Source: Candidatus Iainarchaeum sp. | Lineage (GTDB): Archaea > Iainarchaeota > Iainarchaeia > Iainarchaeales > VGJJ01 | DNA length: 64,000 nt | NCBI GenBank assembly: GCA_016198125.1 | Contig: JACQJG010000018.1 | Location: forward strand, 2,843-66,842 | Direction of reading: 5' to 3' | Part shown: one piece after another, positions 1-64,000 of the stretch | How positions within the stretch are numbered: position 1 is the first letter of the stretch | Layout of the letters: each line of letters opens with the position of its first letter | Notes under the pieces: generated by a model | What the model was told of the DNA's origin: nothing | Seen by the model: only the letters and a program-made list of their open reading frames with translations | Databases searched by the model: none | Position numbers and translations under genes: made by a program

Positions 1-570
1 CGCGCTTCTCCCTGCGCTGTCGCAAAGGATGAGATTTACTTTCTTTTTTTCCAATTCCTGCAGTCCTGCACGAATGACCTTGGCCGCGTTTTTTTCGTTG
101 GGCGTTGAGAAAAATTCAGTGCCTTCTACTTTGGCGGTTACTTGTTTCAATTGATCTACTGCGCCTGCACGGAAGGTATCTCCTGCAATAACCCCTATTT
201 TAAGTCCGCGTTTCTTGTAATAGTTTGCCAGTTTTCCTATTGCAGTGCTTTTTCCGCTTCCAAAAAGGCCGACCAGTAAAATGCGTTGAGGGTTTTCGGG
301 TATTTTGGGCGTGCCTCCAAGCAATTCTGCCAAATATTCATAGGTGATGGTTGCAAGGTGTTCTCTTCTTGTGAGTCCTTTTGGCAGGTCTTCTTTGAAG
401 GCTTCGCGTTCAATGCGCCTGCTTAATTCCAGTACAAGGTTCACTTCTACATCTGCTGAGATGAGCGCGCGCTGGATTTCTTTTACTATTTCTTTGATGG
501 CGTCCTTGTCCACTACACGCAGGTTCTGAACGGCTTCCATGGCCTTGCGCAGGCGTTCTCCTAATGACAT
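1..570 (-). CDS. srp54: Signal recognition particle protein SRP54, N-terminal part; C-terminus lies beyond the window start
   Basis: Minus-strand translation from the ATG (cat at 568-570) gives MSLGERLRKAMEAV..., then the P-loop GLFGSGKST and DTFRAGA typical of the SRP54/Ffh NG domain. The ORF is truncated at the window edge. Confidence 0.85.
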   Translation of the reverse strand, partial: MSLGERLRKAMEAVQNLRVVDKDAIKEIVKEIQRALISADVEVNLVLELSRRIEREAFKEDLPKGLTRREHLATITYEYLAELLGGTPKIPENPQRILLVGLFGSGKSTAIGKLANYYKKRGLKIGVIAGDTFRAGAVDQLKQVTAKVEGTEFFSTPNEKNAAKVIRAGLQELEKKKVNLILCDSAGRSA

Positions 571-635
571 GCAAAACTCCTTGGTAGTTTTACCCTGCAA
601 AACCCATTTAATGGGTGGGGGCTTGGCGTGGGACT

Positions 636-1691
636 TTACCCAAGTATGTTGTCTAATATGAATGTCGGGGTGAACGGTTTAAGGTCTCCGTATCCTTGCC
701 CCGTGCCCACAAATAAAATGGGTTTTTTGAGTTGATGCAATAAAGAGATGGCTGTGCCTCCTTTGGCGTCTGTGTCGATTTTTGTCAGAATGAACGCATC
801 AATTCCCACTTCTTTTTCGAGTGTTTGGGCTTGGTGCAGGAGGGCTTGCCCTGTGTATGCTTCTCCAACATAAATCTTCAAATCCGGTTTGGCCACGCGT
901 ACGATTTTTTTCAATTCTTCCATGAGGTTTTTGTTTGTTTCCTGTCTTCCGGCACAGTCAATGAGCACAGCGTCTGCGCGTTCAGCGTTTGCGGCTTTTA
1001 CAGCGTCGAATGCAACCGCGGCAGGGTCTGCGCCATACCGGTGTTTTACCAGTCTTGCATTGAGTTTTTGCGCATGCACTTCCAATTGTTCAATGCTTCC
1101 TGCCCTGAAAGTGTCCGCGCTTGCGAGGATGGCTTTTTTTCCTTTTGCTTGAAGATAGTGTGTTAGTTTGGCGATGGTGGTTGTCTTTCCTGCGCCATTG
1201 GGTCCCATGACTAAGATGACAAATGGTTTTTTGCGTTCCATTTCATCAAACAGGTTCACCTGGCGTGTTTGCATTATTTTTTCCAGTGCTGCGCGTACTT
1301 TTTCTTTCAGGAAACTGTTCACGTTTTCTTTGGATGGAATTTTTTGCCCTGCCAACTGCATTTGAAGTTCTTTTGTGAGGGCCTGCGCGGTTTCCTGTTC
1401 CACGTCCCCTTCAAGGAGCGCCAATTCCAGTTCATCCAGGAAGGGTTCCAATTCTTTTTGGGTTAATTCAATGCTTCCCGTGAGCGCGCCTGCCACTTTT
1501 TTTGCCACCCCCACGTCTGCTTCGAGCCTGCGCGCGGGTGATTCTTCTTTCAGGCCTTTCTTTTTTTCTTGAGGGGGTTTTTGGGGATCCGGGATTTTTA
1601 TGGCTTCCAATTGTTGGGTGCCGGCTTTTTGGCTGAGTCGCTGGGTAAAATCGTTTAGTTTTTTTTTCAGAAAATCAAACATGGGTTTCAC
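636..1691 (-). CDS. ftsY: SRP receptor FtsY
   Basis: 351-aa ORF with a charged N-terminus and an SRP-GTPase NG domain: GPNGAGKTTT P-loop, DTFRAG, and a TKIDTDAKGG-type G4/G5. Confidence 0.9.
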   Translation of the reverse strand: MKPMFDFLKKKLNDFTQRLSQKAGTQQLEAIKIPDPQKPPQEKKKGLKEESPARRLEADVGVAKKVAGALTGSIELTQKELEPFLDELELALLEGDVEQETAQALTKELQMQLAGQKIPSKENVNSFLKEKVRAALEKIMQTRQVNLFDEMERKKPFVILVMGPNGAGKTTTIAKLTHYLQAKGKKAILASADTFRAGSIEQLEVHAQKLNARLVKHRYGADPAAVAFDAVKAANAERADAVLIDCAGRQETNKNLMEELKKIVRVAKPDLKIYVGEAYTGQALLHQAQTLEKEVGIDAFILTKIDTDAKGGTAISLLHQLKKPILFVGTGQGYGDLKPFTPTFILDNILG

Positions 1692-2137
1692 TTTTTTTGC
1701 GCGGTTGCGTGCTGGGCGCGTTCAGCGGCTTGGAGAATTTGTTCGATTTCGCGCAGGTTTTGCACGGTTTTATTGTGTTCGGCTTGTACGCGCGTGAGTT
1801 CCTCTTGAAATAGCTTTTTGTTTGCCTCCAGGTTCTTTTGGATTTCTTCCAGGGTTGTGTTCACGATTACATTGGTTCCAATCATGCGCTTGACTTGAAC
1901 GTTCTTTGTAGTGCATTCCACATATGCCCCGGCTCCCAACGGAATGAGGGCCTGGCTTTCTTTTTCGTTTTTGAGCGCGTTTATGGCCAGCTGGGCATTT
2001 TCTGCCTGCATTAAAAGGACTTCAACTTCTCTTGCCCGCTGGTCAATGGCCGCGAGTTTCATTCGTTCGGCTTCATGGGCTTCCAGTACCTGCTGCCGCG
2101 TAAGTGTGATTTCTTTTTTTTGCTTTTTTTCAGCCAT
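1688..2137 (-). CDS. pfdA: Prefoldin alpha subunit
   Basis: 149 aa with coiled-coil N and C termini and a central beta-hairpin region. It lies in the conserved archaeal position between ftsY and rplX, with a 4-nt overlap with ftsY. Confidence 0.75.
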   Translation of the reverse strand: MAEKKQKKEITLTRQQVLEAHEAERMKLAAIDQRAREVEVLLMQAENAQLAINALKNEKESQALIPLGAGAYVECTTKNVQVKRMIGTNVIVNTTLEEIQKNLEANKKLFQEELTRVQAEHNKTVQNLREIEQILQAAERAQHATAQKK

Positions 2138-2158
2138 AGAGCATTCCTTCCTTTTTTT

Positions 2159-2350
2159 TCATTTCTTGTCTTCTTCGGAATGAGTAATGGTAATGTTGGT
2201 TCTTTTTAACCTGTGCCTGCTTCCCAGCGTTGAAAAGGCTTTTTCCACGGCGCTTCGCTCACTGAGGGCTTTTACACGGGTTGAAAACAGTTGCATTCCC
2301 TTCTTTGTTTTTAAACTGCCTTTAACGCTGAATGTTTTTTCTTGTGTCAT
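2159..2350 (-). CDS. rplX: Ribosomal protein LX (L18Ae/eL20 family)
   Basis: 63-aa basic protein located between eIF6 and pfdA in the conserved archaeal cluster. Confidence 0.6.
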   Translation of the reverse strand: MTQEKTFSVKGSLKTKKGMQLFSTRVKALSERSAVEKAFSTLGSRHRLKRTNITITHSEEDKK

Positions 2351-3021
2351 GTTCCTCCTCCGCTCAATCCGTCGTCAATGCGAATCATTTCAGGGCCCGA
2401 AGTCATTTCCCCCACAAGCGCTCCTTGGCTTGTTGCCACAAGGGAGTTTCCGACGAAAGGGTCTCCGTAATTTGCCGTGGTTGGAATGCCGTCAACTTTG
2501 AATAATGCTTCCAGTTTTTTTATTTCTTCAGGTGCTGCTCGGGGGTGTACAAGGAATCCTTGCTGATTTACCACTAAACTGCTTCCCACAAGTTCGGTGC
2601 CGGCAAGATTTGCGTGTATGATGGGGACTTTGAGAAAACCTTCCATTTCCTTTACTGCCTGAACGGGAATGCTTTTGCTTGCAAGTAATCCAAACGCATT
2701 GCCTGCCACCAGGTTTCCAATAGCAGTTACTTCTTTGACTTTATGGACTTCAATTCCAAGTCTTTGGAGGTGGGTTTCTTCGCGCGCTTCAATGGTTTGG
2801 GGTACGAGGAATTTGCTTCCAATTCCGCGGGCCATGACCCCCAATAGAGAAGTGCTTGCAATGCTGGTTGGAATGGTTTCCACCCCCAGCACATCTTCAA
2901 AGTGCTTGGCTTTTTTGCGTTCCGTGTTCAGTGGGATCAAGGACATTTTTTCTGTTACCGTGGAAAAAACCCCGATGAACGGGCTTCCATTCAGGGTTTG
3001 TTTTTCAATGTTCATCGCCAA
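2347..3021 (-). CDS. eif6: Translation initiation factor 6 (eIF6)
   Basis: 224 aa with the repeated eIF6 pentein pattern (GVFSTVTE, NLVAGNAFGLL, SLVATSQGALVG). Confidence 0.85.
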   Translation of the reverse strand: MAMNIEKQTLNGSPFIGVFSTVTEKMSLIPLNTERKKAKHFEDVLGVETIPTSIASTSLLGVMARGIGSKFLVPQTIEAREETHLQRLGIEVHKVKEVTAIGNLVAGNAFGLLASKSIPVQAVKEMEGFLKVPIIHANLAGTELVGSSLVVNQQGFLVHPRAAPEEIKKLEALFKVDGIPTTANYGDPFVGNSLVATSQGALVGEMTSGPEMIRIDDGLSGGGT

Positions 3022-3041
3022 ACCCCCTCTGCTTGTTGTCT

Positions 3042-3473
3042 CTATTCAATCCCGCGTTTGATGGCTTCTTTTTGGGCCTGTTCTTCCATGCGTTTTTTTT
3101 CTTCAAGTTTTTTTCCTGCTTCAACTTGCTCCGGGGATTTTTCGTCCTTCTTTTCAGGGGTTATTTCTTCCTTTTTTTTCTCTGCCTTTTGGGCTTTGCG
3201 CTTGTTTTCGAATTCCTGCAATTGAGTGCCTTCTTTCAGGAATACGTGCACGTTTTCCCCGTCTTCTTTTAATTGAATGGTGAACTTTTTTGGCTTTTTT
3301 TGCTTGCTTCGGCTCCAAATGTACTCGTTTACTTCGTTGCTTACTTTGATGTTTTCAGGTTCTTTTCTGGTGTGCTTTTGAACGAATTTTTTTAGGAATG
3401 TAACGCTTTTGTTTGCGATTCTCCCCCTGGGTTTGCGTACTTCGTTCAATGAAACCATGTATTCGTTGTTCAT
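3042..3473 (-). CDS. rpl31e: Ribosomal protein eL31 with Lys/Glu-rich C-terminal extension
   Basis: N-terminal 90 aa match the eL31 core (VSLNEVRKPRG...VTFLKKFVQKHTRKEP...WSRS). The C-terminal ~50 aa are K/E-rich low complexity. Confidence 0.8.
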   Translation of the reverse strand: MNNEYMVSLNEVRKPRGRIANKSVTFLKKFVQKHTRKEPENIKVSNEVNEYIWSRSKQKKPKKFTIQLKEDGENVHVFLKEGTQLQEFENKRKAQKAEKKKEEITPEKKDEKSPEQVEAGKKLEEKKRMEEQAQKEAIKRGIE

Positions 3474-3487
3474 GTTTTATTCCTCTT

Positions 3488-3769
3488 TTAGTAGCTGCCC
3501 TCGTACTTTCTTTTTTCGCTGCGTGGAACCTTGTTGTGGTAATGTTTTCCGCTTTTGACTTTGAATGCGCGCTGGTATTCTTCTTTTTCGCGTTTTCTGT
3601 ATTCTTTGCCCAGCGTGGTGTGCCGCCAGTGCCTTTTTTGCTTGGGGTTGAAAATCCTGCGCCCGGCTTTCTGCAGCACCCATACAGGGGCATTGGTGAT
3701 GCTTGCGGATATTTTTTTTCGCGTTGTAATGAGGAATTCCTTTAATTCCGGGTCCTTGTTTCGTGCCAT
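3488..3769 (-). CDS. rpl39e: Ribosomal protein eL39 with ~40-aa basic C-terminal extension
   Basis: From the ATG at 3767-3769: MARNKDPELKEF...NAPVWVLQKAGRRIFNPKQKRHWRHTTLG matches the eL39 core (about 51 aa). The frame then continues with KEYRKREKEEYQ...RKYEGSY before the stop. Confidence 0.7.
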   Translation of the reverse strand: MARNKDPELKEFLITTRKKISASITNAPVWVLQKAGRRIFNPKQKRHWRHTTLGKEYRKREKEEYQRAFKVKSGKHYHNKVPRSEKRKYEGSY

Positions 3770-3770
3770 T

Positions 3771-4091
3771 TTATTTTCTCCTGATGCTGATTTCCTTCTT
3801 ATGCGATAATTTTGCGAGCAGGCCAACCAATTCCTGTTCTGATAAGCGTTGCTGGATTCTCCCGGCTTGGGCCGCGTACAAGAGGTATTGCACTGTTTGG
3901 GCGTACCGCTCTGGGTTTACCAGTCGTACATTGGAAAGCCGGTTCTTGGCTTCGGGGGACAGGATTTTGCGCAGCACTCCTTCCATTTGTTGCTGGGCGT
4001 GGAGTTCTTGTTCTTCTTGTTGCCGCTCCATGAATTTTTTCTTTAACTCTTGGAGTTTTTTTTCCCGTGCCTCTTCGTGCGCGTCTTCCAT
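3771..4091 (-). CDS. PDCD5/TFAR19-like DNA-binding protein (COG2118)
   Basis: Start taken at MEDAHEE (cat at 4089-4091) to avoid overlap with rps19e. The conserved C-terminal block is LRKILSPEAKNRLSNVRLVNPERYAQTVQYLLYAAQAG, and the gene sits in the usual archaeal position beside rpl39e. The longer ORF to 4301 overlaps rps19e. Confidence 0.6.
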   Translation of the reverse strand: MEDAHEEAREKKLQELKKKFMERQQEEQELHAQQQMEGVLRKILSPEAKNRLSNVRLVNPERYAQTVQYLLYAAQAGRIQQRLSEQELVGLLAKLSHKKEISIRRK

Positions 4092-4104
4092 TCTCTTCCC
4101 CTTT

Positions 4105-4701
4105 TTATGCGTTTTGTGCTTGGGTTCCCTCCTTGAGTTTTTGCTTTTTCTTGTCGTCGCGTGACGCTGCGTCTTCTTTTGGTTTTCCGCCTTCGCTTTG
4201 CCTGCGCAGGGCTTCGCGGATGGTCTTTTCTTCTGCGCTGACCGTTGTTTTTTCTTCGCGTTTGACTTTTTTTTCAGGTCCTTCGCGTTGAATGCGTTCA
4301 AGGGTTTTTTTGCTGATTGTGTTCAAGTACTTTTGCCCGGCGGGCGTGAGAATTCTTCCTTTTTTTTCTTTTTTTACGAACTGGTTTTTTTCCAGGGCTT
4401 GAAGGCACGTGCGAATGACTTTTCCGCCTGCTTTTGTGAACCGGTGGGGTCTTACTCCGCGTGCTTTTTTGCCTCCGTAATACGTACGCAGGCTTTCAGT
4501 CCCCAAGGGGCCTTCGCGGTAAATGCGGTATAAAATGCTTGCGCACCGCATGAACCACCAGTCGCGTTGCAGGGGCGCGCGTTCGGCATGGGCTCCGCTT
4601 TTCACGTAGTCTATAAAGCGCGGCTGGTTTAATCCCTTGGTTTTAAGGTCTTCTTTTAGGTCTTGAATGAGTTCGCTTGCCGGAACATCCAATATTCCCA
4701 T
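4105..4701 (-). CDS. rps19e: Ribosomal protein eS19 with K-rich C-terminal extension
   Basis: The N-terminal 150 aa match eS19 (DVPASELIQDLKEDLK...HAERAPLQRDWWFMRCASILYRIYREGPLG...YGGKKARGVRPHRF). About 45 aa of K/E-rich tail follow. Confidence 0.8.
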   Translation of the reverse strand: MGILDVPASELIQDLKEDLKTKGLNQPRFIDYVKSGAHAERAPLQRDWWFMRCASILYRIYREGPLGTESLRTYYGGKKARGVRPHRFTKAGGKVIRTCLQALEKNQFVKKEKKGRILTPAGQKYLNTISKKTLERIQREGPEKKVKREEKTTVSAEEKTIREALRRQSEGGKPKEDAASRDDKKKQKLKEGTQAQNA

Positions 4702-4801
4702 AACGCTTCCTCCCCTTGCGGGGCCGTCAAAGAGGGTTTTTACCCTTCTGCAGGTTGAAAACCCGATTGAAGTGGTTTAAAGGAATTCCCCTGCTAATGG
4801 T

Positions 4802-5125
4802 TTAAAAACGTTTGCCGGGGGGTGTGCCCAGCCGGTAGCGTTTTGTTGTTTTGCATTCCTTGCACGTGGCGTTGAGCATGCTTCCTTTAACACGTTTCAC
4901 TATGTTGAACCCTTCTTTCCACGGGGTTTTGCAGTGCTTGCAATACGCAGTTTTAATGTCCAACGGCATTCGCATTCTATACCGCGTGGAAATGCGTTCC
5001 AGCAGTTGAATGTACCGTTTGCTTCGTTCAGGGTGTTTTGAATGGGCTTCTTGTGCGAGTTCAAGCAGGCGGTACATGCGTTCCAATGCAATGTGTTGAA
5101 CGAAGTTTTTTTTGGGTGCCGGCAT
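4802..5125 (-). CDS. rnp4: RNase P protein subunit Rpp21 (Rnp4)
   Basis: 107 aa with a helical N-terminus (IALERMYRLLELAQEA) and a C-terminal zinc ribbon (CKHCKT...CKECKT). Confidence 0.7.
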   Translation of the reverse strand: MPAPKKNFVQHIALERMYRLLELAQEAHSKHPERSKRYIQLLERISTRYRMRMPLDIKTAYCKHCKTPWKEGFNIVKRVKGSMLNATCKECKTTKRYRLGTPPGKRF

Positions 5126-5138
5126 GTTTTTTCCTTTG

Positions 5139-6215
5139 TTAAAGTGTTTTTTGTTCTTTTTGTATTTCTCTTATTTTTTGCGTTGCAAGCCGTATCCCTT
5201 CGCGCAGCGTGCCTTCGCGGAACCCGGAAAGGGTAGTGCCATATCTCTTGAGGGATTTGAAGCACAAGGTCATGAGTGTTTTGTACGCCGTCCAGTGTTT
5301 GATACGCGCGTGGAGTAGCCGTGCGCGAAGGGTCTTAAGTTCTTGAGGGGTTAATGCGGCAAGCCCGGATTTTTCTTTTGCTTCTGTGTATTCCCTGAAC
5401 AGGTCCAGGGCGTTTTTTTGGATTTCTTCCAGCTCTATTTTATGGTTTTCAATGGTTTTGTGGTCTTGTAATGCTGCTTCGGGATATTGGCTGACGTATT
5501 CTACCCGTTCGCGTGCTTGGGCTGCTTTTTTTTCTGCTGTTTGCAGGCGCCACAAATTGCTTTCCATACGTTCTTTTATGATTTGAAAGTTGTGTTCGCG
5601 GATTTCAAGCGGGTCGCTGGACCAGCGCTGAAAGTATGTTTTAAGCATTACAAGTTTTTCTCCGCACGAACGGTATAATGCGGCAAGTTGCGTGTAAATC
5701 GTGTACAGTTCAAGATTGTGCGAGAAAAGGTCTGTGATGTTGGTGGAAGGATTGTTTTCTTTTGGGCGTTTCCGCAAGAGTGCGTTAACGTGTTCTTTTT
5801 GTTTATATATGCGGTCGTCTAATTTTTCCAGGTATTTTTGAAACACGCGGCCATAACGTGCGCCGATCTCCCTATAATAATCATCTGATTTCAATGGCCG
5901 CGGTTTTCTTTGGCGCCATTCATACAGCGTTTTTAAGCGCTTGTTTTTTTCTTTCCTTGCTGCCCAATCCAATGCACTGTCAATGTCCTGCAGAACATAT
6001 TCTTTTTTTGTGCGCTTGAATATTTTTCCGCGGGAGGCTTTGGTGCGCAGGCGTTCAGGGTTAAAAACGTATTTTACGCTGCGGCGCAGCGCGCGTAATT
6101 GCGCATCCACTGGCAGGGCATGGAATGTCCTGGACCCGGGAATAGGCTTTTTTTTTCTTTGCATGTACTGCTCATGCGTGCGGCCTATTTTAACGCGTGG
6201 GGCTTGGATTGGCAT
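5139..6215 (-). CDS. Hypothetical alpha-helical protein, co-operonic with the PEP-utilizer domain gene
   Basis: 358-aa ORF predicted to be helical with coiled-coil-like segments. It overlaps the upstream gene by 26 nt on the same strand. No recognisable motif. Confidence 0.5.
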   Translation of the reverse strand: MPIQAPRVKIGRTHEQYMQRKKKPIPGSRTFHALPVDAQLRALRRSVKYVFNPERLRTKASRGKIFKRTKKEYVLQDIDSALDWAARKEKNKRLKTLYEWRQRKPRPLKSDDYYREIGARYGRVFQKYLEKLDDRIYKQKEHVNALLRKRPKENNPSTNITDLFSHNLELYTIYTQLAALYRSCGEKLVMLKTYFQRWSSDPLEIREHNFQIIKERMESNLWRLQTAEKKAAQARERVEYVSQYPEAALQDHKTIENHKIELEEIQKNALDLFREYTEAKEKSGLAALTPQELKTLRARLLHARIKHWTAYKTLMTLCFKSLKRYGTTLSGFREGTLREGIRLATQKIREIQKEQKTL

Positions 6216-7527
6216 TTAAACGCTTTACAATTCCATTACGGGCGTCCACCTCAACCAGGTCCCAGTCGTGAAGGGCCTTGGTGGCCTGGGGCACTCCCAC
6301 AAGGGTTGGGATTTTGAATTCCCGTGCAAAGATTGCACTGTGCGTTAGCAATCCCCCCATTTCTATGATCATACCGTGGGCTTTGTGCATCCACGGCTCG
6401 TATTGTACAAGGGTTTCAGCAGCCACTAAAATATCCCCCGGGTTTACTTTTGAAATGTCTTCCAGGGAATGCACTACTTTTACAGGCCCAATGGCTTTTC
6501 CGGGGCATGCAATTTGGCCCGTAAACGTTTCCTGGTTGCTGGGTTTAAACGCGAAGCGTTCTTTGAGCGCATGATACTCTTCAATGGAAAGCGGTCGGAC
6601 TCCTTGAGGGGTTTTTACAAGTCCTTTGAATGTAAAGCGTTCTCCTAGTTTTTCAGGGCCTTGTCCTGTTTTCAGGGCGTATTCTATTTCTTTTGGCAGC
6701 AGTACTTCCCAGTACTTTTCATGCAACCCTATACGTTTCAATGCCTCTGTGAATAAAGGCCGCATGCAGTACAACGCGTAATTGTACGCATCAATGCGCT
6801 CGAACTTCAACCACAAAAACAGCTGTAATTCTTTTAACAAGGCATTCCGGCTTACTTTTATTTTTTTGGGCAGTGTAGCCGTTTTTCTTAATTGCATTAA
6901 ATCCGCTGGAGTAAGGGCCTTGCCGCGCAGCAGGCTGAGCCCATACCAGCCAAATGCGCGCGCCAGTCGCTTCAATGCATGTTCATCGCCTGGTCGCATC
7001 TTCAAGAGTTTTTCGTTGAGTCGTTCGGCTGACACCTTTCTCAAGGGACGGATTTCCTGGAAGTTTATTTTGGGTATTTTTTTAACGATGTAGGGTTCTA
7101 CTGCGTTCGCGGTTGGCAAGTAGGTCCACAGGAATCCAAGCGTTTCACGCATTCTTTCGTGAAATCGTTCCACTTCTCTTGAAAGCCGTTCATTGGAGTA
7201 CTTTTCAAAGGGTTTATGCCTGTTCTTATCGGAATAATCTTTTAGTTTTTTGATTGCTTTTTGGCATTTGGCATTCCATTTTTTCAGGAACCCTGCCGGG
7301 TTTTTTTCAATGAGGAGTTGGAGTTTCTTGCCTTTTTCTTTTTGGAAGTGGAATTCATCGTCAATGACCAGCATGAATTCTTGCGAGAATGCTATTCCAA
7401 AGTTTTTCTTGTAATTGGCAGTGTTTTCTGCTTCAAAAGATAATGCATTGAAATAAGTGCTGTTGGGCCAAGCCCCTAATTTTGGAAACTCTTCGGGGTT
7501 GAAACGTTGCAGGTCTTCTCCAGGCAT
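6190..7527 (-). CDS. PEP-utilizing enzyme mobile (phosphohistidine) domain protein with an unknown ~330-aa N-terminal domain
   Basis: The C-terminal ~90 aa carry the PEP-utilizer signature (ACPGKAIGPVKVV...GDILVAAETLVQYEPWMHKAHGMIIEMGGLLTHSAIFAREFKIPTLVGV). No ATP-grasp/PPDK_N motifs are visible upstream of it. Confidence 0.65.
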   Translation of the reverse strand: MPGEDLQRFNPEEFPKLGAWPNSTYFNALSFEAENTANYKKNFGIAFSQEFMLVIDDEFHFQKEKGKKLQLLIEKNPAGFLKKWNAKCQKAIKKLKDYSDKNRHKPFEKYSNERLSREVERFHERMRETLGFLWTYLPTANAVEPYIVKKIPKINFQEIRPLRKVSAERLNEKLLKMRPGDEHALKRLARAFGWYGLSLLRGKALTPADLMQLRKTATLPKKIKVSRNALLKELQLFLWLKFERIDAYNYALYCMRPLFTEALKRIGLHEKYWEVLLPKEIEYALKTGQGPEKLGERFTFKGLVKTPQGVRPLSIEEYHALKERFAFKPSNQETFTGQIACPGKAIGPVKVVHSLEDISKVNPGDILVAAETLVQYEPWMHKAHGMIIEMGGLLTHSAIFAREFKIPTLVGVPQATKALHDWDLVEVDARNGIVKRLNANPSPTR

Positions 7528-7552
7528 GTCAATTACTTGTGAGTTTGTGGAT

Positions 7553-8382
7553 TTAAATGGTGGCGATAGCCCCGTCTTGAGTGTTTATCCAAATCCTTTC
7601 CAGCACGCGTTCTTCATCAGGGTTATTTCCATGGATGGCGTGCAGGTATTGGTGGTTGTCGAACACAAGCAAATCGTTTTCTTTCCAATAATGCGTGAGT
7701 ACAAGGGATTGGTCTAATGCATAGTAAGGTTTTGAATGGCTTTGGCAGTGGTGCGTAAATCCGGCACAGGGGGCAAATCATTTTCCGCTGTAATGCGCGG
7801 AAAAATAATGGAGCGTCTAGGGAGCGTTATAACGTGGCTTTCTTTCCACGGGTGCTTTCTAATCAAGGGGGTGGGTTGGAGTTCCAGCGGTTTTCCAGCC
7901 GGGATCGTGTCCAGTTTGGACAGCGTGTCCATAAATGGGCTCAGCATGTTGAGTGCGTGCGTAGTGTCAGTTAATAGCGTTGGATTTTCACTTTTCCCGG
8001 GGTTAACACAATATAGTAAGACAAGGTGCGGGGGCAGCGCATGATGACTACCGTCCGTGTGCCAGTCAAAGAGAGGCTGGGCTGATGTGCCCTTACAAGA
8101 GGGGTATTCTTCTCGTACAAAGGAAAGGTATCCTCCACTGCTTCGTACAAGGGAAAAGGTTTTGGACTGCGCTGCATACTCAAAAAAGTCTTTGGGTTTG
8201 AAGTCCACTTTTAAAAGGTCAAACCCTTGTTTGTGCCAATCGTGTTTGCATAACCAGTCAAAAAATTCACGGGTTGAAAGAAGCGTGGAGTTGGGTGAAG
8301 GAATTGTTTCTCGGAGGGTGGTCTGGGTTTCTGTCCACATGAATTGCATTATTGTTTTATTTTTAAAGGCTTTTAGTTTCAT
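7553..8382 (-). pseudogene. TauD/TfdA-family Fe(II)/2-oxoglutarate dioxygenase, interrupted by a -1 frameshift at a C5 run (G5 on plus strand, 7768-7772)
   Basis: The frame from M (cat 8380-8382) carries WHTDGSHHALPPHLVLLYCVNPG...SENPTLL, which is TauD-like, and ends at a TAG at 7714-7716. The conserved C-terminus (HYWKENDLLVFDNHQYLHAIHG...ERIWINT) continues in another frame down to the TAA at 7553-7555. Adding one C at the C5 run joins the two frames. Confidence 0.55.
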
Positions 8383-8410
8383 TTTTATAGTACATTGTTT
8401 TATTTTTACC
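8383..8410. promoter_or_regulatory. Compact AT-rich divergent promoter region, with TATA-like elements on both strands about 25 bp from two divergent ATGs
   Basis: 28-bp spacer atttttatagtacattgttttatttttacc lies between the ATG at 8382 (minus) and the ATG at 8411 (plus). tttttata is centred about 25 bp upstream of the 8411 ATG, and taaaaata on the other strand about 23 bp upstream of 8382. This would fit leaderless archaeal transcripts. Confidence 0.3.
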
Positions 8411-8887
8411 ATGAAGCTTTCGGAGGCAGAGGTTAAGGCCATTGTGGACGCGGTAAAGAAGGAACCGCGCACCGTGCAGGACATTTCCCTGCTTATTGAC
8501 AAAAGCTGGGTGACTACTGAGAAGTACTTACAGGAACTTCACAATCAAACAGGCGCGATTAACCTTAAAACGTTCAGGCCTGGGACGCAGGCCGCGTTGA
8601 AAGTCGTGTATTATGTAAGCACAGAGGGGGGGCCTGGGGATGAAGTAAAGCAGGGCTTGGCCCAGCGCATTCTTCAAGGTAAATTCAAGCAGGACTTTGA
8701 CTTTTTGGACGTGTTTCAATTCATTCCGGATGCGCAGAAGAAAGCGTTCACGCGCGAGTCAGGGGGAAGAAGAACACATGACATTGGAAGAATTGGTCAA
8801 GAAAAAGGCTTCCAAGAGCCTGTATTATTTTTCTGGCAACCTGAGTTTTTTGTCCTTGGCCTACAAGGGCAGGAAATCAGTGGTTGA
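8411..8887 (+). CDS. Winged-helix (wHTH) regulator-like N-terminal domain protein; possibly the 5' part of a longer gene split by a frameshift
   Basis: From the ATG at 8411: MKLSEAEVKAIVDAVKKEPRTVQDISLLIDKSWVTTEKYLQELHNQTGAIN, which looks like a wHTH. The tail of this frame after about 8760 is low-complexity. Confidence 0.45.
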   Translation: MKLSEAEVKAIVDAVKKEPRTVQDISLLIDKSWVTTEKYLQELHNQTGAINLKTFRPGTQAALKVVYYVSTEGGPGDEVKQGLAQRILQGKFKQDFDFLDVFQFIPDAQKKAFTRESGGRRTHDIGRIGQEKGFQEPVLFFWQPEFFVLGLQGQEISG

Positions 8888-9260
8888 CTTTATTGAAGAG
8901 CAGTTGGAGGCAGGAGTATATGTTAAAGTCTTGTGCCGGGTAAACATTTCTTCGCTGGCCAACATTGAAAAAATGTCTCACTTGCTTGTAAAATACCCAA
9001 ATCAAGTGGAAGTCCGCCATCGTTATCAGCCCTTGCGCGGGTTCATCATTGATGATGATTTTGCGCGTTTTAAAACATGGGAAAATAAAGACGATTACAA
9101 GCTGGGCGAATTGCACAAGAGCACGCGCGTGTACTATGAAGTGTACTCCCCAGAATGGATTGCGTGGCTGCAAAACGTTTTTTGGTCCATGTGGCGTTCT
9201 TCCATTTCGTATGAAAAAAGAATCAAGGAAGTCCAACGAATTGTGGCCAGTACGGGTTAA
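8778..9260 (+). CDS. Hypothetical protein, probably the C-terminal continuation of the 8411 gene in the +1 frame
   Basis: This frame is protein-like from HMTLEELVKKK onward (GVYVKVLCRVNISSLANIEK...FIIDDDFARFKTWENKDD). It overlaps the previous ORF by about 110 nt. Removing one G from the G5 run at 8762-8766 fuses the two. Confidence 0.4.
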   Translation: MTLEELVKKKASKSLYYFSGNLSFLSLAYKGRKSVVDFIEEQLEAGVYVKVLCRVNISSLANIEKMSHLLVKYPNQVEVRHRYQPLRGFIIDDDFARFKTWENKDDYKLGELHKSTRVYYEVYSPEWIAWLQNVFWSMWRSSISYEKRIKEVQRIVASTG

Positions 9261-9446
9261 CATTTCAAAGCAAGTCTTGGCGCGGTAGTATTATTTTAAT
9301 TCGAAGGCCTGTAAGGGTCCCGGAGGGATCCCTTACTGTCCGCGGACCACCCCTACGCAATGGCATAGGCCAGTCGTGTTGGACCGCAGGGGTTCCAATA
9401 GGAATCCCCTGCTGAACTTCGCAGCAGCCACAGCCGAAACTGGCTA

Positions 9447-9517
9447 TGCAGTCGCCGGGAATCGAACCCGGGCCTCGACCTTGGAAGGGTCGAACGCTAC
9501 CTCTACGCTACGACTGC
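9447..9517 (-). tRNA. tRNA-Gly (anticodon UCC)
   Basis: Minus-strand RNA GCAGUCG...CGACC-CUUCCAA-GGUCG...GGGUUCGAUUCCC...CGACUGCA, with a 7-bp acceptor stem, T-loop and anticodon loop. The D-stem is short. No CCA is encoded. Confidence 0.8.
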
Positions 9518-9617
9518 GTTATTCATTTTTGCCGGGCGAGGCTTTTTAACGCTTGAGGCTTTTTTTGGGTTTTCAACGGGTTCATGGTTTTTTAAGCAGT
9601 TCGGGTTCAAGTATTTT

Positions 9618-10265
9618 TTGCATGAGGTGGTTTTTTTGAAGGTTGGAGTTCTTGGAACAGGCAACATGGGCAGTGCGCTGGCAAAGCAGTTGGCGCGTGC
9701 AAAACACGAAGTCATTGTGGGTTCAAGAGACGTTGAAAAGGCGCGCAGGATGGCCAAGCCATTGGGCAAAAAGTGTTGCGGGGCTTCCTATGAAGAGGCC
9801 GTAGCGCAGGCCGATGTTGTGGTGCTGGCAGTTCCTTACGCGCAAGCGGAAAGCGTGCTTATGCCTTTGCAGGGAGCGTTGAATGGAAAAGTGGTAGTGG
9901 ATATTACCAATCCCTTGAATGCAGATTTTTCTGGCCTGGTGGTGGGCCATACAAGTTCGGCCGCAGAGGAAATCCAAAAACGCGTTCCCAATGCGCGCGT
10001 GGTAAAAGCCTTTAACCATGTTTTCGCTCCAGTGCTTGCAAATGCGCACAAGTGGAAGTCCAAAAAGCCCAGCGTGTTCATTTGCGGTAACGATTTGGAA
10101 GCAAAGCAAACCGTGCAAAAACTCGTAAAAGACATTGGTTTTGTTCCGGTGGACGCAGGGCCTTTGCAGGCCGCGCGTTACATTGAGCCTGCCGCGTTTT
10201 TGATGGTGGCCTTGGCGTATGGCCAGAAAATGGGCCCCAAGTACGCGTTGAAACTCGTGAAATAA
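9618..10265 (+). CDS. NADP oxidoreductase, F420-dependent NADP reductase (NpdG/Fno)-like Rossmann protein
   Basis: 215 aa: VGVLGTGNMGSALAKQLARAKHEVIVGSRD, then conserved FNHV and CGND...GFVPVDAGPL motifs typical of the NADP_oxidored_F420 family. The true start may be the internal LKVGVLG. Confidence 0.65.
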   Translation: MHEVVFLKVGVLGTGNMGSALAKQLARAKHEVIVGSRDVEKARRMAKPLGKKCCGASYEEAVAQADVVVLAVPYAQAESVLMPLQGALNGKVVVDITNPLNADFSGLVVGHTSSAAEEIQKRVPNARVVKAFNHVFAPVLANAHKWKSKKPSVFICGNDLEAKQTVQKLVKDIGFVPVDAGPLQAARYIEPAAFLMVALAYGQKMGPKYALKLVK

Positions 10266-10292
10266 GCACAGGCATTCCAACACGAGTGGGCA

Positions 10293-10363
10293 TGCAGCGA
10301 CCGGGAATCGAACCCGGGTCACGACCTTGGGAAGGTCGTAGAATGCCATTATCCCATCGCTGC
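10293..10363 (-). tRNA. tRNA-Gly (anticodon CCC)
   Basis: Minus-strand RNA GCAGCGA...CGACC-UUCCCAA-GGUCG...GGGUUCGAUUCCC...UCGCUGCA. Confidence 0.8.
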
Positions 10364-10411
10364 CTTGTTTAGTTTTTTTGTGCGCGTGGTTTTTAAGGCG
10401 TTGTATGGGAA

Positions 10412-11008
10412 TTAGTTGTCTTCATGGCGCGCGTCGAAGCGAATGACCCTGTTATTGTCCCGGCGCTCGGCTTTTCTTCTGTCGTCTTTTCTGCGCGTGG
10501 ACGCCCAGTAAAAGTGTTGTTTGGACGGGTCATATCCAATGAGGTAGTCTCTCTTGCCAGTCGTAAAACGTGCGCCGGGCATTTTTTCAGGCCCTATTTT
10601 TAGATGTGCAATGGCTTGGGCGCGCGTGCAGGAATGTTCTTTTGCAATCATTCTTACGCGGTGTTCGACTGCTTGGCGTGTTTTTGTAAACCATTCTTTA
10701 GGTAATGCCTTGTCTGCCGCGTATTTGGTTGGAATGTATTCCCTCCAAGCCATTGCTTCGCGCCTGCCTTTGAAGGGGGGCTTAACGCTCTGGTTTTCGC
10801 GCCATTCCTTGCGTAAATCGTTTTCATGGGTTCTGTTTTCAAACCCGCTTCTGCGTTCTCTTCCGGTGTACACGCCCTTTTGCGGTGCGTATTGTAAGGC
10901 AGGTTCGCCTTCGTTTAGAGTTCCCAATTGCATGTGCGCAGGCTTTATCACCCGAATGGACAAACCTTTAATGGGCGCATGCGGGGTGGTGGAGCGTTTC
11001 TTGGGCAT
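10412..11008 (-). CDS. Hypothetical basic (R/K-rich) protein
   Basis: 198-aa ORF with balanced composition and no recognisable motif. Confidence 0.4.
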   Translation of the reverse strand: MPKKRSTTPHAPIKGLSIRVIKPAHMQLGTLNEGEPALQYAPQKGVYTGRERRSGFENRTHENDLRKEWRENQSVKPPFKGRREAMAWREYIPTKYAADKALPKEWFTKTRQAVEHRVRMIAKEHSCTRAQAIAHLKIGPEKMPGARFTTGKRDYLIGYDPSKQHFYWASTRRKDDRRKAERRDNNRVIRFDARHEDN

Positions 11009-11053
11009 TGAATGACTGAACCTTTTTTTGGCTTATTATGGTTTTGCTTTTTT

Positions 11054-13579
11054 TCATGATTGAGCAAGGACTTGGACTTCTTTTTGCAGGGCTTGAACCT
11101 TGTCTGTTTTTTCCCACGTGAATTCAGGTTCATTTCTTCCAAAGTGTCCATACGCTGCCGTTTTTTTGTAAATGGGCCTGCGCAGGTCAAGGGCTTCAAT
11201 GATTCCTTTGGGGGTTAAGGGAAATATGTTGCGCACGGCTTCGGATAAAACTTCTTCGCTTACCTTTCCAGTGCCAAACGCGTTCACGTATACACTTACC
11301 GGTTGTGCCACTCCAATGGCGTAAGCCAATTGTATTTCGCATTTATCCGCGAGCTTGGCCGCTACAATGTTTTTGGCAATGTAGCGCGCCATGTAGCACG
11401 CGCTGCGGTCCACTTTGTTGGGCTCTTTTCCGGAATTGTGGCAAACAAATCCGTTGGCCGTATAAGTGTGTGAAAATGGAATATTCAAATCATATGTATG
11501 GGAAAAAGAGGGTATTCTATTTTGTAGTTTCGAATAATAGTGCCCCATATAATAGAGTTCTTGAAGTTTGAGGAATTCTGGTTCATTTTTAAAAAATTCT
11601 TCATACGTTTCTGTGAATTCTTTCAATTTTTCATAGGTTAATTCTTTTGTAGCTTTGCCTTCATTGCTTCTTGTAAATCGTGCAATTTTACATTTATCCA
11701 ATTTCTGTTCTTTTAGTGGGAGCTTTTTGAATAGATGAATAATTCTGTTTCGTTGGTTTGGAATGATTAACCAATCTTTTTTTCCAATGGACTTTCCTTC
11801 TAATATTTTTTGCTTTCGTGAAAGTTTGAATCCAATGTTTTCTAAAAATAAGTTACCACCTTTGCTTCCTTTGATGGTTAAGTCGTAGCGGTCATGTTTG
11901 GAGTTAATCAGCCTTCCTTTTATGTAAGCGGGTTTTTTTCCAACTTTAACAGTTCTTAGCACAGAAATGATGCCAAAGTTAAGCAAAAGTAACTGAGTTT
12001 GCTCAGCTAACTTTTTGCTTGTGGTGGTCAAATGGATTCTCTTTGTGTTCTTATTTCGTCCATCGATTCGAATGCTGCCATCCGTATCAAATAATCCGCG
12101 TAAAAACGCGGCGCAATTATTTTTACTGGCATTAAATATGGCTGTTGGAACGACTTTTTCATACGATTTTGCGTAATTGAGGCCCAAATTTTTCAAATAC
12201 GCCCTAAGCTCTACTCCTCCAATATAGGCCCAATGACCATAAACGTTGCCTTTATCGTTAAAGAGCCTAAAGAATACGTTTTGAACAATCGTTTTCATTT
12301 CGTTTTCGCATACGCATATTTTGAGGTGTCCTTTATCTGTGCAATCTCCGTCGCCGACCGATAAGCCCAGTAAGTAAGCATAATCTTCAGTTAATTTCTT
12401 TGGAAAAATATATTTTTTCTTTCTTCCTTCCGCTGTTCCTTCCCTATATGCATATTTAAACTTTGGAATTTCGTTGTCGCCAAAGAATCGGTTTTTTGTT
12501 TGAATAGCGAGCCAGTCGTTAGATACGAGTTTTTCAACCGGTTTCCAAACATAGTTTCCTGCGGGGTCTATGACCCGTATATTGTGATTGGGGGTTGCTT
12601 CTAATGAATACCCGTCATACGTTTGAATGATCTCGGTTTGCTTAATTCCGTTATCATACCAGTCTCCTGCTGGCATGGGGTGTACATCTGTTTTTACAAG
12701 CAAACTGTTTTCTCCAACTCTTTTACATTCGTCAAGTTTGATTAACCCTTTTTCAGTGTTAACAAGTGAATCGCCTGCCAGGCAAAACGCGCCTCCTCCG
12801 TGGGGCGCGTACCCTCCATACGTGTCCACAATGATTTTTCTTCCGGTTAAACCCGAGTCTGCCACAGGGCCTCCAATTTCAAATTTTCCTGTAGGGTTTA
12901 CAAAAATTTTTGTTTGCCCATCCATCATATTCCCGCAAACGGGTTCAATGACCTTCTCAATAAGGGTGTTTCGGATTTCCTCATGGTTTAACCCTTTTCG
13001 GTGGTGGGCGCTGACTACAACAGTGTCAATGCGTTTGGGTTTCCCGTTTTCGTATTCAATGGTGACTTGGCTTTTGCCATCCGGGTAAAGCCATTCAATT
13101 TCACCGCTTTTGCGTGCATGGGATAGTTTTTGCGTGAGTTTGTGTGCGAGGGTAATGGGTAATGGCATTAATTCAGGGGTTTCATTGCATGCAAATCCAA
13201 ACATCATGCCCTGGTCTCCCGCCCCTTCTTCTTTGTGCAGGCCTTCTCCTTCGTTGACTCCTTGTGCAATGTCAGGGGATTGTTCGGACACGGAAATCAG
13301 AACGGCACACGTGTCCGCGTCAAAGCCCATGTCCGTGTGAGTGTATCCTATTTCACGGATTGTATCGCGCACTACTTTCTGGAAGTCGATTCTGGCTTTT
13401 GTGGTGAGCTCTCCTGCCACCATTACAAAACCCGTTTTAATCAGGGTTTCAATTCCTGTACGCGAATAAGGGTCTTGTTTCAACACTGCGTCTACAATGG
13501 CATCGGATATTTGGTCGCACGTTTTGTCCGGATGGCCTTCGGTTACGGATTCGGATGTGAAATAGTATTTTCCCCTCAT
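11054..13579 (-). CDS. metK: S-adenosylmethionine synthetase, bacterial/eukaryotic type (MetK), with an in-frame ~450-aa intein
   Basis: From M (cat 13577-13579): [33 protein letters not shown]... and the MetK signatures. The P-loop GGGAF|[11 protein letters not shown] is split by a Cys...HN insertion. The exteins total about 391 aa. The longer ORF to 13783 adds a non-conserved basic leader. Confidence 0.9.
11435..12784 (-). mobile_element. Intein (Hint domain plus LAGLIDADG homing endonuclease) inserted in the metK P-loop
   Basis: It begins with CLAGDSLV after GGGAF and ends with FVCHN, directly followed by S ([11 protein letters not shown]). Block B is TPNHNIRV. There are two LAGLIDADG-type motifs, [12 protein letters not shown] and [14 protein letters not shown]. 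Confidence 0.85.
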
Positions 13580-13851
13580 GTTTGTCACAGGATCACCTTG
13601 TAAGGATGAACGCTGGAATGTTTTTAAGTTGATTTTGGTGCATCCAACGTTTTGATTTTTTTTTATACCGGCGCGCAAAGGAATTTTTTTTCCAACCCGC
13701 ATTCGGCTCTTAGGAATCGAACGGGTTCTCTGCTTTGGCGTTTTTTTCCTTTTTCGCGTTGTTCTTTGGCGTGGGCCATTCAAATGGCCCGCGCGCGTTG
13801 GACGCGTGCTTTCAAGCGTGCGTTTTGCCGGGCTTTTGGATCAATGATTTG

Positions 13852-13893
13852 AAAAATAAAAAAGGGGTTAAAGTGCCCAAGATTTTTGGGCAC
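13852..13893 (-). terminator. Hairpin plus T-tract terminator downstream of the 13909-14454 gene
   Basis: Perfect 8-bp stem gtgcccaa/ttgggcac (13873-13893), followed on the minus strand by ccccttttttatttttcaaa. Confidence 0.45.
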
Positions 13894-13908
13894 GTTTAAC
13901 GTTAAAAC

Positions 13909-14454
13909 TTATTGGCAAGGCCAATTTTCTGGGGTGTAAACGTCATAGACGTACACCCATTCCTGGTGGGTATCCTGGGAGTTGAAGATTAACGCTCCTG
14001 ATTCCACTGCGTTTGTTGTTGGGAACTGGAATGGAATCATTTTTCCTGCAAACGGAAGGGCGTCCTTGGCGCTTCCCCCAGAAGAAACCAGGTTGGCTGT
14101 TAGATTGGTTTGCGTGCCTGCGTTGGACCACGCGCCAAAGCCCCATGCCAAGTTTTCTTCAAAGGGTTGTTCCCGGCCATACCAAATGTCAGAATGCTTG
14201 AAGGTTGCAATGGCTCCAACAGGCACTTTAACATACCCGGGGCCGATGGCATACACTTGGGCCAGGGTTGAAACTGTGGGGGCTGAATCAAACAACCAGG
14301 AAGCCCATGATGCAAAATCCTGGGCCGTGGTACAACCAATAGGGGTGGGCGGAACGAGTAATTGTCCTTTCACTTGGGGGCCTTCCCGCGCAGAAGTTGT
14401 TCCTGCAATTCCAATCAAAAGAATGAACGATACTAGGAGCAGTGCATAACGCAT
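13909..14454 (-). CDS. Secreted hypothetical protein with signal peptide
   Basis: 181 aa with N-terminal MRYALLLVSFILLIGIAGTTSA, followed by a Gly/Thr/Ser/aromatic-rich domain. Confidence 0.5.
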   Translation of the reverse strand: MRYALLLVSFILLIGIAGTTSAREGPQVKGQLLVPPTPIGCTTAQDFASWASWLFDSAPTVSTLAQVYAIGPGYVKVPVGAIATFKHSDIWYGREQPFEENLAWGFGAWSNAGTQTNLTANLVSSGGSAKDALPFAGKMIPFQFPTTNAVESGALIFNSQDTHQEWVYVYDVYTPENWPCQ

Positions 14455-14535
14455 AAACTCACCTCGTGAATGCCATTCCTTTCACGTATTTAAGGATAGC
14501 GCCTTGACAGAGGTTTTTATCCCAAAATACTAAAA

Positions 14536-15216
14536 CTAAAGGTTTTTCACGTAAAATCCAGGCTCTTCATGGTAGCCCATGGCTTGCGCGGCTTTTTCAT
14601 ATAATGCGCGCATGCGTGCTTGTACGCGTTCGATCACAGGGCCCGGGGCTTCGCCTGTTTTCACAGGAACTGCAGGATGCTTGTAATAATACAATGTTTC
14701 CGGCTTGCGTATTTTGACTTTTTTAAACCCGCACGCGCGTGCATGCTTTTCGGTTTCCTGTAAAAGGTAATTGGGCCAGGGCATTCCCAGGGCCGCATTC
14801 ATGCGCTGAACGTCTTTCACGTTTCCGCGCTTGCCTTGAAGGGCTTCTATGATCACTGCCTTTCGCTCGAATCCGAGCTTGGCTTGGACCAGCGCGCTGT
14901 CCCTGCGGACAGGAATTGGTTCTTCGGTTGAGCGGCCAGGGTAAATGCCCACACCTACACTTGACTCGTACGTGCTTCTTCCAATTCCCACTTCCCATTT
15001 CCCATACGCCAATGGATGCAAGGCAAACGTTTCAATGAACGGTTTTCCATGGGATAAAAGGGCTTCGCCTGCGGCAGTTTTAAAGTAATCTCGGATGAAC
15101 GCGCGCATGTACAGGTTTTTCATGCGGGGCAACAGCAAGCGGGGAGTAAGTTTTATGCGCGCGCGCTTGAGCCAAGATATGCGTTTGTGGATGTCCTCCT
15201 TTAATCTTGGTTTCAT
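14536..15216 (-). CDS. Hypothetical protein, GNAT-like fold suspected; paralog of 18992-19735
   Basis: 226 aa. It shares a clear block with the 18992 ORF (LGFERKAVIIEALQGKRG...ALGMPWPNYLLQETEKHARACGFKKVKIRKPETLYYYKHP). The Q/R-x-x-G-x-G/A and ...GFK arrangement resembles GNAT motif A. Confidence 0.5.
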   Translation of the reverse strand: MKPRLKEDIHKRISWLKRARIKLTPRLLLPRMKNLYMRAFIRDYFKTAAGEALLSHGKPFIETFALHPLAYGKWEVGIGRSTYESSVGVGIYPGRSTEEPIPVRRDSALVQAKLGFERKAVIIEALQGKRGNVKDVQRMNAALGMPWPNYLLQETEKHARACGFKKVKIRKPETLYYYKHPAVPVKTGEAPGPVIERVQARMRALYEKAAQAMGYHEEPGFYVKNL

Positions 15217-15314
15217 GCATGTTTTTTAATCAGACTAGAATTAAAGCAATTCCTTTTTGTCTTGGTGAAGTGTGCCAGTATGAGACTGCCATAGGTTCAG
15301 TATTCTTTGCAAGG

Positions 15315-16016
15315 TCATTTTGGGCGTCTGAGGAGAATGGTTTTCTTAAACCCCCGTGTTTCGTACGCTCCCTTTCGCCCACGTAGAGTTAGCTTGATTC
15401 GCTCGCCAAATTTGGTTTTTTGTTTTCCAAGCATGGCTTGGCGGCGTGTAATTTGTTCGCGAAGTACGCCCATTAAATCGCCGTGTGTGACGATTACGAT
15501 GTGAACTTCCACTGGTCGGCCAGTATATTGCCCGGAAACGCGAACTCCAAATTCTTCAGCGTTTCTTCTAATGCGTGCCAGGACTTCAGCCGGCTGTTCT
15601 ACGATTGAGGTGTGCGTTTTTCCTTGGATCCAGCGTTGATTGAATTCTTCCAGGGATAAGTCTCCGTATAGGGCGTCGAACCATTTTTGGTCTCGTATTT
15701 TTCCGTACTTGAATTTTTCTTCTGCTCTTGAGGCTAGGACTTTGACGGGTAGTTTTTGGGTGCGAACGGCACGCATGAGCGAGCCGCGAATAAGGCTCTG
15801 GAACTGCATGTTACGGCCAACAGGGCTTGCATAAAATTTGACAATTTTTTGAGTTTTTGTTTTTCCCAATTCGTTAGCCAACGTTTTTCCAATCGCAGTT
15901 CCTTGGGTCCTGCCGCGTACTGTTAAATTACCGCTCGTAATACTGTCAAGGGGGCGTTCTCCGTGTCGAAAAATGTGAATTACAACTTTGGCGGGTTGTT
16001 CCGAGTTTTTAACCAT
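15315..16016 (-). CDS. Histidine phosphatase superfamily (phosphoglycerate mutase-like) protein
   Basis: VVIHIFRHGERP carries the RHG catalytic motif, and a conserved THGDLMG sits near the C-terminus. Confidence 0.6.
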   Translation of the reverse strand: MVKNSEQPAKVVIHIFRHGERPLDSITSGNLTVRGRTQGTAIGKTLANELGKTKTQKIVKFYASPVGRNMQFQSLIRGSLMRAVRTQKLPVKVLASRAEEKFKYGKIRDQKWFDALYGDLSLEEFNQRWIQGKTHTSIVEQPAEVLARIRRNAEEFGVRVSGQYTGRPVEVHIVIVTHGDLMGVLREQITRRQAMLGKQKTKFGERIKLTLRGRKGAYETRGFKKTILLRRPK

Positions 16017-16025
16017 TCGAAAACC

Positions 16026-17426
16026 TTAACTTAATTTTCGGATGACCCCTTTTTCAGCATCCACTTCAATGCGTTCTCCGCTTTTAAGAATGGAGGTCGC
16101 GTTGTTGGTCCCGGTAATACATGCAATTCCGATTTCGCGGCTGACAATGGCCGCATGCGAGGTGATTCCTCCACGGTCTGTAATAATGGCTTTTGCTTTT
16201 TTCATTAAAGGAACAAAATCTGGAGTTGTTTCAGGGGCAACCAAAATGTCTCCTTCTTCGAAATGCTTAAAATCATCTGGTGAAATGATCACCTTTGCGG
16301 TTCCTTGTATAATTCCACCTTTGGAAGCAACCGTTCCTTTTAGTTCGCTGGCCTGAATTGTTTGCGTTCCAACTATTTCATTTAGTAATTCTTGAAGTTC
16401 TTCGCCTGAAAAAAGGTGTTCTGTTCCGCTTTCATCCAAGAAACTACCCCACTTGGGTTTTCGTTCGGGCAGTTTATTGGGAAGTTTTCTTCCTTGTTTT
16501 AAAAATGAAAGAATTTCTCGGCTGGAAAGATAGCAAAACTCTTCGTAGGTTAAACCGTTTTCTTTGGCGATTTCTTCCATTCTTGGACGGGACAAAAAAC
16601 GACTTTGGCGGTTACTTCGGCGCAGTGCGTCCGCCAAAACGATAAAACCGCCATCAAGCGAAAAAGGGGTAAGGTTTTTTTGGGTTTTGGAACTTTTTTT
16701 TGTGCAATCCTTCCTTTTTCAAGGATTTTTTGTATTTCTTCCAAGCATTTTTCCTCGGAATACGCTTCTCCGCCCCAATGGTGGGTTCCAAACCATTCAA
16801 ACGTATTCACGTGTTTTTTTATCGCTGTTGCAATGGATTTATTCTCTTTGACAAAATGAGCGGTTACATTGGATGGCTGAATTTTTGGAAAATTTTTTTG
16901 AATCAACCGCGCAATTTTTTTAACGCCAAACGATTGTTCTTCAAGCCAAGTTGGTTTTCGCAGTGCTTCAACTTGTCTAACAATTTCCTTTGAGTCAAGT
17001 GTTGGATACTTTTTGAAAATATATGCTTCCAGTTCATCTGCCAATTGAAGGCTTAGCCACCAAAAACCCGCCAAGTCTTGATAGGTGTCAAATAAAGCTT
17101 CCAAGTAATCGATTTTTCCGTATTTTTTCTTTAAAATATTCAAGTGCCTCTGCTTGGTTTCTGCACCTATTTCTTCAACTTTTTTTTATGAATTCTTTGA
17201 TGTGATTGTTGTTGTCCATTTCTTTTATGGCGTTTTTCATGGCTTCCTTGTCAGTCATCTTTGTCAGGCTGTTTCCGTCCAAAAACAGCATGGAGTTAAA
17301 ACGCACATTAGAAAAAGTGGTTTTCACGCTTTTAACCGTATTCCAAGGCGACCAAAAACAACCCGAAAGTACTGGTTGAACCCAGCGGCCATAATTAATC
17401 CATTCGTTTTTGTTGAAGCGAGGCAT
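16026..17426 (-). pseudogene. Degraded paralog of the 6190-7527 PEP-utilizer domain gene, in three ORF fragments
   Basis: Fragment 17175-17426 (MPRFNKNEW...) aligns with the N-terminus of the 445-aa paralog. Fragment 16550-17143 aligns with its middle (HWGGEAYS vs FGWYGLSLL). Fragment 16026-16637 carries the PEP-utilizer mobile domain (GDILVAPETTPDFVPLMKKAKAIITDRGGITSHAAIVSREIGIACI). The frame breaks coincide with a T8 run (17181-17188) and an A6 run (16594-16599). Confidence 0.55.
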
Positions 17427-17583
17427 ATCTATTGGCTCTTTTGAAGTCTTAAAGAATTGTGCAAGGGGGCTATTAAACTGTTATGTGACAAGGGCTTTGC
17501 GGGCTTCCTCTCAACACTTGCAAGGCATTATTGCAATGCCCTTGTTCGTAGCAACCAGCCGAAACGGGTTCTACGCAATGCGA

Positions 17584-17655
17584 TGCGATCGCCGGGAATC
17601 GGACCCGGGTCCCGACCTTGGCAAGGTCGGATCATAGCCACTAGACCACGATCGC
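17584..17655 (-). tRNA. tRNA-Gly (anticodon GCC)
   Basis: Minus-strand RNA GCGAUCG...CCGACC-UUGCCAA-GGUCGG...CCGGGUCCGAUUCCCGG...CGAUCGCA. Confidence 0.8.
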
Positions 17656-17706
17656 GGTTTTGCAAAACATCTTCCATGAAATCAGGTTTTTAAAGGCGTG
17701 CGTGCC

Positions 17707-17907
17707 CTATGAAGAGTTTTTTTTCTTCTTGAGGGCTTCCAATTCTTTTTCCAGGTTGTGCTTGATTACAGAGTTCTTGGTGGCTTTTATGAGTTCTTCC
17801 AAGTGTTCCGGCGTTGCCTGCACGGGTTGAAAGTACAATTCTCCTCCAGGGCCTTCCATGAGCACGTCAATGGTGACGGGTTCTTCTTTTTTCTTTTTTT
17901 CCTGCAT
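17707..17907 (-). CDS. Small hypothetical acidic protein (66 aa)
   Basis: ORF with a charged N-terminus and K-rich C-terminus, lying in an otherwise empty interval. Confidence 0.35.
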   Translation of the reverse strand: MQEKKKKEEPVTIDVLMEGPGGELYFQPVQATPEHLEELIKATKNSVIKHNLEKELEALKKKKNSS

Positions 17908-17988
17908 GCACTCCCAAAAGGCTTTTCTTGGATTTAAGGGTTTTTGTATTTTTTTTGACGCAAGGTTAATACATTCTTTGGGTGTATT

Positions 17989-18210
17989 TTGCTACGGAAG
18001 TGGTTTTTCTTGAACCGCATGCTTATACTGGTATTAGTGGCTGGTTTGGTTCTTGTGCTCGGAGGAAGCGCAGTATACGCAGTTTCTCCCACACCGCAGG
18101 CTTTGCCGTCCGATGGAATAATCTTTGGGAAGGCCCTTCAGTCTTTGGACCCGGGCACCGGCCAAATATACCCGGATGGTCATTGGGCGTCAAAAAAACG
18201 CGCGCACTAG
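17989..18210 (+). CDS. Possible small membrane or secreted protein (73 aa)
   Basis: An N-terminal hydrophobic helix LILVLVAGLVLVLGG. It overlaps the alternative long ORF 17982-18971 in another frame, so it is uncertain. Confidence 0.25.
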   Translation: MLRKWFFLNRMLILVLVAGLVLVLGGSAVYAVSPTPQALPSDGIIFGKALQSLDPGTGQIYPDGHWASKKRAH

Positions 18211-18227
18211 AGTATAGGGCTAAATAC

Positions 18228-18971
18228 ATGGGGCCCGTTTTTCATTACATGCCAGCGCGCTTTTTTCCATGGAAGCGTTTTTTTAACGTGGTCTTGTTGC
18301 CAGCGCGCACTGTGCGCGAGTATGCGCGCGCTCAAAAACTCATTGCCCAGCAAGAAAAAGTATTGAACCTTTTACGCACAAAAAAGTCTGTTTCTTTTTT
18401 TCGCGTGAAGGCCCGTAAAATGGAATTGATGGAAATCATTGAACGTAGGAAAAAGGCAGAGCACGCATTTAGATCTGCGGCCAAAAGACTGCATGACCAC
18501 TTGGTGTCCAAGGGCGTTCCGCGTTTTTTTATTCCTGCAGGACTTTTTGTGCCGTTCACGCTTCCGGAAGCCGTGCTGCACTTGGCATTTTTGTATAATA
18601 GGCACCCAAGAAAGCAGGAAGAACCGCTTTACATTAGAAGGAAGATACTGAAGGGGCTTTCTGCGCACGACCGTCATTTTGAAGGAAAGAAAGCCGTTGG
18701 GTGGTGTGCACTGCGCGTGACCAACGCGCGCTATGAGGTTGAGTTGCACTGGAATTCTTGGCCTGAATTCAAGGATTACGTGAAATACTTTGAAAACATA
18801 CGGGCATCTCAGGTTGTGGTCAGGGAAGGAAAAGAGGTCTACATCAAAATTTCAGGAAGGTTTCCGGCAAATGGCATTAAGGAATATGCCGCCGCCGTGG
18901 ACGTAGTTGGCGCTATTCCAGTTCGGGTGGGGCAGTACATGGACAAGTATGGCAAAAGGCACAGGTATTAA
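18228..18971 (+). CDS. Hypothetical protein
   Basis: 247 aa from the internal M (MGPVFHY...) of the 329-aa ORF. The upstream 82 codons overlap the small ORF above and look non-coding. Confidence 0.4.
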   Translation: MGPVFHYMPARFFPWKRFFNVVLLPARTVREYARAQKLIAQQEKVLNLLRTKKSVSFFRVKARKMELMEIIERRKKAEHAFRSAAKRLHDHLVSKGVPRFFIPAGLFVPFTLPEAVLHLAFLYNRHPRKQEEPLYIRRKILKGLSAHDRHFEGKKAVGWCALRVTNARYEVELHWNSWPEFKDYVKYFENIRASQVVVREGKEVYIKISGRFPANGIKEYAAAVDVVGAIPVRVGQYMDKYGKRHRY

Positions 18972-18991
18972 GAGGTTGGAAAGGTTTAGTG

Positions 18992-19735
18992 TTAGAGCGT
19001 TCTGATAAAGAACGCGCCTTTCTTTTTGTATCCCATGGTTTTTGCAACCAACCCATAAAGGGCGTGCATGCTGGCGCGGATGGCTTTGACTTTTCTTTCT
19101 TTTTCTTCTTTGTCCTTTGCAGAAGCAAGCGGCCACTGGTAATAGTGCAAGGATTCAGGCGTGCGGATTTTTATTGTTTTAAACCCGTTTTTTCGTGCGT
19201 GTTCTTCAAGTTCGCGCAGCAATCTGTTTGCACAGGGTTCTCCGAGTGCATGGTTGAGGGCTCTTATTTCATTTTGGGGGCGCTGGCCTTGCATGGCTTC
19301 TACAATGATTGTTTTGCGTTCAAAGCCCAATTGCAGTACGAAGTGAGGGAAGCTGTGATTTTCGTGCGTGATGCGCAGTCCCACTAAAGACTCGTTTCCA
19401 GAAGCCCCTAACGCAATTTCATACGAGGGGCCTTCTTTTGTGTGGAGGGTCTTTTTTTGGTGGGTGGCCAAAAACGTTGCACCATAGCGAATAATGTTCT
19501 CAATATCTGCAGTTCGGTACGCGGAAGGCGGTGTAACATGCCTTAAACGTGGAGCTCCCACTTCCAATGCTTTAGCCCGGCCATATTCCAGAAAGTAGTG
19601 TAAAACGCTTCCAGGGTGTTTGTGTGCAAGGAAGTCTGCGCGCTTCCATGCAATGGATTCTGCAGCTTCTCTGGGGGAAAATGGTTTTCCCTGGCGGCTT
19701 GAGTGGCGGTAGATTGCAAGGGGCCTGCGCGGCAT
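18992..19735 (-). CDS. Hypothetical protein, GNAT-like fold suspected; paralog of 14536-15216
   Basis: Conserved block LGFERKTIIVEAMQGQRPQNEIRALNHALGEPCANRLLRELEEHARKNGFKTIKIRTPESLHYYQWP. Confidence 0.5.
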   Translation of the reverse strand: MPRRPLAIYRHSSRQGKPFSPREAAESIAWKRADFLAHKHPGSVLHYFLEYGRAKALEVGAPRLRHVTPPSAYRTADIENIIRYGATFLATHQKKTLHTKEGPSYEIALGASGNESLVGLRITHENHSFPHFVLQLGFERKTIIVEAMQGQRPQNEIRALNHALGEPCANRLLRELEEHARKNGFKTIKIRTPESLHYYQWPLASAKDKEEKERKVKAIRASMHALYGLVAKTMGYKKKGAFFIRTL

Positions 19736-19797
19736 GAATGCAGTACTGTGTGCAGGGTAATAAACGTTCCTTTTCCGCGTTTCATTAAAATAGGAGA

Positions 19798-20694
19798 ATG
19801 TCTTTTCACACGTGCATGCCTTCGGTGATGAAACCTGGGTGGTTGAAAATCCGTCCGCCGGATTTGAAACCGTTTGAGGAAACGCGTTCGGTTATTTCTT
19901 CTTTGAATTTGCACACGATTTGTGTGGAAGGCCATTGCCCCAATCAAAGCGAGTGCTGGTCCAATAAGACTGCGTCATTCATGGTGTTGGGGAAAACGTG
20001 CACGCGGGGATGCAAGTTTTGTGCAGTAAGCACTGCGTTGAAGGGCGATGTCCTTGATTCGCTGGAACCTGCGCGTTTGGGAGCGGCAGTAAAACGGTTG
20101 GGCTTGGAGTATGTGGTGATTACTTCCGTGGACCGCGATGACTTGGAAGACCAGGGGGCTGGACACATTGCACAGTGCATTCGTGAAGTGCGCCGCCAGT
20201 CTTCAAGCACGGTAGTGGAAGCATTGATCCCGGATTTTAGGGGCAGTGAAGAATGCCTGCAAACCGTGCTTCAATCCAACCCCCACGTGCTTTCCCATAA
20301 CCTTGAAACAGTAAAGCGCTTGCAGTCGTATGCCCGGGACCGCCGGGCTTCGTACGAGCAGTCTTTGGGGGTTTTAAAAAATGCAAAAAAACAGTGCCCA
20401 TCAATGTACACCAAGTCCGCGCTCATGTTGGGCTTGGGCGAAACGCAGGAGGAAGTAATACAGTCCATGAAAGACTTGCGGGTCATGAACGTGGATTTTT
20501 TGTCTTTGGGGCAATACTTGCGTCCTTCTGAATGGCATGTGCCTGTTCATGAATACGTGTCTCCGGATCAGTTCAAATGGTATGAAGAGAAGGGGTTTGA
20601 GTTGGGTTTCAAGTTTGTGGCCGCAGGGCCTTTTGTGCGTTCTTCTTATCGTGCAGGAGAATACTTTGTTGGCAACATGGTTTCGCGTGTTTGA
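19798..20694 (+). CDS. lipA: Lipoyl synthase
   Basis: WLKIRPP...CVEGHCPNQSECW plus the radical-SAM CTRGCKFC motif, and a conserved C-terminal RSSY. Confidence 0.85.
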   Translation: MSFHTCMPSVMKPGWLKIRPPDLKPFEETRSVISSLNLHTICVEGHCPNQSECWSNKTASFMVLGKTCTRGCKFCAVSTALKGDVLDSLEPARLGAAVKRLGLEYVVITSVDRDDLEDQGAGHIAQCIREVRRQSSSTVVEALIPDFRGSEECLQTVLQSNPHVLSHNLETVKRLQSYARDRRASYEQSLGVLKNAKKQCPSMYTKSALMLGLGETQEEVIQSMKDLRVMNVDFLSLGQYLRPSEWHVPVHEYVSPDQFKWYEEKGFELGFKFVAAGPFVRSSYRAGEYFVGNMVSRV

Positions 20695-20721
20695 GCGCAT
20701 TCTTTTAAATGCGTAAATGCT

Positions 20722-21936
20722 TTGGATGAGGGTATGCCTTTCAAGTCTGCTGCGTCGTTTGAAGTGAAATTCTTGCAAGTGTTAAATGAGAAGGGCGAAG
20801 TGGATTCAAAGTTGGAGCCCAGGATTTCTGGGGAGCGCTTGAAACAGTTTTATGAGTGGATGGTGCTTGCCCGTGTTTTTGATGAAAAGGCCATTGCCTT
20901 GCAGAGGCAGGGGCGCATTGGAACGTATGCTTCCGTAAGAGGCCAGGAGGCATGCCAGGTGGGTTCTGCGTGCCTGTTGAACGATTTGGATTGGGTGTTT
21001 CCTGCATTCAGGGAGAATGCCGCGCTCATTGTGCGCAAAACTCCGTTGAAAAATCTTTTGTTGTACTGGGGGGGCGATGAACGCGGCAGTGTTCCCCCGC
21101 TCGGAGTAAGGAATTTTCCGGTGGCCATTCCGGTTTCCTCGCAAATTCCTCATGCGGTTGGAGCAGCGTGGGCATGCAGGCTGCGCAATGAGAAAAATGT
21201 TTCATTGGTGTACTTTGGAGATGGAGCCACTTCAAGGGGCGATTTTCACGAGGCATTGAATTTTGCCGGCGTGTTCAAGATTCCAGTCATTTTCCTGTGC
21301 CAGAATAACCAGTACGCAATTTCGGTTCCGCGTTCAAGGCAATCGGCAGCGCAAACGCTGGCCCAAAAGGCGGTTGCGTATGGAATAGAGGGCATTCAAG
21401 TGGATGGAAATGACCTTCTTGCAGTGTATGTGAGTGTGCAGGAGGCCTTGGAGCGTGCGCGTGCAGGTAAAGGTCCAACGCTGATTGAGTGTTTTACGTA
21501 TCGTTTGGGGGATCATACCACTTCGGATGATGCCAAGCGCTACCGTACTGAAAGTGAAGTGGAGGAATGGAAGAAGAAGGACCCCCTTGCGCGTTTTGAA
21601 CTGTACTTGGCTTCCAAGAAGCTTTTTTCAAAGGAGTATCAGTCAGAGGTGTTGGAGCGTGCCCAGGCGTTGGTAGACCAGGCAGTACAGGAATACGAGT
21701 CTGTTCCGCTTCCTGCGGTAAGCGATTTGTTCAACTATGTTGCGGCACAATTGGATGCAAATGTTTCCATGCAAAAAGCCCGCTATTTGGAAGGGGTGGG
21801 CGCCCAGGATGTAGTACCTGTAACTCCGGTAGTTGCACCCCTCGTGAAAGGCCCAGCGAATCAATCTTCAAAGCCAGGCAAGAAGCGTGTTTCGCTTGAG
21901 GGATCTTCGAAGGCAGACGAGGTGCCGGACTTTTAG
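20722..21936 (+). CDS. pdhA: 2-oxoacid dehydrogenase E1 component alpha subunit (TPP-dependent)
   Basis: 404 aa with an E1-alpha TPP-binding fold, including YRLGDHTTSDD and GDGATSRGDFHEALNFA. Confidence 0.85.
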   Translation: MDEGMPFKSAASFEVKFLQVLNEKGEVDSKLEPRISGERLKQFYEWMVLARVFDEKAIALQRQGRIGTYASVRGQEACQVGSACLLNDLDWVFPAFRENAALIVRKTPLKNLLLYWGGDERGSVPPLGVRNFPVAIPVSSQIPHAVGAAWACRLRNEKNVSLVYFGDGATSRGDFHEALNFAGVFKIPVIFLCQNNQYAISVPRSRQSAAQTLAQKAVAYGIEGIQVDGNDLLAVYVSVQEALERARAGKGPTLIECFTYRLGDHTTSDDAKRYRTESEVEEWKKKDPLARFELYLASKKLFSKEYQSEVLERAQALVDQAVQEYESVPLPAVSDLFNYVAAQLDANVSMQKARYLEGVGAQDVVPVTPVVAPLVKGPANQSSKPGKKRVSLEGSSKADEVPDF

Positions 21937-21941
21937 GGGTT

Positions 21942-22925
21942 TTGCTTATGAGTGTCATGAACATGGTGCAGGCCATTAATGCAGCGTTGGGGCAGGAAAT
22001 GCAGGCGGATGCCCGTGTCATTGTGCTGGGAGAGGATGTTGGAAGGGATGGGGGCGTGTTCCGCGTTACAGAGGGATTGTTGGAAAAGTTTGGCGAGAAC
22101 AGGGTTATTGACACTCCGCTTTCAGAGTTGGGCATTGTGGGGGCTTCCATTGGCCTTGCAGTGAACGGCATGCGTCCAATTGCAGAAATTCAATTTGATG
22201 GTTTCACGTATGCAGGTTTGGACCAGCTCATTGACCATGCTTCAAGGATTCGCACGCGTTCCAGGGGCGCGTACTCTTGTCCGTTGGTAGTGCGTTTTCC
22301 CTGCGGGGGAGGCATTCACGCGCCCGAACATCATTCTGAATCTCCTGAAACATACTTTGTTCACACTCCTGGGTTGAAAGTGGTGTGCCCTTCCACTCCC
22401 GGCGATGCAAAAGGATTGCTTGCTTCTTGCGTTCAGGACCCGGACCCTTGTATTTTCATGGAACCCAAGCGCATTTACCGTGCCGTTAAAGAGGAAGTGA
22501 ACGAGGAGCGTTACACGATTCCTTTTGGAGTTGCAAAGGGCGTGCGCGAAGGAGAAGATGTTACATTAATTGCGTGGGGGGCCATGGTGCGCGAGTGCGT
22601 GAAAGCCGCAGACCAATTGGAAGCAGAACACGTTTCGTGTGAAGTATTGGATGTGCGCTCGCTTAAACCCTTGGACGTGAATGCCATTGTAAACAGCGTG
22701 AAGAAAACCGGCCGCGTGCTGGTGGTACATGAGGCTCCAAAAACCCTTGGGTTGGGCGCGGAAATTGTTGCACTCATCCAGGAACATGCATTTCTTTCCT
22801 TGGAAGCCCCGGTTGGGCGCGTGACAGGGTTTGACGTGGCCATGCCCTTGTACAAACTGGAAGAGGCCTACCTTCCCAATGTGAATCGCATTGTGGAAGG
22901 CGTGCGCAGAACGGTTTTGTTTTAA
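21942..22925 (+). CDS. pdhB: 2-oxoacid dehydrogenase E1 component beta subunit
   Basis: 327 aa with a transketolase-like pyrimidine-binding and C-terminal domain (VIVLGEDVGRDGGVFRVT, IDTPLSELGIVG). Confidence 0.85.
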   Translation: MLMSVMNMVQAINAALGQEMQADARVIVLGEDVGRDGGVFRVTEGLLEKFGENRVIDTPLSELGIVGASIGLAVNGMRPIAEIQFDGFTYAGLDQLIDHASRIRTRSRGAYSCPLVVRFPCGGGIHAPEHHSESPETYFVHTPGLKVVCPSTPGDAKGLLASCVQDPDPCIFMEPKRIYRAVKEEVNEERYTIPFGVAKGVREGEDVTLIAWGAMVRECVKAADQLEAEHVSCEVLDVRSLKPLDVNAIVNSVKKTGRVLVVHEAPKTLGLGAEIVALIQEHAFLSLEAPVGRVTGFDVAMPLYKLEEAYLPNVNRIVEGVRRTVLF

Positions 22926-22988
22926 TGCGCGCAGGCATTGGTTTTAAATGGATTGGGGGTGTTATTTTTTGGTTTTGAGGGACCGTGC

Positions 22989-23864
22989 ATGCGCGTGCAA
23001 ACCTTTTTAATTTTGTTTTTAATGGGAATCCTGCTTGCCCCTTTTGTGTTTGGCCATGAAACAGGCGAGGAGGAGCCTGTGGATGTTCACGCGGAAAACG
23101 TGCCCGTGGAAGCTTCTTTCACGGATTCCGCGCAGTTGGCTGAATTTCTTTCCGCTCAATCCTTGAATGTAGCTGGCATTGCAGCCCTTATCCTGTTGGG
23201 CGCGGTTGCATATGCCGTTCGCGTGCGCCCCCTTGGGGGGCATGCAAAGAAAATGCTTTTTTTAGTCATCCTGGTCACGTCCCTGTTGACCACTGCATAT
23301 TTGGCGGGTTCCACGCTGTACTTGAATGCCGCGTCCTTTACCCAGGGGCCCGTGCACTGGCACGCGGACTTTGAGGTGTGGAATTGCAGTGAAAAGTTGG
23401 ATTTGAAGGACCCTGAAGGGTTTTCCAACAAGGAAGGGGAAGAGCTCGTGCACGAGCATGGAGATGACCGCGTGCACGTGGAGGGCGCGTTGTTGGATGA
23501 AACCCAGGGCCAGCTTGGTTACTTTTTTAAGGCCGTGGGCGCTGAATGGAATGACGAAAGATTCGGGTATCCAACAAACCAGGGGGACGTGGTGCTTCCT
23601 GCAAAGGGAACGTGCAATGGGAGGCCCGCAGAACTCCAATTCTTCTTGTACCGCATTGTAAACCCGGGAAATGCAAGGCAATGGGTGTACAAGCAGTACA
23701 AGCTTTCCCCGCATGACGCGTATGAAACGGTCATGGCGCCTTATGGAAACGTTCCTCCAGGGGACTGCTTGATCGTTGAATTTGATGCTGTCAAGGAGCG
23801 TTCCGAACACGTGTGCTCGTCGTACGCGCATGCCATTCAAAGGGGGGAGTTAAATGGCCGTTGA
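22989..23864 (+). CDS. Membrane protein with a His/Cys-rich extracytoplasmic domain, embedded in the dehydrogenase cluster
   Basis: A signal-peptide-like start (MRVQTFLILFLMGILLAPFVFG) and two hydrophobic helices. A soluble domain follows with HWHADFEVWNC, EHGDDRVH and several Cys. The longer ORF begins at 22938. Confidence 0.45.
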   Translation: MRVQTFLILFLMGILLAPFVFGHETGEEEPVDVHAENVPVEASFTDSAQLAEFLSAQSLNVAGIAALILLGAVAYAVRVRPLGGHAKKMLFLVILVTSLLTTAYLAGSTLYLNAASFTQGPVHWHADFEVWNCSEKLDLKDPEGFSNKEGEELVHEHGDDRVHVEGALLDETQGQLGYFFKAVGAEWNDERFGYPTNQGDVVLPAKGTCNGRPAELQFFLYRIVNPGNARQWVYKQYKLSPHDAYETVMAPYGNVPPGDCLIVEFDAVKERSEHVCSSYAHAIQRGELNGR

Positions 23865-24564
23865 AGCGTATCTTCCCACCATTGCAACGGTTGTTGTAAC
23901 CGCGCTCATCGATTCCATTAACCCGTGCGCGATTGGCGTGCTCATCCTCATGATCTCCATCCTCCTTGGAAAGCGCAAGTCCATGCACGACATGCTCTTA
24001 TACGGGGGGCTGTACATTTTCGCGGTTTTCCTGACCTACCTGCTGGCAGGCATTGGCCTTACATACGCGTTGAGCACCATTCCATTGTTTGTAACCGAGT
24101 ACTTGTCCATTGGGGTGGGGCTGCTCATTGTTTTTGCCGGCCTGTTGGAGGTAAAGGATTTTTTCTGGTATGGAAAAGGCTTTTCCCTGCAAATCCCTGC
24201 AAGGTTTGCAGCCAAGATCGACCGGTACGCGCAGAACGTGACCATTCCCGGGGTCATTTTGGTGGGCATGTTCGTGGCAGCCGTGGAATTGCCGTGCACG
24301 GGCGCCCCTTATCTTGCAATCATAACGTTGCTGTCCCAGTACTTTGACTTTACCGCGCTCTTGTTATTGGTCTTGTACAACGTCATATTCGTTTTGCCGC
24401 TCATATTCATTTTGCTGGCCGTGGCCGCGGGGAAAAGACTTTCAACGTTCAAGAAGTGGAAGCAGGATAATCGGGGAACGATGCGCTTGTTTATCGGGTT
24501 GATGTTGATTGGCATGGGGTGGTTGTTGATGTTGATTGCCAACGGAACCATTAACTTTGGGTGA
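23854..24564 (+). CDS. ccdA: CcdA/DsbD-family thiol-disulfide transporter (cytochrome c biogenesis transmembrane protein)
   Basis: Six predicted TM segments. The two conserved cysteines sit in INPCAIGVL (TM1) and ELPCTGAPY (TM4), typical of DsbD-beta/CcdA. Confidence 0.75.
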   Translation: MAVEAYLPTIATVVVTALIDSINPCAIGVLILMISILLGKRKSMHDMLLYGGLYIFAVFLTYLLAGIGLTYALSTIPLFVTEYLSIGVGLLIVFAGLLEVKDFFWYGKGFSLQIPARFAAKIDRYAQNVTIPGVILVGMFVAAVELPCTGAPYLAIITLLSQYFDFTALLLLVLYNVIFVLPLIFILLAVAAGKRLSTFKKWKQDNRGTMRLFIGLMLIGMGWLLMLIANGTINFG

Positions 24565-24578
24565 GGCGTTAAAACAGC

Positions 24579-24920
24579 ATGCAGGAAAAAAAAGGCCGTA
24601 AAAAGGGGCAGGTGCGAATGCCCGCCCGCGCACGCGGTGCAGGGAATGTGAACGTGCACATCGTTAAACGCAAAGGCCATTTGGAAAGGTTTGATGAACG
24701 CAAGGTGTATGCTTCCTGTTATGAAGCGTGCCTTTCCGCGCAAATCCCCAATTCCACAGCTGAACACATTTGCGGGCTTGCCTCGGACGACGTTAAAAAG
24801 TGGGTGTTGACCCAGCGCCAAGTGAATTCACACCAAATTTTCCTGCGCGTAGCAGAATTCTTGCGCAAACACCACAAGGATGTGGCGTTCATGTATGAAA
24901 CCCACCGCGACGTTTCATGA
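24579..24920 (+). CDS. ATP-cone domain protein
   Basis: VHIVKRKGHLERFDERKVYASCYEA matches the ATP-cone start (V-x-KRDG-x-x-E-x-FD). The gene ends 4 nt inside the E2 gene start. The true start may be the internal M (24618). Confidence 0.55.
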   Translation: MQEKKGRKKGQVRMPARARGAGNVNVHIVKRKGHLERFDERKVYASCYEACLSAQIPNSTAEHICGLASDDVKKWVLTQRQVNSHQIFLRVAEFLRKHHKDVAFMYETHRDVS

Positions 24921-26293
24921 AAACAGGGATGGTCATGGCATTGGATTTCAAATTCCCGGATGTAGGGGAAGGGATTACGGAAGGCGAGCTTATTCGCTGG
25001 CTGGTGCGTGAAGGCGATTCTGTAAAACAAGACCAGCCCTTGGCCGAAGTTGAAACCGACAAAGCGGTGGTTGAGATTCCTTCTCCGCGTGCAGGCACTG
25101 TACTCAAATTGTATTTCAAGGAAGGCCAAACCGTTAAAGTGGGTGAAGTAATGATAACCATTGGAGAGAAAGGTGAAAGCGTTTCAAGTGTGCCTGCCAA
25201 AGAAAAGCCTGCACAGCCTTCTCTGGAGTCCAAGCCCAATACGTCTTCCGTGGTGGGGGTTCTTGAAGAAGCTGCAGAACCTGTTCCTGTGCAAAAGCGT
25301 TCCGGAGTCTTTCCAGGGGCTATTCCTGCGTCTCCCAAGCCAGGCGGGTTGCCCGTGCTTGCGGCTCCATCCACGCGTCGTATGGCCAGAGAGTTTGGAG
25401 TGGATATTTCAAAGGTGCGCGGTTCTGGAGAGCAGGGGCGCGTGCTGGAAGAAGATGTGGTGCGCGCTTCCCACACCCAGCAGGCAGTAAAAGACTTGCA
25501 CGCCCAAGTCAAAGCAGTTTCATCAGAGGAATCCTTTTCGCGCATTCCGCTTTCAAAGGCCGCGTATGCAGAAGGCGAGGCCCTTGAGCGCGTGCCTGTG
25601 AAAGGCATTCGAAAGGCCACGTGGAAGCACATGGCGGAGGCTTTTACTCACACGGTGCCGGTCACTCACATGGACGAAGCCGATGTCACTGCATTATGGG
25701 ACGTGCGCGAAAAGGAAAAAATTCTCACACAAGAAAAAGGAATTAAGCTTACGTTCCTGCCGTTCATTGTTAAATCTGTTGTGGCCGCGTTAAAGGAACA
25801 CCCGTATTTGAATGCTTCATTGGATGAAGAGGCAAGCGAAATTGTGTTGAAAAAGTTTTATCATATTGGAATGGCCGTGGATGCAGGCGAAGGATTGCTC
25901 GTTCCGGTGATCCGAAACGCGGACAAGAAAAGCATTCTGCAAATCGCCAGGGAAATGAATGCATTGGCTGAAAAAGCAAAAAGCCGTTCGCTGGACTTGA
26001 GTGAACTCAAAGGTGGCACGTTCACTCTCACCAATGTGGGTTCTATTGGCGGTCAATTTGCAACGCCTGTCATTAATTTTCCTGAAGCCGCCATTTTGGC
26101 TACCGGGCGCATTTACGAAAAGCCGGTCGTTGAAAAGGGTTTTTTGTCCCATAAGGTTTTGGTGCGCAAGGTCCTGCCGCTTTCCCTGACATTTGATCAC
26201 CGCATTCTGGACGGAGCAGAAGCCGCACGCTTTACCAATGACATAATCAAGCGCCTTGAAGACCCGGATTTGTTGCTGGTGGAAATGGAGTAG
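24917..26293 (+). CDS. pdhC: Dihydrolipoamide acyltransferase (E2) of a 2-oxoacid dehydrogenase complex
   Basis: N-terminal lipoyl domain (EVETDKAVVEIPSP), an E3/E1-binding segment, and a C-terminal catalytic domain with DHRILDGAEAARF. Confidence 0.85.
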   Translation: MKTGMVMALDFKFPDVGEGITEGELIRWLVREGDSVKQDQPLAEVETDKAVVEIPSPRAGTVLKLYFKEGQTVKVGEVMITIGEKGESVSSVPAKEKPAQPSLESKPNTSSVVGVLEEAAEPVPVQKRSGVFPGAIPASPKPGGLPVLAAPSTRRMAREFGVDISKVRGSGEQGRVLEEDVVRASHTQQAVKDLHAQVKAVSSEESFSRIPLSKAAYAEGEALERVPVKGIRKATWKHMAEAFTHTVPVTHMDEADVTALWDVREKEKILTQEKGIKLTFLPFIVKSVVAALKEHPYLNASLDEEASEIVLKKFYHIGMAVDAGEGLLVPVIRNADKKSILQIAREMNALAEKAKSRSLDLSELKGGTFTLTNVGSIGGQFATPVINFPEAAILATGRIYEKPVVEKGFLSHKVLVRKVLPLSLTFDHRILDGAEAARFTNDIIKRLEDPDLLLVEME

Positions 26294-26299
26294 TTTTTC

Positions 26300-27040
26300 A
26301 TGCCGGTTTTTGGAAAAGGCCGTGTCCGAAGGCCAAAGTTCTATGGAAAACCCGAACTTGAAGGGGTAAAGATTGAACTCTACAGGGAAAGCGTAAAGGC
26401 CGGCGCGGCTTCTGGCAGAAGGTACAGGCGAAGCAGAGGGTACAAGTATGAGATCACTCCCTTGTCGGGGGTTGAAAGATTCCTGCATTTCAATGTCACA
26501 CACTGGGTTTTAAAACGCTACAAGAAGGTAAAACGTCCTGTGAACGTGCTTGACTGGGGGTGCGGCCAAGGCACAGCTATCACTGAGTTGGTGAAAAGGC
26601 TTCCAAGCAAGGTTAACGCGTACGGGTATTCAAAAGATTTTTACCCTTCGTGGACTGAAAACCCGCATGTTAAATTCATCCAGGAAACCCACGACCAAGT
26701 GCCGAGGTTTTTTAAAAAAATTCCATTGGATCTTATCCTTTCGCTTGCAGGCCTGCACCATTTGCAGGCAAGCATGAGCCGCGGGGTTTCTCTTGCCGTG
26801 ATAGAGAATAGAAGGAGATGGTTGAAGGAATACAAAAAATACATTTTGAGGCTTGCAGAGCGGCTGGCTCCCGGGGGTGTGCTGGTGACAAGTTTTATTG
26901 GCCTGCCCAGCCATGTGGACGAATTCGCGTCTTCGTTCAATCCCAAAAAAGACAGGGTTCGGGCACGCGTCTTGCATTGTTCTTATTATCCAGGCGCCCC
27001 TGCGGGCGTGGACAATATTTTCATGCTTGAAAAGATTTAA
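26300..27040 (+). CDS. Class I SAM-dependent methyltransferase
   Basis: Motif I is VLDWGCGQGTAITELV. Confidence 0.55.
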   Translation: MPVFGKGRVRRPKFYGKPELEGVKIELYRESVKAGAASGRRYRRSRGYKYEITPLSGVERFLHFNVTHWVLKRYKKVKRPVNVLDWGCGQGTAITELVKRLPSKVNAYGYSKDFYPSWTENPHVKFIQETHDQVPRFFKKIPLDLILSLAGLHHLQASMSRGVSLAVIENRRRWLKEYKKYILRLAERLAPGGVLVTSFIGLPSHVDEFASSFNPKKDRVRARVLHCSYYPGAPAGVDNIFMLEKI

Positions 27041-27057
27041 ATTTTTTTTTGAAAGCA

Positions 27058-27816
27058 TTACCGCATCCAATTCCATTCCTTGGTGCAATAGCGTTGGCTT
27101 ACCAGTACATGGGCATCGTCCAATTCCGCGTTGGACCATTTTCCAAATGAGTAGAATTTGCCCTGCGTGAATCCTTTCAACAGTGCGTGTGCAACGTCTT
27201 CCCGGCTTACCTTTTTGTGGTCTAAGATGCGTGTTACGCGTTCTTCCACGCTTTGAATCATTTTGTCGCTTATTTTTTCCTTGCTCACTTTGAGCACGGA
27301 AAACATTTTTCTTACATCCAAATCGTACAAGATGGTTCCGTGTTGGGTGAGGATTCCGTTTCTCCTTGTTTGCGCGTTCCCGCTTATTTTTTTTCCATTC
27401 AAGGTAATGTCATTTATGGGTTTGAATTCTGCATGCAACCCCAGTTCTTTTAACCCGTTGGTAATCCACCCGCAAATCAAATGATAGGATTCTGTAATGC
27501 CTTTTGGAAAGTATTGTTCCGGGGCAATGACACTGTACGTGACTTCTCCTTCATAGTCGTGGTATACGGCTCCTCCGCCGGTCCTGCGCCGGACAAGGTC
27601 TATTCCAAGTTCCTTGCATTGTTCCACGTTGACTTCTTCTTCCATGCTTTGAAAGTATCCGATTGAAACTGCGCTGGGCTTCCACCGGTAAAACCGAATG
27701 GTCGGGTTCGCGTCTCCGTCTGTAAGGCTTTGCGCGCACGCCTCATCCAATGCCATGTTCAGGTACGCATCATGTTCTTCCAAGGGTATGACGCGCCATT
27801 CAGGGGTTTTGTCCAT
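27058..27816 (-). CDS. lplA: Lipoate-protein ligase A, catalytic subunit (LplA N-terminal domain)
   Basis: 252 aa with the BPL/LPL catalytic domain (RRTGGGAVYHD, the lipoyl-AMP-binding K in GKKISGNAQ). Confidence 0.85.
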   Translation of the reverse strand: MDKTPEWRVIPLEEHDAYLNMALDEACAQSLTDGDANPTIRFYRWKPSAVSIGYFQSMEEEVNVEQCKELGIDLVRRRTGGGAVYHDYEGEVTYSVIAPEQYFPKGITESYHLICGWITNGLKELGLHAEFKPINDITLNGKKISGNAQTRRNGILTQHGTILYDLDVRKMFSVLKVSKEKISDKMIQSVEERVTRILDHKKVSREDVAHALLKGFTQGKFYSFGKWSNAELDDAHVLVSQRYCTKEWNWMR

Positions 27817-28111
27817 TTCCCTTCCTCCCGTTTTCCACGGCCATTTGTACTGCGCGTGCCAGGCTTTCCGCGTCCACTCCCACCAATTCCATTTGGTTTA
27901 ACAGCACTGCGCGTTGAATGGCTTTTTCAAGTTCTCCGCTTGTTGAATTGGCTTTGAGTCCGTTCAATGCCTGTTCGATGTTGGCAATGCCTTCTTCCGG
28001 GTGCATGAAAAAATCGCCTGTGATTTGCACGCGTTCCAACCGCTCCACAAAGTCAACGCGCGCTTTGACCAGTTTTCCGTTTGGCACTTTGAGTACGCTG
28101 GCGCCTTGCAT
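27800..28111 (-). CDS. lplB: Lipoate-protein ligase accessory subunit (LplA C-terminal domain, LplB-like)
   Basis: 103 aa lying immediately downstream of lplA with a 17-nt overlap. It resembles the separate LplA C-terminal domain encoded as LplB in Thermoplasma. Confidence 0.55.
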   Translation of the reverse strand: MQGASVLKVPNGKLVKARVDFVERLERVQITGDFFMHPEEGIANIEQALNGLKANSTSGELEKAIQRAVLLNQMELVGVDAESLARAVQMAVENGRKGNGQNP

Positions 28112-28159
28112 AATATCATATACTTTGAATAAGCGGTTGAATTAAAAACAAAATGGAAG

Positions 28160-28231
28160 TGGGCCCGGGCGGAGTCGAACCGCCAATGTATTCCGTGTAA
28201 GGGAATCGTCTTTCCGATAGACCACGGGCCC
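28160..28231 (-). tRNA. tRNA-Val (anticodon UAC)
   Basis: Minus-strand RNA GGGCCCG-UG-GUCU-AUCGGAA-AGAC-G-AUUCC-CUUACAC-GGAAU-ACAUU-GGCGG-UUCGACU-CCGCC-CGGGCCC-A folds as a cloverleaf. Confidence 0.8.
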
Positions 28232-28300
28232 TTTTGGAAGGGGCTTTTTAATTTGTGCCTTACAATGCCTTAAAAATGATCGCATGCCTTTGTTCATAAA

Positions 28301-29389
28301 ATGAAGCCGCGCTTGAACGAATGGGTTACCTTTACCCCCAACAAGGGCCTTCCCATTCACAACTGGTTTTATTACAAGGAAGGTTTTTCTGCGCCCTTGG
28401 TGGAGTGGGCGGTTAAAGGGTTCAAACTGGAAGGGCCCATACTGGACCCTTTTTGCGGGGTTGGAACCACTTTGTTGTCGTGCAAGTTGCTGGGCTTGGA
28501 AGCATACGGGTTTGACGTGTCTCCGCTGGCCGTTTTCGTGTCCCGCGCAAAAACGCGCAATTACAATGTTGAATTGCTTCGCGAAGAGTTTTCACGGGTA
28601 CAGTCCTTTGAACCCGCATGGGAGAAACCTTTTCCAAAGGAGTTGTGGTTTGCGTCTCGTTTTAACCGTTCTGTGCTGCGCGAGATTCTTGCATTCAAAG
28701 AGTTTTTCGTTAATGCCTTTTCTTCTCCTGTGAGCGGGTTTTTCCTGTTGGCGTTGATTGATTCAGCGTTGCGTGTTTCAAACGTTGAACGGCAAGGGGC
28801 TTCGCTTCGTGCTGTGAAGAAAAGCGCTCAAGCGTTGAAGCCCATTTTGCTGGAAAAAATTGAGCGCATGATGGGGGACGTGAGACGTGTGCCTCAGACA
28901 GGGGCGGAACCTTTTGTGGAGGAAGGGGATGCGCGCTGGCTGAAGGCCCTTTCAGGGGAAAGCGTTGGTTCAATTGTCACTTCCCCCCCGTACTTGAACA
29001 AGGTTGAATATGCGTCTGCATACAAGCTTGAGCTTGCATTGTTTTTTCGCGCGCCCACCACTCAATTGAGAAGTTTTTTGGGTTCCGAGGGCGTGCGCAT
29101 GTCCTCGCAGGTGCCCATCATTGATGCGTACTTTGAGGACATGGCGCGTGTGTTGAAGGAAATGAACCGCGTTTTAATTCCAGGAGGAAAAGCAGTCATT
29201 GTAGTGGGCGGAGGCTGTTTTCCCGATCGTGCAGTTGAAAGCGATGACCGCTTGGTGGAGTTGGGTTTGAATGCAGGTTTTGAATTGGTGAAACTTTTAA
29301 AGGCGCGTGAAATTCCATGCGGTGCCCACGGGGGTTTGAAGGGCCGAACGGTCAGGGAAAGCATTATTGTGTTAAAAAAGCAGGTGTAA
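28301..29389 (+). CDS. SAM-dependent (DNA N6-adenine/N4-cytosine-type) methyltransferase-like protein
   Basis: Motif I DPFCGVGTTL is near the N-terminus. The catalytic motif IV SPPY is about 170 aa downstream, suggesting alpha-class order with a target-recognition region between them. Confidence 0.55.
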   Translation: MKPRLNEWVTFTPNKGLPIHNWFYYKEGFSAPLVEWAVKGFKLEGPILDPFCGVGTTLLSCKLLGLEAYGFDVSPLAVFVSRAKTRNYNVELLREEFSRVQSFEPAWEKPFPKELWFASRFNRSVLREILAFKEFFVNAFSSPVSGFFLLALIDSALRVSNVERQGASLRAVKKSAQALKPILLEKIERMMGDVRRVPQTGAEPFVEEGDARWLKALSGESVGSIVTSPPYLNKVEYASAYKLELALFFRAPTTQLRSFLGSEGVRMSSQVPIIDAYFEDMARVLKEMNRVLIPGGKAVIVVGGGCFPDRAVESDDRLVELGLNAGFELVKLLKAREIPCGAHGGLKGRTVRESIIVLKKQV

Positions 29390-29450
29390 GCGTGTTTTAA
29401 CGCCTCGCGCGCGCCAGCAACATTTAAATATGCTTGGGGTCTATTGGTGA

Positions 29451-29981
29451 TTGGTTTTGTTCATGCGCAAAATGATGTGGTTTCGCATTGCGGGCAGGGA
29501 CGTGCACTTGCCAAAGCTTATTGGCAGTTTTGTCTTGTTTGCCGCGTTGTTAATGTTCTTTCAAGCCGGTGCAGTCATGTTTGACTCCTGGGACAATTTG
29601 AAGGACATTCAAAACTGCTTGGATGCCGTTCAAACCAATTCCACTACCATTGATGTTTGCCAGCGTTCAGCGTATTATGCGTTTGACGACATGTACATTC
29701 GTGCCAATCAAACCGAGCTTACTTCCCGGCAGGTTGGCGCAGCGTTGTTGAAGCCTATTGCATGGTTGTTCTTTTGGGCGGTCGTATTCATTTTAGGCAT
29801 CATGTTTTACAGGTCTGGAACGATTGTAATTCCCATTGAAGAGTCCATAAAGGAAATTCCGGATCGATGGCCTAAGCGCAAACCAGGCGCTTCTTCAAGC
29901 GCTCCTCTGCGTGCAGGTTCTTCTTCCATGGAACCGCGCGTGGTTATACCAGACCATGCAAAAAAGAAAGCGCCAAAGTGA
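29451..29981 (+). CDS. Hypothetical membrane protein (two TM helices)
   Basis: 176 aa with hydrophobic segments FVLFAALLMFF and WLFFWAVVFILGIMF. Confidence 0.4.
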   Translation: MVLFMRKMMWFRIAGRDVHLPKLIGSFVLFAALLMFFQAGAVMFDSWDNLKDIQNCLDAVQTNSTTIDVCQRSAYYAFDDMYIRANQTELTSRQVGAALLKPIAWLFFWAVVFILGIMFYRSGTIVIPIEESIKEIPDRWPKRKPGASSSAPLRAGSSSMEPRVVIPDHAKKKAPK

Positions 29982-29985
29982 GCTT

Positions 29986-30795
29986 TTATTTTTCAAACGC
30001 GTCCAAGAGTTTTTCAATGCCTTTTTTTATTCGTGGGTTTTGCCTGTCCTGGTAGAATCCCCTTGCCATCCAGTGTGCGGCGTGCGGGGATATTTTGTAC
30101 TGTTCTTGTATGTGGCGCGTGATTTCGTTCAGGCTTTTGGCACGTGCAATGGCTTGGAGGAAGGGGCGCAAACGGGTTGTCAGTTGAAGGTATGCATCCA
30201 ATGGGGTTTGACCGGGGGCCATTCTTTCTGTAAGAAAAAGCGGGGCCTGTACGTGTCCTGTAACAAATTTTGCCGCGTACACGAATTCTTTCATGCGCTG
30301 GCTTGCTTCTGCGTGGCGCACTACTTCGTTGAACAGGGTTTCTGGAAGGGGGTATGTTTGGGTGTACACGTGAGACAGGGCTTCAATGGGTTTCCAGTTT
30401 TCATTAACGTGAGTGGAAGGAATGTTGAGTATTTCCCTGGACTGCATGGCATGGGAGTGTGCATGTGCCTGCCCTTGTTCCCAGTCTTTTGGGGAGAGGT
30501 GGACGCCGTACATGTTTGGGTATATGCTAAGTCGTGGGAGAATGGTGGTTCCTTTTGGAGTGAGAATGGTGAATGCTTCCACGTTAAGGTAGAATACCTG
30601 TCCTGGGTTTTTTATGTTGGCGAATCGGATCCACCCGCTTGTTCTGGCGGGGGATTTTAAGGGCAAGTGAACCCCGGACGGAACGTTTTTTATGGGAGAC
30701 ACGCGGCCGGCGCGGAGCGCGCGCAGGAGGAATTTTTTCACGAATGCTTCAGGCGTTTTGTGCTTGCGCAGTGCGGTTAAAACCGTGCGGGACAT
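29986..30795 (-). CDS. Hypothetical protein
   Basis: 269-aa ORF with ordinary composition. The antisense ORF 29911-30660 is Cys/Phe/Trp-rich and was rejected. Confidence 0.45.
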   Translation of the reverse strand: MSRTVLTALRKHKTPEAFVKKFLLRALRAGRVSPIKNVPSGVHLPLKSPARTSGWIRFANIKNPGQVFYLNVEAFTILTPKGTTILPRLSIYPNMYGVHLSPKDWEQGQAHAHSHAMQSREILNIPSTHVNENWKPIEALSHVYTQTYPLPETLFNEVVRHAEASQRMKEFVYAAKFVTGHVQAPLFLTERMAPGQTPLDAYLQLTTRLRPFLQAIARAKSLNEITRHIQEQYKISPHAAHWMARGFYQDRQNPRIKKGIEKLLDAFEK

Positions 30796-30838
30796 GGGAA
30801 ATGAAATAGTAAAAGAAGGTTATTAACCTTCCTTTTTT

Positions 30839-32329
30839 TCATTCGTCCAGTGCAATGGTTTTCGTGGTGGAACTGCCTTGGAGTTTTCCTTTTTTTACTC
30901 CCACCAGGTACTTGACATTGTTTTTTTCGGCTTCTTCGAGCAGGCGTTTGGTGATAATCCCGTCAAAGACAATGGCGTGCACGTTTTGCATGCCTTGAAT
31001 TTTTTTAACCAGTTCTTTGACGTTTACGCTTGCCAGTTCGTTGAGGCTTGAATCCAAAAGCTTGGCTTTCAAGGTTCCTTTCAGGGTTTCCATGAAGGGC
31101 TTGAATGCCTGTTGTTCTTCCGGGGTTGCGCGTGCCTCTTCCATGAACAGGGGGGCATTGCTTGCCTCTTCAAACGCGATTTCGCTTCCAAATCCCGGGC
31201 GTTCAAAACCAGGTTCGCCCATTGGTCTTGGCCCGCGTTTAAACCCTTGGTTGCCAAAACGGGGATTTCTCCCGCGCATGCCGCGTGAATCTCTGCGCGG
31301 GCTCCTGCGATCGCGTCCCATTCTGTTCAAGGGACGCTCTCGGTAGGTGGACGCAGGCGTTCCTGCAATGAACGCGTTTTCAACGGGCATTTCTTCGAAG
31401 GATTTTTGAGCGTCGTAAGAGTGCAGGGGACCGCGTTTCGTGAATGCCTTTTGATAGGATTTTTCACGGGGCGCACCTGCCTGTTCCAAGTACGCTGGTG
31501 TTTCCATTTTTCGGCGCAGGCTTTGAATGATTTCTTTTTGGGTGAGCTCTTCCACTTCTTTTCCATCCGGGGCTTGTGCTACAAAATCCACTTTGGCCAC
31601 TTGGTTGAACTTGCGCGCGTTCAACTGCCCACCCCGGTCTCCGTCCACAAAGAGTACAACGGTTTTTCGTTTGGACAGGTCAATGATTTCCTGCTGTATT
31701 TTGCTTCCATCCATTCCTACTACGTTTTTAATGCCGTGCTTGAGCAGGTTTACTACATCTGCCCGGCCTTCCACAACAATGATGGACTCTGATTCTCCCA
31801 CTTCGGGGCCGGCAGGCAGTTTTCCTTTTCCAAACTCCTGGATTTCGGATGCGCGTGCCTGGTGGCGCACTTCTTGGGCGATTTCCTGGGTTTCCGGCAT
31901 TTGACTGGTCATGAATTTGGACAAAATGTCTTTGGCTCTTTCTGTTATTTCCTTGCGTTTTTCAACCCGCGTGTCTTCAATTTTAATGGTTTTGAACACG
32001 CTTTCGCAGGGTCCAACCTTGTCTACGGTTTCAATTGCGGCCGCGAGAATGCTGGTTTGCACCATGTCCATGGAGCTTGGAACAAGCAGTTCTCCGCGGG
32101 TAGTGCCATTGGACTGCTGAACGTTGACTTCGATGCGTCCAATGCGCCCGTTTTTCTGCAATTCTCTTAAATCCATTTCTTCTCCAAGCAACCCTTCGGA
32201 TTGCCCGAAGATTGCCCCCACGATGTCGGGTTTTTCCACGACTCCTTTGATTTCAAAGTCCAAGTGGATAACGTATTTTACTGTGTCAATGTATGTTTTT
32301 GCCATAAAGTATTCCTCTTTTTTTTGCAA
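30839..32329 (-). CDS. dnaG: Archaeal DnaG primase (Toprim domain)
   Basis: N-terminal AKTYIDTVKYVIHLDFEIKGVVEKPDIVGAIFGQSEGLL is the archaeal DnaG signature. Toprim motifs are IIVVEGRADV and LFVDGDRGG. The tail is G/R-rich. Confidence 0.85.
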   Translation of the reverse strand: MQKKEEYFMAKTYIDTVKYVIHLDFEIKGVVEKPDIVGAIFGQSEGLLGEEMDLRELQKNGRIGRIEVNVQQSNGTTRGELLVPSSMDMVQTSILAAAIETVDKVGPCESVFKTIKIEDTRVEKRKEITERAKDILSKFMTSQMPETQEIAQEVRHQARASEIQEFGKGKLPAGPEVGESESIIVVEGRADVVNLLKHGIKNVVGMDGSKIQQEIIDLSKRKTVVLFVDGDRGGQLNARKFNQVAKVDFVAQAPDGKEVEELTQKEIIQSLRRKMETPAYLEQAGAPREKSYQKAFTKRGPLHSYDAQKSFEEMPVENAFIAGTPASTYRERPLNRMGRDRRSPRRDSRGMRGRNPRFGNQGFKRGPRPMGEPGFERPGFGSEIAFEEASNAPLFMEEARATPEEQQAFKPFMETLKGTLKAKLLDSSLNELASVNVKELVKKIQGMQNVHAIVFDGIITKRLLEEAEKNNVKYLVGVKKGKLQGSSTTKTIALDE

Positions 32330-32343
32330 TTCTTTTTACAGAA

Positions 32344-32649
32344 TCAGAGTTCAAGTTGTTGGTGCAAAGCGCGCAAAACATTTTCAGGGCTTGTTGAAAC
32401 AAGCACTTTTTTGCGCGTGTTCGTTTTTCCGCTCAAAATTTTTACCTTGGCGGAAAACATTTTTCCCAATTCTTTTTCAATTTCTTTATTGGCCTTTCCG
32501 TTGCGCGCAGGTTGGGTCACATTTAATTTAATCGTGTGATTCCATTCATTGAATGCCTTGAACGCGAAACCGCGTTGCAAGGCGCTTACCTGCAATTCCA
32601 ATAGGACTCCTTGCGGGGTTTCTTGGATTGCGCGTTGAAAGTCCTTCAT
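32344..32649 (-). CDS. DUF167 (YggU/UPF0235) family protein
   Basis: Conserved GKANKEIEKELGK...SGKTNTRKKVLV, matching the GKAN...SG-x-TSR-x-K pattern. Confidence 0.65.
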   Translation of the reverse strand: MKDFQRAIQETPQGVLLELQVSALQRGFAFKAFNEWNHTIKLNVTQPARNGKANKEIEKELGKMFSAKVKILSGKTNTRKKVLVSTSPENVLRALHQQLEL

Positions 32650-32813
32650 TGCGAATGTGATTAATGAAACGTGAATTCAAAGCACCAACAGGGAACTCCA
32701 ATTCACTTGCATTAATTGGGTGGGGCATGGGTATATTAACCTTTGCCGGAGTAGGGGTCTTTCCTGGTTTTTGAGGGGAGTTAATTAAGGGGTTTTGGCA
32801 TTGTTTTTCTTGC

Positions 32814-33224
32814 ATGTCCCATTACAATAAGGGCGCGAATGCCGAGCGCGAGCTGATTGCCTTGTTATTGCAGGCCAATGTGGCCGCGTTGAGGGCCGCT
32901 GGAAGCGGGGTTGCTCCAAGTGCCGGGCCAGACGTGGTTGCGTTAACCCCTGGGAGAGTGCTGGCCATTGAGTGCAAGGCGTGGAAGGCTTCCACGCTGT
33001 CCATTTCACATGTTCAGGTAAAAGACTTGCAGGGCTGGTGTGCGCGTTCTGGCGCTGAACTGGTGGTTGCATGGAAAATCCCGCACAAGGGCTGGAGGTT
33101 CTTGGGCTTGGAACATTTTTCAAAAACCCCCAAGTTTTACTCGGTTTCACGCGACACAGCGTTAAGAAAGGGGCTTGAATTGAACCGCTTGCTGGGCCTT
33201 CAAACGCCTTTGCTTTTTCAATAG
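32814..33224 (+). CDS. hjc: Holliday junction resolvase Hjc
   Basis: 136 aa with GANAERELIALL...GSG...PDVVALT...AIECKA, the Hjc nuclease catalytic motifs. Confidence 0.8.
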   Translation: MSHYNKGANAERELIALLLQANVAALRAAGSGVAPSAGPDVVALTPGRVLAIECKAWKASTLSISHVQVKDLQGWCARSGAELVVAWKIPHKGWRFLGLEHFSKTPKFYSVSRDTALRKGLELNRLLGLQTPLLFQ

Positions 33225-33451
33225 GCATTGGTTTTAAACCCTTTTGAAGGCAGTATTATTACTGAGAGTGTTGGATTTTGGAGCCCTTGGAGTTGACTAT
33301 TAGTGAGTTGGAGCGCTTGCACGCCAAGCAGGATTCCATGCGCGCGCGCATTCACCTGGAAACCGCCATTGAAAACCTGCGCAAATTCTTGTCCCTGCAG
33401 GGAGAAGGCGCAGTGGATTTGACAAAAAAACGCTGACCTCTTTTTAGCGCA

Positions 33452-34141
33452 TCAAATAAGCGTGGCCAGGAATACAAGGGTAATGCCAATGATGGCAGTT
33501 ACCACAAACAATACAATCGTGTCAATCGTAGTGGAGCCTCCAAGTTGGGTTGCAAATACATACAAGTCCGCAACAATGAACAGCAGTCCAAGCGCGAGCA
33601 TGGTGTTTCCAATCCACTTGTTGCGCGTTCCTATTCCGCGCACTTTTAACTCGTCCATATCTAAGCGTACCTGTTCTACGCGTGCCCCCAGTTCGTTCAT
33701 TTGCCCGCGCACGCGCTCGCTTAACTCTGCAAACGTTGAAACGGTTTCAGACATTTCCTGCTGGAATGTTTTGCTTTGCCCGGTGATTTGCTTTTCGTAT
33801 TTTCCAAGGTCTTCTCGTATCTGTAATTCCAGGTTTTGCTTGGCTTGAATGACTGATTCAACCGCGCGCTGTTCTATGAAGTGTTGGAGTTCCGGTTTTT
33901 CTTTTTCAATGTCGCTTTTAACGATTTTGGATATTTCGTTGCGCAGTAATGCGAACGTGTCTGCCTGCCCCAGTAATAGGAGGCGCTGGGCTTTTTGGGG
34001 TTCCACGCCCAAGGACTTGAGTGTTTCAAGAATGGTTTCCTCGCTTTCGCCTTCTTTGACCATGGTTTGAATGATGTCAATGATGCTGGGCTCGGTTTTG
34101 GATTCCTTGGACATTTTTTCACACCACGTTTCATGGTTCAA
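33452..34141 (-). CDS. Coiled-coil protein with C-terminal membrane anchor
   Basis: 229 aa with a long helical, charged region and a C-terminal hydrophobic tail LALGLLFIVADLYVF...VLFVVTAIIGITLVFLATLI. Confidence 0.45.
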   Translation of the reverse strand: MNHETWCEKMSKESKTEPSIIDIIQTMVKEGESEETILETLKSLGVEPQKAQRLLLLGQADTFALLRNEISKIVKSDIEKEKPELQHFIEQRAVESVIQAKQNLELQIREDLGKYEKQITGQSKTFQQEMSETVSTFAELSERVRGQMNELGARVEQVRLDMDELKVRGIGTRNKWIGNTMLALGLLFIVADLYVFATQLGGSTTIDTIVLFVVTAIIGITLVFLATLI

Positions 34142-34808
34142 TGACTATTTCCTGCTGGTAGGCGCTTGTAGTGTCATTTACTTTGAGGTTAAAAAGGATT
34201 TGCGTGGTGCCTGGCCGGAGGGGGGTTAAGTGAATGTTTTGAATCGTGCATTCCTGCGCGTTCAATGCAAGCGTGGTTGTAAATGGGTTTTCTTGGAAGA
34301 ACTCGGGCGCATGATTTTGCGTAAATTCTGCAAGAATTAATTCCAGTGTCGGGTTGCACAATTGGGCGTTGAAATCAAAGGCTTTTCCAAGGGCAATTTG
34401 ATTGGAGAGCTGCAGTTTTAACTGTATGGGCGCTGGACTCGAACCTTCAATGGAATTGAATGCAATGGTTTTTTTCTTGGATTCATGGTAGGGGGCTTCT
34501 GCAATGAACTGGTACTTTTCTTCGTGCCCGTATTCCGGTTGAATGGCAATGGAATGGGCTTGCTTGGGTTCCAGGCGCTGGATGAATGCAATTTGGGTTT
34601 TCGTGCCTGTTTTTTCCGCGTAAATGGTCAGGTCTTCAATGGTGTGACTGGAATCGTTTTTTACCACCAGGTACGCTTTTCTTGCTTCTTCATAGTAGTC
34701 CATTGCAATTCCAGGAGTGTAAAAAAAATAGTAGGCGAGTGCAAGGCCAAGGAATCCATACAATCCAATCATGACTTTTACAATGCGCATTCTCCTTGCA
34801 TCAAGCAT
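34131..34808 (-). CDS. Membrane-anchored protein with extracytoplasmic domain
   Basis: 225 aa with the N-terminal TM segment IVKVMIGLYGFLGLALAYYFF. It overlaps the downstream gene by 11 nt. Confidence 0.45.
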   Translation of the reverse strand: MLDARRMRIVKVMIGLYGFLGLALAYYFFYTPGIAMDYYEEARKAYLVVKNDSSHTIEDLTIYAEKTGTKTQIAFIQRLEPKQAHSIAIQPEYGHEEKYQFIAEAPYHESKKKTIAFNSIEGSSPAPIQLKLQLSNQIALGKAFDFNAQLCNPTLELILAEFTQNHAPEFFQENPFTTTLALNAQECTIQNIHLTPLRPGTTQILFNLKVNDTTSAYQQEIVIEP

Positions 34809-34851
34809 GCAATGTTTTAAGAGTTAAAGGGAATAAAATGGTTATTGCTTG

Positions 34852-35610
34852 TCAGGCCAGTTTTCCTTTTTGCCAGTCCAACAGTATTTTTCGCGCCATT
34901 ACGCTGGTGTCGGGTTCCCCGCCTTTGCGCAACCGGTTTTGGTTTCGTGCAATGCTTTCCAGCCATTCTTCCGGGCTTGCATTTTCAGGCGCACGCGTGT
35001 GATACGTTTTTTCAATGCGTTTTCTTGTTTCTTTGTTGTGCCATGCGCTTTCAAGGAGTTTGAGGCACGCGCCTTCAGGGTCTTTGGAGGTGAACGCGTT
35101 TTTTGCTCCGACCATGATTAACTGGGCTTCATTTTTTTGATTGAATGGAATGACTCCAGGAGAGTCAATGAGGTACGTGTCCTGGTTTAATTTTATGAGC
35201 TGTTCCCCCCGCGTAAAGCCTGCGGTAATGCTTGTGCGTGCGGCTTTTCTTCCTGCCAGGGCGTTGATTAAACTGCTCTTGCCCGTATTGGGGTAGCCGA
35301 TCATGGCAATTTTTCCGCCCTTTGGAAGGGTTTTTCCAATGTGGGCGCGCATGCGGGTAATGCCCGTGTGTTCCTTGCACGATACAAAAAAGCAGGGCGT
35401 GTGAGGGGGGACTTCTTTTCGGATGATGTTTTGCTGTTTTTTTGAAATTAAATCGGATTTGTTGTACACAAGGGCAAGTTTTTTTTCATAGGCTTTTATT
35501 TTTTCTTCTATGGCATGATTGCGCGTGAGCGTGTGAAAACGTGCATCCACCACTTCAAACACAAGGTCTGCCTGTTCGATGGCGCGCATGGCCCGGTCAT
35601 ACAGTCCCAT
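34852..35610 (-). CDS. Circularly permuted GTPase (YlqF/RbgA-like ribosome-biogenesis GTPase family)
   Basis: The order is G4 (YNKSDL), then G1 (GYPNTGKSSLINAL), then G3 (DSPG). Confidence 0.7.
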   Translation of the reverse strand: MGLYDRAMRAIEQADLVFEVVDARFHTLTRNHAIEEKIKAYEKKLALVYNKSDLISKKQQNIIRKEVPPHTPCFFVSCKEHTGITRMRAHIGKTLPKGGKIAMIGYPNTGKSSLINALAGRKAARTSITAGFTRGEQLIKLNQDTYLIDSPGVIPFNQKNEAQLIMVGAKNAFTSKDPEGACLKLLESAWHNKETRKRIEKTYHTRAPENASPEEWLESIARNQNRLRKGGEPDTSVMARKILLDWQKGKLA

Positions 35611-35715
35611 ATGCTTTCACATGGAATGAGGGAGAATGCCCTATTAATCTTATGGGGGTGCTTGTTGCCTTTCCTGTTAAGGGGTCAAACAGGGCCTTGT
35701 GACCTCCGATTGGGT

Positions 35716-36072
35716 TTACACGAGCTTTAAGTGCCGGGTGAATGTGTCCAATTCGTTTTCTGGTGCCGGGCCCATTCCAAGGCACGTAAGGGTTCCGGGT
35801 TCTATTTGCGTGTGCCCTGCGTCTTTGATGAGTGCGCATGGGATTTTTTTCTTTGCTTTTTCAAAGAGTTCAAGCAATTCTTTTTCGCTTGAAACTTTTA
35901 CCACGATTTTGGGCATGCCCTGGTTCAGCCATGCGCTTGTCCATTCAGGTTTTTTTGCCTGCGTGTTCAAAAATGCTTGTACTGCGGCGTGCGCGCATTG
36001 TGCGGCAGTCTTGCCTTTGCCCATTTTGAGGTCTGCGCGAAGGATAATGACTTGTTTGTGGGCGTAATGCAT
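35716..36072 (-). CDS. pth2: Peptidyl-tRNA hydrolase PTH2
   Basis: 118 aa with VIILRADLKMGKGKTAAQCAHAAV, the PTH2 signature. Confidence 0.8.
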   Translation of the reverse strand: MHYAHKQVIILRADLKMGKGKTAAQCAHAAVQAFLNTQAKKPEWTSAWLNQGMPKIVVKVSSEKELLELFEKAKKKIPCALIKDAGHTQIEPGTLTCLGMGPAPENELDTFTRHLKLV

Positions 36073-36136
36073 GTAATCCAGTACGGTTGGGGGGTTTTTG
36101 AATTTAATTGTTTTGCGTGCGGTCCTTGAAAGAGTT

Positions 36137-36457
36137 TTAGGCGTTAATGGCTTTTACGGTGAGCGTTTTGGTGGTGCCATTATCGTTCCATAGCGCGGAA
36201 AAGCTTTTGCTTTCGTTCAACCCGATCCACACGCTCCTGTTTTGGGGTTGTTCGTAGCCCTTCACCGTGTACGCGCGGTTGTATTCCACCAATACTTTGT
36301 CTCCTGCAATGCGGTGGACTTTGAATAAATGCCCTTTGTCTTTAAGGGGGTCGAATTCCGTGTTTTCTTGTACGGTGATTTCTTCGGCTTTGGTGTTTTT
36401 CTTGAATGGCGGTCGCCAGTCCTGGCTTGTTTCCTTTATTTCTATAACGGCTTTCAT
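36137..36457 (-). CDS. Hypothetical protein
   Basis: 106-aa ORF with no recognisable motif. Confidence 0.4.
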   Translation of the reverse strand: MKAVIEIKETSQDWRPPFKKNTKAEEITVQENTEFDPLKDKGHLFKVHRIAGDKVLVEYNRAYTVKGYEQPQNRSVWIGLNESKSFSALWNDNGTTKTLTVKAINA

Positions 36458-36537
36458 TCCTTGTTCCCCCTTGCTTTTTGGTTAGTAGAATTACGCGGGC
36501 AAGGTTTTTAACCTTTCACTGGATGGGCAGGGGTTTA

Positions 36538-37035
36538 TTAAGCGTTTTTTGGGTTTTGAATGGAAACCACTACCAGGGGTTCGTTAAGCGTTGGGGTGTG
36601 CGTTTTGTGGGCGTGGGCCAGTTGTTCTTCTGCTACTTCGAGTTTGCGCAGTTCGACTCCAATTTGATGGAATTGAAGGGTTGCCATGAGCGTTAGAACC
36701 GTGCCTCCAAGGATGAATGCCACTTCCACAAGGGTGTAGTACACATGGGCGGATTCAATGAATTTGAGTAAGGTGAATCCTGTGGCGAACAAGCCCAACC
36801 CAATGCCGATTATGTTTAATTGGACGCGTTGGTGGGCCAACAGCGTGCGCTGCTTGGCCAGGGTGGTGCGTTGGTCTACCGAGTAATCTTCCGGGTCAAA
36901 TGCATTCATGCGTGGGCCTATTACGCGTTCAATGTATTTTAATCTTTCAGCAGGCCTTTCCGCTTCCATCGGATTACCTTTAAAGCGTGGTTTGTTCTCT
37001 TGTAGAGTATGGAATTGGATGGTTGGATTGCCCAT
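36538..37035 (-). CDS. DUF202 (YidH-like) membrane protein
   Basis: ERTTLAKQRTLLAHQR plus two or three TM helices. The start may be the internal MEAERP. Confidence 0.5.
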   Translation of the reverse strand: MGNPTIQFHTLQENKPRFKGNPMEAERPAERLKYIERVIGPRMNAFDPEDYSVDQRTTLAKQRTLLAHQRVQLNIIGIGLGLFATGFTLLKFIESAHVYYTLVEVAFILGGTVLTLMATLQFHQIGVELRKLEVAEEQLAHAHKTHTPTLNEPLVVVSIQNPKNA

Positions 37036-38103
37036 GCCGTGGAGCGTTTAAAGGATTCGGATGCGCGCTTGCGGGAACTTTCAATGCACGTGGGTAAAGT
37101 CTCCCGCACGGGTTTAAGGGCCTTAAACAGCCCGTTTGTATTGGAGGACGCGCTTATTCAAGCAGTGCCATCCGTGTCCTTTACAGGCAAAGTGGCTGGA
37201 GTTGACTCCGGTTTTTTGGACCGTGCACTGTACGTGTTGGACATCCTGCTGGTCAAGTCTGTGGGCGTGGTGTTTGAGTACCAGGGCAATCGTTTGGTGA
37301 AATCCGTGTACTACCCGCGTTTTTTTCAGTTTCCAAAACCCGAGGTGAGCGCGGAGGGCTTGGAACGGGATGAGGTGCACTGCAGTGTTTCGCTCACGCG
37401 TTTGCGCGAGGAAGTGCGCGTGGCCAGGGAAATCATTGAACGCCATTCTCCCCAATTTCTTTTCCTGGATGGTTCTCTGGTGCCCCAGTTCATGGACAAG
37501 CCGGGGAAGGATTCCAAGGTAAAAGTATTCTACCATGAAGTGTTGAACGACTTTCAACTGTTATTTCAAACCGCATTCGATCATGAGTGCACGCTGGTGG
37601 GCGCCGTTGAGGACTCCCGGGGAAACCGTTTTCGGGCGCTGATGGAAGAAACCATTTTTCCAGGTCTTGGCGTTCATGCGGATTTGGGTTCGTGCAAGGA
37701 TGCAAGCCTATTGGAATATGTGCTCAGTCCAGGAGAGCGCACGCTTGCATTTTCTTATGCCCAGGACGTTTCCAAGCACCCTGTACTTGCGGACATGAAT
37801 GAGAAATGGGCGCGCGCCCTGCATGCCCTGTATGTGAAGCCTTCAGCATACGACCGGCCATTGCGGGTGGAATTCCTTTGCCATGATTTAACTCAAATGC
37901 CTGCGTGCGCCGGCGAAGTGGCGGGGATTGCGCTGAACCAGTCTTCACTGCACAAGGAATACGCGTTTCCTGCAGTGTTGATTGAAGCGGATTTGCGTGC
38001 CAGGCTGAAACCGGAGGAAGTGGACTGGGTGTTTGAGCGCATCATGCAAAAACTTGGGCGTAAAAACTTTTGGCTGCAGCGCAGGGATAAGAGGCCGTTT
38101 TAG
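37009..38103 (+). CDS. nurA: NurA 5'-3' nuclease
   Basis: 364 aa with the NurA-domain acidic motifs GVDSGF, FLDGSL and AVEDSRGNRF. Confidence 0.75.
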   Translation: MELDGWIAHAVERLKDSDARLRELSMHVGKVSRTGLRALNSPFVLEDALIQAVPSVSFTGKVAGVDSGFLDRALYVLDILLVKSVGVVFEYQGNRLVKSVYYPRFFQFPKPEVSAEGLERDEVHCSVSLTRLREEVRVAREIIERHSPQFLFLDGSLVPQFMDKPGKDSKVKVFYHEVLNDFQLLFQTAFDHECTLVGAVEDSRGNRFRALMEETIFPGLGVHADLGSCKDASLLEYVLSPGERTLAFSYAQDVSKHPVLADMNEKWARALHALYVKPSAYDRPLRVEFLCHDLTQMPACAGEVAGIALNQSSLHKEYAFPAVLIEADLRARLKPEEVDWVFERIMQKLGRKNFWLQRRDKRPF

Positions 38104-38149
38104 CCAAAAAGTTAAATATTACTGGGGTAATACTATTAATGGTGGTTTT

Positions 38150-38335
38150 ATGGAGACAGTGCCGGCTAAGATAACTCCAAAGCTTGTGCAGGAAATGGAT
38201 GACTTGGTCAAAGATGGGTGGTATGCCTCGCGCAGCGAAGTCATCAGGGATGGCGTTCGGGAGCTTGTTAAAAAGCTTCGAAGTGAACGCATTATGCGCG
38301 CAATCAAAGAGGATGTGGAATGGGGCCTAAAGTGA
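38150..38335 (+). CDS. Ribbon-helix-helix (CopG/Arc-type) antitoxin-like protein
   Basis: From the internal M: METVPAKITPKLVQEMDDLVKDGWYASRSEVIRDGVRELV, an RHH pattern. It overlaps the PIN gene start by 16 nt. Confidence 0.5.
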   Translation: METVPAKITPKLVQEMDDLVKDGWYASRSEVIRDGVRELVKKLRSERIMRAIKEDVEWGLK

Positions 38336-38793
38336 GGGCAGTCATTGACGCAGGTCCTATTATTCACTTGCGCGAGTTGGGCCTTCTCAGAGCCTTTAAT
38401 CCGTTTGAGCTTTTTACAGTTCCACTGGTTTTTAATGAAGTTAAAGTCCTGCCTTCTTTCATTTCAGTTGAAGCTGCGTTTGATGGAATGAAAGCCGATC
38501 TTATTGCCGCAGAGTGCGGGCTGGGTTTGGCGGAAAGCCAGTGCATGGCTTTGGCCAAGAAAAAGGAAATTTTGTTGTTTTTGACAGATGACCTGGACGC
38601 GCGTACAACAGCGGAGGCTTTGGGATTGGAACCCCACGGAACAATTGGAATTTTGTTGAAAGCATATCGCAAAGGCCTTTTTTCGCGTAAAGAAGTTGTG
38701 AGGCATATTCAAAGTATTCCACGAAAATCCACCCTGTATATTACACAGGAAATTATAGAGTATGTTGTCCGTGAGATCAAGCGTAAGAGGTAA
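38320..38793 (+). CDS. PIN-domain protein (toxin-like nucleic-acid-binding protein)
   Basis: AVIDAGPIIHL (N-terminal Asp) and FLTDDLDARTTAEALG with further acidic residues, consistent with PIN. Confidence 0.55.
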   Translation: MGPKVRAVIDAGPIIHLRELGLLRAFNPFELFTVPLVFNEVKVLPSFISVEAAFDGMKADLIAAECGLGLAESQCMALAKKKEILLFLTDDLDARTTAEALGLEPHGTIGILLKAYRKGLFSRKEVVRHIQSIPRKSTLYITQEIIEYVVREIKRKR

Positions 38794-38800
38794 TGTTGAA

Positions 38801-39010
38801 ATGAAACCGTTTCCAAAGCCAAATCCAAAATCAAAGCAAGAACCTGAATATCCTTCCAGGCACGTGCGCGTGTGCCCTCAATGCGGTTCTATGCATGTTA
38901 AAGAGTACATGGGGGGCGTGTTGGGCCAAAAGTTTCAGTGCATGGAATGCGGGTACATTGGCCCGGTATTGGAATCTTTGAAGGGTTTTTTTAGGGAAGG
39001 GAAAAAGTGA
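38801..39010 (+). CDS. Small zinc-ribbon protein
   Basis: CPQCGS...CMECGY four-Cys ribbon. The start is chosen at MKPFPKP. Confidence 0.35.
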   Translation: MKPFPKPNPKSKQEPEYPSRHVRVCPQCGSMHVKEYMGGVLGQKFQCMECGYIGPVLESLKGFFREGKK

Positions 39011-39019
39011 GGGCGTGCA

Positions 39020-39904
39020 ATGCCGGTCGTTGAATGCTTGGATGTTGGGGGCACGCACACCCGGTATGCGTTGATTGAAAATGAAAAGGTGCTGGTCAAA
39101 GAACGTGTTGAAACACGCTGTGAAAACGCGCAGGGTTTGCTGGACTTCATTCAGGAAGTGTGCGTGCGCAACCGTTCGCGCGCAGGCGTTTCTGGAGTGA
39201 ATGTTTCATGTGCGGTGCTTCCAGGGCCTGTCCGGAAAGGAGTGTTGCTGAACGCGCCTCCCTTGGGTTTGCAGTACCCGCTTGATTTTTCCTGTTTGGA
39301 AGGCGTGCTGGGCAATGCAGTGATAATTGAGAATGACTTGAATGCAGCCGTGCGCACGGAATTAGAGAAAGGGGTTGGAAGAACCGTGGATTCGTTTTAC
39401 CTGTTGGCGTTGAGTACAGGGATTGGTGCGGGGATTGTGTTGAATGGAAAGGCTGTGAAAGGTCTGGCCGGGGAGTTTGGGCACTGTGTGTTGGACGCGT
39501 CCTCCAATGCCTTTTTGTGTGCGTGCACGCGCAGGGGGTGTTGGAGCGCGTACAGCAGCGGGAAAGGGCTTGAAATGCAGGCACGCGCGAATGGCTTTGA
39601 ATGGAGTGCCAGCGGGGTGTTTGATCATGCCTTGAACGGCCATGAAATTGCGTGTGAAATTGTAAAGCGTGCGCGTGCGTTCAATGCGCGTGGATTGGGG
39701 GTTATGGTGAATGCCTTGGAAGTGCAGGCCATTGTGGTGATGGGTTCCCTGGGCTTGAACCGGTTTAAGGAAGTTGTTCCGCTCCCTGGGGAAGTGGGTT
39801 GTTTTACCGTTAATCCAGTGCCGCGCATCGTAAAAACAGCGTTGGCCGACGACCTGGGATGGGAGGGCGCGTATTTTCTTGGAATGGACTTTCTTGACAG
39901 GTAA
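39020..39904 (+). CDS. ROK-family sugar kinase (glucokinase-like)
   Basis: LDVGGTHTRYAL, LALSTGIGAGIVLNG, GEFGHC and a CxCxxxGC zinc motif. Confidence 0.7.
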   Translation: MPVVECLDVGGTHTRYALIENEKVLVKERVETRCENAQGLLDFIQEVCVRNRSRAGVSGVNVSCAVLPGPVRKGVLLNAPPLGLQYPLDFSCLEGVLGNAVIIENDLNAAVRTELEKGVGRTVDSFYLLALSTGIGAGIVLNGKAVKGLAGEFGHCVLDASSNAFLCACTRRGCWSAYSSGKGLEMQARANGFEWSASGVFDHALNGHEIACEIVKRARAFNARGLGVMVNALEVQAIVVMGSLGLNRFKEVVPLPGEVGCFTVNPVPRIVKTALADDLGWEGAYFLGMDFLDR

Positions 39905-39941
39905 GGGGAAACATGCAAACGTTAAAATGCTTTAACATTCA

Positions 39942-41504
39942 TTGTTTTTGTACAGGTTTTTCTTCATGGCGTTGGACAAGGAACTGGGAACAATTGTTTC
40001 AACCCCTGAAAGCCCTTCCCCTTCTGCATTGGATTTTGTAGTCACAAAGGGGGTGGTTCACCGGGGGCAATTTGTGGAATTGGAGTACCCGGAAGGGATT
40101 ATGATTGCGTGGGTATTGGACGTGTTCAAAACCAACAAGTACTTTGAACGCGCGGATGCAGTGAAGGAATTTGAATCCAATGGCTCCAAGTTGAATGACC
40201 AGTTCCCGGTTTCCGAGTGGGAGTTTTTAATGGCCAAAGCCAAGCCTTTGGGCGTTTTTCTTGGAAAGCAGTTTAAGCGGCCTTCCATTCCGCCTTCTCC
40301 CGGCACCAAAGTTTTTGTTGCCTCTGACGAGCATTTGATTTCCTTTTTGGGCTTGGACATGGAGAACGGGTTGCTGGTAGGCAGCATGGAATTTCATGAT
40401 GTTCCTGTAAAACTGAATTTGACGCGGCTCCTGCAAAAGCATTGCGCGGTTTTAGCCATGTCGGGTGCAGGAAAATCGATTTTCTGCACGGATTTGCTTG
40501 AGGAACTCCTTTTTCGCAAACGGGAAGCTGGCCGATTAGCCGCATTCGTATTCGATGTTCATGGCGAATACTCTTCCTTGGCCGAGCCTGCGGAAAAGCC
40601 TTTCAGGGATTTTTCAAATCAGACGCGCTGGGTTAAGGCGCGCGACATTAAGATTGCAGTTTCAAAGCTTTCTCCGTATGTCCTGGCAGGGTTCATGCCC
40701 AACATGTCTTCCGTTCAAAAGCGCGAGCTTGCGCGCGTATTTGAATCCCTGCACAAGTCCATGCGCGATGGCAATGGCCCTTTTGATTTGCGGGACGTGC
40801 GTTCATTGTTGGTGGAAGACAAGGAGTTGAAGGACAATGTAAAAACGTCTTTGCTGGGGTGGTTGCATGAGTTGGAAGAACTCAAGTTGTTTGACAAAAT
40901 CGACCGGCCTTCAATAGTTGACCTTGCCAAGCCCGGCACGCTTTCAGTCATTGACTTGTCCGATATTACGAATTTGAAAAAAAAGCAGGTGATTGTATCC
41001 TACTTTTCCGGGGCATTGTTTTACCTGCGCCGGGATAAAAAAGTCCCCCCCGTGGTGTTGGTGGTGGAGGAATCCCATCAGTTCATTCCGGAGGGCACTT
41101 CAAAGGAAGGCGCGTTGTCCAAGTCCATGCTGCGCACGATTGCGCGCGAGGGAAGAAAATTCGGGTGCTCGTTGTGCCTTGTTTCCCAGCGTCCCATTCA
41201 ATTGGACACCACTACATTGTCCCAGTGCAATACGCATGTGTACTTGCGCATCACCAATCCTTATGACTTGGACCACATTGCCAAGACCAGCGAGGGCTTT
41301 GACTCGCGGAGCACGGACATTATTTCCTCGCTTAAAGTGGGGGAAGCGTTGATTGCAGGCGAAGCGTTGAATTTTCCCGTGTTCCTGCGCGTGCGCCAGC
41401 GCCTTTCCCAGCCATCAAAGCATGAACGCTCATTGGAGCAGGCCGCGCGCGAGTTTGAAGAATCCAGTGAAAAGGCGCGCGCGGAAGCAAAAGAATTTCT
41501 TTGA
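39942..41504 (+). CDS. herA: HerA-family (FtsK/HerA superfamily) DNA helicase/ATPase
   Basis: Walker A AVLAMSGAGKS and Walker B VVLVVEESHQFIP, plus a conserved C-terminal GEALIAGEALNFP. Confidence 0.8.
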   Translation: MFLYRFFFMALDKELGTIVSTPESPSPSALDFVVTKGVVHRGQFVELEYPEGIMIAWVLDVFKTNKYFERADAVKEFESNGSKLNDQFPVSEWEFLMAKAKPLGVFLGKQFKRPSIPPSPGTKVFVASDEHLISFLGLDMENGLLVGSMEFHDVPVKLNLTRLLQKHCAVLAMSGAGKSIFCTDLLEELLFRKREAGRLAAFVFDVHGEYSSLAEPAEKPFRDFSNQTRWVKARDIKIAVSKLSPYVLAGFMPNMSSVQKRELARVFESLHKSMRDGNGPFDLRDVRSLLVEDKELKDNVKTSLLGWLHELEELKLFDKIDRPSIVDLAKPGTLSVIDLSDITNLKKKQVIVSYFSGALFYLRRDKKVPPVVLVVEESHQFIPEGTSKEGALSKSMLRTIAREGRKFGCSLCLVSQRPIQLDTTTLSQCNTHVYLRITNPYDLDHIAKTSEGFDSRSTDIISSLKVGEALIAGEALNFPVFLRVRQRLSQPSKHERSLEQAAREFEESSEKARAEAKEFL

Positions 41505-41673
41505 CTCGGCCTTTTTGGGAAAAAGGCCTGCGAAAAGCCTTTTTGCTTTGGCAAAAAGCCTTGGGAAAAAAGCGGGATATTGTGTTGCAATACCCCTCTA
41601 ATATCAACACCCTTCAAGGCGCGCTTTCCTCAATGAAGACACCCCTGCCTTTAGTCGGGGGGGGATGTCCTTT

Positions 41674-42048
41674 TTATTTTGTAGTAAGGTACGCGATTGG
41701 AATGAGCCCAAGCACGGCGCCTCCTAGAAGGATAAGCAATGCGCTCAGAAGCACAAAGCCAATGCTTTTGAGGTCGTTAAATCTTTTTTTTGCCTTTAGG
41801 ATTATTGTGCCAAGGGCGATGACAAAAATCGCGGCCACTCCCGCACCATACCGCGTGCCTGTTTGAAATGCGTTTTCGAAGTTTTCCAGGGGGGTGAATG
41901 CCCCCAGCACGCCCCCAACGACTCCCCCTGCAAGAGCCACGAGTACCAGATATGCAAAATAGAACCCAACTCCTTGCACGGGCGTTCTTTTTAATTTGAA
42001 TGTTGTAAGCCCGTAAAACATTCCCTGACCGGCTTTTTTCCTGACCAT
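41674..42048 (-). CDS. Small membrane protein (3-4 TM)
   Basis: 124 aa, highly hydrophobic (GFYFAYLVLVALAGGVVGGVLGAF, VAAIFVIALGTIIL). Confidence 0.4.
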   Translation of the reverse strand: MVRKKAGQGMFYGLTTFKLKRTPVQGVGFYFAYLVLVALAGGVVGGVLGAFTPLENFENAFQTGTRYGAGVAAIFVIALGTIILKAKKRFNDLKSIGFVLLSALLILLGGAVLGLIPIAYLTTK

Positions 42049-42079
42049 GGCTGAAATACAATGCCCGGCTTATTAACCT

Positions 42080-43681
42080 TTGTTTTGGCCCTCCAAGCCA
42101 TATGCTATGAGATTCACCGGCAATGCACGCCCTCACGGCGTATTTAAACCATTAAAACGAGGGTTGTGCATGTCCGCTCCCAATACGTTTGCCTTGTCCA
42201 AGGTAACCTATTTTCCTGAGAAGCGTTCAGTTCACGTGGAGTTTTGCAATTCCCTTCACCGCGTTTCGCGTGCGTTCCCGTTCTTTCCCTCTTTTTTTGT
42301 TTCCAATGCTGTTTCAAGGGAATTGTTGGACAACGTGTTAAGCTTGTATGACCGCAAGCGGTTCAAGGTAGTGCAACACCCGTATTCCTTTGAGGTGCAG
42401 GCCGCTACTTTTGAGCATTTAAAAGAGTTGGCGCGCTTAGTGGAAGAATGCACTGCGCAACCGGTTTCCATCATGGAATCCGAACGCCAGTTCTTGTGTG
42501 CACAGAATTGGAGTTACTGGGATGTTTTTGCCCAAAGCCCCGAGGGAACGCTTTCTCCAAGTTCTTCCCTGTTGGAGGATTGCCGGTTGGATTTCTTTTC
42601 AGATGGGTTGTTTGAAACCCTTTCAAGGCTTTCCAGGAGCGACCCTGAAAGGGAAAAAGCGCTTTCACATTCCCTTGCATTGTCCAACGTGTTGCGCGTT
42701 CCAGTGCCCTTTGTTCCCATGCACCGTTCCGGGCAGGCCGCGTTGTGGCTTGAAAATACCTGTTTTTCGCATGCCTTTGCTTTTCCTTCAATGGAAAACC
42801 TCCAGGGCCTGGTTTCTAAACGCGTCCGCATGCCCCGGTGGGAGCGAAACATTACCCAAGTGCGTTTTAACGCGTTGTGGAGCAGTTTGTGTTCGCTGAA
42901 TTTTTACAATTTAGGTTTGGAAACCGTGGATTGTCCTTGTTGTGTCCCCCTAAGCGTGCGTTCATTCAACGTGCTTCCGCATTCCCTTGTAAAAGTGCGC
43001 TTTTTGGAGGACGCATTCTTTTTTGTTACCCGCCTGGCTTCGTGGGGGGATTATTTTCATGGCAGGCTCCCGGCAAGGTACGCGCGTGAACGCTTCCAGC
43101 AGGAACAAGGGCTTTCATCGCCTGCCATGGGGCCCTTTTACAGGAATCAAGTGGAGTCCATTCCATGGGTGGATGCCCAGGAATTGGAACGCGAAGGAGT
43201 GGTGCGGGTAGTGGATGAACGCGCGGAATGGCATTGGCATTGTGTGAAGAAAGAATCTTTTTTTGCTTTGGACTTAAGTCGTTTGAATGTCCTTGCCGGG
43301 AAAGCGCGTGCGCTTGCTTCCAAGATGGAAGAAGCAGGTATTCAATCCAATGGCCTGCGTGCTTCCCTGGTATTGCAGGGTAATGGACGTTTTCTGGCAT
43401 TGCGTGCCCTGGAAAGAGAAGCCCGTGCCCTGTGGGTTTTTTTGCCTGGTTTTTTAAAGCACGTTCCTTGTTTTGGGCGTGCACTTGAAGGCATTCAAGC
43501 CCGTGTGCTTGAACAGTTTTCCAATGCCTCGTTAAAGGAGGGAGTGCGGCCTGTACAGGTGAGTGCCCAGCAGGCGTGGGTGCAGGGATCCAATGTACTG
43601 GGCGTATTGCAGGGTTTTGCGCGTTCCGAGCGCATGCCTGTTCCCGAGGTTGGAAACAAATATCCCTGGCGAAGGGTTTGA
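42080..43681 (+). CDS. Large hypothetical protein located between herA and rpoK
   Basis: 533-aa ORF. The probable start is the internal MSAPNT at about 42170. It lacks Mre11 phosphoesterase motifs. A CPCC motif is present. Confidence 0.45.
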   Translation: MFWPSKPYAMRFTGNARPHGVFKPLKRGLCMSAPNTFALSKVTYFPEKRSVHVEFCNSLHRVSRAFPFFPSFFVSNAVSRELLDNVLSLYDRKRFKVVQHPYSFEVQAATFEHLKELARLVEECTAQPVSIMESERQFLCAQNWSYWDVFAQSPEGTLSPSSSLLEDCRLDFFSDGLFETLSRLSRSDPEREKALSHSLALSNVLRVPVPFVPMHRSGQAALWLENTCFSHAFAFPSMENLQGLVSKRVRMPRWERNITQVRFNALWSSLCSLNFYNLGLETVDCPCCVPLSVRSFNVLPHSLVKVRFLEDAFFFVTRLASWGDYFHGRLPARYARERFQQEQGLSSPAMGPFYRNQVESIPWVDAQELEREGVVRVVDERAEWHWHCVKKESFFALDLSRLNVLAGKARALASKMEEAGIQSNGLRASLVLQGNGRFLALRALEREARALWVFLPGFLKHVPCFGRALEGIQARVLEQFSNASLKEGVRPVQVSAQQAWVQGSNVLGVLQGFARSERMPVPEVGNKYPWRRV

Positions 43682-43795
43682 AGAATGCCTTTTTAAAGCT
43701 TTTGGGGGCTGTTTTCTTTTACGTTTTTGGAATCCTTTTTTTGGGTTTATTAGTGATTGCATTCTTGGAATGTAAGGGAAAGGAGTTTTTTTGAC

Positions 43796-44002
43796 ATGGA
43801 GCGTTTGACGCGGTTTGAATACACGCGGTTGGTTAGCGCGCGTGCCCTGCAATTGTCTTTGGGGGCTTCTCCCTTGGTTAAACACGAAAAGGGTTTGACG
43901 GTGTATGAGATTGCCAAAAAGGAATTGGATGACAAGGTCATTCCGTTGGCTGTAATCCGAACGTATCCTACAGGAACCATTCAACGCGTGGAAGTGGTAT
44001 GA
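43796..44002 (+). CDS. rpoK: DNA-directed RNA polymerase subunit Rpo6/RpoK (RPB6/omega family)
   Basis: MERLTRFEYTRLVSARALQLSLGASPLV, the RPB6 signature. Confidence 0.75.
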   Translation: MERLTRFEYTRLVSARALQLSLGASPLVKHEKGLTVYEIAKKELDDKVIPLAVIRTYPTGTIQRVEVV

Positions 44003-44003
44003 G

Positions 44004-44306
44004 ATGGGGAAAGCAGTGCCCAAAGGGGTAAAGCGAAAGGCCGCGTTGTTGATGACTGAGTTTCCAAAGGAGTTTGGGGATTTTGAAAAAAACAAGGTTT
44101 TTTTGTCTTCGTTGAAAATTCCGTTTGACAAGATTACTCGAAACCTGGTGGCTGGTTTTATTGCCAGGGAAAACCGTAAAGCCCATGAAAAGGCCCGGGC
44201 AGAGGAAGCTTCAAGGAAAAAGGCATTGGAAGCAGCCATGGCGCCAAAGCCCAAGCCTGTGATTTCCACTCAAACGCCAGAAACTCTTCCCACTCCAAGC
44301 TCTTGA
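44004..44306 (+). CDS. rps17e: Ribosomal protein eS17
   Basis: MGKAVPKGVKRKAALLMTEFPKEFGDFEKNKVFL...ITRNLVAGFIAR matches the eS17 N-terminal domain. The C-terminus is a K/A/P-rich tail. Confidence 0.8.
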   Translation: MGKAVPKGVKRKAALLMTEFPKEFGDFEKNKVFLSSLKIPFDKITRNLVAGFIARENRKAHEKARAEEASRKKALEAAMAPKPKPVISTQTPETLPTPSS

Positions 44307-44327
44307 TTCTTTTTCAGGGTCTTTTTA

Positions 44328-46694
44328 TTATTCCATTTCACGCATTTCAATGGGAATTTCTCTTTTTTCGGGTTTTGTCAACCCGTCAACGTTTTTGTCG
44401 CGTTGTAACACGTAAAGAGTGCTGGTTGCAGCCTTTTCCACTTCGGGGTTGTGCGTGATGATAAAAATTTGTTCTACAAGCCCGGGCAAATGGGTTTTCA
44501 TGAGGCGTGAAAGCCTGTCCACTGTTTTAACATCCAAATTATGCGTGGGTTCATCCAGGATGATCCAGCTCAACTGCCGGGTTAAAACAAGGGCAATGGC
44601 CATGCGCAGGGTCAATGCAACGGCGCTTCGTTCTCCGCCCGAGAGAATGCCTTCTGCCCGCACCCATTCTCCGGAGCGTTCGCGTACTTTTACTTCATAG
44701 TTTCCTTCTTCGATTTGAATGCGCGCGCACGTGTAATCCTCGTAGGGATACAAGTGCGGCCACAGGTTTTCCATTCCCTGGTTGATGGCCGTTAGCATGG
44801 TTTCGCGCAATTGTATTTGGGTTTCCTTTAGCGCGTTCACAAAGAACCCCATTTTTTGCGCGCTGTTTTCCAGGCGTTGAATGCGCTGGCCTTCTCCTTC
44901 AAGTTGGGCTTGGATTTTTTGAAGGCGTTCCAGGGCCTGTCTTGTTTCGCGCGCGTTTTCCTTTAATCCAAGCAGTTCCTTTTCCAGGGCCGCGTGTTGC
45001 GCGTTCATGCGTGCAGCGTGCGCGCGCGTGCGCGTTGCCTCTTCCTCGTTGTACGCCAGTGCTTCGAGTTTGAATGCGAGTTCGTGCACGCGCTGACCGC
45101 ACTGGCCTGCTTCTTTTTGAATGCCGATCAGTTCCACGGCCATTCGTATGCGTTCAAGGTCTTTTTCTATTTTTTCGCGCGTTCCTTTCCACGCGTTTTC
45201 ATTCCATTCTTTGGCGCGTGCTTCCAGGTTTTGGGCTTTTTCTTCGCAGTCAAGCACTCGTTTTTTGAGTTCTTCGACTTCCTCGAGTGTTCGGCCTGCC
45301 GCTTTGAGGTCCAGCTGCTCGCCTTTTTTTCTTTCAAGCGTTGCTTCCAGGTTTTCAAGTTTTTCTTCCAGTGCGCGTGCTCTTTTCTTAATGGCCTGGT
45401 GGCCGTGCCGTGCATCCTCCAATTCCTTTTCAGCGGTCTTTTTGAGTTCGTGTATTTCCTTTTCTTTGAGTGGCTTGCTGCACACTGGGCACTGGGGGCC
45501 GGTTTCATCGAGTTTTTCAACGCGTTCTTTCATGATTTCAATTTTTTCGTTCAATGCGCTTTCCTCTTTGCTTGCGTGTTGAAACTCCTGTTTTCCGGTT
45601 GAGCGTTCTTTTTCGAGTTCTTCAAGTGCTTTGGCGATTAAATTTTTTTGTTCCTGTAATTCCTCTTTTGATTGCGCGGGCATGCTTTTTGCACGGACTC
45701 CGGCCTGTTTTCTTGCATCGTGTGCGCGTTCCCGGAATGACTGGGCTTCGAGTGCGGTTTTTTGTGCTTTCAGGCGCTGGTCTTCCAGTTCTTTTCGTTG
45801 GCGTTCAAGTTCTTCCTGGGCATGTCGGGCTTCTTGTTCTGTCTGAAAGGGGTGTCCTGCAAGGTTTTTTTCAAGTTCTTTTACCCGGTCTTCCAGTGAT
45901 TCCCTGCGCCCGCGCGTCCTGTGCAATTCCTCTTTGAGTCTGGAATACTCCTTTTCAATCGCGTTGAGTGCTCGCAGGGTTTCCTGTAGTTTTGCGTCTT
46001 CTGCTTTCAGGCGTTCCAGGTCCGATTGCACGTCCAATGCCTGTTTTTCCTTTCTTGCCAGGCGCTCGTGCAATTCGGTTAAATCGTTCACGTTGAATTG
46101 CGTGGAAAGGTCTTCAAGCCATTTTCTCTTTTCTTCGGCTTCTTTTTTCAGGCGGTTTTGCACGTTTACGCTGTTGGACCGCACTTCTTCGTATTTGTCG
46201 AGGCCCAGTAATTCATCGAATTTGGCTTTGCGCTGGCCGGGGTTTAATTTCAGGAAGTAATCCACTTGGTTTTGTTCTGCGTACACGGCGCGTGCAAACA
46301 GGTCATAATTCATTTCAAGAATGCTTTGAATGCGTGCGTTGACTTCCTGCACTTTGGGGCCTGCGAGGAGGCGCTGGTTTTCCCACACCTTGGCTTCATT
46401 GGTTCCGTTGGCTTTAATTACGCGTTCTACCAGGTACTGTTTTTTTTCGTACTCGAACTCCAGTTTTATGCGCGCGCTTTCGGCTTTGAAGGGCTTGCGC
46501 GTGAGCACTTCTTTTAACGCCACTTCTCTTCCCTGCAGTGCAGGAAACGTTCCAAACAATGCAAAGCAAATAGCATCCATTACGCTGGACTTGCCGCTTC
46601 CCAGCACTCCAATCAATACGTTTGTTCCCGGTCCAAACTCCATGCGCGTTTTGTGGTGGGTTTTCCAGTTTTCAAGTTCAATGCACGTGATCAT
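44328..46694 (-). CDS. rad50: Rad50 ATPase (SMC-like, zinc hook)
   Basis: N-terminal Walker A GVLGSGKSS, a long coiled coil, the central hook CPVC, and C-terminal LSGGERSAVALTL...ILDEPTHNLD (ABC signature, Walker B, D-loop). Confidence 0.85.
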   Translation of the reverse strand: MITCIELENWKTHHKTRMEFGPGTNVLIGVLGSGKSSVMDAICFALFGTFPALQGREVALKEVLTRKPFKAESARIKLEFEYEKKQYLVERVIKANGTNEAKVWENQRLLAGPKVQEVNARIQSILEMNYDLFARAVYAEQNQVDYFLKLNPGQRKAKFDELLGLDKYEEVRSNSVNVQNRLKKEAEEKRKWLEDLSTQFNVNDLTELHERLARKEKQALDVQSDLERLKAEDAKLQETLRALNAIEKEYSRLKEELHRTRGRRESLEDRVKELEKNLAGHPFQTEQEARHAQEELERQRKELEDQRLKAQKTALEAQSFRERAHDARKQAGVRAKSMPAQSKEELQEQKNLIAKALEELEKERSTGKQEFQHASKEESALNEKIEIMKERVEKLDETGPQCPVCSKPLKEKEIHELKKTAEKELEDARHGHQAIKKRARALEEKLENLEATLERKKGEQLDLKAAGRTLEEVEELKKRVLDCEEKAQNLEARAKEWNENAWKGTREKIEKDLERIRMAVELIGIQKEAGQCGQRVHELAFKLEALAYNEEEATRTRAHAARMNAQHAALEKELLGLKENARETRQALERLQKIQAQLEGEGQRIQRLENSAQKMGFFVNALKETQIQLRETMLTAINQGMENLWPHLYPYEDYTCARIQIEEGNYEVKVRERSGEWVRAEGILSGGERSAVALTLRMAIALVLTRQLSWIILDEPTHNLDVKTVDRLSRLMKTHLPGLVEQIFIITHNPEVEKAATSTLYVLQRDKNVDGLTKPEKREIPIEMREME

Positions 46695-46768
46695 TCAATT
46701 AGACTTATTCCGGGTGAAATGGTTTTAAGGCCCTCGGACAAGCAAAAAAGAAAAATGCGTTATGTATA

Positions 46769-47155
46769 TTATGGGTGTTTGTATTTCATGCGCGTGCCTG
46801 GCTTGTTTGCAGGCCCGTAGGGGTGCATGCGATTACGGATTTTTGTGGTGCGCATGCGTTTTCTTCCCAGGCCTGGGATGAGCGTGGGCATATGGGTTCC
46901 AACCAAATTGCCGTGCTTGTCTATGTACACAAACGTGAACTGTTCCAGGAACGTTTTCAGCTTTTTATTGCGCCGTGATTCCTCTCCCAAGGCCTTTCCC
47001 ACGTCAATGGTGTGGGACTTGATTTTTTTGAGAATTCCTCTATACGTTGCCGGGTATTGGGCGCTGAGCGCGCGGTTCTTGCGCATGTCCAATAAGTAGG
47101 TTATGCGCTTGTGCGATTCCGCGTTCAGCTTTTCCGGGTATTTGGGTCGTGCCAT
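46769..47155 (-). CDS. Hypothetical basic protein (128 aa)
   Basis: ORF with an R/K-rich C-terminus (GRKRMRTTKIRNRMHPYGP). It could be a small RNA-binding or ribosomal-type protein, but no family could be assigned. Confidence 0.4.
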   Translation of the reverse strand: MARPKYPEKLNAESHKRITYLLDMRKNRALSAQYPATYRGILKKIKSHTIDVGKALGEESRRNKKLKTFLEQFTFVYIDKHGNLVGTHMPTLIPGLGRKRMRTTKIRNRMHPYGPANKPGTRMKYKHP

Positions 47156-47210
47156 GGTAAGTCAGGGAATTGGAAGGAGTTGGGTCTTTAAATGTTTTTT
47201 GCATGGTTGC

Positions 47211-47471
47211 CTATAAAAGGTCCATGCGTTCCACTTCAACTTGTTCCACGCCTTGCACGCGTTTAAGTGCCATAGTAAGCCTTTCAATGGCCCCAGCGTC
47301 CTTGTCTTCTATTACATAGGCTGCTTTTACAATGCTGGCTCCAAATCCAATGGGAACCAGCTGGCAGTCTTTGAATCCTTCCAATGCCAGGCCTTTAACA
47401 CTTTCCATGATTTTAGGGGATTCTTCCACGTCCACAGGGCTGATGCGAAATACGACCAATGCTTTTCCCAT
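47211..47471 (-). CDS. ef1b: Translation elongation factor aEF-1 beta
   Basis: 86 aa: VVFRISPVD...PIGFGASIVKAAYVIEDKDAGA...VEVERMD matches the aEF1B fold. Confidence 0.8.
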   Translation of the reverse strand: MGKALVVFRISPVDVEESPKIMESVKGLALEGFKDCQLVPIGFGASIVKAAYVIEDKDAGAIERLTMALKRVQGVEQVEVERMDLL

Positions 47472-47487
47472 GTCTTAAAACCCCTGT

Positions 47488-47643
47488 TTATGGACCTGTA
47501 AACCCGCATTCCGGGCATGTATAGGTTTTCGCGGTTTGCCGGCAGTGCTTGCACCGTAAAATGGTGTGCTTGGCGCACTTGGGGCACTTGAATTCCACGA
47601 AGTCTTTTAACACGAGCGTATTGCAACTTGAACAAACCGCCAT
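47488..47643 (-). CDS. Zn-ribbon protein (COG2888-like), usually found next to aEF-1 beta
   Basis: 51-aa ORF MAVCSSCNTLVLKDFVEFKCPKCAKHTILRCKHCRQTAKTYTCPECGFTGP with four CxxC pairs. It is too short for the ORF track. Confidence 0.6.
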   Translation of the reverse strand: MAVCSSCNTLVLKDFVEFKCPKCAKHTILRCKHCRQTAKTYTCPECGFTGP

Positions 47644-47717
47644 TTCATTCAAACTCCTTTTTTTTGGCTTTAAAGTACGTACTTTTAATAGGTGCTTGGT
47701 TTAAAAACGTTTATAAT

Positions 47718-47792
47718 GGCCCCGTAGCTTAGTCTGGATAGAGTGTCGGGCTTCGGACCCGAAGGTCGGGGGTTCAAATCCCTCCGGGGTCG
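47718..47792 (+). tRNA. tRNA-Arg (anticodon UCG)
   Basis: GGCCCCG...UCGGG-CUUCGGA-CCCGA...GGGGG-UUCAAAU-CCCUC-CGGGGUC-G. Acceptor and T arms with GGUUCAAAUCC. Confidence 0.8.
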
Positions 47793-47799
47793 CTAGAAT

Positions 47800-48408
47800 A
47801 TGAGCAATATCGAAGAAAGTACCCGTCAATCGGCCAAAGAAGAAGCTGTCAAGCTTGCGTTAACGCGCGGAATGGCCCTCATCCGAAGAGATTTGGAAAT
47901 TCATGGAATGTTTGCCAATGGAGAAACCCGGTTTATCAGCCGATCAACCGATTATGATTCCCTATGGAAGGATGCATTGAACGTCCTCCAAAAGGGAAAT
48001 GAGAATCAAAAAATGAAAAAGAACGTCCTTTCCATTGAAATCAAAGCCCCGGTCGAAGCCGTCTTTGAGTTCACACGCAATCCCAACAATTCCCCAAAAT
48101 GGGTCCCCAATATTCTGGAGGAAAAGATTGACACGCCCAGCACAGAAATTGGAACGATTTACCGGCAAAAAATAAAAGAGGGGGGTAAAGTCAGGGACTC
48201 CGCCATTGTAGTTACAGGGTACGTGGAAAACGAGCGGTTGGACTTTCACGCGGTGAACGGGGCGTATTCATGTTCATATATGTATCAGAAGACGCCAAGT
48301 GGGACGCGGTTAACTTATTCCGAAGAGAATGGGGTGGATGGCGAAATTGATGGGCCGTTTTCCATGGCAATTTTAGAAAAACTCAAACAATTAATAGAAG
48401 AAGGCTAA
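47800..48408 (+). CDS. SRPBCC (Bet v1-like/polyketide cyclase) domain protein
   Basis: 202 aa. The C-terminal half has the SRPBCC-like pattern (IKAPVEAVFEFTRNPNNSPKWVPNI...). Confidence 0.45.
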   Translation: MSNIEESTRQSAKEEAVKLALTRGMALIRRDLEIHGMFANGETRFISRSTDYDSLWKDALNVLQKGNENQKMKKNVLSIEIKAPVEAVFEFTRNPNNSPKWVPNILEEKIDTPSTEIGTIYRQKIKEGGKVRDSAIVVTGYVENERLDFHAVNGAYSCSYMYQKTPSGTRLTYSEENGVDGEIDGPFSMAILEKLKQLIEEG

Positions 48409-48474
48409 TGTTCGATATATGTATATATCCCGTCACTTAACAAAAAATAAGCAGCAATTCTGTGGGGGTTGTGA

Positions 48475-49122
48475 ATGAAAGGAAAGCCAAAACCATTGCG
48501 AAAGGCCTTTGCGCGGTTGAGGAATCAACTGGTGCGCGCCACTCGCATGCCCATGCACCCGCGCCTTGTCGTGCGGGAAAAAGTCCCGGTCAGATTCGGT
48601 GTTGAGACTACCCTTGGCCAGTCAGAATTCAAGATGAAGGGAAACAAGCCCAGGAGCCGGGTTTACTTGAAAAAAGGGCTTTCGCACGAAAAAGGAAAAC
48701 AGGTGATGGTCCATGAATTGGGGCATCTTGTTCCAGATCATTCACTTAAGAAGGATTCAGGGGGAGCCACAGTCTTTTTTTCGGTGTGGGCTGAAATGGA
48801 ATATGCCAAACGCCACCAGCGGCCACGCTTTTTTGATTTTGTGATTGGAAACCCCTCTGCGCATATAGAGGCTGACGTGCTTATTTCCCTGCTATTTGAG
48901 CATTTTCCTACCGCCAAATCGCGGAATAAAGTCATGCGCGCCCTTTTGCGCGAACACAAGCCCCAATCGATATTTGATGTTTACCATTTTCTTTGGACGA
49001 AAGGCCTTCGCTTTGGAGGAATAGACGCCCAATCTCCGCTTACCATCGGAAAATTCGTTGAGGTTTACGAGAAACTTTCTCGCATCCGGTCTGAGCAATG
49101 GCATGGCCGGGGATTGCTATGA
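48475..49122 (+). CDS. HExxH-motif protein (putative zinc metallopeptidase, ImmA/IrrE-like)
   Basis: QVMVHELGHLVPDH carries an HExxH motif. Confidence 0.45.
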   Translation: MKGKPKPLRKAFARLRNQLVRATRMPMHPRLVVREKVPVRFGVETTLGQSEFKMKGNKPRSRVYLKKGLSHEKGKQVMVHELGHLVPDHSLKKDSGGATVFFSVWAEMEYAKRHQRPRFFDFVIGNPSAHIEADVLISLLFEHFPTAKSRNKVMRALLREHKPQSIFDVYHFLWTKGLRFGGIDAQSPLTIGKFVEVYEKLSRIRSEQWHGRGLL

Positions 49123-49130
49123 AACCCTTT

Positions 49131-49550
49131 TCATCTCAACGGGTTCACTGCTTTGATTCCCGGGATTCGTTCAAAGTCCTTTGTGTTTTCCGTGTAAATG
49201 GTTTGGATTCCATTTCGTTGGGCAGTCATGCTTAACAAAGTGTCATAAAAATCGTGCTCTTTTTCAACATTCAGGTATACGGCCTTTTGTACATCTGACA
49301 CTGTATCTATTATTATTTCTTGAAATAGGTGTGCGAATAAGAAAACATATTCATTGATTTCTGAGATTGGAAGTATTGATTTTTTGTGCATTACATTGGC
49401 AAATTCTCGTATGTTTTGAAGTGCGATAGTAAAAAAATAAGGATTTTCTTGGGCTAATTTCATAAGTTTTCGTGATTTTTCATGCTTTTCAACTTCCTTG
49501 GCGCTGGCATAGTATACGAGTATGTTGGTGTCTATGAGTGCTTTTTCCAT
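49131..49550 (-). CDS. vapC: PIN-domain ribonuclease (VapC-like toxin)
   Basis: ALIDTNILVYY (N-terminal Asp), conserved acidic residues (FFTIALQNIREF, DTLLSMTAQRNG) and YTENTKDFERI. Confidence 0.7.
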   Translation of the reverse strand: MEKALIDTNILVYYASAKEVEKHEKSRKLMKLAQENPYFFTIALQNIREFANVMHKKSILPISEINEYVFLFAHLFQEIIIDTVSDVQKAVYLNVEKEHDFYDTLLSMTAQRNGIQTIYTENTKDFERIPGIKAVNPLR

Positions 49551-49563
49551 TCAATCCCTCCAG

Positions 49564-49869
49564 TTATTCAGAATTTGAATCGTTGACCTGTTTCATGAGC
49601 CGCTCAAAACGTTTACCTGTATAAGCGTCTTCCCGTTTGAATGTTCCAATCCCCAAGTCCTGATGCCTGTCTGACAGTTCCCATGCCCGCTTCCATGCCA
49701 TTCTTCGTTTTGCTTCTTTTGCAAGCAAATCCAATGCCTCTTCCACAGTCTCTGATAGCGCGCCTTTTTTCCCGCCTTTGAGTTCCTTGGCGAGGCGCCT
49801 GAGCTTTTGCTCGGTTTCAGTCTTCAATGAAAGCAAAATTTGACCCATGCAATACATATGGTTGTCCAT
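49564..49869 (-). CDS. Putative antitoxin (VapB-like) upstream of vapC
   Basis: 101-aa ORF directly upstream of the PIN gene on the same strand, with a charged helical character. Confidence 0.4.
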   Translation of the reverse strand: MDNHMYCMGQILLSLKTETEQKLRRLAKELKGGKKGALSETVEEALDLLAKEAKRRMAWKRAWELSDRHQDLGIGTFKREDAYTGKRFERLMKQVNDSNSE

Positions 49870-49916
49870 ATATATATCTTTTGGGGCTGAAAGTGCCAGT
49901 GAAAAGCAAGGGGGAT

Positions 49917-51233
49917 TTAAATGAATTTTTTTTCTCGTAGTATTTTTTCCAGCGTTTCCTTTCCTTTTTCTTTCAACTCGTATTGCACGTGCAGAACAGG
50001 TTTGTTTGTTTTGAGTACAAAGTTTAAGTCAATGGGCGTGCCTGTGACAACGTAGTCGCATGGCGTGGCGTTGATGGTTTGCTCGAGTTCGCGTATTTGC
50101 TGTTTTGAATACCCCATGGCTGGCAACACGTGTTCCAGGTGCGGGTATTTTTCAAATGTTTCCTTGATGCTTCCCACTGCATGTGTTTTTGGGTTCACAA
50201 TGTGCGCGCCTTCTTGTAGTGCGAGTTTGTATCCTGCCCCAAAACCCATGCCCCCGTGTGTTACGGTGGGCCCGTCTTCAACCACGAGCACTTTTTTTCC
50301 GCGCAAGTCTCTTACAGGTTTTAGGGAAAGCATGGAATCCGCATGCACAAGGAGTGCGCGCGGGTTCAGTTTTTTTGCGTTTTCTTCAACCGTTTTTATT
50401 TCTTGGAGGGTGGCACTGTTTTCCTTGTTGATTATTATGACATCGGCCATGCGGAAATTGGTTTCCCCGGGGTGGTAAAGCAATTCATGCCCTGCGCGCA
50501 AAGGGTCTGCCACTACAAAAAGCAGGTCCGGTTGGTAGAAGGGGTAATCGTTGTTGCCTCCGTCCCATAGAATAACGTTTGATTCTTTTTCTGCTTGGCG
50601 GAGTATTTTTTCGTAGTCCACTCCCGCGTATACAAGTATTCCTTGGCGTATGGGTTCCTCGTATTCTTCTCTTTCTTCAATGGTGGTTTTGTACGTGATG
50701 AGGTCTTCCAGTTTTGAGAAGCGTTCCACTTCCTGTTCTTCCAGGTTTCCATAGGGCATGGGGTGCCGTATGAGTGCCACGCGTTTTCCGTGTCTTTGCA
50801 GGATTTCGGCTATTTTTCGCGTGGTTTGGCTTTTTCCTGCTCCGGTACGTACTGCGCACACGGCAATGACTTTCTTTTTGGATTTTATCATAGTGGCTTG
50901 CGGGCCTAACAGGCGGAAATTGGCTCCGCTTGCAAGCGTCCTGGACGCAAGGTGCATGACTTGCTCGTGGCTTACATCCGAGTAAGAGAACACCACGTCA
51001 TCTGCGTGGAATTTTTTTATGAGTTTTTCAAGGGCTTCTTCCGGGTAGATGGGGATTCCTTTTTTGTACTGTTTTCCGGCGAGGCGTGCAGGGTACCTGC
51101 GCCGTTCAATGCCTGGTATTTGGGTGGCGGTAAAGCATGCTACCTTGTAATAGGGGTTGTTTCGGAAGTACGTGTTGAAGTTGTGGAAGTCTCTTCCCGC
51201 GGCGCCTACAATGATAACAATGCGTGGTTTCAT
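49917..51233 (-). CDS. P-loop NTPase of the cyclic 2,3-diphosphoglycerate synthetase-like (COG2403) family
   Basis: N-terminal IVIIVGAAGRDFHNFN and a central P-loop AVCAVRTGAGKSQT. The 438-aa size matches archaeal cDPGS-like proteins. Confidence 0.5.
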   Translation of the reverse strand: MKPRIVIIVGAAGRDFHNFNTYFRNNPYYKVACFTATQIPGIERRRYPARLAGKQYKKGIPIYPEEALEKLIKKFHADDVVFSYSDVSHEQVMHLASRTLASGANFRLLGPQATMIKSKKKVIAVCAVRTGAGKSQTTRKIAEILQRHGKRVALIRHPMPYGNLEEQEVERFSKLEDLITYKTTIEEREEYEEPIRQGILVYAGVDYEKILRQAEKESNVILWDGGNNDYPFYQPDLLFVVADPLRAGHELLYHPGETNFRMADVIIINKENSATLQEIKTVEENAKKLNPRALLVHADSMLSLKPVRDLRGKKVLVVEDGPTVTHGGMGFGAGYKLALQEGAHIVNPKTHAVGSIKETFEKYPHLEHVLPAMGYSKQQIRELEQTINATPCDYVVTGTPIDLNFVLKTNKPVLHVQYELKEKGKETLEKILREKKFI

Positions 51234-51814
51234 GGGTTTCTCCTTGGGGGTTGTTTGCGCAGGGTTTCGATGAGCTTCTCCACTTTGCTGTGCTGTCTTT
51301 CATGTTGTTTGATTCTTTTTTCCACGTGGCGCAGCATGGCTTTTCTTAAGTGGTTGAACGTGTGCACAAAAACGTGTGTAAGCGGCTTTCCCAGTGTGTA
51401 AACCAGTTCGTCTGTCAAATCTTTCTGGGCTTTTTCAATGAGGCTTCTCGCAAGCAAGCGGTCTTCCAAGGCATCAAATTCCTGGAGTATTTCCATGGCG
51501 CGTTTTCTTTTGCGCAAAGGCAAAAGGACAACGCGGGATGCGCGTTCAGCCGCAGTCCAAAGGATTTTTTCGTCTATTCTGGTTAAGATGCGGTTCAAGT
51601 TGTTTTTGAGTCTTTGTCTTTCTGCAGGGCTCAATTCTTTTTGGGCCGCGGCTTCAGCCGTGGAGTGATAAACGTTCAAATCTTCTTCCACCAAGCGGTC
51701 CATTTGTGCGTTGGACGGTCTTTTTGCTGATACCAGTGCCCTTTTTGTTCGCAGGGAAAAAAGCATGGCGCGTTTTTTTGCATGCTTGATTTTTCGGTAA
51801 AGGGGCACGCGCAT
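51230..51814 (-). CDS. Hypothetical helical protein downstream of cca
   Basis: Start chosen at MRVPLYRK (cat 51812-51814), which overlaps the cca stop. The longer ORF to 51916 would overlap cca. Confidence 0.4.
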   Translation of the reverse strand: MRVPLYRKIKHAKKRAMLFSLRTKRALVSAKRPSNAQMDRLVEEDLNVYHSTAEAAAQKELSPAERQRLKNNLNRILTRIDEKILWTAAERASRVVLLPLRKRKRAMEILQEFDALEDRLLARSLIEKAQKDLTDELVYTLGKPLTHVFVHTFNHLRKAMLRHVEKRIKQHERQHSKVEKLIETLRKQPPRRNP

Positions 51815-51815
51815 A

Positions 51816-53210
51816 TTAGTACTCCAGGAATTTTTCTTTTCCGTCCAGGTAGTGGGTGAAAAAGGGCTGGAAGGCCTTGCTTTTTTTGTACAGTCTTTGG
51901 AGCGCGGGTTCATCAAGTATTCTTGCGTGTTGGAGGGCTTTTTTCATTTCCGGTTTCTCGGTTGCTTTGAGCGCGGGCAGGTAGTGTTCCATGAACGTGC
52001 GTGCGTGGGTGTGAGCCCGTGGGGTTTCAATGACCCACCGCCCTTCTTCGATGCGCGGTCCCCCAAGGGGTTTTTTGTGGGCGTTTAAAAAGCGTTGGGT
52101 GCTTGCAGGGTCTGTTACAAAGGGGCCTTTGCGAATGCGGGTTTTTTCCAGTTCAAGGCTTTCAAGTTCAAATAAAAGGACAATCATTTTTTTTTCGTCA
52201 GTCCATTCTGCGTTGCGCACCGGCCTGAAATCGTTTTGTTCAAGGGCCGTGCGTATTTTTTTTCCCATGCGCCTGGTTTGCCCCCATACAATGTCGGGCA
52301 GTACATTTTTCGGGTATTGCAATTGCAGGGCAATGAGTTCTTTTGTGTTAAGGGCGTTTTGCACGCGTCGTAGAGGCCATGGTTTTTCTTTTTTTCCGAA
52401 GAAGAATGCCTTGCTTGGTTTTTTCATGAATGCGTGCGCTGCGGCAATCATGCGGCAGTACTGGTTGAATGACAATGCCGCTGCCACGTTTCTATTGGCA
52501 TCGGTGGGGTCTACAATGACAAGGGGTGCGTTGAATTTTTTTAAGGCTTCTCCCGGATTCTTGTAGTGGTTTTTAATGTCAATGCATTCCTGCATGCGCC
52601 ACGCGCGCATGCCCTCTAACAATGCGTTAAAGCTTCCATAGTGGATGATGAGCAGTTCCGTGGCATACCCTGGGAGTGAGTTGAATTTGGTGTCAGCCCC
52701 GTACGCGTTTATTCCTTTCAGGAATTGCTTGAATAACCGTACTTCATCGCATTTTTTTGAATTTAACGCGCCCAAGAGGTATTGCACGTGCAAGGGGCTG
52801 CGGTCCACGGCTGATTTTAACTCGTTCGCGTTTTCAACGTGGTAGCTTGGAACGATTTCCACTTCATACCCTTGAATGATTCCCCGCACATAGGGGTGTT
52901 CAGAGTACGCGATTTCGTATTTATTCTTTGCAAATATTTTTTTTCCAAGTTGGAGGCCCTCTTTTTCAAATGCGCTCCGTTCCAGGTTTTTAGGATACAA
53001 TACGAACAGGTCGATGTCCCGGTCGTTTTTGAGGTGGGTGTTGCGTGCCAGGCTTCCTGCAAGCACAGTATGAATGTGGGGTCCTTTGGTTTTGCGTATT
53101 TGGTCCAAGAGGGCGTTTGCAAACGCCAATTCGCTTTCCACTTCTCTTTCCGAGGGTTTTATTTTTTCAAGGACTTGCACGTAAAGGTCTTGTAATTTTG
53201 CATGCGGCAT
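51816..53210 (-). CDS. cca: tRNA CCA-adding enzyme (archaeal class I nucleotidyltransferase)
   Basis: Nucleotidyltransferase motif LAGSLARNTHLKNDRDIDLFVLYP, and the archaeal CCA-enzyme architecture at 464 aa. Confidence 0.85.
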   Translation of the reverse strand: MPHAKLQDLYVQVLEKIKPSEREVESELAFANALLDQIRKTKGPHIHTVLAGSLARNTHLKNDRDIDLFVLYPKNLERSAFEKEGLQLGKKIFAKNKYEIAYSEHPYVRGIIQGYEVEIVPSYHVENANELKSAVDRSPLHVQYLLGALNSKKCDEVRLFKQFLKGINAYGADTKFNSLPGYATELLIIHYGSFNALLEGMRAWRMQECIDIKNHYKNPGEALKKFNAPLVIVDPTDANRNVAAALSFNQYCRMIAAAHAFMKKPSKAFFFGKKEKPWPLRRVQNALNTKELIALQLQYPKNVLPDIVWGQTRRMGKKIRTALEQNDFRPVRNAEWTDEKKMIVLLFELESLELEKTRIRKGPFVTDPASTQRFLNAHKKPLGGPRIEEGRWVIETPRAHTHARTFMEHYLPALKATEKPEMKKALQHARILDEPALQRLYKKSKAFQPFFTHYLDGKEKFLEY

Positions 53211-53272
53211 GGAAAAATCCTATGCATTAACATAACACATAAATATATTGTTATTGTAATGGCACGTGGGCG

Positions 53273-54862
53273 TTGGCATTGGTTGAATTTGATTTTAATC
53301 GCAAGGGTCCAAAGTTGGAAGCGTATGGGAATGTTTCTGTTTTCAAGGGCATTCCGCATAACTTTTATGAGATATCGTTTCCGGTTTGGGAGGATAACGA
53401 GAAGCGTTTGGGGGAATTGCTGGTTAAAGTCCTGTTGGGCAGAATGTCGTTGGTTGAATTTGGGCGTTCTCTTCCCCCCGGGGTTTCCGCGTCTTTTTCG
53501 GCTTTGATAGGGGGGCGCTTGGTTGGAGTCTTGGAGGCCCAGAATGGGGTGAACAGGATTCCTTCTCCGGAAGAATTTGAGTTATTTAAGCACGTTCTGA
53601 GCGATTTGATTAAAGCCCATGCGCCTTTTGTGCGGGACCCTGAAAAGTTTTCCGTTTTTGTGCTGGATTTTTCTTTGGGGTATGGACTGCTTGGAGAGCT
53701 TATGCGCGATGACGCGTTGGAAGAGATCATGGTGAACGGGTTTGAAAAGAACGTTTTTATCTATCATAAACGCCACGGGTTTTGCGTGTGCAATGCCATG
53801 TTCAGGAAAGCCGATCATGAATTGTTGAACCTTGTGAATCGCATTGCTTTTACCGCGGGCAGGCAATTTGGTCCTGACGAAGCCTTGTTGGACGCGCGCA
53901 TGCCGGATGGGAGCAGGGCCAATGCGACTTTTAATACAGTATCTCCTTTTGGGCATTCGTTGACCATTCGGAAATTCAACAAAGACTTTGTTTCAATTGT
54001 GGAAATGGTGCAGGGAAAAATGTTGTCTGCAGAGCTTGGCGCGTTTTTGTGGCTGATGGTGGAAGGCCTCCAGGTGGAGCCTATGAACATTATCATTGCA
54101 GGGGGCAGTGGTTCCGGTAAGACAACGCTTTTGAATGCCTTGGCTTCGTTTGTGCGTTACACGGAACGCATTGTTTCCATCGAAGATACACTGGAATTGC
54201 AGTTGGGCTTGCATGGGAACTGGGTGCAATTGGAAGCCCGGCCTGCAATTGGCGGGAACGGGAAAGGCGTTTCAATGGATGACTTGTTGAAGAACTCTTT
54301 GCGCATGCGTCCTGACAGGATTGTGGTGGGGGAAGTGCGGGGTCCTGAAGCCCAAACCCTTTTCATTGCCATGGATACTGGGCATAAAGGGTGCGCGGGG
54401 ACATTGCATGCGAATACTGCAAGGGAAATGATGATTCGCCTTACCTCAGAGCCCATGAATGTCCCGGAGCCTTTATTGCCCTTGTTGGATATCGTGGTAG
54501 TGCTTTCACGGTTTTACTCGCATGATCAGGGGGTCATTCGGCGTGTGCAACAGGTTGCCGAGGTAACGCGCATGGCGGATAAAGTGTTGTTGAGCAACTT
54601 GTTTGAACGCGATTCGGCCAAGGATGAATTGCGTAAGACAGACACCCCTTCCCACGTCATTCAGGTGTTGTCTGACCGTACGGGTAAATCCAAAAAGGAA
54701 TTGGCAAAAGAACTTTTGGTTCGCCAGCGCATTTTGGAGTGGATGTTGGACCAGAAGATCTTTGCGCCGCTGGAGTGCGAGAAGATCGTTCAAGAATATT
54801 ATGTAAATCCCACTGCGCTGCTGGAACAAATTTCAAGGGACTTGGGTTTTAACCTGGGTTAA
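53273..54862 (+). CDS. Type II/IV secretion-system ATPase (FlaI/VirB11/PilB family)
   Basis: Walker A IIAGGSGSGKTTLLNAL, a Walker B/Asp box IVSIEDTLEL, and a His box RIVVGEVRG...TLHAN. Confidence 0.75.
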   Translation: MALVEFDFNRKGPKLEAYGNVSVFKGIPHNFYEISFPVWEDNEKRLGELLVKVLLGRMSLVEFGRSLPPGVSASFSALIGGRLVGVLEAQNGVNRIPSPEEFELFKHVLSDLIKAHAPFVRDPEKFSVFVLDFSLGYGLLGELMRDDALEEIMVNGFEKNVFIYHKRHGFCVCNAMFRKADHELLNLVNRIAFTAGRQFGPDEALLDARMPDGSRANATFNTVSPFGHSLTIRKFNKDFVSIVEMVQGKMLSAELGAFLWLMVEGLQVEPMNIIIAGGSGSGKTTLLNALASFVRYTERIVSIEDTLELQLGLHGNWVQLEARPAIGGNGKGVSMDDLLKNSLRMRPDRIVVGEVRGPEAQTLFIAMDTGHKGCAGTLHANTAREMMIRLTSEPMNVPEPLLPLLDIVVVLSRFYSHDQGVIRRVQQVAEVTRMADKVLLSNLFERDSAKDELRKTDTPSHVIQVLSDRTGKSKKELAKELLVRQRILEWMLDQKIFAPLECEKIVQEYYVNPTALLEQISRDLGFNLG

Positions 54863-55449
54863 CATTCTGCAGGCAGTTCTTTGAATGGAATGAACGTGCA
54901 TTCCGCGTACGTGGACCCGGTAGGGGTGAGGGTGGATTCCATGAGGTTTATTCCTTTGGCTTGAAAGGCCTGATTGAATTCTTTTTCAGAGAGGCGTTCT
55001 ACGGTTTCTTTGAATGCCTTTTGGGCAAGGTGCCTGTTGCGTGCAAGGGTGAGGTGCGCGTGGAATTTCTTAACACGCAGGTTGAGTGCACGGCATGTGT
55101 TTTCGTGGAGGGCATGAAGTTCTTCTGTTCCTTGGCTTACGCCCATCCAGATTACGCGTGTGGAGAAAGCGCCCATGCCCTGAAGGGTAATGTTAAACGC
55201 CTGCGTTTCGCGTAAAACCTGCAGTTTTTTTATGATTCCAGGTACCTTTTTTCTTGGGATTTTTCCAAGGAATGCCAGGGTAATGTGGAATTGGCCTTTT
55301 TGAGGCCGCTTGAGGGCGAAGGGATCAAGTAAGGGCCCATACGTGTGTTCAATGCCCGCTTGTATGAGGGGCGGAGGGGTTATGGCAAGGAATGTGCGCA
55401 ACGTGTTTTGCTGGGTTAAAGGGGGCATGAAAGAGGGTTGGGCCACCAC
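54859..55449 (-). CDS. thpR: 2'-5' RNA ligase / RNA 2',3'-cyclic phosphodiesterase (LigT/ThpR, 2H family)
   Basis: Two H-x-T/S-x motifs, HITLAFLG and HAHLTLAR, in a ~190-aa protein. Confidence 0.75.
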   Translation of the reverse strand: MVAQPSFMPPLTQQNTLRTFLAITPPPLIQAGIEHTYGPLLDPFALKRPQKGQFHITLAFLGKIPRKKVPGIIKKLQVLRETQAFNITLQGMGAFSTRVIWMGVSQGTEELHALHENTCRALNLRVKKFHAHLTLARNRHLAQKAFKETVERLSEKEFNQAFQAKGINLMESTLTPTGSTYAECTFIPFKELPAEC

Positions 55450-56313
55450 CTCTTTTTAATCTTCTCGTGCAAGATTATATTGTTTTTTTGGGGTGAGTGT
55501 TTTTTGGTCGCAGGAAGGCTTTTCCTTGTTGTTGCGTGCATAGGCCTGTTTTTTTCCGGGTTTGCTTTTGCAGATATTTTTATGGTCAACCCAGTGAGTC
55601 AGCGCGTGGTTTCTGGAACAGAATTGGACGTGGGGGCTATTCAGCCAGGCCAGGAATTGGAATTGATTATCTCAAAGGACAGTTTTTATGGCAAGGCTTC
55701 CGGTTGGATTCAGGCGTTTGTGGTTCCAGAGAGTTTGCCCGCAGGTTGGGTGAAAAAGGATTCAGAGTTGCGTGGGGAAACCCTGATCGTGCGCGTTCTG
55801 CCTCCTTTGAATGCGCCTGAACAGGTATACGTGTTTGACGTTCGGGTTCTTAGCAGTTCGCCGGGGGTAGGAGATGAAAGGGTGCGCGTTTCTTTGGGCG
55901 TTCGCAGGGACTTGTTGAAGGCGGTAATGCCTGAACTCAAAAAGTCCACGTCCGTAGATGCCCCTGCGCAGTTTCCCTTGAACATTATCAACAATTCTGT
56001 TTCCCGTGAGCGCGTGTTCATTTCTTCCAATATTCCCCGTTCCTGGTTTAAGCCCTTGGAGGCTGAATTGGAATCCAATTCGCTGCGCGAACTTGAATTG
56101 GAAGTTTCTCCCAAAGTGCATGGGGTAAAGGACTTTGTTTTTACCGTTCAGCCTGCGTCCAATCCATCGGTTTCCCATGTTTTTAATGCAACGGTGGAGG
56201 TGCACCCGACCCTTAAGAACAAGTATTCTACTTCGTTGTATGCCTTTCCGTTTTACACCATTTCCATTCTTCCCTATTACCTGGTGAACTCTTTTTTGAG
56301 CCTCCTGTTGTGA
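55438..56313 (+). CDS. Secreted or membrane-anchored hypothetical protein
   Basis: An N-terminal hydrophobic region (LVVACIGLFFSGFAFA), then a beta-rich domain, then a C-terminal hydrophobic tail. Confidence 0.4.
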   Translation: MGHHLFLIFSCKIILFFWGECFLVAGRLFLVVACIGLFFSGFAFADIFMVNPVSQRVVSGTELDVGAIQPGQELELIISKDSFYGKASGWIQAFVVPESLPAGWVKKDSELRGETLIVRVLPPLNAPEQVYVFDVRVLSSSPGVGDERVRVSLGVRRDLLKAVMPELKKSTSVDAPAQFPLNIINNSVSRERVFISSNIPRSWFKPLEAELESNSLRELELEVSPKVHGVKDFVFTVQPASNPSVSHVFNATVEVHPTLKNKYSTSLYAFPFYTISILPYYLVNSFLSLLL

Positions 56314-56320
56314 GGTTTTC

Positions 56321-58066
56321 ATGATGACGTTTTCGGAGAAGCGCTTGGCGCGTTTTTCGCAGGAAATCGCGCGCCTTATTCAGTCCAGGGAAATAAGAAC
56401 GGCTTCTGAGTTGAACGTGGCCAAGCTGCGCGTGGCCAGGCATACACAGGTTTTGGATTTGCCCACAAACCCGGATATTCTTTCCATGCTTGAAAACCCT
56501 TCGCCGCAGGTAAAGGCATTTCTTTCAATAAAACCGGTGCGCACTTTGAGCGGGGTGTCTCCTCTTGCCATCATGGGTGCGCCCATTGCGTGTGCCCATG
56601 GCAAGTGCACGTTTTGCCCGGGAGGCCCTGGAAGCGTTTTTGGGGACGTGCCTCAGAGTTACACTGGAAACGAGCCGGCTTCCATGCGTGCTGTACGCAA
56701 TGACTTTGACCCGTACCTTCAAACGTTCAATCGTTTGGCCCAGTACATTGTTTTGGGGCATTGCCCTGAAAAAGTGGAATTCATTTTCATGGGCGGCACG
56801 TTTCCCTCGTTTCCAGGAGAATATCGCTGCTCATTTGCAGGATTTGCATTCAAGGCCTTGAACGATTTTTCGGATGCATTTTTTTTCAACAATGAATTAA
56901 ACTGGCGTTCGTTTAACGAGTTTTTTGAATTTCCCCACCCGTTTGGAGAAAAGCCATTCCAGGAGCGCGTGCGCGCACGCATTCTTGCCTTGAAGGGTTT
57001 TGATTCCCCTTCCCTTGAACGCGAGCACGCACGCAACGAGTCTTCCATTATCCGCGGGGTTGGGTTGTGCATTGAAACAAAGCCTGACTGGTGCTTGCAG
57101 GCCCAGGTCAATGACATGCTTTTTTTGGGATGTACACGGATTGAGTTGGGCGTGCAGTGCCTGGATGATGAAATCCTGCGCAAAACCAATCGCGGGCACT
57201 CATTGGAGCAATCCATTGAAGCCACTCAACTGGCAAAAGACGCATTTCTAAAAGTGGGGTATCACATGATGCCCGGCCTTCCAGGTTCATCGTTGGAATC
57301 GGATATGAAAATGTTTGAAGAACTGTTTTCCAACCCTTCATTCAAGCCGGATGCGCTTAAAATTTACCCGTGCACGGTTGTGAAAGGCACGCCGCTGTAT
57401 GAACAATGGGTTCAAGGGGCGTTTACTCCTATTTCAGTGGAGGACGCTGTGCGTGTAATTGTACATGCAAAAAAGTTCATTCCTGAGTGGTGCCGTATTC
57501 ACCGTATTCAAAGGGACATTCCTTCCCCCCTTATTTCTGCAGGCGTGAACCGCACGAACCTGCGGCAATACGTGGAAGCAGCCCTGCGCGCGCAACGCAT
57601 GGAGTGCCGTTGCCTGCGCTGCCGGGAAGCCGGGTTGGCCGCAAAATCCAATCCCGTTGAAATTCTTTCAGGGGATCTGGAACTGCGTGTACGCTATTAC
57701 TCTGCAAGCAAGGGCTTGGAAGCATTCATTTCATTGGAGGATTCTTTGAATGACGTGGTGCTGGGTTTTTGCAGGGTGCGCCTGCCTTTCCAATGCGTGC
57801 GCCCTGAGATAACGCCTCGTTCAGCGGGCGTGCGCGAACTTCATACGTTTGGCCGCGCGCTTTCAATTGACGGTGTTTCCGAGAAAAGGTCTTTTCAGCA
57901 CAAGGGCGTTGGAAAGATGCTTATGGCCGAGGCTGAGCGTTTGGCCAAAGAGGAATGGGATTGCAGGAAGCTCGTTGTCATCAGCGGCGTGGGAGTGAGG
58001 CCCTATTACATTCAAAAACTGGGTTATTCCAGGGATGGCGTGTACGTGTCCAAGCGCCTTGAGTAA
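56321..58066 (+). CDS. elp3: Elongator complex protein 3 homolog (radical-SAM plus GNAT tRNA-modification enzyme)
   Basis: Radical-SAM cluster motif CAHGKCTFCPGG (C-x4-C-x2-C) and a C-terminal acetyltransferase motif QHKGVGKMLMAEAERLA. Confidence 0.85.
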   Translation: MMTFSEKRLARFSQEIARLIQSREIRTASELNVAKLRVARHTQVLDLPTNPDILSMLENPSPQVKAFLSIKPVRTLSGVSPLAIMGAPIACAHGKCTFCPGGPGSVFGDVPQSYTGNEPASMRAVRNDFDPYLQTFNRLAQYIVLGHCPEKVEFIFMGGTFPSFPGEYRCSFAGFAFKALNDFSDAFFFNNELNWRSFNEFFEFPHPFGEKPFQERVRARILALKGFDSPSLEREHARNESSIIRGVGLCIETKPDWCLQAQVNDMLFLGCTRIELGVQCLDDEILRKTNRGHSLEQSIEATQLAKDAFLKVGYHMMPGLPGSSLESDMKMFEELFSNPSFKPDALKIYPCTVVKGTPLYEQWVQGAFTPISVEDAVRVIVHAKKFIPEWCRIHRIQRDIPSPLISAGVNRTNLRQYVEAALRAQRMECRCLRCREAGLAAKSNPVEILSGDLELRVRYYSASKGLEAFISLEDSLNDVVLGFCRVRLPFQCVRPEITPRSAGVRELHTFGRALSIDGVSEKRSFQHKGVGKMLMAEAERLAKEEWDCRKLVVISGVGVRPYYIQKLGYSRDGVYVSKRLE

Positions 58067-58110
58067 GCCTGACGGCACAGGGGCACGTTGCTTAATATTA
58101 TATAGTAGAG

Positions 58111-58476
58111 TTGTGCAATGGCTTAGACATGCCAAAGCACTTGGTCGCGTTTTTGGGGATTGGGAAGGGCAGTTGGGGTCATGTGGCGCGGTTAATTGCC
58201 GAGGAGTCTTTTGATGCCATTACGCTTATTTCCAATGAATGGGGCAGGCAGAATTTTACGCCCAAGAAGCCTGTGAACTGGTTGATGGTCAACACGCGTG
58301 CAAGTTTTGAATTGCTGAAAAGCGAGTTGAGTGAAAAGCTTCCATCCGGGGAACTGGTAGTGTCGCTTATTTCAGGTTCTGGAAAAGAGCACATTGCCTT
58401 GTTGGCCGCGCTCAAGGAGCGCAAGCAGGAATACCAGTTGGTGGTTCTTACTGGAGAGGGCACCAAATACTTTTAA
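58111..58476 (+). CDS. Hypothetical protein
   Basis: 121-aa ORF. The likely start is MPKHLVAF (58129). Confidence 0.35.
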   Translation: MCNGLDMPKHLVAFLGIGKGSWGHVARLIAEESFDAITLISNEWGRQNFTPKKPVNWLMVNTRASFELLKSELSEKLPSGELVVSLISGSGKEHIALLAALKERKQEYQLVVLTGEGTKYF

Positions 58477-58497
58477 TGGGCTTGAGTTGATTGACCC

Positions 58498-58860
58498 ATG
58501 GACTTTTTTTTCCTTGTGTTTTTGGCCGCGCTTGTTTTTGGCATTGGGTTTTTCTTGGCGCTTGCATATGCCTTTCACGTGCGCAACGCGTTGAGCGAAG
58601 TGTCTTTTGCCAAGGACAGCCAGTCCGTAAAGTATGGGAAGCTGTCCGAGCAGTGGATTCCGTTTTCGGAGCGCTTCCCTTATTCCAGGGAAAATTTTCG
58701 TTTCATTGGTTCTCCCATTGACGGCATTGCATTTGAGGATGAAAAAATTGTTTTCGTTGAATTCAAGTCAAATTCCTCTCCATTGTCCCGGCGCCAGGAA
58801 AATGTTAAACGTTTGGTAAACGAAAAACGCGTGGAATGGTTTGAATTGCGCGCCAAGTGA
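58498..58860 (+). CDS. Membrane-anchored endonuclease distantly related to Hjc (COG4741-like)
   Basis: An N-terminal TM (FFLVFLAALVFGIGFFLALAYAF), then an Hjc-like core (GSPIDGIAFEDEKIVFVEFKSNSS...QENVKRL). Confidence 0.55.
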   Translation: MDFFFLVFLAALVFGIGFFLALAYAFHVRNALSEVSFAKDSQSVKYGKLSEQWIPFSERFPYSRENFRFIGSPIDGIAFEDEKIVFVEFKSNSSPLSRRQENVKRLVNEKRVEWFELRAK

Positions 58861-58874
58861 AGTTGGCGCTAACT

Positions 58875-59933
58875 TTACCTTATTTTGAACCGGAGCAGTG
58901 CCCCAACCCCGCTTAGCCCGTCCAATTGTTTTCCAGGGTCGTGTTCGCTTGCAAGAATGTGCGCGTTTGCGTGCGTGGACTCTGCAAGGTCCAATAATGC
59001 TTCGGCTTCTTTCTTGTTTTCTGCAAGGAGTTTGTCGGTTAACAGGAGTTCTTCTACAGCGCCCATTTCAAGGGCTTCGCGCACATCTTGTATTCCATAT
59101 GCAATCAGCCCCCTGTTTTTTCCAAGTTCTTCCAGTATTTTTTCAATGAGTTTTGCGTCTTTGGCTATTTCCATTTCGTGAATGGTGCGTTCAATAATTC
59201 CCTGGGTTAACAGTTCATGCATGCCCGTGGTTCCGGTGGAGTTCAACGATTCGAATACGAGTGTTTTTTCGCGTTGCAGTTGTTCCATTTTGTGGGTTTT
59301 TTCAAGCCATTTTTGAAGGTTGTTTTTCGTGAACCCTGGGCCTGCAACCACGGTTTTTTTCAGGGGGCTTTCTTTTATTTTTTCAAAGAGTTCCTGGTAG
59401 TATTTTTCAACGCTTCCTTCTCCGTGCATGCGTTTTCCTGTTTTGAATCCTTGCACGCGGAATTTTTCCTGCAACCCGTAATCGGATAGTTCTGCGAAAT
59501 CCGCTTGTTCGTCGTCCAAAACGCACAACAGGACTTTTGGTTTTTTCATGGACTGTTCTGCTTTTCTCAAACGGTCAACTTGGTAGGCCTTCCATTGTTC
59601 TTTTTTTACGCGTAATGGTTTTCCAAGTTCTGCTTCCAGGGAATGAAAGGCGTGCAATTCAACCAGTTCTGCCGGGCTTCCATATTCAATGGTTCCATTG
59701 ATGCGCAGGCTTTCCGAGTGGCGCTGGAATTCAACGTTTTGCACGCGGATTTGCAGGTTCATGGCAATGCGTTTGGCTTTTTCGCCTTCTTCTTTTCCCT
59801 TGATTTTCCGGTCCGTGCTGCCGCTCACCAGGTCTCCTTTTTCAATGACTTTTTCCAGGTGCCATAAGTCATCCAATACCTGGGGCACAAGCGTCATTTC
59901 TTGTTCTTTCATGTTCACGCGCGCGATTTTCAT
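58875..59933 (-). CDS. pelA: Pelota (Dom34) mRNA surveillance factor
   Basis: MKI...LVPQVLDDLWHLEKVIEKGDLVSGSTDRK at the N-terminus, then the central and eRF1-like C-terminal domains. Confidence 0.8.
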   Translation of the reverse strand: MKIARVNMKEQEMTLVPQVLDDLWHLEKVIEKGDLVSGSTDRKIKGKEEGEKAKRIAMNLQIRVQNVEFQRHSESLRINGTIEYGSPAELVELHAFHSLEAELGKPLRVKKEQWKAYQVDRLRKAEQSMKKPKVLLCVLDDEQADFAELSDYGLQEKFRVQGFKTGKRMHGEGSVEKYYQELFEKIKESPLKKTVVAGPGFTKNNLQKWLEKTHKMEQLQREKTLVFESLNSTGTTGMHELLTQGIIERTIHEMEIAKDAKLIEKILEELGKNRGLIAYGIQDVREALEMGAVEELLLTDKLLAENKKEAEALLDLAESTHANAHILASEHDPGKQLDGLSGVGALLRFKIR

Positions 59934-60198
59934 ATGAACCCAACACTTAACCTTTTTAAGGCCTTTTAACCCTTTTCCTTTTTATGGTTGCGCGCATGGG
60001 CCTTGGATTGGTGGGAGTGGGATTGATCCTGCTTTTGGGCGTTTTTTCATGGCTTGGCGGTTTTGCGAATCCCTTGAATGCCGTGCTGGGCATGGTGAGT
60101 GCAGTGGTGTTGGGTATAGTGGTGTTGGTGGGCGCTTCCCTTGTTTTTGTGGGATGGTTTTTTCTTTCAGGCTGAATTTTTTTGCAGGTTGAACGTTT

Positions 60199-61995
60199 AT
60201 GGGTTCCATTATTCCGCAGGGGCGCGTGCGCATTGCAGTGTTGGACAAGGCCGTGTGCATTAACGGCCAGGGGTGTGACTTGTTGTGCCAGCGCGTGTGC
60301 CCGGTCAACAAGGTTGGAAAGGATTGCATTACGGTTGGTTCAGACAATAAACCTGTGATTTCAGAGGAGTTGTGCATTGGGTGCAAGATTTGCGAGCACA
60401 AGTGTCCGGTGAAATGTATTTCCATTGTGAATCTTTCCATGGACCTTGGAAGGCCCTTGCACTCGTTTGGCGAGAACAGTTTTCGCCTGCACCGCCTGCC
60501 GGTTCCAAAGCAGGGGCAGGTAGTGGGTTTGATTGGCCGCAATGGCATTGGGAAGTCCACTGCATTTAAAGTGCTTTCAAACCACCTTGTGCCCAACTTG
60601 GGAGCGTTTTCAAATGAAGCTCCCGCGCGTGAGGCCGTGCTTTCCGCGTTCAAGGGCAAGGAGTTGTACCCGTGGTTTTTCCTGTTGTACAACAAGGGAT
60701 TGAAGACTGCGTTCAAGCCCCAGCAAGTGGACGTGTTAGGCCGGGCGTTGAAGGGTTCGGTGCAGGATGTGTTACGGAAAGCAGACGAAACCAACCGTTT
60801 TGATGCAGTGGTGAAGGCATTGCATTTGGAGGCATTGCTTGAACGTGAAGTGTCTCACTTGTCTGGAGGCGAACTTCAAAAGCTTGCCATTGGCATTGCC
60901 GGGTTGAGAAAAGCCGGGGTTTACTTTTTTGATGAACCTTCTTCTTACTTGGATATTCGCGAGCGTTTGCGCAGTGCAACGTTTATTCGAAGCCTGGCCC
61001 GGGACGCGGCAGTGTTCGTGGTAGAGCATGACCTCATTCTGTTAGACTATTTGAGTGAGTACGTGCACTTGTTGTATGGAAAACCGAGCGTGTTTGGCGT
61101 GGTATCCCAAGTGAAGGGGGTGAGGGAGGGGTTGAATACGTACCTGGAAGGATATTCCAGGGAAGAGAATTACCGTTTTCGTGCTTTTCCCATTGAATTT
61201 GAAGTAAGAGACGCTCGAACGTATGCACAGGGCGTTAAAAAAGTGGAATGGCCTGGGCTTTTCAAGCGCCTGGATTCTTTTTCACTGGAAGTGGAGCCCA
61301 ACGGGTTGAATGCAGGAGAAGTGGTTGGAGTAGTGGGCCCCAACGGCATTGGAAAAACCACGTTTGTGAAAATGCTTGCAGGCGTTTTAACTCCTGATAA
61401 AGGAACGGTTCCAGCGCATGTATCCGTGGCCTACAAGCCGCAGTATGTGGAAGGCCATTCTCCTGAAAGCGTTGAAAGCGTTTTGCGGTCCAAAATTCCT
61501 GGGTTTGATTCCAAGGAATTTCACAATGGAATCGGTATTCCATTGGAGTTAAACGCATTGCTTGACCGTCCTTTGAACGTGCTTTCAGGGGGGGAATTGC
61601 AGCGCGTGGCCCTTGCCTTGTGTTTGGGTTTGGAGGCTGAATTGTATGTATTGGATGAGCCTTCTGCCCACTTGGATGTGGAACAGCGGTTGGCGGTTGT
61701 GAAAGCATTGCGTGGCGTTGCAGACCAGCGCAAGGCTTCCATGCTGGTAGTAGACCATGATTTATTGTTCTTGGATTACGCGGCAGACCGTTTAATGGTG
61801 TTTTCAGGCGAGCCTGCGGTTCAAGGCAAAGGCGTTGGGCCTTTACCCATGGAGGAGGGCATGAACGTGTTGTTGAAAGAGTTGGGCATTACTCTTAGAA
61901 GAGACTCTTCTTCTCACAGGCCGCGCATCAACAAACCAGGGTCTCAAAAGGACGAAGAACAAAAAGCCAGCGGGCACTATTATTATACAAACTGA
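60199..61995 (+). CDS. abcE1: ABCE1 (RNase L inhibitor) ribosome-recycling ATPase
   Basis: N-terminal 4Fe-4S ferredoxin cysteines (CINGQGCDLLCQRVCP, CIGCKICEHKCP), and two ABC cassettes with GRNGIGKST / GPNGIGKTT and LSGGELQ signatures. Confidence 0.9.
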   Translation: MGSIIPQGRVRIAVLDKAVCINGQGCDLLCQRVCPVNKVGKDCITVGSDNKPVISEELCIGCKICEHKCPVKCISIVNLSMDLGRPLHSFGENSFRLHRLPVPKQGQVVGLIGRNGIGKSTAFKVLSNHLVPNLGAFSNEAPAREAVLSAFKGKELYPWFFLLYNKGLKTAFKPQQVDVLGRALKGSVQDVLRKADETNRFDAVVKALHLEALLEREVSHLSGGELQKLAIGIAGLRKAGVYFFDEPSSYLDIRERLRSATFIRSLARDAAVFVVEHDLILLDYLSEYVHLLYGKPSVFGVVSQVKGVREGLNTYLEGYSREENYRFRAFPIEFEVRDARTYAQGVKKVEWPGLFKRLDSFSLEVEPNGLNAGEVVGVVGPNGIGKTTFVKMLAGVLTPDKGTVPAHVSVAYKPQYVEGHSPESVESVLRSKIPGFDSKEFHNGIGIPLELNALLDRPLNVLSGGELQRVALALCLGLEAELYVLDEPSAHLDVEQRLAVVKALRGVADQRKASMLVVDHDLLFLDYAADRLMVFSGEPAVQGKGVGPLPMEEGMNVLLKELGITLRRDSSSHRPRINKPGSQKDEEQKASGHYYYTN

Positions 61996-62193
61996 CGCTA
62001 CCTGCCAACCACCAGTCCAACGGATTGTTGGGCGATGACATAGGCAATTCCCAGGAGTAGTGCAAGGGTTAAAACGAGCATGATTTTTTCAAATAATTTG
62101 AAGGACAGCTCGCCCATAAGCAAACAACTAAGGGCGGGTGATATTTATACGTTTCTATTTTGCGTTTGAATGCATGCATAAGGCAGTCGGGCA

Positions 62194-63720
62194 TCACGTG
62201 TAACACGCTTTAATGCTGTATGTGAGTGTTTCTTTGGAGTGGGGTTTTACGTGCGCCGTGAACTCGTAATCAAGCGTGTTTCCATAATTTGGAGGGGTGC
62301 TTCCGATTTTTTCGTAGGGGTGCGTGGACTCGCTTATTACAACGTCTCCATACGCGTGCTCAAGGACTTTTACGGTGACTTCCTGGTCTTTGCTGTTTGT
62401 GAGTGTGGTTTCATACTTTGAAAGCGTGCACTTCAGGGAAGTGTTTTCCTGGCTGGTGAGTTTGCGTTCTCCTTTCAGGTCAAACGCGTTTCCAAGGGTG
62501 AGTGTGACTTCATTGTCCTGCCCGGTGTTGGCAATCAAGTCTTCTCCTGCAAACTGAATCGCAGAATCTTTTCCTGTTTGGTAGAAGCGTGCAATTCCGC
62601 TTGGAAGAGGAATGCCCAACCCGTTCTCTTTTGTATTCTTGAATTTAATGGTGTTCGTAACCTTTTCTCCGTTGTACTGCCCGTCATACGCGTATTCCTG
62701 CGTGTAACTTACATTGCTGGACTTGAACAAAGTAATGTCTGTAGAAGACTGGTCTTGAATGCTTACAGGGGCTGTGAGCGCGTATTCATAGTATTCTCCC
62801 AATTCCGTGGGGGCATTGAATCCTTCAATGCCTGCAGTTGCAGGTGCTCCGGCTGCATCAAAGGCTTTTTGGAATGTCCTGGGATAGCCTTGGCTTACTG
62901 TTCGAAGGTCTCCTGCCACAATTTTAAGCTGTACATTTTCATAGGATGCTCCCGCGTTGTTAGTCAGGTGCGCATTGGCAGTAAGGTCCAGCGTATTGTT
63001 TTCCTTCAATTGAAGAGTATAGGCTCCACTCCAGGTCATTCCGGTTGTGAGGTATGCGAGTTGCGTGTCATACGTGTTTGGCGCAGGCGCGTTCACTACC
63101 AGGGTTAACGTGGGCTGCGTGGAAAGCGTTCCTGAAACGTCAGGAAAGGTAATGCTTTGCACGTTGTAAATGCTTACAATTCCATTGCCTGTTTCAAGTC
63201 CAATGGGATTGGTGAAAATGAGTTTTCCTGTAATGGTTTTGTTTTCATTCTTTGAATCGGTTTCTACGGTAATGGTTTGATTCAGGTATTTTTCCAGTAA
63301 TTTTTCCTGGCTTGCCACGTCATAGGAATACGTGTGCTGCACCAATTGGGCCTTGTTTCCTGAAAGGTCTTGGAACAGCACGGTTTCCGCGTTTAATTGC
63401 TTGGCCACGGAATCCCATGCAATTGTATTTATTCCCTGAACCAGCGTGAGAGGCCTTTTTTCTTTTACGAGTGCAAGGTTTTGCTGGTAAACCGTTAATT
63501 CCACGTTTTGGTTCTGGGTTTGCTGGAAATTCGCGGTTGGAGTGTTGGGTTGTTGCACATGCACTCCTTGCAGGGCGCTGTATTCCATGGACGCTTGGGG
63601 TTTAAGCGTGTCACTGTTTGAAGTTTCTTGAAGGGTAAGTGCAAGGCCCAAGGCAATGATTCCAATGACAAGCGCAATTCCAAGCGTTCTCATGTACTCC
63701 ATTTTCATACCCCTATTCAA
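62194..63720 (-). CDS. Secreted DUF4139-family protein
   Basis: 508 aa with an N-terminal TM/signal (LGIALVIGIIALGLALTL) and beta-rich repeats. The general look matches the DUF4139/DUF4140 family of exported proteins. Confidence 0.5.
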   Translation of the reverse strand: MNRGMKMEYMRTLGIALVIGIIALGLALTLQETSNSDTLKPQASMEYSALQGVHVQQPNTPTANFQQTQNQNVELTVYQQNLALVKEKRPLTLVQGINTIAWDSVAKQLNAETVLFQDLSGNKAQLVQHTYSYDVASQEKLLEKYLNQTITVETDSKNENKTITGKLIFTNPIGLETGNGIVSIYNVQSITFPDVSGTLSTQPTLTLVVNAPAPNTYDTQLAYLTTGMTWSGAYTLQLKENNTLDLTANAHLTNNAGASYENVQLKIVAGDLRTVSQGYPRTFQKAFDAAGAPATAGIEGFNAPTELGEYYEYALTAPVSIQDQSSTDITLFKSSNVSYTQEYAYDGQYNGEKVTNTIKFKNTKENGLGIPLPSGIARFYQTGKDSAIQFAGEDLIANTGQDNEVTLTLGNAFDLKGERKLTSQENTSLKCTLSKYETTLTNSKDQEVTVKVLEHAYGDVVISESTHPYEKIGSTPPNYGNTLDYEFTAHVKPHSKETLTYSIKACYT

Positions 63721-63805
63721 TAGTAGTATGCAGGCGCCGCCTATTTAATCCTTTTTATTTTTAACGGGAAAACCCTTTTCATGGTTTTCGTTTAATATAC
63801 CTCAT

Positions 63806-64000
63806 ATGAGCGAGCGCACCGTTTTATGGTTGAATGACCTGCAGAAGGCATGGGAGTCTGCAGTGGAACGCTTAACCGTATCATATATGCGTCCCTGTGT
63901 GTTTTTTTCAGGGGGGTTGGATTCATCCTGGATTGCCTTTTCGCTTAAACGCCTTTTTCCTTCAATGCCGTTGGTGGTTGTGGGCTTGAAGGGCTGTTTG
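63806..64000 (+). CDS. PP-loop ATP pyrophosphatase family protein (partial, continues past window end)
   Basis: MSERTVLWLNDLQKAWESAVERL...VFFSGGLDSS carries the SGGxDS PP-loop. Confidence 0.5.
   Translation, partial: MSERTVLWLNDLQKAWESAVERLTVSYMRPCVFFSGGLDSSWIAFSLKRLFPSMPLVVVGLKGCL

Follow-up and report, generated by a model that had tools for sequence, protein, structure and literature searches.

The window, i.e., the whole 64-kb stretch of DNA analyzed here, contains a plus-strand run of eight genes in the order lipA, E1 alpha, E1 beta, X, CcdA/GAP-like, ATP-cone, E2, and methyltransferase; lplA and lplB lie on the minus strand, convergent with this run (Table 1). X, the CcdA-like gene, and the ATP-cone gene are hereinafter called the cassette. 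The ten genes reported in the first-pass annotation are all real and lie where it placed them, and its assignments are largely right; it also holds that the plus-strand genes are tightly packed and that such an arrangement is rare, and the TGA of the ATP-cone gene indeed overlaps the E2 start (ATG 24917). Since the packing is so tight, the cassette and E2 are almost certainly co-transcribed.

Table 1. Features of the locus and of the ftsY/srp54 region in the window
Feature	Start	End	Strand	Evidence and remarks
ftsY/srp54 spacer, 65 nt, empty	571	635	-	srp54 at 1-570, ftsY at 636-1691; ancestral cassette site in related Iainarchaeia
lipA, lipoyl synthase	19798	20694	+	NCBIfam PRK05481 381.8 bits, TIGR00510 361 bits, both above cutoff
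E1 alpha, 2-oxoacid (pyruvate-type) dehydrogenase	20722	21936	+	Pfam E1_dh 304.6 bits
E1 beta	21942	22925	+	Transket_pyr and Transketolase_C; NF006667 322 bits (cutoff 321)
E1 beta/X spacer, 63 nt	22926	22988	+	TTTTAAAT at 22943-22950; T6 run; GAGGG 5′ of ATG 22989
X, membrane protein	22989	23864	+	signal peptide ending in His, two TM helices, beta-rich extracytoplasmic domain
CcdA/GAP-like 6-TM protein, LysE/DsbD superfamily	23854	24564	+	Pfam SfLAP/GAP PF11139 40.7 bits, above gathering score
Stand-alone ATP-cone protein	24618	24920	+	Pfam ATP-cone 27.0 bits (cutoff 25.8)
E2, dihydrolipoyl acyltransferase	24917	26293	+	lipoyl, peripheral-subunit (E3) binding, and catalytic domains
Class I SAM-dependent methyltransferase	26300	27040	+	weak Methyltransf_23/25/11 matches
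lplA, split lipoate-protein ligase, large subunit	27058	27816	-	Pfam LplA-B_cat 201 bits, NF053750 231 bits
lplB, lipoate-protein ligase, small subunit	27800	28111	-	NF053749 LplB 70.5 bits (cutoff 65)

The host operon would be a Diapherotrites/Iainarchaeia operon for lipoylation and an E1 alpha/beta-E2 2-oxoacid dehydrogenase of the pyruvate type (PDH). The translation of lipA, which opens the plus-strand run, shows CX4CX5C, CX3CX2C, and RSSY motifs; E1 alpha scores 469 bits with TIGR03181 PDH_E1_alph_x (cutoff 411) and carries the GDG...NN thiamine-diphosphate motif; E2 matches Biotin_lipoyl (86 bits), E3_binding (52.6 bits), and 2-oxoacid_dh (281.6 bits) of Pfam, and has the TDKA lipoyl-lysine and DHRILDG motifs. 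E2 could instead begin at one of two further in-frame ATGs, 24929 or 24935 (MALDFKFPDVGEG). As in E1 alpha/beta-E2-E3 operons of the Thermoplasma and Gram-positive types, genes for E1 alpha, E1 beta, and E2 (lipoyl, PSBD, catalytic) stand together with lipoylation genes; here, however, three unrelated genes part E1 beta from E2, and E2 is not followed by E3. In the related locus L087, the genes follow the canonical order E1 alpha-E1 beta-E2-E3 without a break, and E3 lies directly 3′ of E2, the position occupied in the window by the methyltransferase gene. Judging from its sequence elements, the E1 beta/X spacer possibly holds an internal archaeal promoter and Shine-Dalgarno sequence brought along by the cassette.

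X most likely starts at ATG 22989, not at TTG 22938, and the record gives the 291-aa product from this ATG. Its 528 homologues belong without exception to DPANN or CPR. The alignment shows five invariant His residues, invariant Asp and Glu, and four invariant extracytoplasmic Cys; the invariant positions are H123, W124, H125, D127, E129, W131, C133, H155, H157, D159, R161, H163, E165, C209, the PPGDC motif with C260, and C276. Conservation extends to a His where the signal peptide is predicted to be cleaved. The AF2 model has a pLDDT of 86.5; no Pfam or NCBIfam family was matched, and neither sequence nor fold comparison with PDB yielded a relative (best Foldseek E 0.7, TM-score ≤0.31), hence the chemistry of X is guessed from its conserved residues. 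A CxxC or Cx5C pair, a thioredoxin fold, and an Ig-like DsbD-alpha fold were not found by alignment and fold search. A paralogue of the X domain sits in an operon with DsbA, cupredoxin, and multicopper-oxidase genes.

The CcdA-like ORF overlaps X by 11 nt. Its product has two invariant Cys, in the motifs IDSINPC25AIG of TM1 and VELPC148TGAPY of TM4; both Cys had been noted in the first-pass annotation. Among Pfam families, SfLAP/GAP (PF11139) scores best, not DsbD_TM. SfLAP is matched by 21 of 22 homologues and DsbD_TM by eight (best E 1.7e-8), while the ArsG and DsbD matches in NCBIfam are weak. The PCTG region was aligned by hhalign to B. subtilis CcdA (E about 1e-4), and homologues are labelled CcdA at JGI. 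Identity across archaeal and bacterial loci is 52-79%. The longest ATP-cone ORF starts at 24579, while the NCBI call is the 100-aa form; the family alignment shows invariant K17, R18, H21, F25, D26, K29, and Y31, and a C-terminal FMYETHRD(I/V)S.

X, the CcdA-like protein, and the ATP-cone protein form a self-contained conserved cassette of DPANN archaea and CPR bacteria, tiny symbiotic hosts. In all 84 independent loci from both groups, the CcdA-like gene comes directly after X, usually with overlapping ends (median overlap 4 nt), and the cassette occurs in at least 365 species-level genomes. The ATP-cone gene is a frequent third member, found 3′ of the pair in 57 of the 75 loci having sufficient downstream DNA. 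Any PDH gene within 10 kb, as well as embedding in a PDH operon, is seen in one locus of 84; in L041, an E2 gene lies 4 kb away from the cassette. Thus, the association of the cassette with PDH is confined to the present lineage, and the functional coupling of the three genes to the lipoamide complex, suggested in the first-pass annotation, is not borne out: they are adjacent in all 84 loci, and beside PDH genes in essentially none.

The ftsY/srp54 interval holds the cassette in at least 15 related Iainarchaeia loci (e.g., L005, L088, L089). Tblastn placed the synteny block of L089 at 1-4701 of the window, where a gap of 65 nt takes the place of the cassette; L090, an independent assembly of this organism, likewise has FtsY directly followed by SRP54. 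The CcdA-like protein of the window is closest (76-79%) to the clade with the ftsY-srp54 cassette; in GC content and codon usage, the cassette does not stand out. As the slot filled in relatives is empty here, the cassette has been relocated into the PDH operon in the present lineage. Close relatives carry the inserted genes elsewhere, the finding that the first-pass annotation itself had named as speaking against its proposal, and the embedding looks like a positional change, not a new mode of running the PDH complex. Weighing against pure relocation, the tight coupling of the ATP-cone stop to the E2 start shows that the arrangement is stably expressed, hence some selected benefit is possible.

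We lean, if only somewhat, towards an ordinary lipoylation and PDH operon into which an autonomous envelope cassette has moved from ftsY/srp54, with the cassette working as follows. The 6-TM protein would carry a divalent metal ion, probably a thiophilic one, through the membrane (reducing equivalents being less likely) via pseudo-symmetric TM1/TM4 sites, with D20, N23, and C25 in one and E145 and C148 in the other; the recipient or donor would be the His/Asp/Glu/Cys-rich ectodomain of membrane-anchored X; and the cytoplasmic ATP-cone protein would bind adenine nucleotides and tune the membrane pair to the ATP/dATP status of the cell. In short, the cassette is taken to be an envelope module that handles divalent metals or thiols and has the ATP-cone as its nucleotide sensor. 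The "metal or redox handling linked to the complex" considered at first is fair for the cassette itself, while the link to the complex has no comparative evidence.

Several neighbours of the cassette point to metals. A PMR1/SERCA-like P-type ATPase directly adjoins it in 16-17 loci, in three orientations and in both archaea and bacteria; CorA is immediately upstream in nine loci, and MgtE occurs in six; MgtC/DUF4010 is 3′ of the cassette in L036 and L072; these counts are phylogenetically non-independent, the CorA group being one clade. The adjoining pumps are, however, of the Ca/Mn/Mg type and not soft-metal P1B, which is awkward with Cys ligands and weighs against the metal reading. In X, the invariant His, Asp, and Glu residues, the His at the cleavage site, and the paralogue beside cupredoxin and multicopper-oxidase genes speak for metals as well. 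The LysE superfamily, which takes in both the GAP and DsbD families, includes many metal exporters (PMC4608589). Like the metal exporters MntP, TerC, NicO/RcnA, CadD, and UPF0016/GDT1 of this superfamily, the cassette protein is a small 3+3 TM protein with a polar motif repeated in TM1 and TM4, genomically associated with other cation transporters; it differs in having Cys-based motifs instead of Asp/Glu/His ones, and the comparison with these five gave no significant match. TerC-type proteins serve metalation of secreted enzymes, and an extracytoplasmic partner rich in metal ligands would suit such a role.

Alternatively, and with a lesser though real probability, the cassette may be a CcdA-type transmembrane reductant shuttle, separate from PDH, in which Cys25/Cys148 would reduce the cysteines of the X ectodomain or a redox-active metal, e.g., Cu(II), with electrons from cytoplasmic thioredoxin or, in some CPR bacteria, from a dedicated flavoprotein disulfide reductase. 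The two PC motifs with invariant Cys, as in CcdA/DsbD, the DsbD_TM matches of 8/22 homologues, and the Lpd/MerA-like reductase (class I, CPNFAC motif, Pyr_redox_2 and dimerisation domain) directly downstream in six CPR loci make an electron relay fit about as well; the PCTG alignment to CcdA, the JGI label, the four extracytoplasmic Cys of X, its paralogue next to DsbA, cupredoxin, and multicopper-oxidase genes, and the DsbA-like genes near the cassette in eight loci are in line with it. On the other hand, X lacks the Cys pairs and folds searched for, and the spacing of its four Cys resembles structural disulfides; GAP/SfLAP and not DsbD is the best family match; both Cys are flanked by acidic residues, which are not known from B. 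subtilis CcdA; and cation-transport neighbours are seen in 27 loci vs. six with the reductase and eight with DsbA-like genes (within 10 kb). CcdA-ResA, CcdA-StoA, and ScsB-ScsC are likewise encoded as a six-TM protein, with essential-looking PC-motif Cys in TM1 and TM4, beside a dedicated extracytoplasmic partner; the cassette departs from them in its best Pfam family, in an X without thioredoxin fold or CxxC, in the acidic flanks of both Cys, and in the ATP-cone protein as a regular third component. Unlike the setting of these systems, the host groups of the cassette reportedly have no electron-transport chains. The order of X, CcdA-like, and reductase genes in the six CPR loci also resembles the binder, transporter, and reductase of mer (MerT/MerP/MerA) and rclABC-type operons, although the CPR reductase has neither the NmerA domain nor the C-terminal CC pair and scores below the MerA and RclA cutoffs; in the present window no such reductase was found. 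The DsbD family has documented roles in resistance to copper and mercury (PMC4608589).

That the window lacks E3, as noted at first, is confirmed: the large ORFs include no Pyr_redox ORF, the CxNxGCxP motif does not occur in any frame of the 64 kb, and the best tblastn hit of E. coli LpdA to the window has E 7, whereas the same probe recovered E3 or flavoprotein disulfide reductase genes in other loci. The 3.4 kb to the left of the window, available from L090, yielded no E3 either. This could mean that dihydrolipoyl-E2 is re-oxidised via the CcdA-like protein to X outside the cell, the complex running without dihydrolipoamide dehydrogenase, and several features can be counted in favour: the methyltransferase in the post-E2 slot that holds E3 in L087, the cassette inside the E1 beta/E2 interval with the stop/start overlap, the E2 gene near the cassette in L041, and the CPR reductase, which among NCBIfam models scores best with dihydrolipoyl dehydrogenase (374 bits, short of the cutoff of 408.8). 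In the mycobacterial Lpd-DlaT-AhpD-AhpC system, lipoyl-E2 serves as a thiol relay. Such a bypass is nevertheless unlikely. Embedding occurs in one locus of 84, and in close relatives the cassette stays between ftsY and srp54; E2 has a good E3_binding domain; the search covered about 67 kb in a genome of roughly 1 Mb, and genes for E3 often lie apart from the others; a terminal electron acceptor for X is not evident; and the CPR reductase reaches 356 bits with MerA too, passing no cutoff. We assume that the PDH complex is most likely served by an E3 encoded elsewhere in the genome; the E3-binding domain of E2 is retained.

That the ATP-cone protein, in translational coupling with E2, puts the PDH complex under allosteric nucleotide control is very improbable: ATP-cones are nucleotide-sensing modules and the stop codon overlaps the E2 start, but the same family lies 3′ of the CcdA-like gene in 57 of 75 PDH-free loci, its nearest relatives belong to the ftsY-srp54 cassette, and the overlap may vanish if E2 begins at one of the two alternative ATGs. 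The ATP-cone protein is a member of the cassette and not the partner of E2. With NrdR and the N-terminal ATP-cones of ribonucleotide reductases it shares the domain and the conserved N-terminal motif VKR-G-H...FD..K; in contrast to them, it is a stand-alone protein of about 89-100 aa with no zinc ribbon and no ribonucleotide reductase neighbour, has the family-specific C-terminus, and is always encoded 3′ of the membrane-protein pair.

The genes from lipA to lplB listed by the first-pass annotation are all present in the window, as profile and motif evidence confirms (see the table). The window is DNA of a DPANN archaeon and also encodes an archaeal CCA-adding enzyme, DnaG, ABCE1, ELP3, HerA/NurA/Rad50, and eRF1. 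The lipA-lplB genes comprise a PDH-type complex, with E1 alpha/beta (carrying the thiamine-diphosphate motif) identified by Pfam and NCBIfam models and a three-domain E2 by Pfam models, and a lipoate synthesis and scavenging set (LipA, split LplA/LplB), whose family models score above cutoff. PDH homologues are widespread in DPANN, according to a review (PMC6349945). Between E1 beta and E2 lie three genes encoding a His/Cys-rich membrane protein, hereafter X, a CcdA-like membrane protein, and an ATP-cone protein; for X, an identical protein is on record from a "Candidatus Diapherotrites archaeon" MAG.

Coordinates and supporting evidence for genes of the PDH/lipoylation region in the window and for neighbours of the three-gene cassette in comparison loci (L numbers; FDR, class-I flavoprotein disulfide reductase)
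Feature	Locus	Coordinates	Strand	Evidence
lipA	window	19798-20694	+	LipA TIGR00510, 361 bits (cutoff 310)
E1 alpha	window	20722-21936	+	E1_dh, 304.6 bits; TIGR03181, 469 bits, above cutoff; thiamine-diphosphate motif
E1 beta	window	21942-22925	+	Transket_pyr and Transketolase_C
X, membrane protein	window	22989-23864	+	no Pfam/NCBIfam family
CcdA-like membrane protein	window	23854-24564	+	Pfam GAP/SfLAP PF11139
ATP-cone protein	window	24579 or 24618 to 24920	+	PF03477
E2	window	24917-26293	+	Biotin_lipoyl, E3_binding (PSBD), 2-oxoacid_dh, all above Pfam thresholds; TDKA and DHRILDG motifs
SAM methyltransferase, class I	window	26300-27040	+	weak family match
lplA	window	27058-27816	-, convergent	LplA-B_cat Pfam, 201 bits
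lplB	window	27800-28111	-, convergent	NF053749, 70.5 bits (cutoff 65)
CPR FDR	L036	3090-4460
CPR FDR	L070	11718-13091
CPR FDR	L072	5221-6591
CPR FDR	L081	11653-13023
CPR FDR	L083	2718-4169
CPR FDR	L078	11708-end
P-type ATPase beside cassette	L006, L036, L047, L050, L056, L060, L068-L070, L072, L076, L078-L081, L083			PEGLP and NLVTDGLPA motifs

The genes for X and the CcdA-like protein overlap by 11 nt, and the stop codon of the ATP-cone gene overlaps ATG 24917 of E2; the true E2 start may instead be ATG 24929 or 24935. The sole sizeable gap in the plus-strand run is the 63-nt spacer from E1 beta to X, in which a TATA-like TTTTAAAT is found along with a T6 run and GAGGG. Since the plus-strand genes are so tightly packed, the inserted genes are very likely co-transcribed with E2. 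A metagenome scan with E2 as the query yielded one relative, the PDH operon L087 (identity to the window 46% for E1 alpha, 56% for E1 beta, and 39% for E2), with the gene order E1a-E1b-E2-E3 and an E2 ORF beginning 12 nt past the end of the E1b ORF. The slot directly 3' of E2, held by E3 in L087, is taken in the window by the weakly matching methyltransferase gene.

The three inserted genes form one autonomous cassette. The 528 homologues of X in the protein collection carry no annotation and belong without exception to DPANN archaea or CPR bacteria; when one genome per species was scanned, 365 stretches contained relatives, which hence occur in at least 365 species-level genomes. In the 84 independent loci analyzed (the best 80 of these 365 relatives, plus contexts from exact-protein look-ups), the CcdA-like gene is directly 3' of X without exception (84/84; median overlap 4 nt), and an ATP-cone ORF comes next in 57 of the 75 loci with enough downstream DNA (archaeal 49/63, bacterial 8/12). 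Identity to the window proteins is 52–79% for the CcdA-like protein (bacterial copies, 62–67%), 38–52% for X, and 28–59% for the ATP-cone protein. L041 is the one locus in which the cassette has a PDH gene within 10 kb, namely E2, which is 4 kb away on the opposite strand, with genes for an ADP-forming acyl-CoA synthetase and adenylosuccinate lyase in between. Plasmids gave no tblastn match to the X ectodomain or its short paralogue, and literature on DPANN/CPR with ATP-cone or CcdA, and on Diapherotrites PDH/E3, yielded nothing specific to the cassette.

The closest relatives share a block of genes for S19e, a dsDNA-binding protein, L31e, eIF6, prefoldin, FtsY, the cassette (X, CcdA-like, ATP-cone), SRP54, prepilin peptidase, and an epimerase; the cassette is found between FtsY and SRP54 in at least 15 Iainarchaeia loci (including L005, L007, L009-L015, L018, L019, L022, L023, L033, L088, and L089). 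The window retains the housekeeping block (1-4701, minus strand) with no cassette in it, FtsY (636-1691) being followed by SRP54 after 65 nt, and the same direct junction is seen in L090, an independent assembly of the same organism. The CcdA-like protein of the window is closest (76–79%) to the FtsY-SRP54 Iainarchaeia clade, divergence of the cassette is on par with that of flanking housekeeping proteins (45–57%), and nothing stands out in its GC content or codon usage; all three points agree with inheritance within the lineage and a later move inside the genome. Recent foreign insertion was rejected in view of this non-anomalous composition and matching divergence. For the PDH question the outcome is deflationary: the cassette has been relocated into the operon in this lineage, and such a relocation, not new lipoamide biochemistry, best explains the odd gene order. 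The functional coupling of the inserted genes to the lipoamide complex, proposed by the first-pass annotation, is thus not supported, given the autonomy of the cassette in 84 loci and its different position (ftsY-srp54) in close relatives; a different placement in relatives is what that annotation had itself named as speaking against a functional link.

The N-terminal part of X has a signal peptide ending in a conserved Ala-His, followed by an acidic stretch and a pair of TM helices joined by a basic loop, as seen in the alignment of its homologues; by the positive-inside rule, the ectodomain (about 175 residues, beta-rich) must face outward. The AF2 model of X has a pLDDT of 86.5. Invariant in the same alignment are H123, W124, H125, D127, E129, W131, C133, H155, H157, D159, R161, H163, E165, C209, C260 (in a PPGDC motif), and C276. 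Neither Pfam nor NCBIfam has a family that X matches, 36 homologues scanned with Pfam give only spurious matches in the TM regions, solved folds show no match to full-length or domain-only models of X, and profile searches with X and with the CcdA-like family against PDB sequences return chance-level matches only. No CxxC-type redox motif, thioredoxin fold, or DsbD-alpha-like CxxC/Cx5C is found in X. In another comparison locus (L003, 3159-5979, minus strand), DsbA is encoded in one operon with two small membrane proteins (151 and 160 aa, each with an intramembrane CxxC), a 207-aa paralogue of the X domain, a cupredoxin, and a multicopper oxidase. The paralogue combines a C2H2 zinc finger with a TM helix and HWHAD...HTHDDQRIHVEG. 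This operon is divergent from a full cassette, and L010, from the same MAG, is a second copy of the cassette, placed in the ftsY-srp54 slot.

The CcdA-like protein is always 236 aa long. Its motifs IDSINPC25AIG (TM1) and VELPC148TGAPY (TM4) are invariant, with NPC25 and LPC148TGAP present in 22 archaeal and bacterial sequences. The window protein matches PF11139 (GAP/SfLAP) over its full length (40.7 bits, gathering threshold 35), has no DsbD_TM match (PF02683, TC 5.A.1) at E<=0.01, and scores 18.6 bits with the NCBIfam DsbD model; among homologues, SfLAP is matched by 21/22 and DsbD_TM by 8/22 (best E 1.7e-8). An hhalign comparison with Bacillus subtilis CcdA gives a probability of 59% and E of about 1e-4, covering TM4-6 only, i.e., the PCTG half. 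GAP and DsbD are sister families of the LysE superfamily, most members of which export metal ions or amino acids (PMC4608589). The cassette is an uncharacterised three-gene envelope module within this CcdA/GAP kind of membrane system. In the 84 loci, no cytochrome c maturation (ccm/res) genes lie near the cassette; genes for MmpL or glycolipid export were detected neither in the window nor among the clustered neighbours of these loci.

The ATP-cone protein of the window matches PF03477 (27.0 bits, gathering threshold 25.8), and its homologues are annotated with this family. The aligned family members, of about 89–100 aa, share an invariant N-terminal VKR-G-H..FD..K (K17, R18, H21, F25, D26, K29) and a family-specific C-terminal FMYETHRD(I/V)S. 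They differ from NrdR in missing the zinc ribbon (CxxC...CxxC); TIGR00244 gives the window protein 19.9 bits against a cutoff of 124.65, with only the cone part aligned. No RNR genes occur in the neighbourhoods examined. A redox CxxxC was considered for this protein and rejected, only C38 being near-invariant.

Genes for cation transport recur beside the cassette (27/84 loci). A P-type ATPase gene, with best models of the PMR1-type and SERCA-type Ca ATPases, is immediately adjacent in 16–17 archaeal and bacterial loci, in one of three orientations (co-directional upstream, divergent upstream, or convergent downstream). In nine loci, all of one clade, CorA immediately precedes the cassette and is accompanied by a Na/H exchanger and a CBS protein; it is farther off in two more loci. 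MgtE is found in six loci, and an MgtC/DUF4010 protein after the cassette in L036 and L072. Redox-type neighbours are fewer: DsbA-like proteins within 10 kb in eight loci, and an FDR directly 3' of the CcdA-like gene in six CPR loci, mostly in the position expected of the ATP-cone gene, which is lacking in five of them. The arrangement in CPR is MgtE, P-ATPase, X, CcdA-like, (ATP-cone), FDR, MgtC, the MgtC/DUF4010 gene coming next after the FDR in L036 and L072. These six FDRs have a CPNFAC motif and a C-terminus ...IACS with a single Cys, and the highest-scoring models for them are dihydrolipoyl dehydrogenase (374 bits) and, at 356 bits, MerA, neither of which reaches its cutoff. The CPR variant was rejected as a mercuric reductase operon, as TIGR02053 gives 356 bits against a cutoff of 454 and the C-terminal Cys pair is missing. 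Ten of the comparison loci (L016, L028, L031, L035, L036, L064, L070, L072, L075, and L078) come from MAGs titled "uncultured Methanosarcinales archaeon" or "uncultured Gammaproteobacteria bacterium"; these labels are probably wrong, because the cassette, its neighbours, and sequence similarity resemble DPANN or CPR genomes.

We assign to the cassette a putative role in divalent-metal handling, since cation-transport neighbours outnumber redox-type ones and X has no CxxC-type motif. In this scheme, built from sequence and gene context, the LysE/DsbD-superfamily protein would move a metal ion via its Asp/Asn/Cys and Glu/Cys sites, the source or destination of the metal would be the His-rich ectodomain of X, and the ATP-cone protein would act as a nucleotide-sensing regulator. 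This scheme is closely rivalled by a CcdA-type relay of electrons to X, to which the FDR and DsbA-like neighbours are relevant; the two readings can be combined as reduction of bound metal.

An E3 bypass, with dihydrolipoyl-E2 feeding the cassette and pyruvate electrons leaving via the CcdA-like protein to an extracytoplasmic metalloprotein X, so that the complex is independent of E3, is far less probable, and we would give it little credence. In favour of the bypass, E3 is absent from the DNA in view, its usual place is taken by the methyltransferase gene, and two other lineages have Lpd-like or E2 genes near the cassette. The earlier observation that E3 is not visible in the window holds after motif, ORF, and tblastn searches of the 64 kb: the redox motif of class-I flavoprotein disulfide reductases is found in no frame, no Pyr_redox protein is encoded by ORFs of 400–600 aa, and E. 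coli LpdA as the query gives a best tblastn E of 7, the probe itself being effective, since it detects genes for E3 or an FDR in comparison loci. L090 adds 3.4 kb beyond the left end, also with no E3. However, the E3 search covered a small part of the genome, E2 retains its E3-binding domain, and association of the cassette with PDH is seen in 1 of 84 loci. A role of the ATP-cone protein as a PDH regulator, likewise suggested from the sequence as nucleotide control of the complex, is very unlikely, since this protein stays with the membrane pair wherever PDH is absent.

More safely than an E3 bypass, the cassette would be a previously undescribed, ATP-cone-regulated envelope system common to DPANN archaea and CPR bacteria, and an example of an ATP-cone acting outside ribonucleotide-reductase control. 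The by-product of interest is the combination of an unclassified protein with a His/Cys-rich ectodomain, a very strongly conserved CcdA/GAP-like protein, and a stand-alone ATP-cone, a defined and testable piece of "dark matter" of these ultra-small archaea and CPR bacteria, with recurrent Mg/Ca/Mn transport neighbours.

Several other features of the window were observed. A bacterial/eukaryotic-type S-adenosylmethionine synthetase (11054-13783, minus strand; S-AdoMet_synt N/M/C; 909 aa in total) is split by an intein that contains a LAGLIDADG homing endonuclease. Two proteins (6190-7527 and 16026-16637, both minus strand) have the PEP-utilizers mobile domain, with other PEP synthase/PPDK domains undetected on either. 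The DNA-end-resection cluster of NurA, HerA, and Rad50 (37009-46694) has a ROK-family sugar kinase gene (39020-39904) between NurA and HerA.

Follow-up and report, generated by a model that had tools for sequence, protein, structure and literature searches.

A degenerate family-B DNA polymerase homologue in the dispersed nurA-herA-rad50 locus of an Iainarchaeon

RESULTS

NurA, HerA and Rad50 are encoded at a dispersed locus

The window (the whole 64-kb stretch of DNA analysed) encodes three DNA end-processing proteins, NurA, HerA and Rad50, whose genes are dispersed as an earlier note on this DNA had described and lie at or near the positions given there. The first, nurA (37009–38103, plus strand), encodes the 364-aa 5'-3' nuclease of the HerA-NurA end-resection pair. 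It matches Pfam NurA above the gathering cut-off (32.9 bits against 21; 6e-8), and the aspartate-bearing motifs GVDSG and FLFLDGSL are readable in its translation; most related loci have an orthologue (29–50% identity) upstream of herA. The herA open reading frame (ORF) opens with TTG at 39942, but ATG 39966 is the likely start, giving a hexameric DNA translocase of 512 aa (39966–41504, plus strand; Pfam DUF87/HerA, 5e-26). Its top NCBIfam model is the double-strand break (DSB) repair HerA (2.3e-44), above the anti-phage HerA models, and Walker A (SGAGKS) and Walker B (VVEESH) motifs are visible. On the opposite strand, as previously noted, rad50 (44328–46694, minus strand) encodes a 788-aa protein matching the Pfam SMC_N, Rad50 zinc hook and SbcC Walker B models, with Rad50 as the top NCBIfam model (1.2e-59). 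Walker A, the CPVC hook, the LSGGE signature and Walker B (ILDEPT) can all be seen in the translation. NurA, HerA and Rad50 are real, with catalytic and ATPase motifs intact, and, to judge from their characterised families, presumably have the same roles as in archaea where they have been studied.

Between nurA and herA lie the ribbon-helix-helix (RHH)-PIN pair, Zn-ribbon gene and ROK kinase already recognized in the earlier note. The small, antitoxin-like RHH protein (38150–38335, plus strand; 61 aa, with 38150 the likely start within an ORF of 38033–38335) has weak Pfam RHH_8/RHH_1 matches and NCBIfam matches to CdrS (1.5e-7) and ParD antitoxin (5e-7), both under their cut-offs. Its gene overlaps by 16 nt that of a 157-aa PIN-like, DUF3368-type protein (38320–38793, plus strand), which matches the PADLOC candidate system PDC-S70 at 3e-15 and Pfam DUF3368 at a sub-threshold 1e-3. 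A small RHH gene overlapping a PIN-like gene, carried as variable cargo, resembles type II toxin-antitoxin modules of the VapBC-like kind, but the PIN-like protein here matches only PDC-S70 and sub-threshold DUF3368 rather than the canonical PF01850, and toxin activity is putative; the gene is a probable toxin or candidate defence gene. It has no counterpart in the related loci compared and is therefore cargo particular to this genome. A second RHH-PIN pair lies at 49131–49869.

The 82-aa Zn-ribbon protein (38762–39010, plus strand; CPQC...CMEC) has several weak Pfam Zn-ribbon matches. Using tblastn, we detected homologues between nurA and herA in loci L001, L002, L004, L007, L008, L011, L013 and L036, mostly immediately 5' of herA. 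The ROK-family sugar kinase (39020–39904, plus strand; 294 aa; Pfam ROK, 1.9e-38), whose NCBIfam sugar-kinase matches all fall under equivalog cut-offs, is inserted cargo, with no homologue in any related locus compared. In relatives the same interval holds HAD hydrolases, thymidylate synthase or a PIN gene.

Several genes of the locus had been missed by the earlier note. A 115-aa hydrophobic, membrane-like ORF (41674–42021, minus strand) lies between herA and the gene that follows it, designated u503 here. Gene calls on Logan contigs include this ORF; Pfam, PADLOC and the related loci gave no match or homologue, and by these comparisons it is an apparent insertion confined to this genome. Between u503 and rad50 we found rpoK (43796–44002, plus strand; RNA polymerase subunit K/Rpb6, 68 aa; Pfam RNA_pol_Rpb6, 9.6e-8), which directly follows u503 in all Iainarchaeia loci long enough to show it, and rps17e (44004–44306, plus strand; ribosomal protein eS17, 100 aa), which adjoins rpoK in relatives without exception. 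The Pfam Ribosomal_S17e match of the latter (2.4e-4; 21.4 bits) is slightly below the cut-off of 22.8. The string herA-u503-rpoK-rps17e is convergent with rad50. Upstream of rad50, a 128-aa basic ORF (46769–47155, minus strand) occupies the slot held by mre11 in other DPANN; it is an ORF only, unmatched in Pfam and NCBIfam and lacking homologues in related loci, and may not be a real gene. Beyond it lies ef1b (47211–47471, minus strand; aEF-1 beta, 86 aa; Pfam EF1_GNE, 4.5e-10), a conserved upstream neighbour of rad50 in ~30 Iainarchaeia loci.

The gene after herA encodes a predicted family-B polymerase derivative

The 533-aa protein to which no function had been assigned corresponds to a real ORF (42080–43681), but the deposited hypothetical protein, with which u503 is identical, is 503 aa long and starts at ATG 42170 (42170–43681, plus strand). 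A TATA-like box, TATTTAAA (42141–42148, plus strand), can be read ~25 nt upstream of this ATG and is a putative promoter of a leaderless transcript. The family comprises 143 clusters in the protein library (the 79 members of at least 470 aa have a median length of 503 aa), is confined to Iainarchaeia among the loci examined, and has no Pfam or NCBIfam match, PolB models included.

The AlphaFold (AF2) model of u503 (pLDDT 93.8) gave 160 Foldseek matches to the PDB at E<1e-3, and all 50 of the matches listed are family-B polymerases (best 5mdn_A, 4.7e-9). Profile searches against PDB sequences reached 5mdn_A at 1.4e-3 to 3.3e-3, with matches to PolB motif A and to the motif B-C region, and hhalign paired u503 residues 167–281 with residues 329–445 of Pfu Pol, in agreement with the profile mapping. 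Together, the model and the profiles show u503 to be a family-B DNA polymerase derivative, of which just the palm, the fingers and the N-terminal domain are predicted to remain. It has neither a thumb nor a 3'-5' exonuclease domain and ends ~38 residues past motif C; no member has a terminal PIP box. Two features suggest that the N-terminal domain of u503 corresponds to that of PolB, namely its Foldseek match and the succession of secondary-structure elements; hhalign of this domain at the sequence level returned nothing. Replacement of Mre11 by this protein, as hinted at in the earlier note, is not supported: u503 has a family-B polymerase fold, lacks conserved nuclease-type residues and shows no Mre11-like features.

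Catalytic columns were assessed in an alignment of 55 members. The hairpin of motif C (DTD) has no acid conserved in any column, and u503 lacks both of its aspartates. The motif A aspartate is retained in 45 of the 55 (82%), the other 10 having N, S, R, E or Q at this position; the residue here is R. These substitutions suggest that u503 would be incapable of two-metal nucleotidyl transfer. Four cysteines are invariant (C255, C257, C258 and C358) and probably stabilise the protein via a metal site or disulfides.

Two known PolB relatives offer points of comparison. PolB2 (Dpo2; Rogozin et al. 2008, PMC2527604; Timinskas et al. 2025, PMC11791011) is likewise a family-B derivative whose proofreading domain is decayed or absent and whose motif C is disrupted, and, like u503, is conserved as a second, non-replicative PolB-like gene near DNA-repair genes. 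However, PolB2 keeps the distal motif C aspartate, the thumb and a recognisable dead exonuclease domain, none of which has an equivalent in u503 (where no motif C acid is conserved), and PolB2 is recognisable as PolB by sequence, whereas u503 is not matched by the Pfam or NCBIfam PolB models and, among the loci examined, is restricted to Iainarchaeia. PolB2 also sits in an operon with iRadA and PPB2 whose expression is induced by DNA damage (PMC8764526; PMC11791011), neighbours that u503 loci lack. The inactivated C-terminal PolB module of eukaryotic Pol epsilon (Tahirov et al. 2009, PMC2669801), a dead PolB fold kept as structure or scaffold, is the best precedent for a non-enzymatic function. 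Unlike u503, this module is fused to an active polymerase and has exonuclease-like and thumb regions and a C-terminal Zn module. Its Pfam domain, DUF1744, matched 2 of 55 u503 members at chance level (E=0.018), and the shared fold is the one relationship shown.

Mre11 is encoded at a distant site in relatives

The absence of an Mre11 ORF from the window was borne out. Motif regexes applied to all six frames found nothing, and an HMM built from 80 DPANN/archaeal Mre11 sequences gave a best E value of 0.38 across all six-frame ORFs of the 64 kb. The same HMM recovered each Mre11 of the control loci at E<1e-60 and found nothing in any Iainarchaeal herA locus searched. Two relatives with the same locus carry the gene elsewhere: contig CAZILS010000002.1 encodes a 407-aa Mre11 106 kb from its nurA-herA-u503-rad50 locus (L004), and assembly JAZDFD01 has its Mre11 on a contig separate from the locus (L001). 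For both proteins the top NCBIfam models are Mre11. In 7 of 7 independent contexts examined (these two genomes and five 'Diapherotrites' or unclassified archaeal contigs), Mre11 adjoins a gene for ADP-forming acetyl-CoA synthetase. No Mre11 from this metagenome-assembled genome (MAG) was traceable among the matches listed in two 120-row homologue lists, most of whose rows give no source name, and none of the seven matches traced to contigs came from it. Mre11 is kept rather than lost in Iainarchaeia, as observed in two genomes. Among the possibilities raised earlier (Mre11 elsewhere, replaced or lost), these relatives favour the first.

The dispersed gene order is shared across Iainarchaeia

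Locus comparison with related genomes, which the earlier note had proposed, showed that the dispersed order recurs. Approximately 35 genomes of Iainarchaeia (Diapherotrites, DPANN) share the order nurA, variable cargo, herA, u503, rpoK and rps17e, followed by rad50 and ef1b on the opposite strand, although u503 proteins are only 24–33% identical and HerA proteins 48–61%. The herA loci closest to this one all derive from Iainarchaeum MAGs. A single herA-mre11-rad50-nurA operon, which had been taken as usual in archaea, is described for hyperthermophiles (Sulfolobus and Pyrococcus; PMC2288612); dispersal is the conserved state in Iainarchaeia. Relative to that operon, the NurA, HerA and Rad50 families are the same and their motifs intact, but here cargo splits nurA from herA, rad50 is convergent and mre11 is missing from the locus.

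The HMM placed Mre11 immediately upstream of rad50 in L037, L038, L039, L040, L044, L050, L065, L070 and L072, and in these loci herA and rad50 run directly towards each other, with gaps of 41 bp (L065) and 56 bp (L072). Loci of Aenigmarchaeota and Undinarchaeota (L037, L039, L044, L065, L070 and L072) have orthologous proteins, including rad50 products whose genes adjoin mre11, and the same convergent herA/rad50 orientation. They differ in having mre11 immediately upstream of rad50 and in that herA and rad50 are either adjacent or separated by an unrelated gene; in Iainarchaeia, u503-rpoK-rps17e fills that interval and ef1b takes the would-be mre11 slot. The probable ancestral state is herA convergent with rad50-mre11.

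DISCUSSION

We consider it likely that this locus is an ordinary Iainarchaeon set for DSB end processing in its lineage-typical order, with Mre11 supplied in trans and u503 a degenerate, non-catalytic PolB. HerA-NurA would resect 5' strands, and Rad50 with trans-encoded Mre11 would tether and process the ends. From a probable ancestral DPANN layout of nurA-herA convergent with rad50-mre11, two changes may have occurred in Iainarchaeia: placement of the three-gene block u503-rpoK-rps17e between herA and rad50, and relocation of mre11 to a distant site beside the acetyl-CoA synthetase gene. Expression of Mre11 and Rad50 would therefore come from two separate loci. The nurA-herA interval of this genome would further have gained the RHH/PIN-like cassette and the ROK kinase, and the small membrane ORF would have been inserted downstream of herA.

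Two readings would make the locus something other than ordinary. Mre11 might truly have been lost from this genome, in which case Rad50 would work by itself or together with a different nuclease, for instance NurA. DPANN genomes are reduced, and no Mre11 was found within the 64 kb or could be traced to this MAG among the listed matches; the window search, however, covered only ~64 kb of the genome, the Rad50 ATPase motifs and zinc hook are intact, two relatives of identical locus architecture retain Mre11 at a distant site, and five further contigs carry it at the same position beside the CoA ligase. We regard loss as improbable. Less probable still is an anti-phage defence island, combining a HerA-based system with PDC-S70, in place of a housekeeping repair locus. 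PADLOC HerA models do match HerA at up to 1e-52, alongside the PDC-S70 match of the PIN-like gene, but NCBIfam ranks DSB-repair HerA above the anti-phage type, housekeeping genes flank herA, HerA, NurA and Rad50 lie in conserved chromosomal synteny (DPANN, Hadarchaeota and Asgard loci), and the variable cargo is confined to the RHH/PIN cassette.

The role of u503 invites similar scrutiny. We think it unlikely that u503 is a dedicated non-catalytic partner of HerA-NurA and/or Rad50, taken on by Iainarchaeia at the time mre11 departed from the cluster, for instance to sense 3' ends or single-stranded DNA, or to act as a bridge assuming the Mre11-HerA contact. The gene is on the same strand as, and directly 3' of, herA in all Iainarchaeal loci long enough (with a gap <260 bp in about half), its emergence falls at the same phylogenetic point as the parting of mre11 and rad50, and in Sulfolobus mre11 is the gene after herA and its product contacts HerA (PMC2288612). 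Against this, relatives retain Mre11 elsewhere, and therefore no replacement is needed; a TATA box precedes u503 itself, and in this genome a gene on the minus strand lies between it and herA; u503 lacks conserved nuclease-type residues; and the entire region is syntenic regardless of function. Its tightest linkage is to rpoK-rps17e, and a HerA- or Rad50-specific role is therefore possible but putative. A GTPase gene and ef1b, unrelated housekeeping genes, are equally syntenic, and gene order therefore says little about u503 function. A comparably small chance attaches to u503 being a still-active, unconventional polymerase or nucleotidyltransferase resembling PolB2, working via alternative residues or a partner protein. 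PolB2 itself urges caution, since a role in translesion synthesis was demonstrated after it had been judged inactive (PMC8764526; PMC11791011); moreover, the u503 family has been maintained over its 143 clusters, most members keep the motif A aspartate, and the palm core (N247, G249, E/D251 and T/S252) is well conserved. Yet PolB2 retains its distal motif C aspartate (PMC2527604; PMC7544198) where the u503 hairpin has no conserved acid, the motif A aspartate is substituted in members including this one, the thumb that holds primer-template is missing, and the alignment shows no conservation of the motif B residues K/N/Y. Most likely, u503 would take part in replication or repair by binding DNA or protein, as a module without catalytic activity.

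The interpretation in the earlier note is partly supported. With canonical Mre11 encoded elsewhere in relatives and an unrelated fold for u503, what remains is the outcome it had itself set against its proposal, a rearranged but ordinary repair locus. The locus has one new element: the ORF of no assigned function is predicted to encode a previously undescribed degenerate PolB.

Gene content of the repair locus

The genes named in the earlier note are scattered as it described, with RHH-PIN, Zn-ribbon and ROK genes in between, and our ORF map and family scans required small corrections. NurA (37009-38103, plus strand; Pfam NurA at 32.9 bits, above the cut-off of 21) lacks any match among PDB sequences; its aspartate motifs GVDSG and FLFLDGSL are intact in the translation. 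HerA (39966-41504; DUF87, 5e-26), encoded 1.9 kb downstream of nurA, retains its Walker A and Walker B motifs in translation. The product of rad50 (44328-46694, minus strand) matches SMC_N, Rad50_zn_hook and SbcC_Walker_B in Pfam, has Rad50 as its top NCBIfam model (1.2e-59), and carries intact Walker A, CPVC hook, signature and Walker B motifs.

The interval between nurA and herA holds genes for a 61-aa RHH protein (38150-38335), a PIN-like protein (38320-38793, plus), a Zn-ribbon protein of ~80 aa (38762-39010, plus) and a ROK kinase (39020-39904; 1.9e-38). The RHH and PIN-like genes overlap by 16 nt, an arrangement that fits an RHH-PIN type II toxin-antitoxin pair; the RHH matches are below threshold, as is the DUF3368 match of the PIN-like protein (1e-3). 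In PADLOC this DUF3368-type protein matches the phage-defence candidate system PDC-S70 (3e-15), and among the loci compared the gene is present in the window's genome only. A second pair, an RHH protein (101 aa) with a canonical PIN protein (139 aa, PF01850), lies 2.4 kb past the rad50 locus (49131-49869, minus).

Downstream of herA are a hydrophobic 115-aa ORF (41674-42021, minus), the gene for the uncharacterized protein that we call u503 (42170-43681, plus), rpoK (43796-44002) and rps17e (44004-44306), followed by rad50, a basic 128-aa ORF, and aEF-1 beta (47211-47471, minus). The earlier gene list left out rpoK, rps17e and the minus-strand 115-aa ORF, and gave u503 as a 533-aa protein. This is a real gene, but the 533-aa ORF opens at TTG, and the deposited protein has 503 aa, from an ATG at 42170. 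A promoter-like box, TATTTAAA, stands ~25 nt upstream of that ATG. Right past the herA stop codon (41505-41600) are G+C-rich palindromes, ggcctttttgggaaaaaggcc then gcctttttgctttggcaaaaagcc; placed between the convergent herA and 115-aa ORF, they look like a candidate bidirectional terminator.

Elsewhere in the window, an S-adenosylmethionine synthetase ORF of 909 aa (11054-13783, minus; PF00438, PF02772, PF02773), belonging to the MetK type of bacteria and eukaryotes, is interrupted by an intein with a LAGLIDADG homing endonuclease. Three tRNA-Gly genes with anticodons TCC, CCC and GCC (9447-9517, 10293-10363 and 17584-17655) share the minus strand within 8 kb.

One gene order across Iainarchaeia

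A HerA scan of species-representative genomes yielded 80 loci. The closest, at 48-61% HerA identity, are from Iainarchaeum and other Iainarchaeia MAGs and the I. andersonii single-cell genome; more distant loci come from Aenigmarchaeota, Undinarchaeota, Hadarchaeota and others. Mapping by tblastn and HMMs revealed one order in ~35 Iainarchaeal loci: nurA, a variable interval of 0-3.6 kb, herA, a gap of 64 bp to 2.9 kb, u503, rpoK and rps17e, while rad50 and ef1b occupy the other strand. We detected u503 in 35 Iainarchaeal loci, and in every one it is downstream of herA, flanked by herA (or inserted cargo) on one side and by rpoK-rps17e, its closest neighbors, on the other; in half of the loci the gaps around it are too short for further genes. 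The two Iainarchaeal loci in which it was not detected (L008 and L014) contain little sequence downstream of herA, and within the 80 herA loci it occurs in none from other lineages. Thus, u503 is conserved and syntenic in Iainarchaeia.

The cargo between nurA and herA varies by genome and includes HAD hydrolases, an acyltransferase, a thymidylate synthase and, in I. andersonii, a PIN gene. Elsewhere nurA directly adjoins herA (L005, L006, L014, L043, L045-L047, L053, L075, L076 and L080), in genomes that include other phyla. Neither the RHH/PIN cassette nor the ROK kinase has a counterpart in related loci, and we consider both to be insertions specific to the window's genome. The Zn-ribbon protein does recur between nurA and herA, usually right upstream of herA (L001, L002, L004, L007, L008, L011, L013 and L036); in the window, the ROK kinase is inserted between the two. 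In L052 (10001-13027), the HerA match falls into two pieces (10001-11263 and 12764-13027), which suggests a ~1.5 kb insertion inside the gene, perhaps an intein or mobile element.

A reading of herA and nurA as part of a defense island was rejected in view of this synteny and of the NCBIfam ranking, in which the double-strand-break-repair HerA model (2e-44) stands above the anti-phage HerA models. Relative to the herA-mre11-rad50-nurA operon of thermophiles (PMC2288612), the repair genes of the window belong to the same standard families and differ in arrangement alone.

Mre11 is encoded apart from Rad50 in related genomes

That no Mre11 lies near rad50 and herA was borne out across the window. 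Regular expressions for phosphoesterase motifs found no match in any of the six reading frames along the full 64 kb. A profile HMM of 80 Mre11 sequences gave a best E value of 0.38 among window ORFs of at least 40 aa, yet it picked up all Mre11 proteins of the control loci (E<1e-60). Nor is Mre11 found within 10 kb on either side in any Iainarchaeal locus. In non-Iainarchaeal DPANN archaea, by comparison, herA is convergent with rad50 (the gap is 41 bp in L065 and 56 bp in L072), and a canonical Mre11 of ~400 aa is encoded immediately upstream of rad50.

We searched a protein collection with DPANN Mre11 sequences and then with a 'Diapherotrites' match, and identified Mre11 proteins in relatives that carry the Iainarchaeal locus. 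One, P0343 (407 aa), is encoded at 114.4-115.6 kb of the 147-kb contig CAZILS010000002.1, ~106 kb from the nurA-herA-u503-rad50 locus (L004) in the first 9 kb of the same contig. Another, P0363 (409 aa; JAZDFD010000024.1), shares an assembly with L001, the locus whose herA is closest to that of the window. Both score highest on NCBIfam Mre11 models, in line with the scores of a rad50-adjacent Aenigmarchaeal Mre11. Their presence in genomes that share the locus indicates that Mre11 was relocated in this lineage, not lost. The stand-alone mre11 genes on Iainarchaeia or 'Diapherotrites' contigs (L081-L085, L088-L090 and L092) have a setting of their own: a gene for ADP-forming acetyl-CoA synthetase is beside mre11 in 7/7 independent contexts, directly convergent with it in six, and three contexts have a DHH/DHHA1 (RecJ/GAN-like) gene upstream of mre11 in the same orientation, directly so in two.

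The five 'Diapherotrites' Mre11 proteins that we traced among the matches listed all belong to assemblies other than the window's MAG. The earlier note had left it open whether Mre11 is elsewhere, replaced or lost; for the lineage, P0343 and P0363 settle this as elsewhere, and by extension from these relatives the gene is most probably elsewhere in the window's own genome as well. Together with the PolB-like fold of u503 described below, Mre11 at a distance in relatives with the same locus makes this most probably an ordinary, lineage-typical repair locus that has been rearranged, with Mre11 encoded elsewhere.

In many Aenigmarchaeota-type herA loci, a metallophosphoesterase ORF (~200-330 aa, DLHxG...GNHD) lies a short way upstream of herA in the opposite orientation (L038, L040, L041, L050, L056, L058, L061, L062, L066-L068, L070-L072, L077 and L078). 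NurA was not detected by tblastn in most of these loci, and the metallophosphoesterase may serve HerA as an alternative nuclease partner.

u503 has the predicted fold of a family-B DNA polymerase

A hypothetical protein with exactly the u503 sequence is on record for a 'Candidatus Diapherotrites archaeon' MAG (locus tag HY393_03960); u503 has no match in Pfam, NCBIfam or PADLOC. A word-indexed homolog search returned only the query, while exhaustive HMMER searching recovered 143 cluster representatives, nearly all of ~500 aa. Of the genes in the cluster, u503 diverges most, with 24-33% identity among the same genomes that show 48-61% for HerA. Members have a median pI of 8.4 and no terminal PIP box. 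When 55 were scanned singly, PSF2_N appeared in five, DUF1744 in two and Gins51_C in two, all at E of at least 0.005, and we treated these as noise.

Family profiles pointed to family-B DNA polymerases (PolBs). Against PDB sequences, a 55-sequence profile had one match, Pyrobaculum calidifontis PolB (5mdn_A, E=0.0033), in which motif A is aligned ('aelDFSsvW..yNlGfeT' to 'LDFSSMYPN..YNLSPDT') as is the motif B-C region. With 98 sequences this match improved to E=0.0014, followed in the same region by Pol alpha and KOD Pol at E ~0.43, which is not significant alone. By hhalign against Pfu Pol (a sequence identical to 3a2f_A), u503 residues 167-281 correspond to Pfu 329-445 (E=1.4e-4, probability 53%). 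With Pfu Pol as tblastn query, neither the window nor any fetched locus gave a canonical PolB; u503 went undetected too, being too divergent for BLAST.

Structure prediction strengthened this assignment. An alignment-based AlphaFold2 model of u503 (pLDDT 93.8, pTM 0.91) gave 160 Foldseek matches in the PDB at E<1e-3, the best again 5mdn_A (4.7e-9); all 50 of the matches listed are PolBs (archaeal PolB, E. coli Pol II and engineered variants). In the viral structure library BFVD, the model matched viral PolBs only, with weaker scores. The modeled protein has a PolB fold comprising the N-terminal domain, palm and fingers. Two long helices at residues 364-429 correspond to the fingers and a hairpin at 460-472 to motif C. 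In predicted secondary structure, the strands and helices of residues 1-130 succeed one another as in the PolB N-terminal domain; because hhalign of the N-terminal 135 residues alone against the Pfu Pol domain returned nothing (Prob 0.03), we infer this part of the mapping. The earlier suggestion that this protein might replace Mre11 fails, and an Mre11-like reading was ruled out: it has no phosphoesterase motifs, and Foldseek places it with PolBs.

u503 lacks the exonuclease domain, thumb and catalytic carboxylates

Two PolB domains are absent. Between the N-terminal domain and the segment equivalent to Pfu 329 onwards lie only ~36 residues; in that place Pfu Pol has a 3'-5' exonuclease domain of ~200 residues. 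The chain stops at residue 503, ~10 residues past the equivalent of 5mdn residue 585/783, so the thumb is missing.

Motif A is recognizable (eLDFSxvW...N.GfET), and the aspartate column reads D in 45/55 members, N in five, S in two, and R, E or Q in one each; the window's protein has R232 at this position. Positions aligned to the motif-C DTD are S/D/N/G, K/N/S and S/N/E, and column statistics for the 55 members show no conserved acid anywhere in columns 457-476. The K/N/Y positions of motif B are not conserved either. Catalytic carboxylates are thus missing from this family. The positions that are conserved are structural (F, P, W, G and N247) together with four cysteines, three of them (C255, C257 and C258) closely following motif A and the fourth at C358, which probably form a metal site or disulfides. 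We infer that u503 can neither carry out two-metal nucleotidyl transfer nor grip a primer-template duplex.

Relationship to known polymerases and possible functions

The nearest concept to u503 is PolB2/Dpo2, which we compared by published features. PolB2 retains the distal motif-C aspartate (PMC2527604; PMC7544198), whereas u503 has no counterpart; PolB2 also has a thumb and an exonuclease remnant, both of which u503 lacks. PolB2 resides in an operon with iRadA and PPB2 (PMC11791011), but the neighbors of u503 across the 35 loci are herA or cargo and rpoK-rps17e, with neither iRadA nor PPB2. A functional precedent for a non-catalytic u503 is the Pol epsilon C-terminal module, a dead PolB serving as a scaffold (PMC2669801). 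By text search, a 2020 survey of PolB diversity (PMC7544198) contains no mention of a thumb, of truncated forms or of Iainarchaea, and an earlier description elsewhere is possible. It seems that u503 represents a new PolB-like family, extremely reduced and apparently inactivated, which among the loci examined is confined to Iainarchaeia.

Judging from what it lacks, u503 is most likely a non-catalytic binding module. The PolB2 precedent calls for caution, as that group was wrongly called dead (PMC8764526; PMC11791011), but with the motif-C acids gone we think it improbable that u503 retains an unconventional catalytic activity. Its position between repair genes might instead mark it as a dedicated partner of HerA or Rad50. 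We doubt this as well: its closest neighbors are rpoK and rps17e and not repair genes, a promoter-like element of its own precedes it, and synteny extends over the whole region whatever the function of the genes.

A more ambitious proposal, which we regard as a long shot, is that u503 stands for a new class of non-catalytic DNA-repair factors derived from polymerases, recruited into HerA-NurA/Rad50 end processing when mre11 left the cluster. In the replicative PolBs of archaea, the N-terminal domain recognizes uracil and hypoxanthine in the template; the N-terminal domain and palm of such a repair factor could possibly sense single-stranded DNA or 3' ends and couple resection to later steps. 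Given the lack of a sequence-level hhalign match for this domain, a retained uracil-reading pocket in u503 would be speculative.

With only the N-terminal domain, palm and fingers and no catalytic carboxylates, u503 is the most reduced cellular PolB derivative known to us. Dead polymerases in structural roles are a recurring theme, with PolB2, the C-terminal half of Pol epsilon and poxvirus F12 as examples, and u503 adds a case. For the biology of the lineage, the separate loci of Mre11 and Rad50 constitute a natural case of some interest for complex regulation in reduced DPANN genomes. Moreover, u503, although annotated as hypothetical, is conserved across the Iainarchaeia loci examined and thereby provides a clean signature gene for the class.
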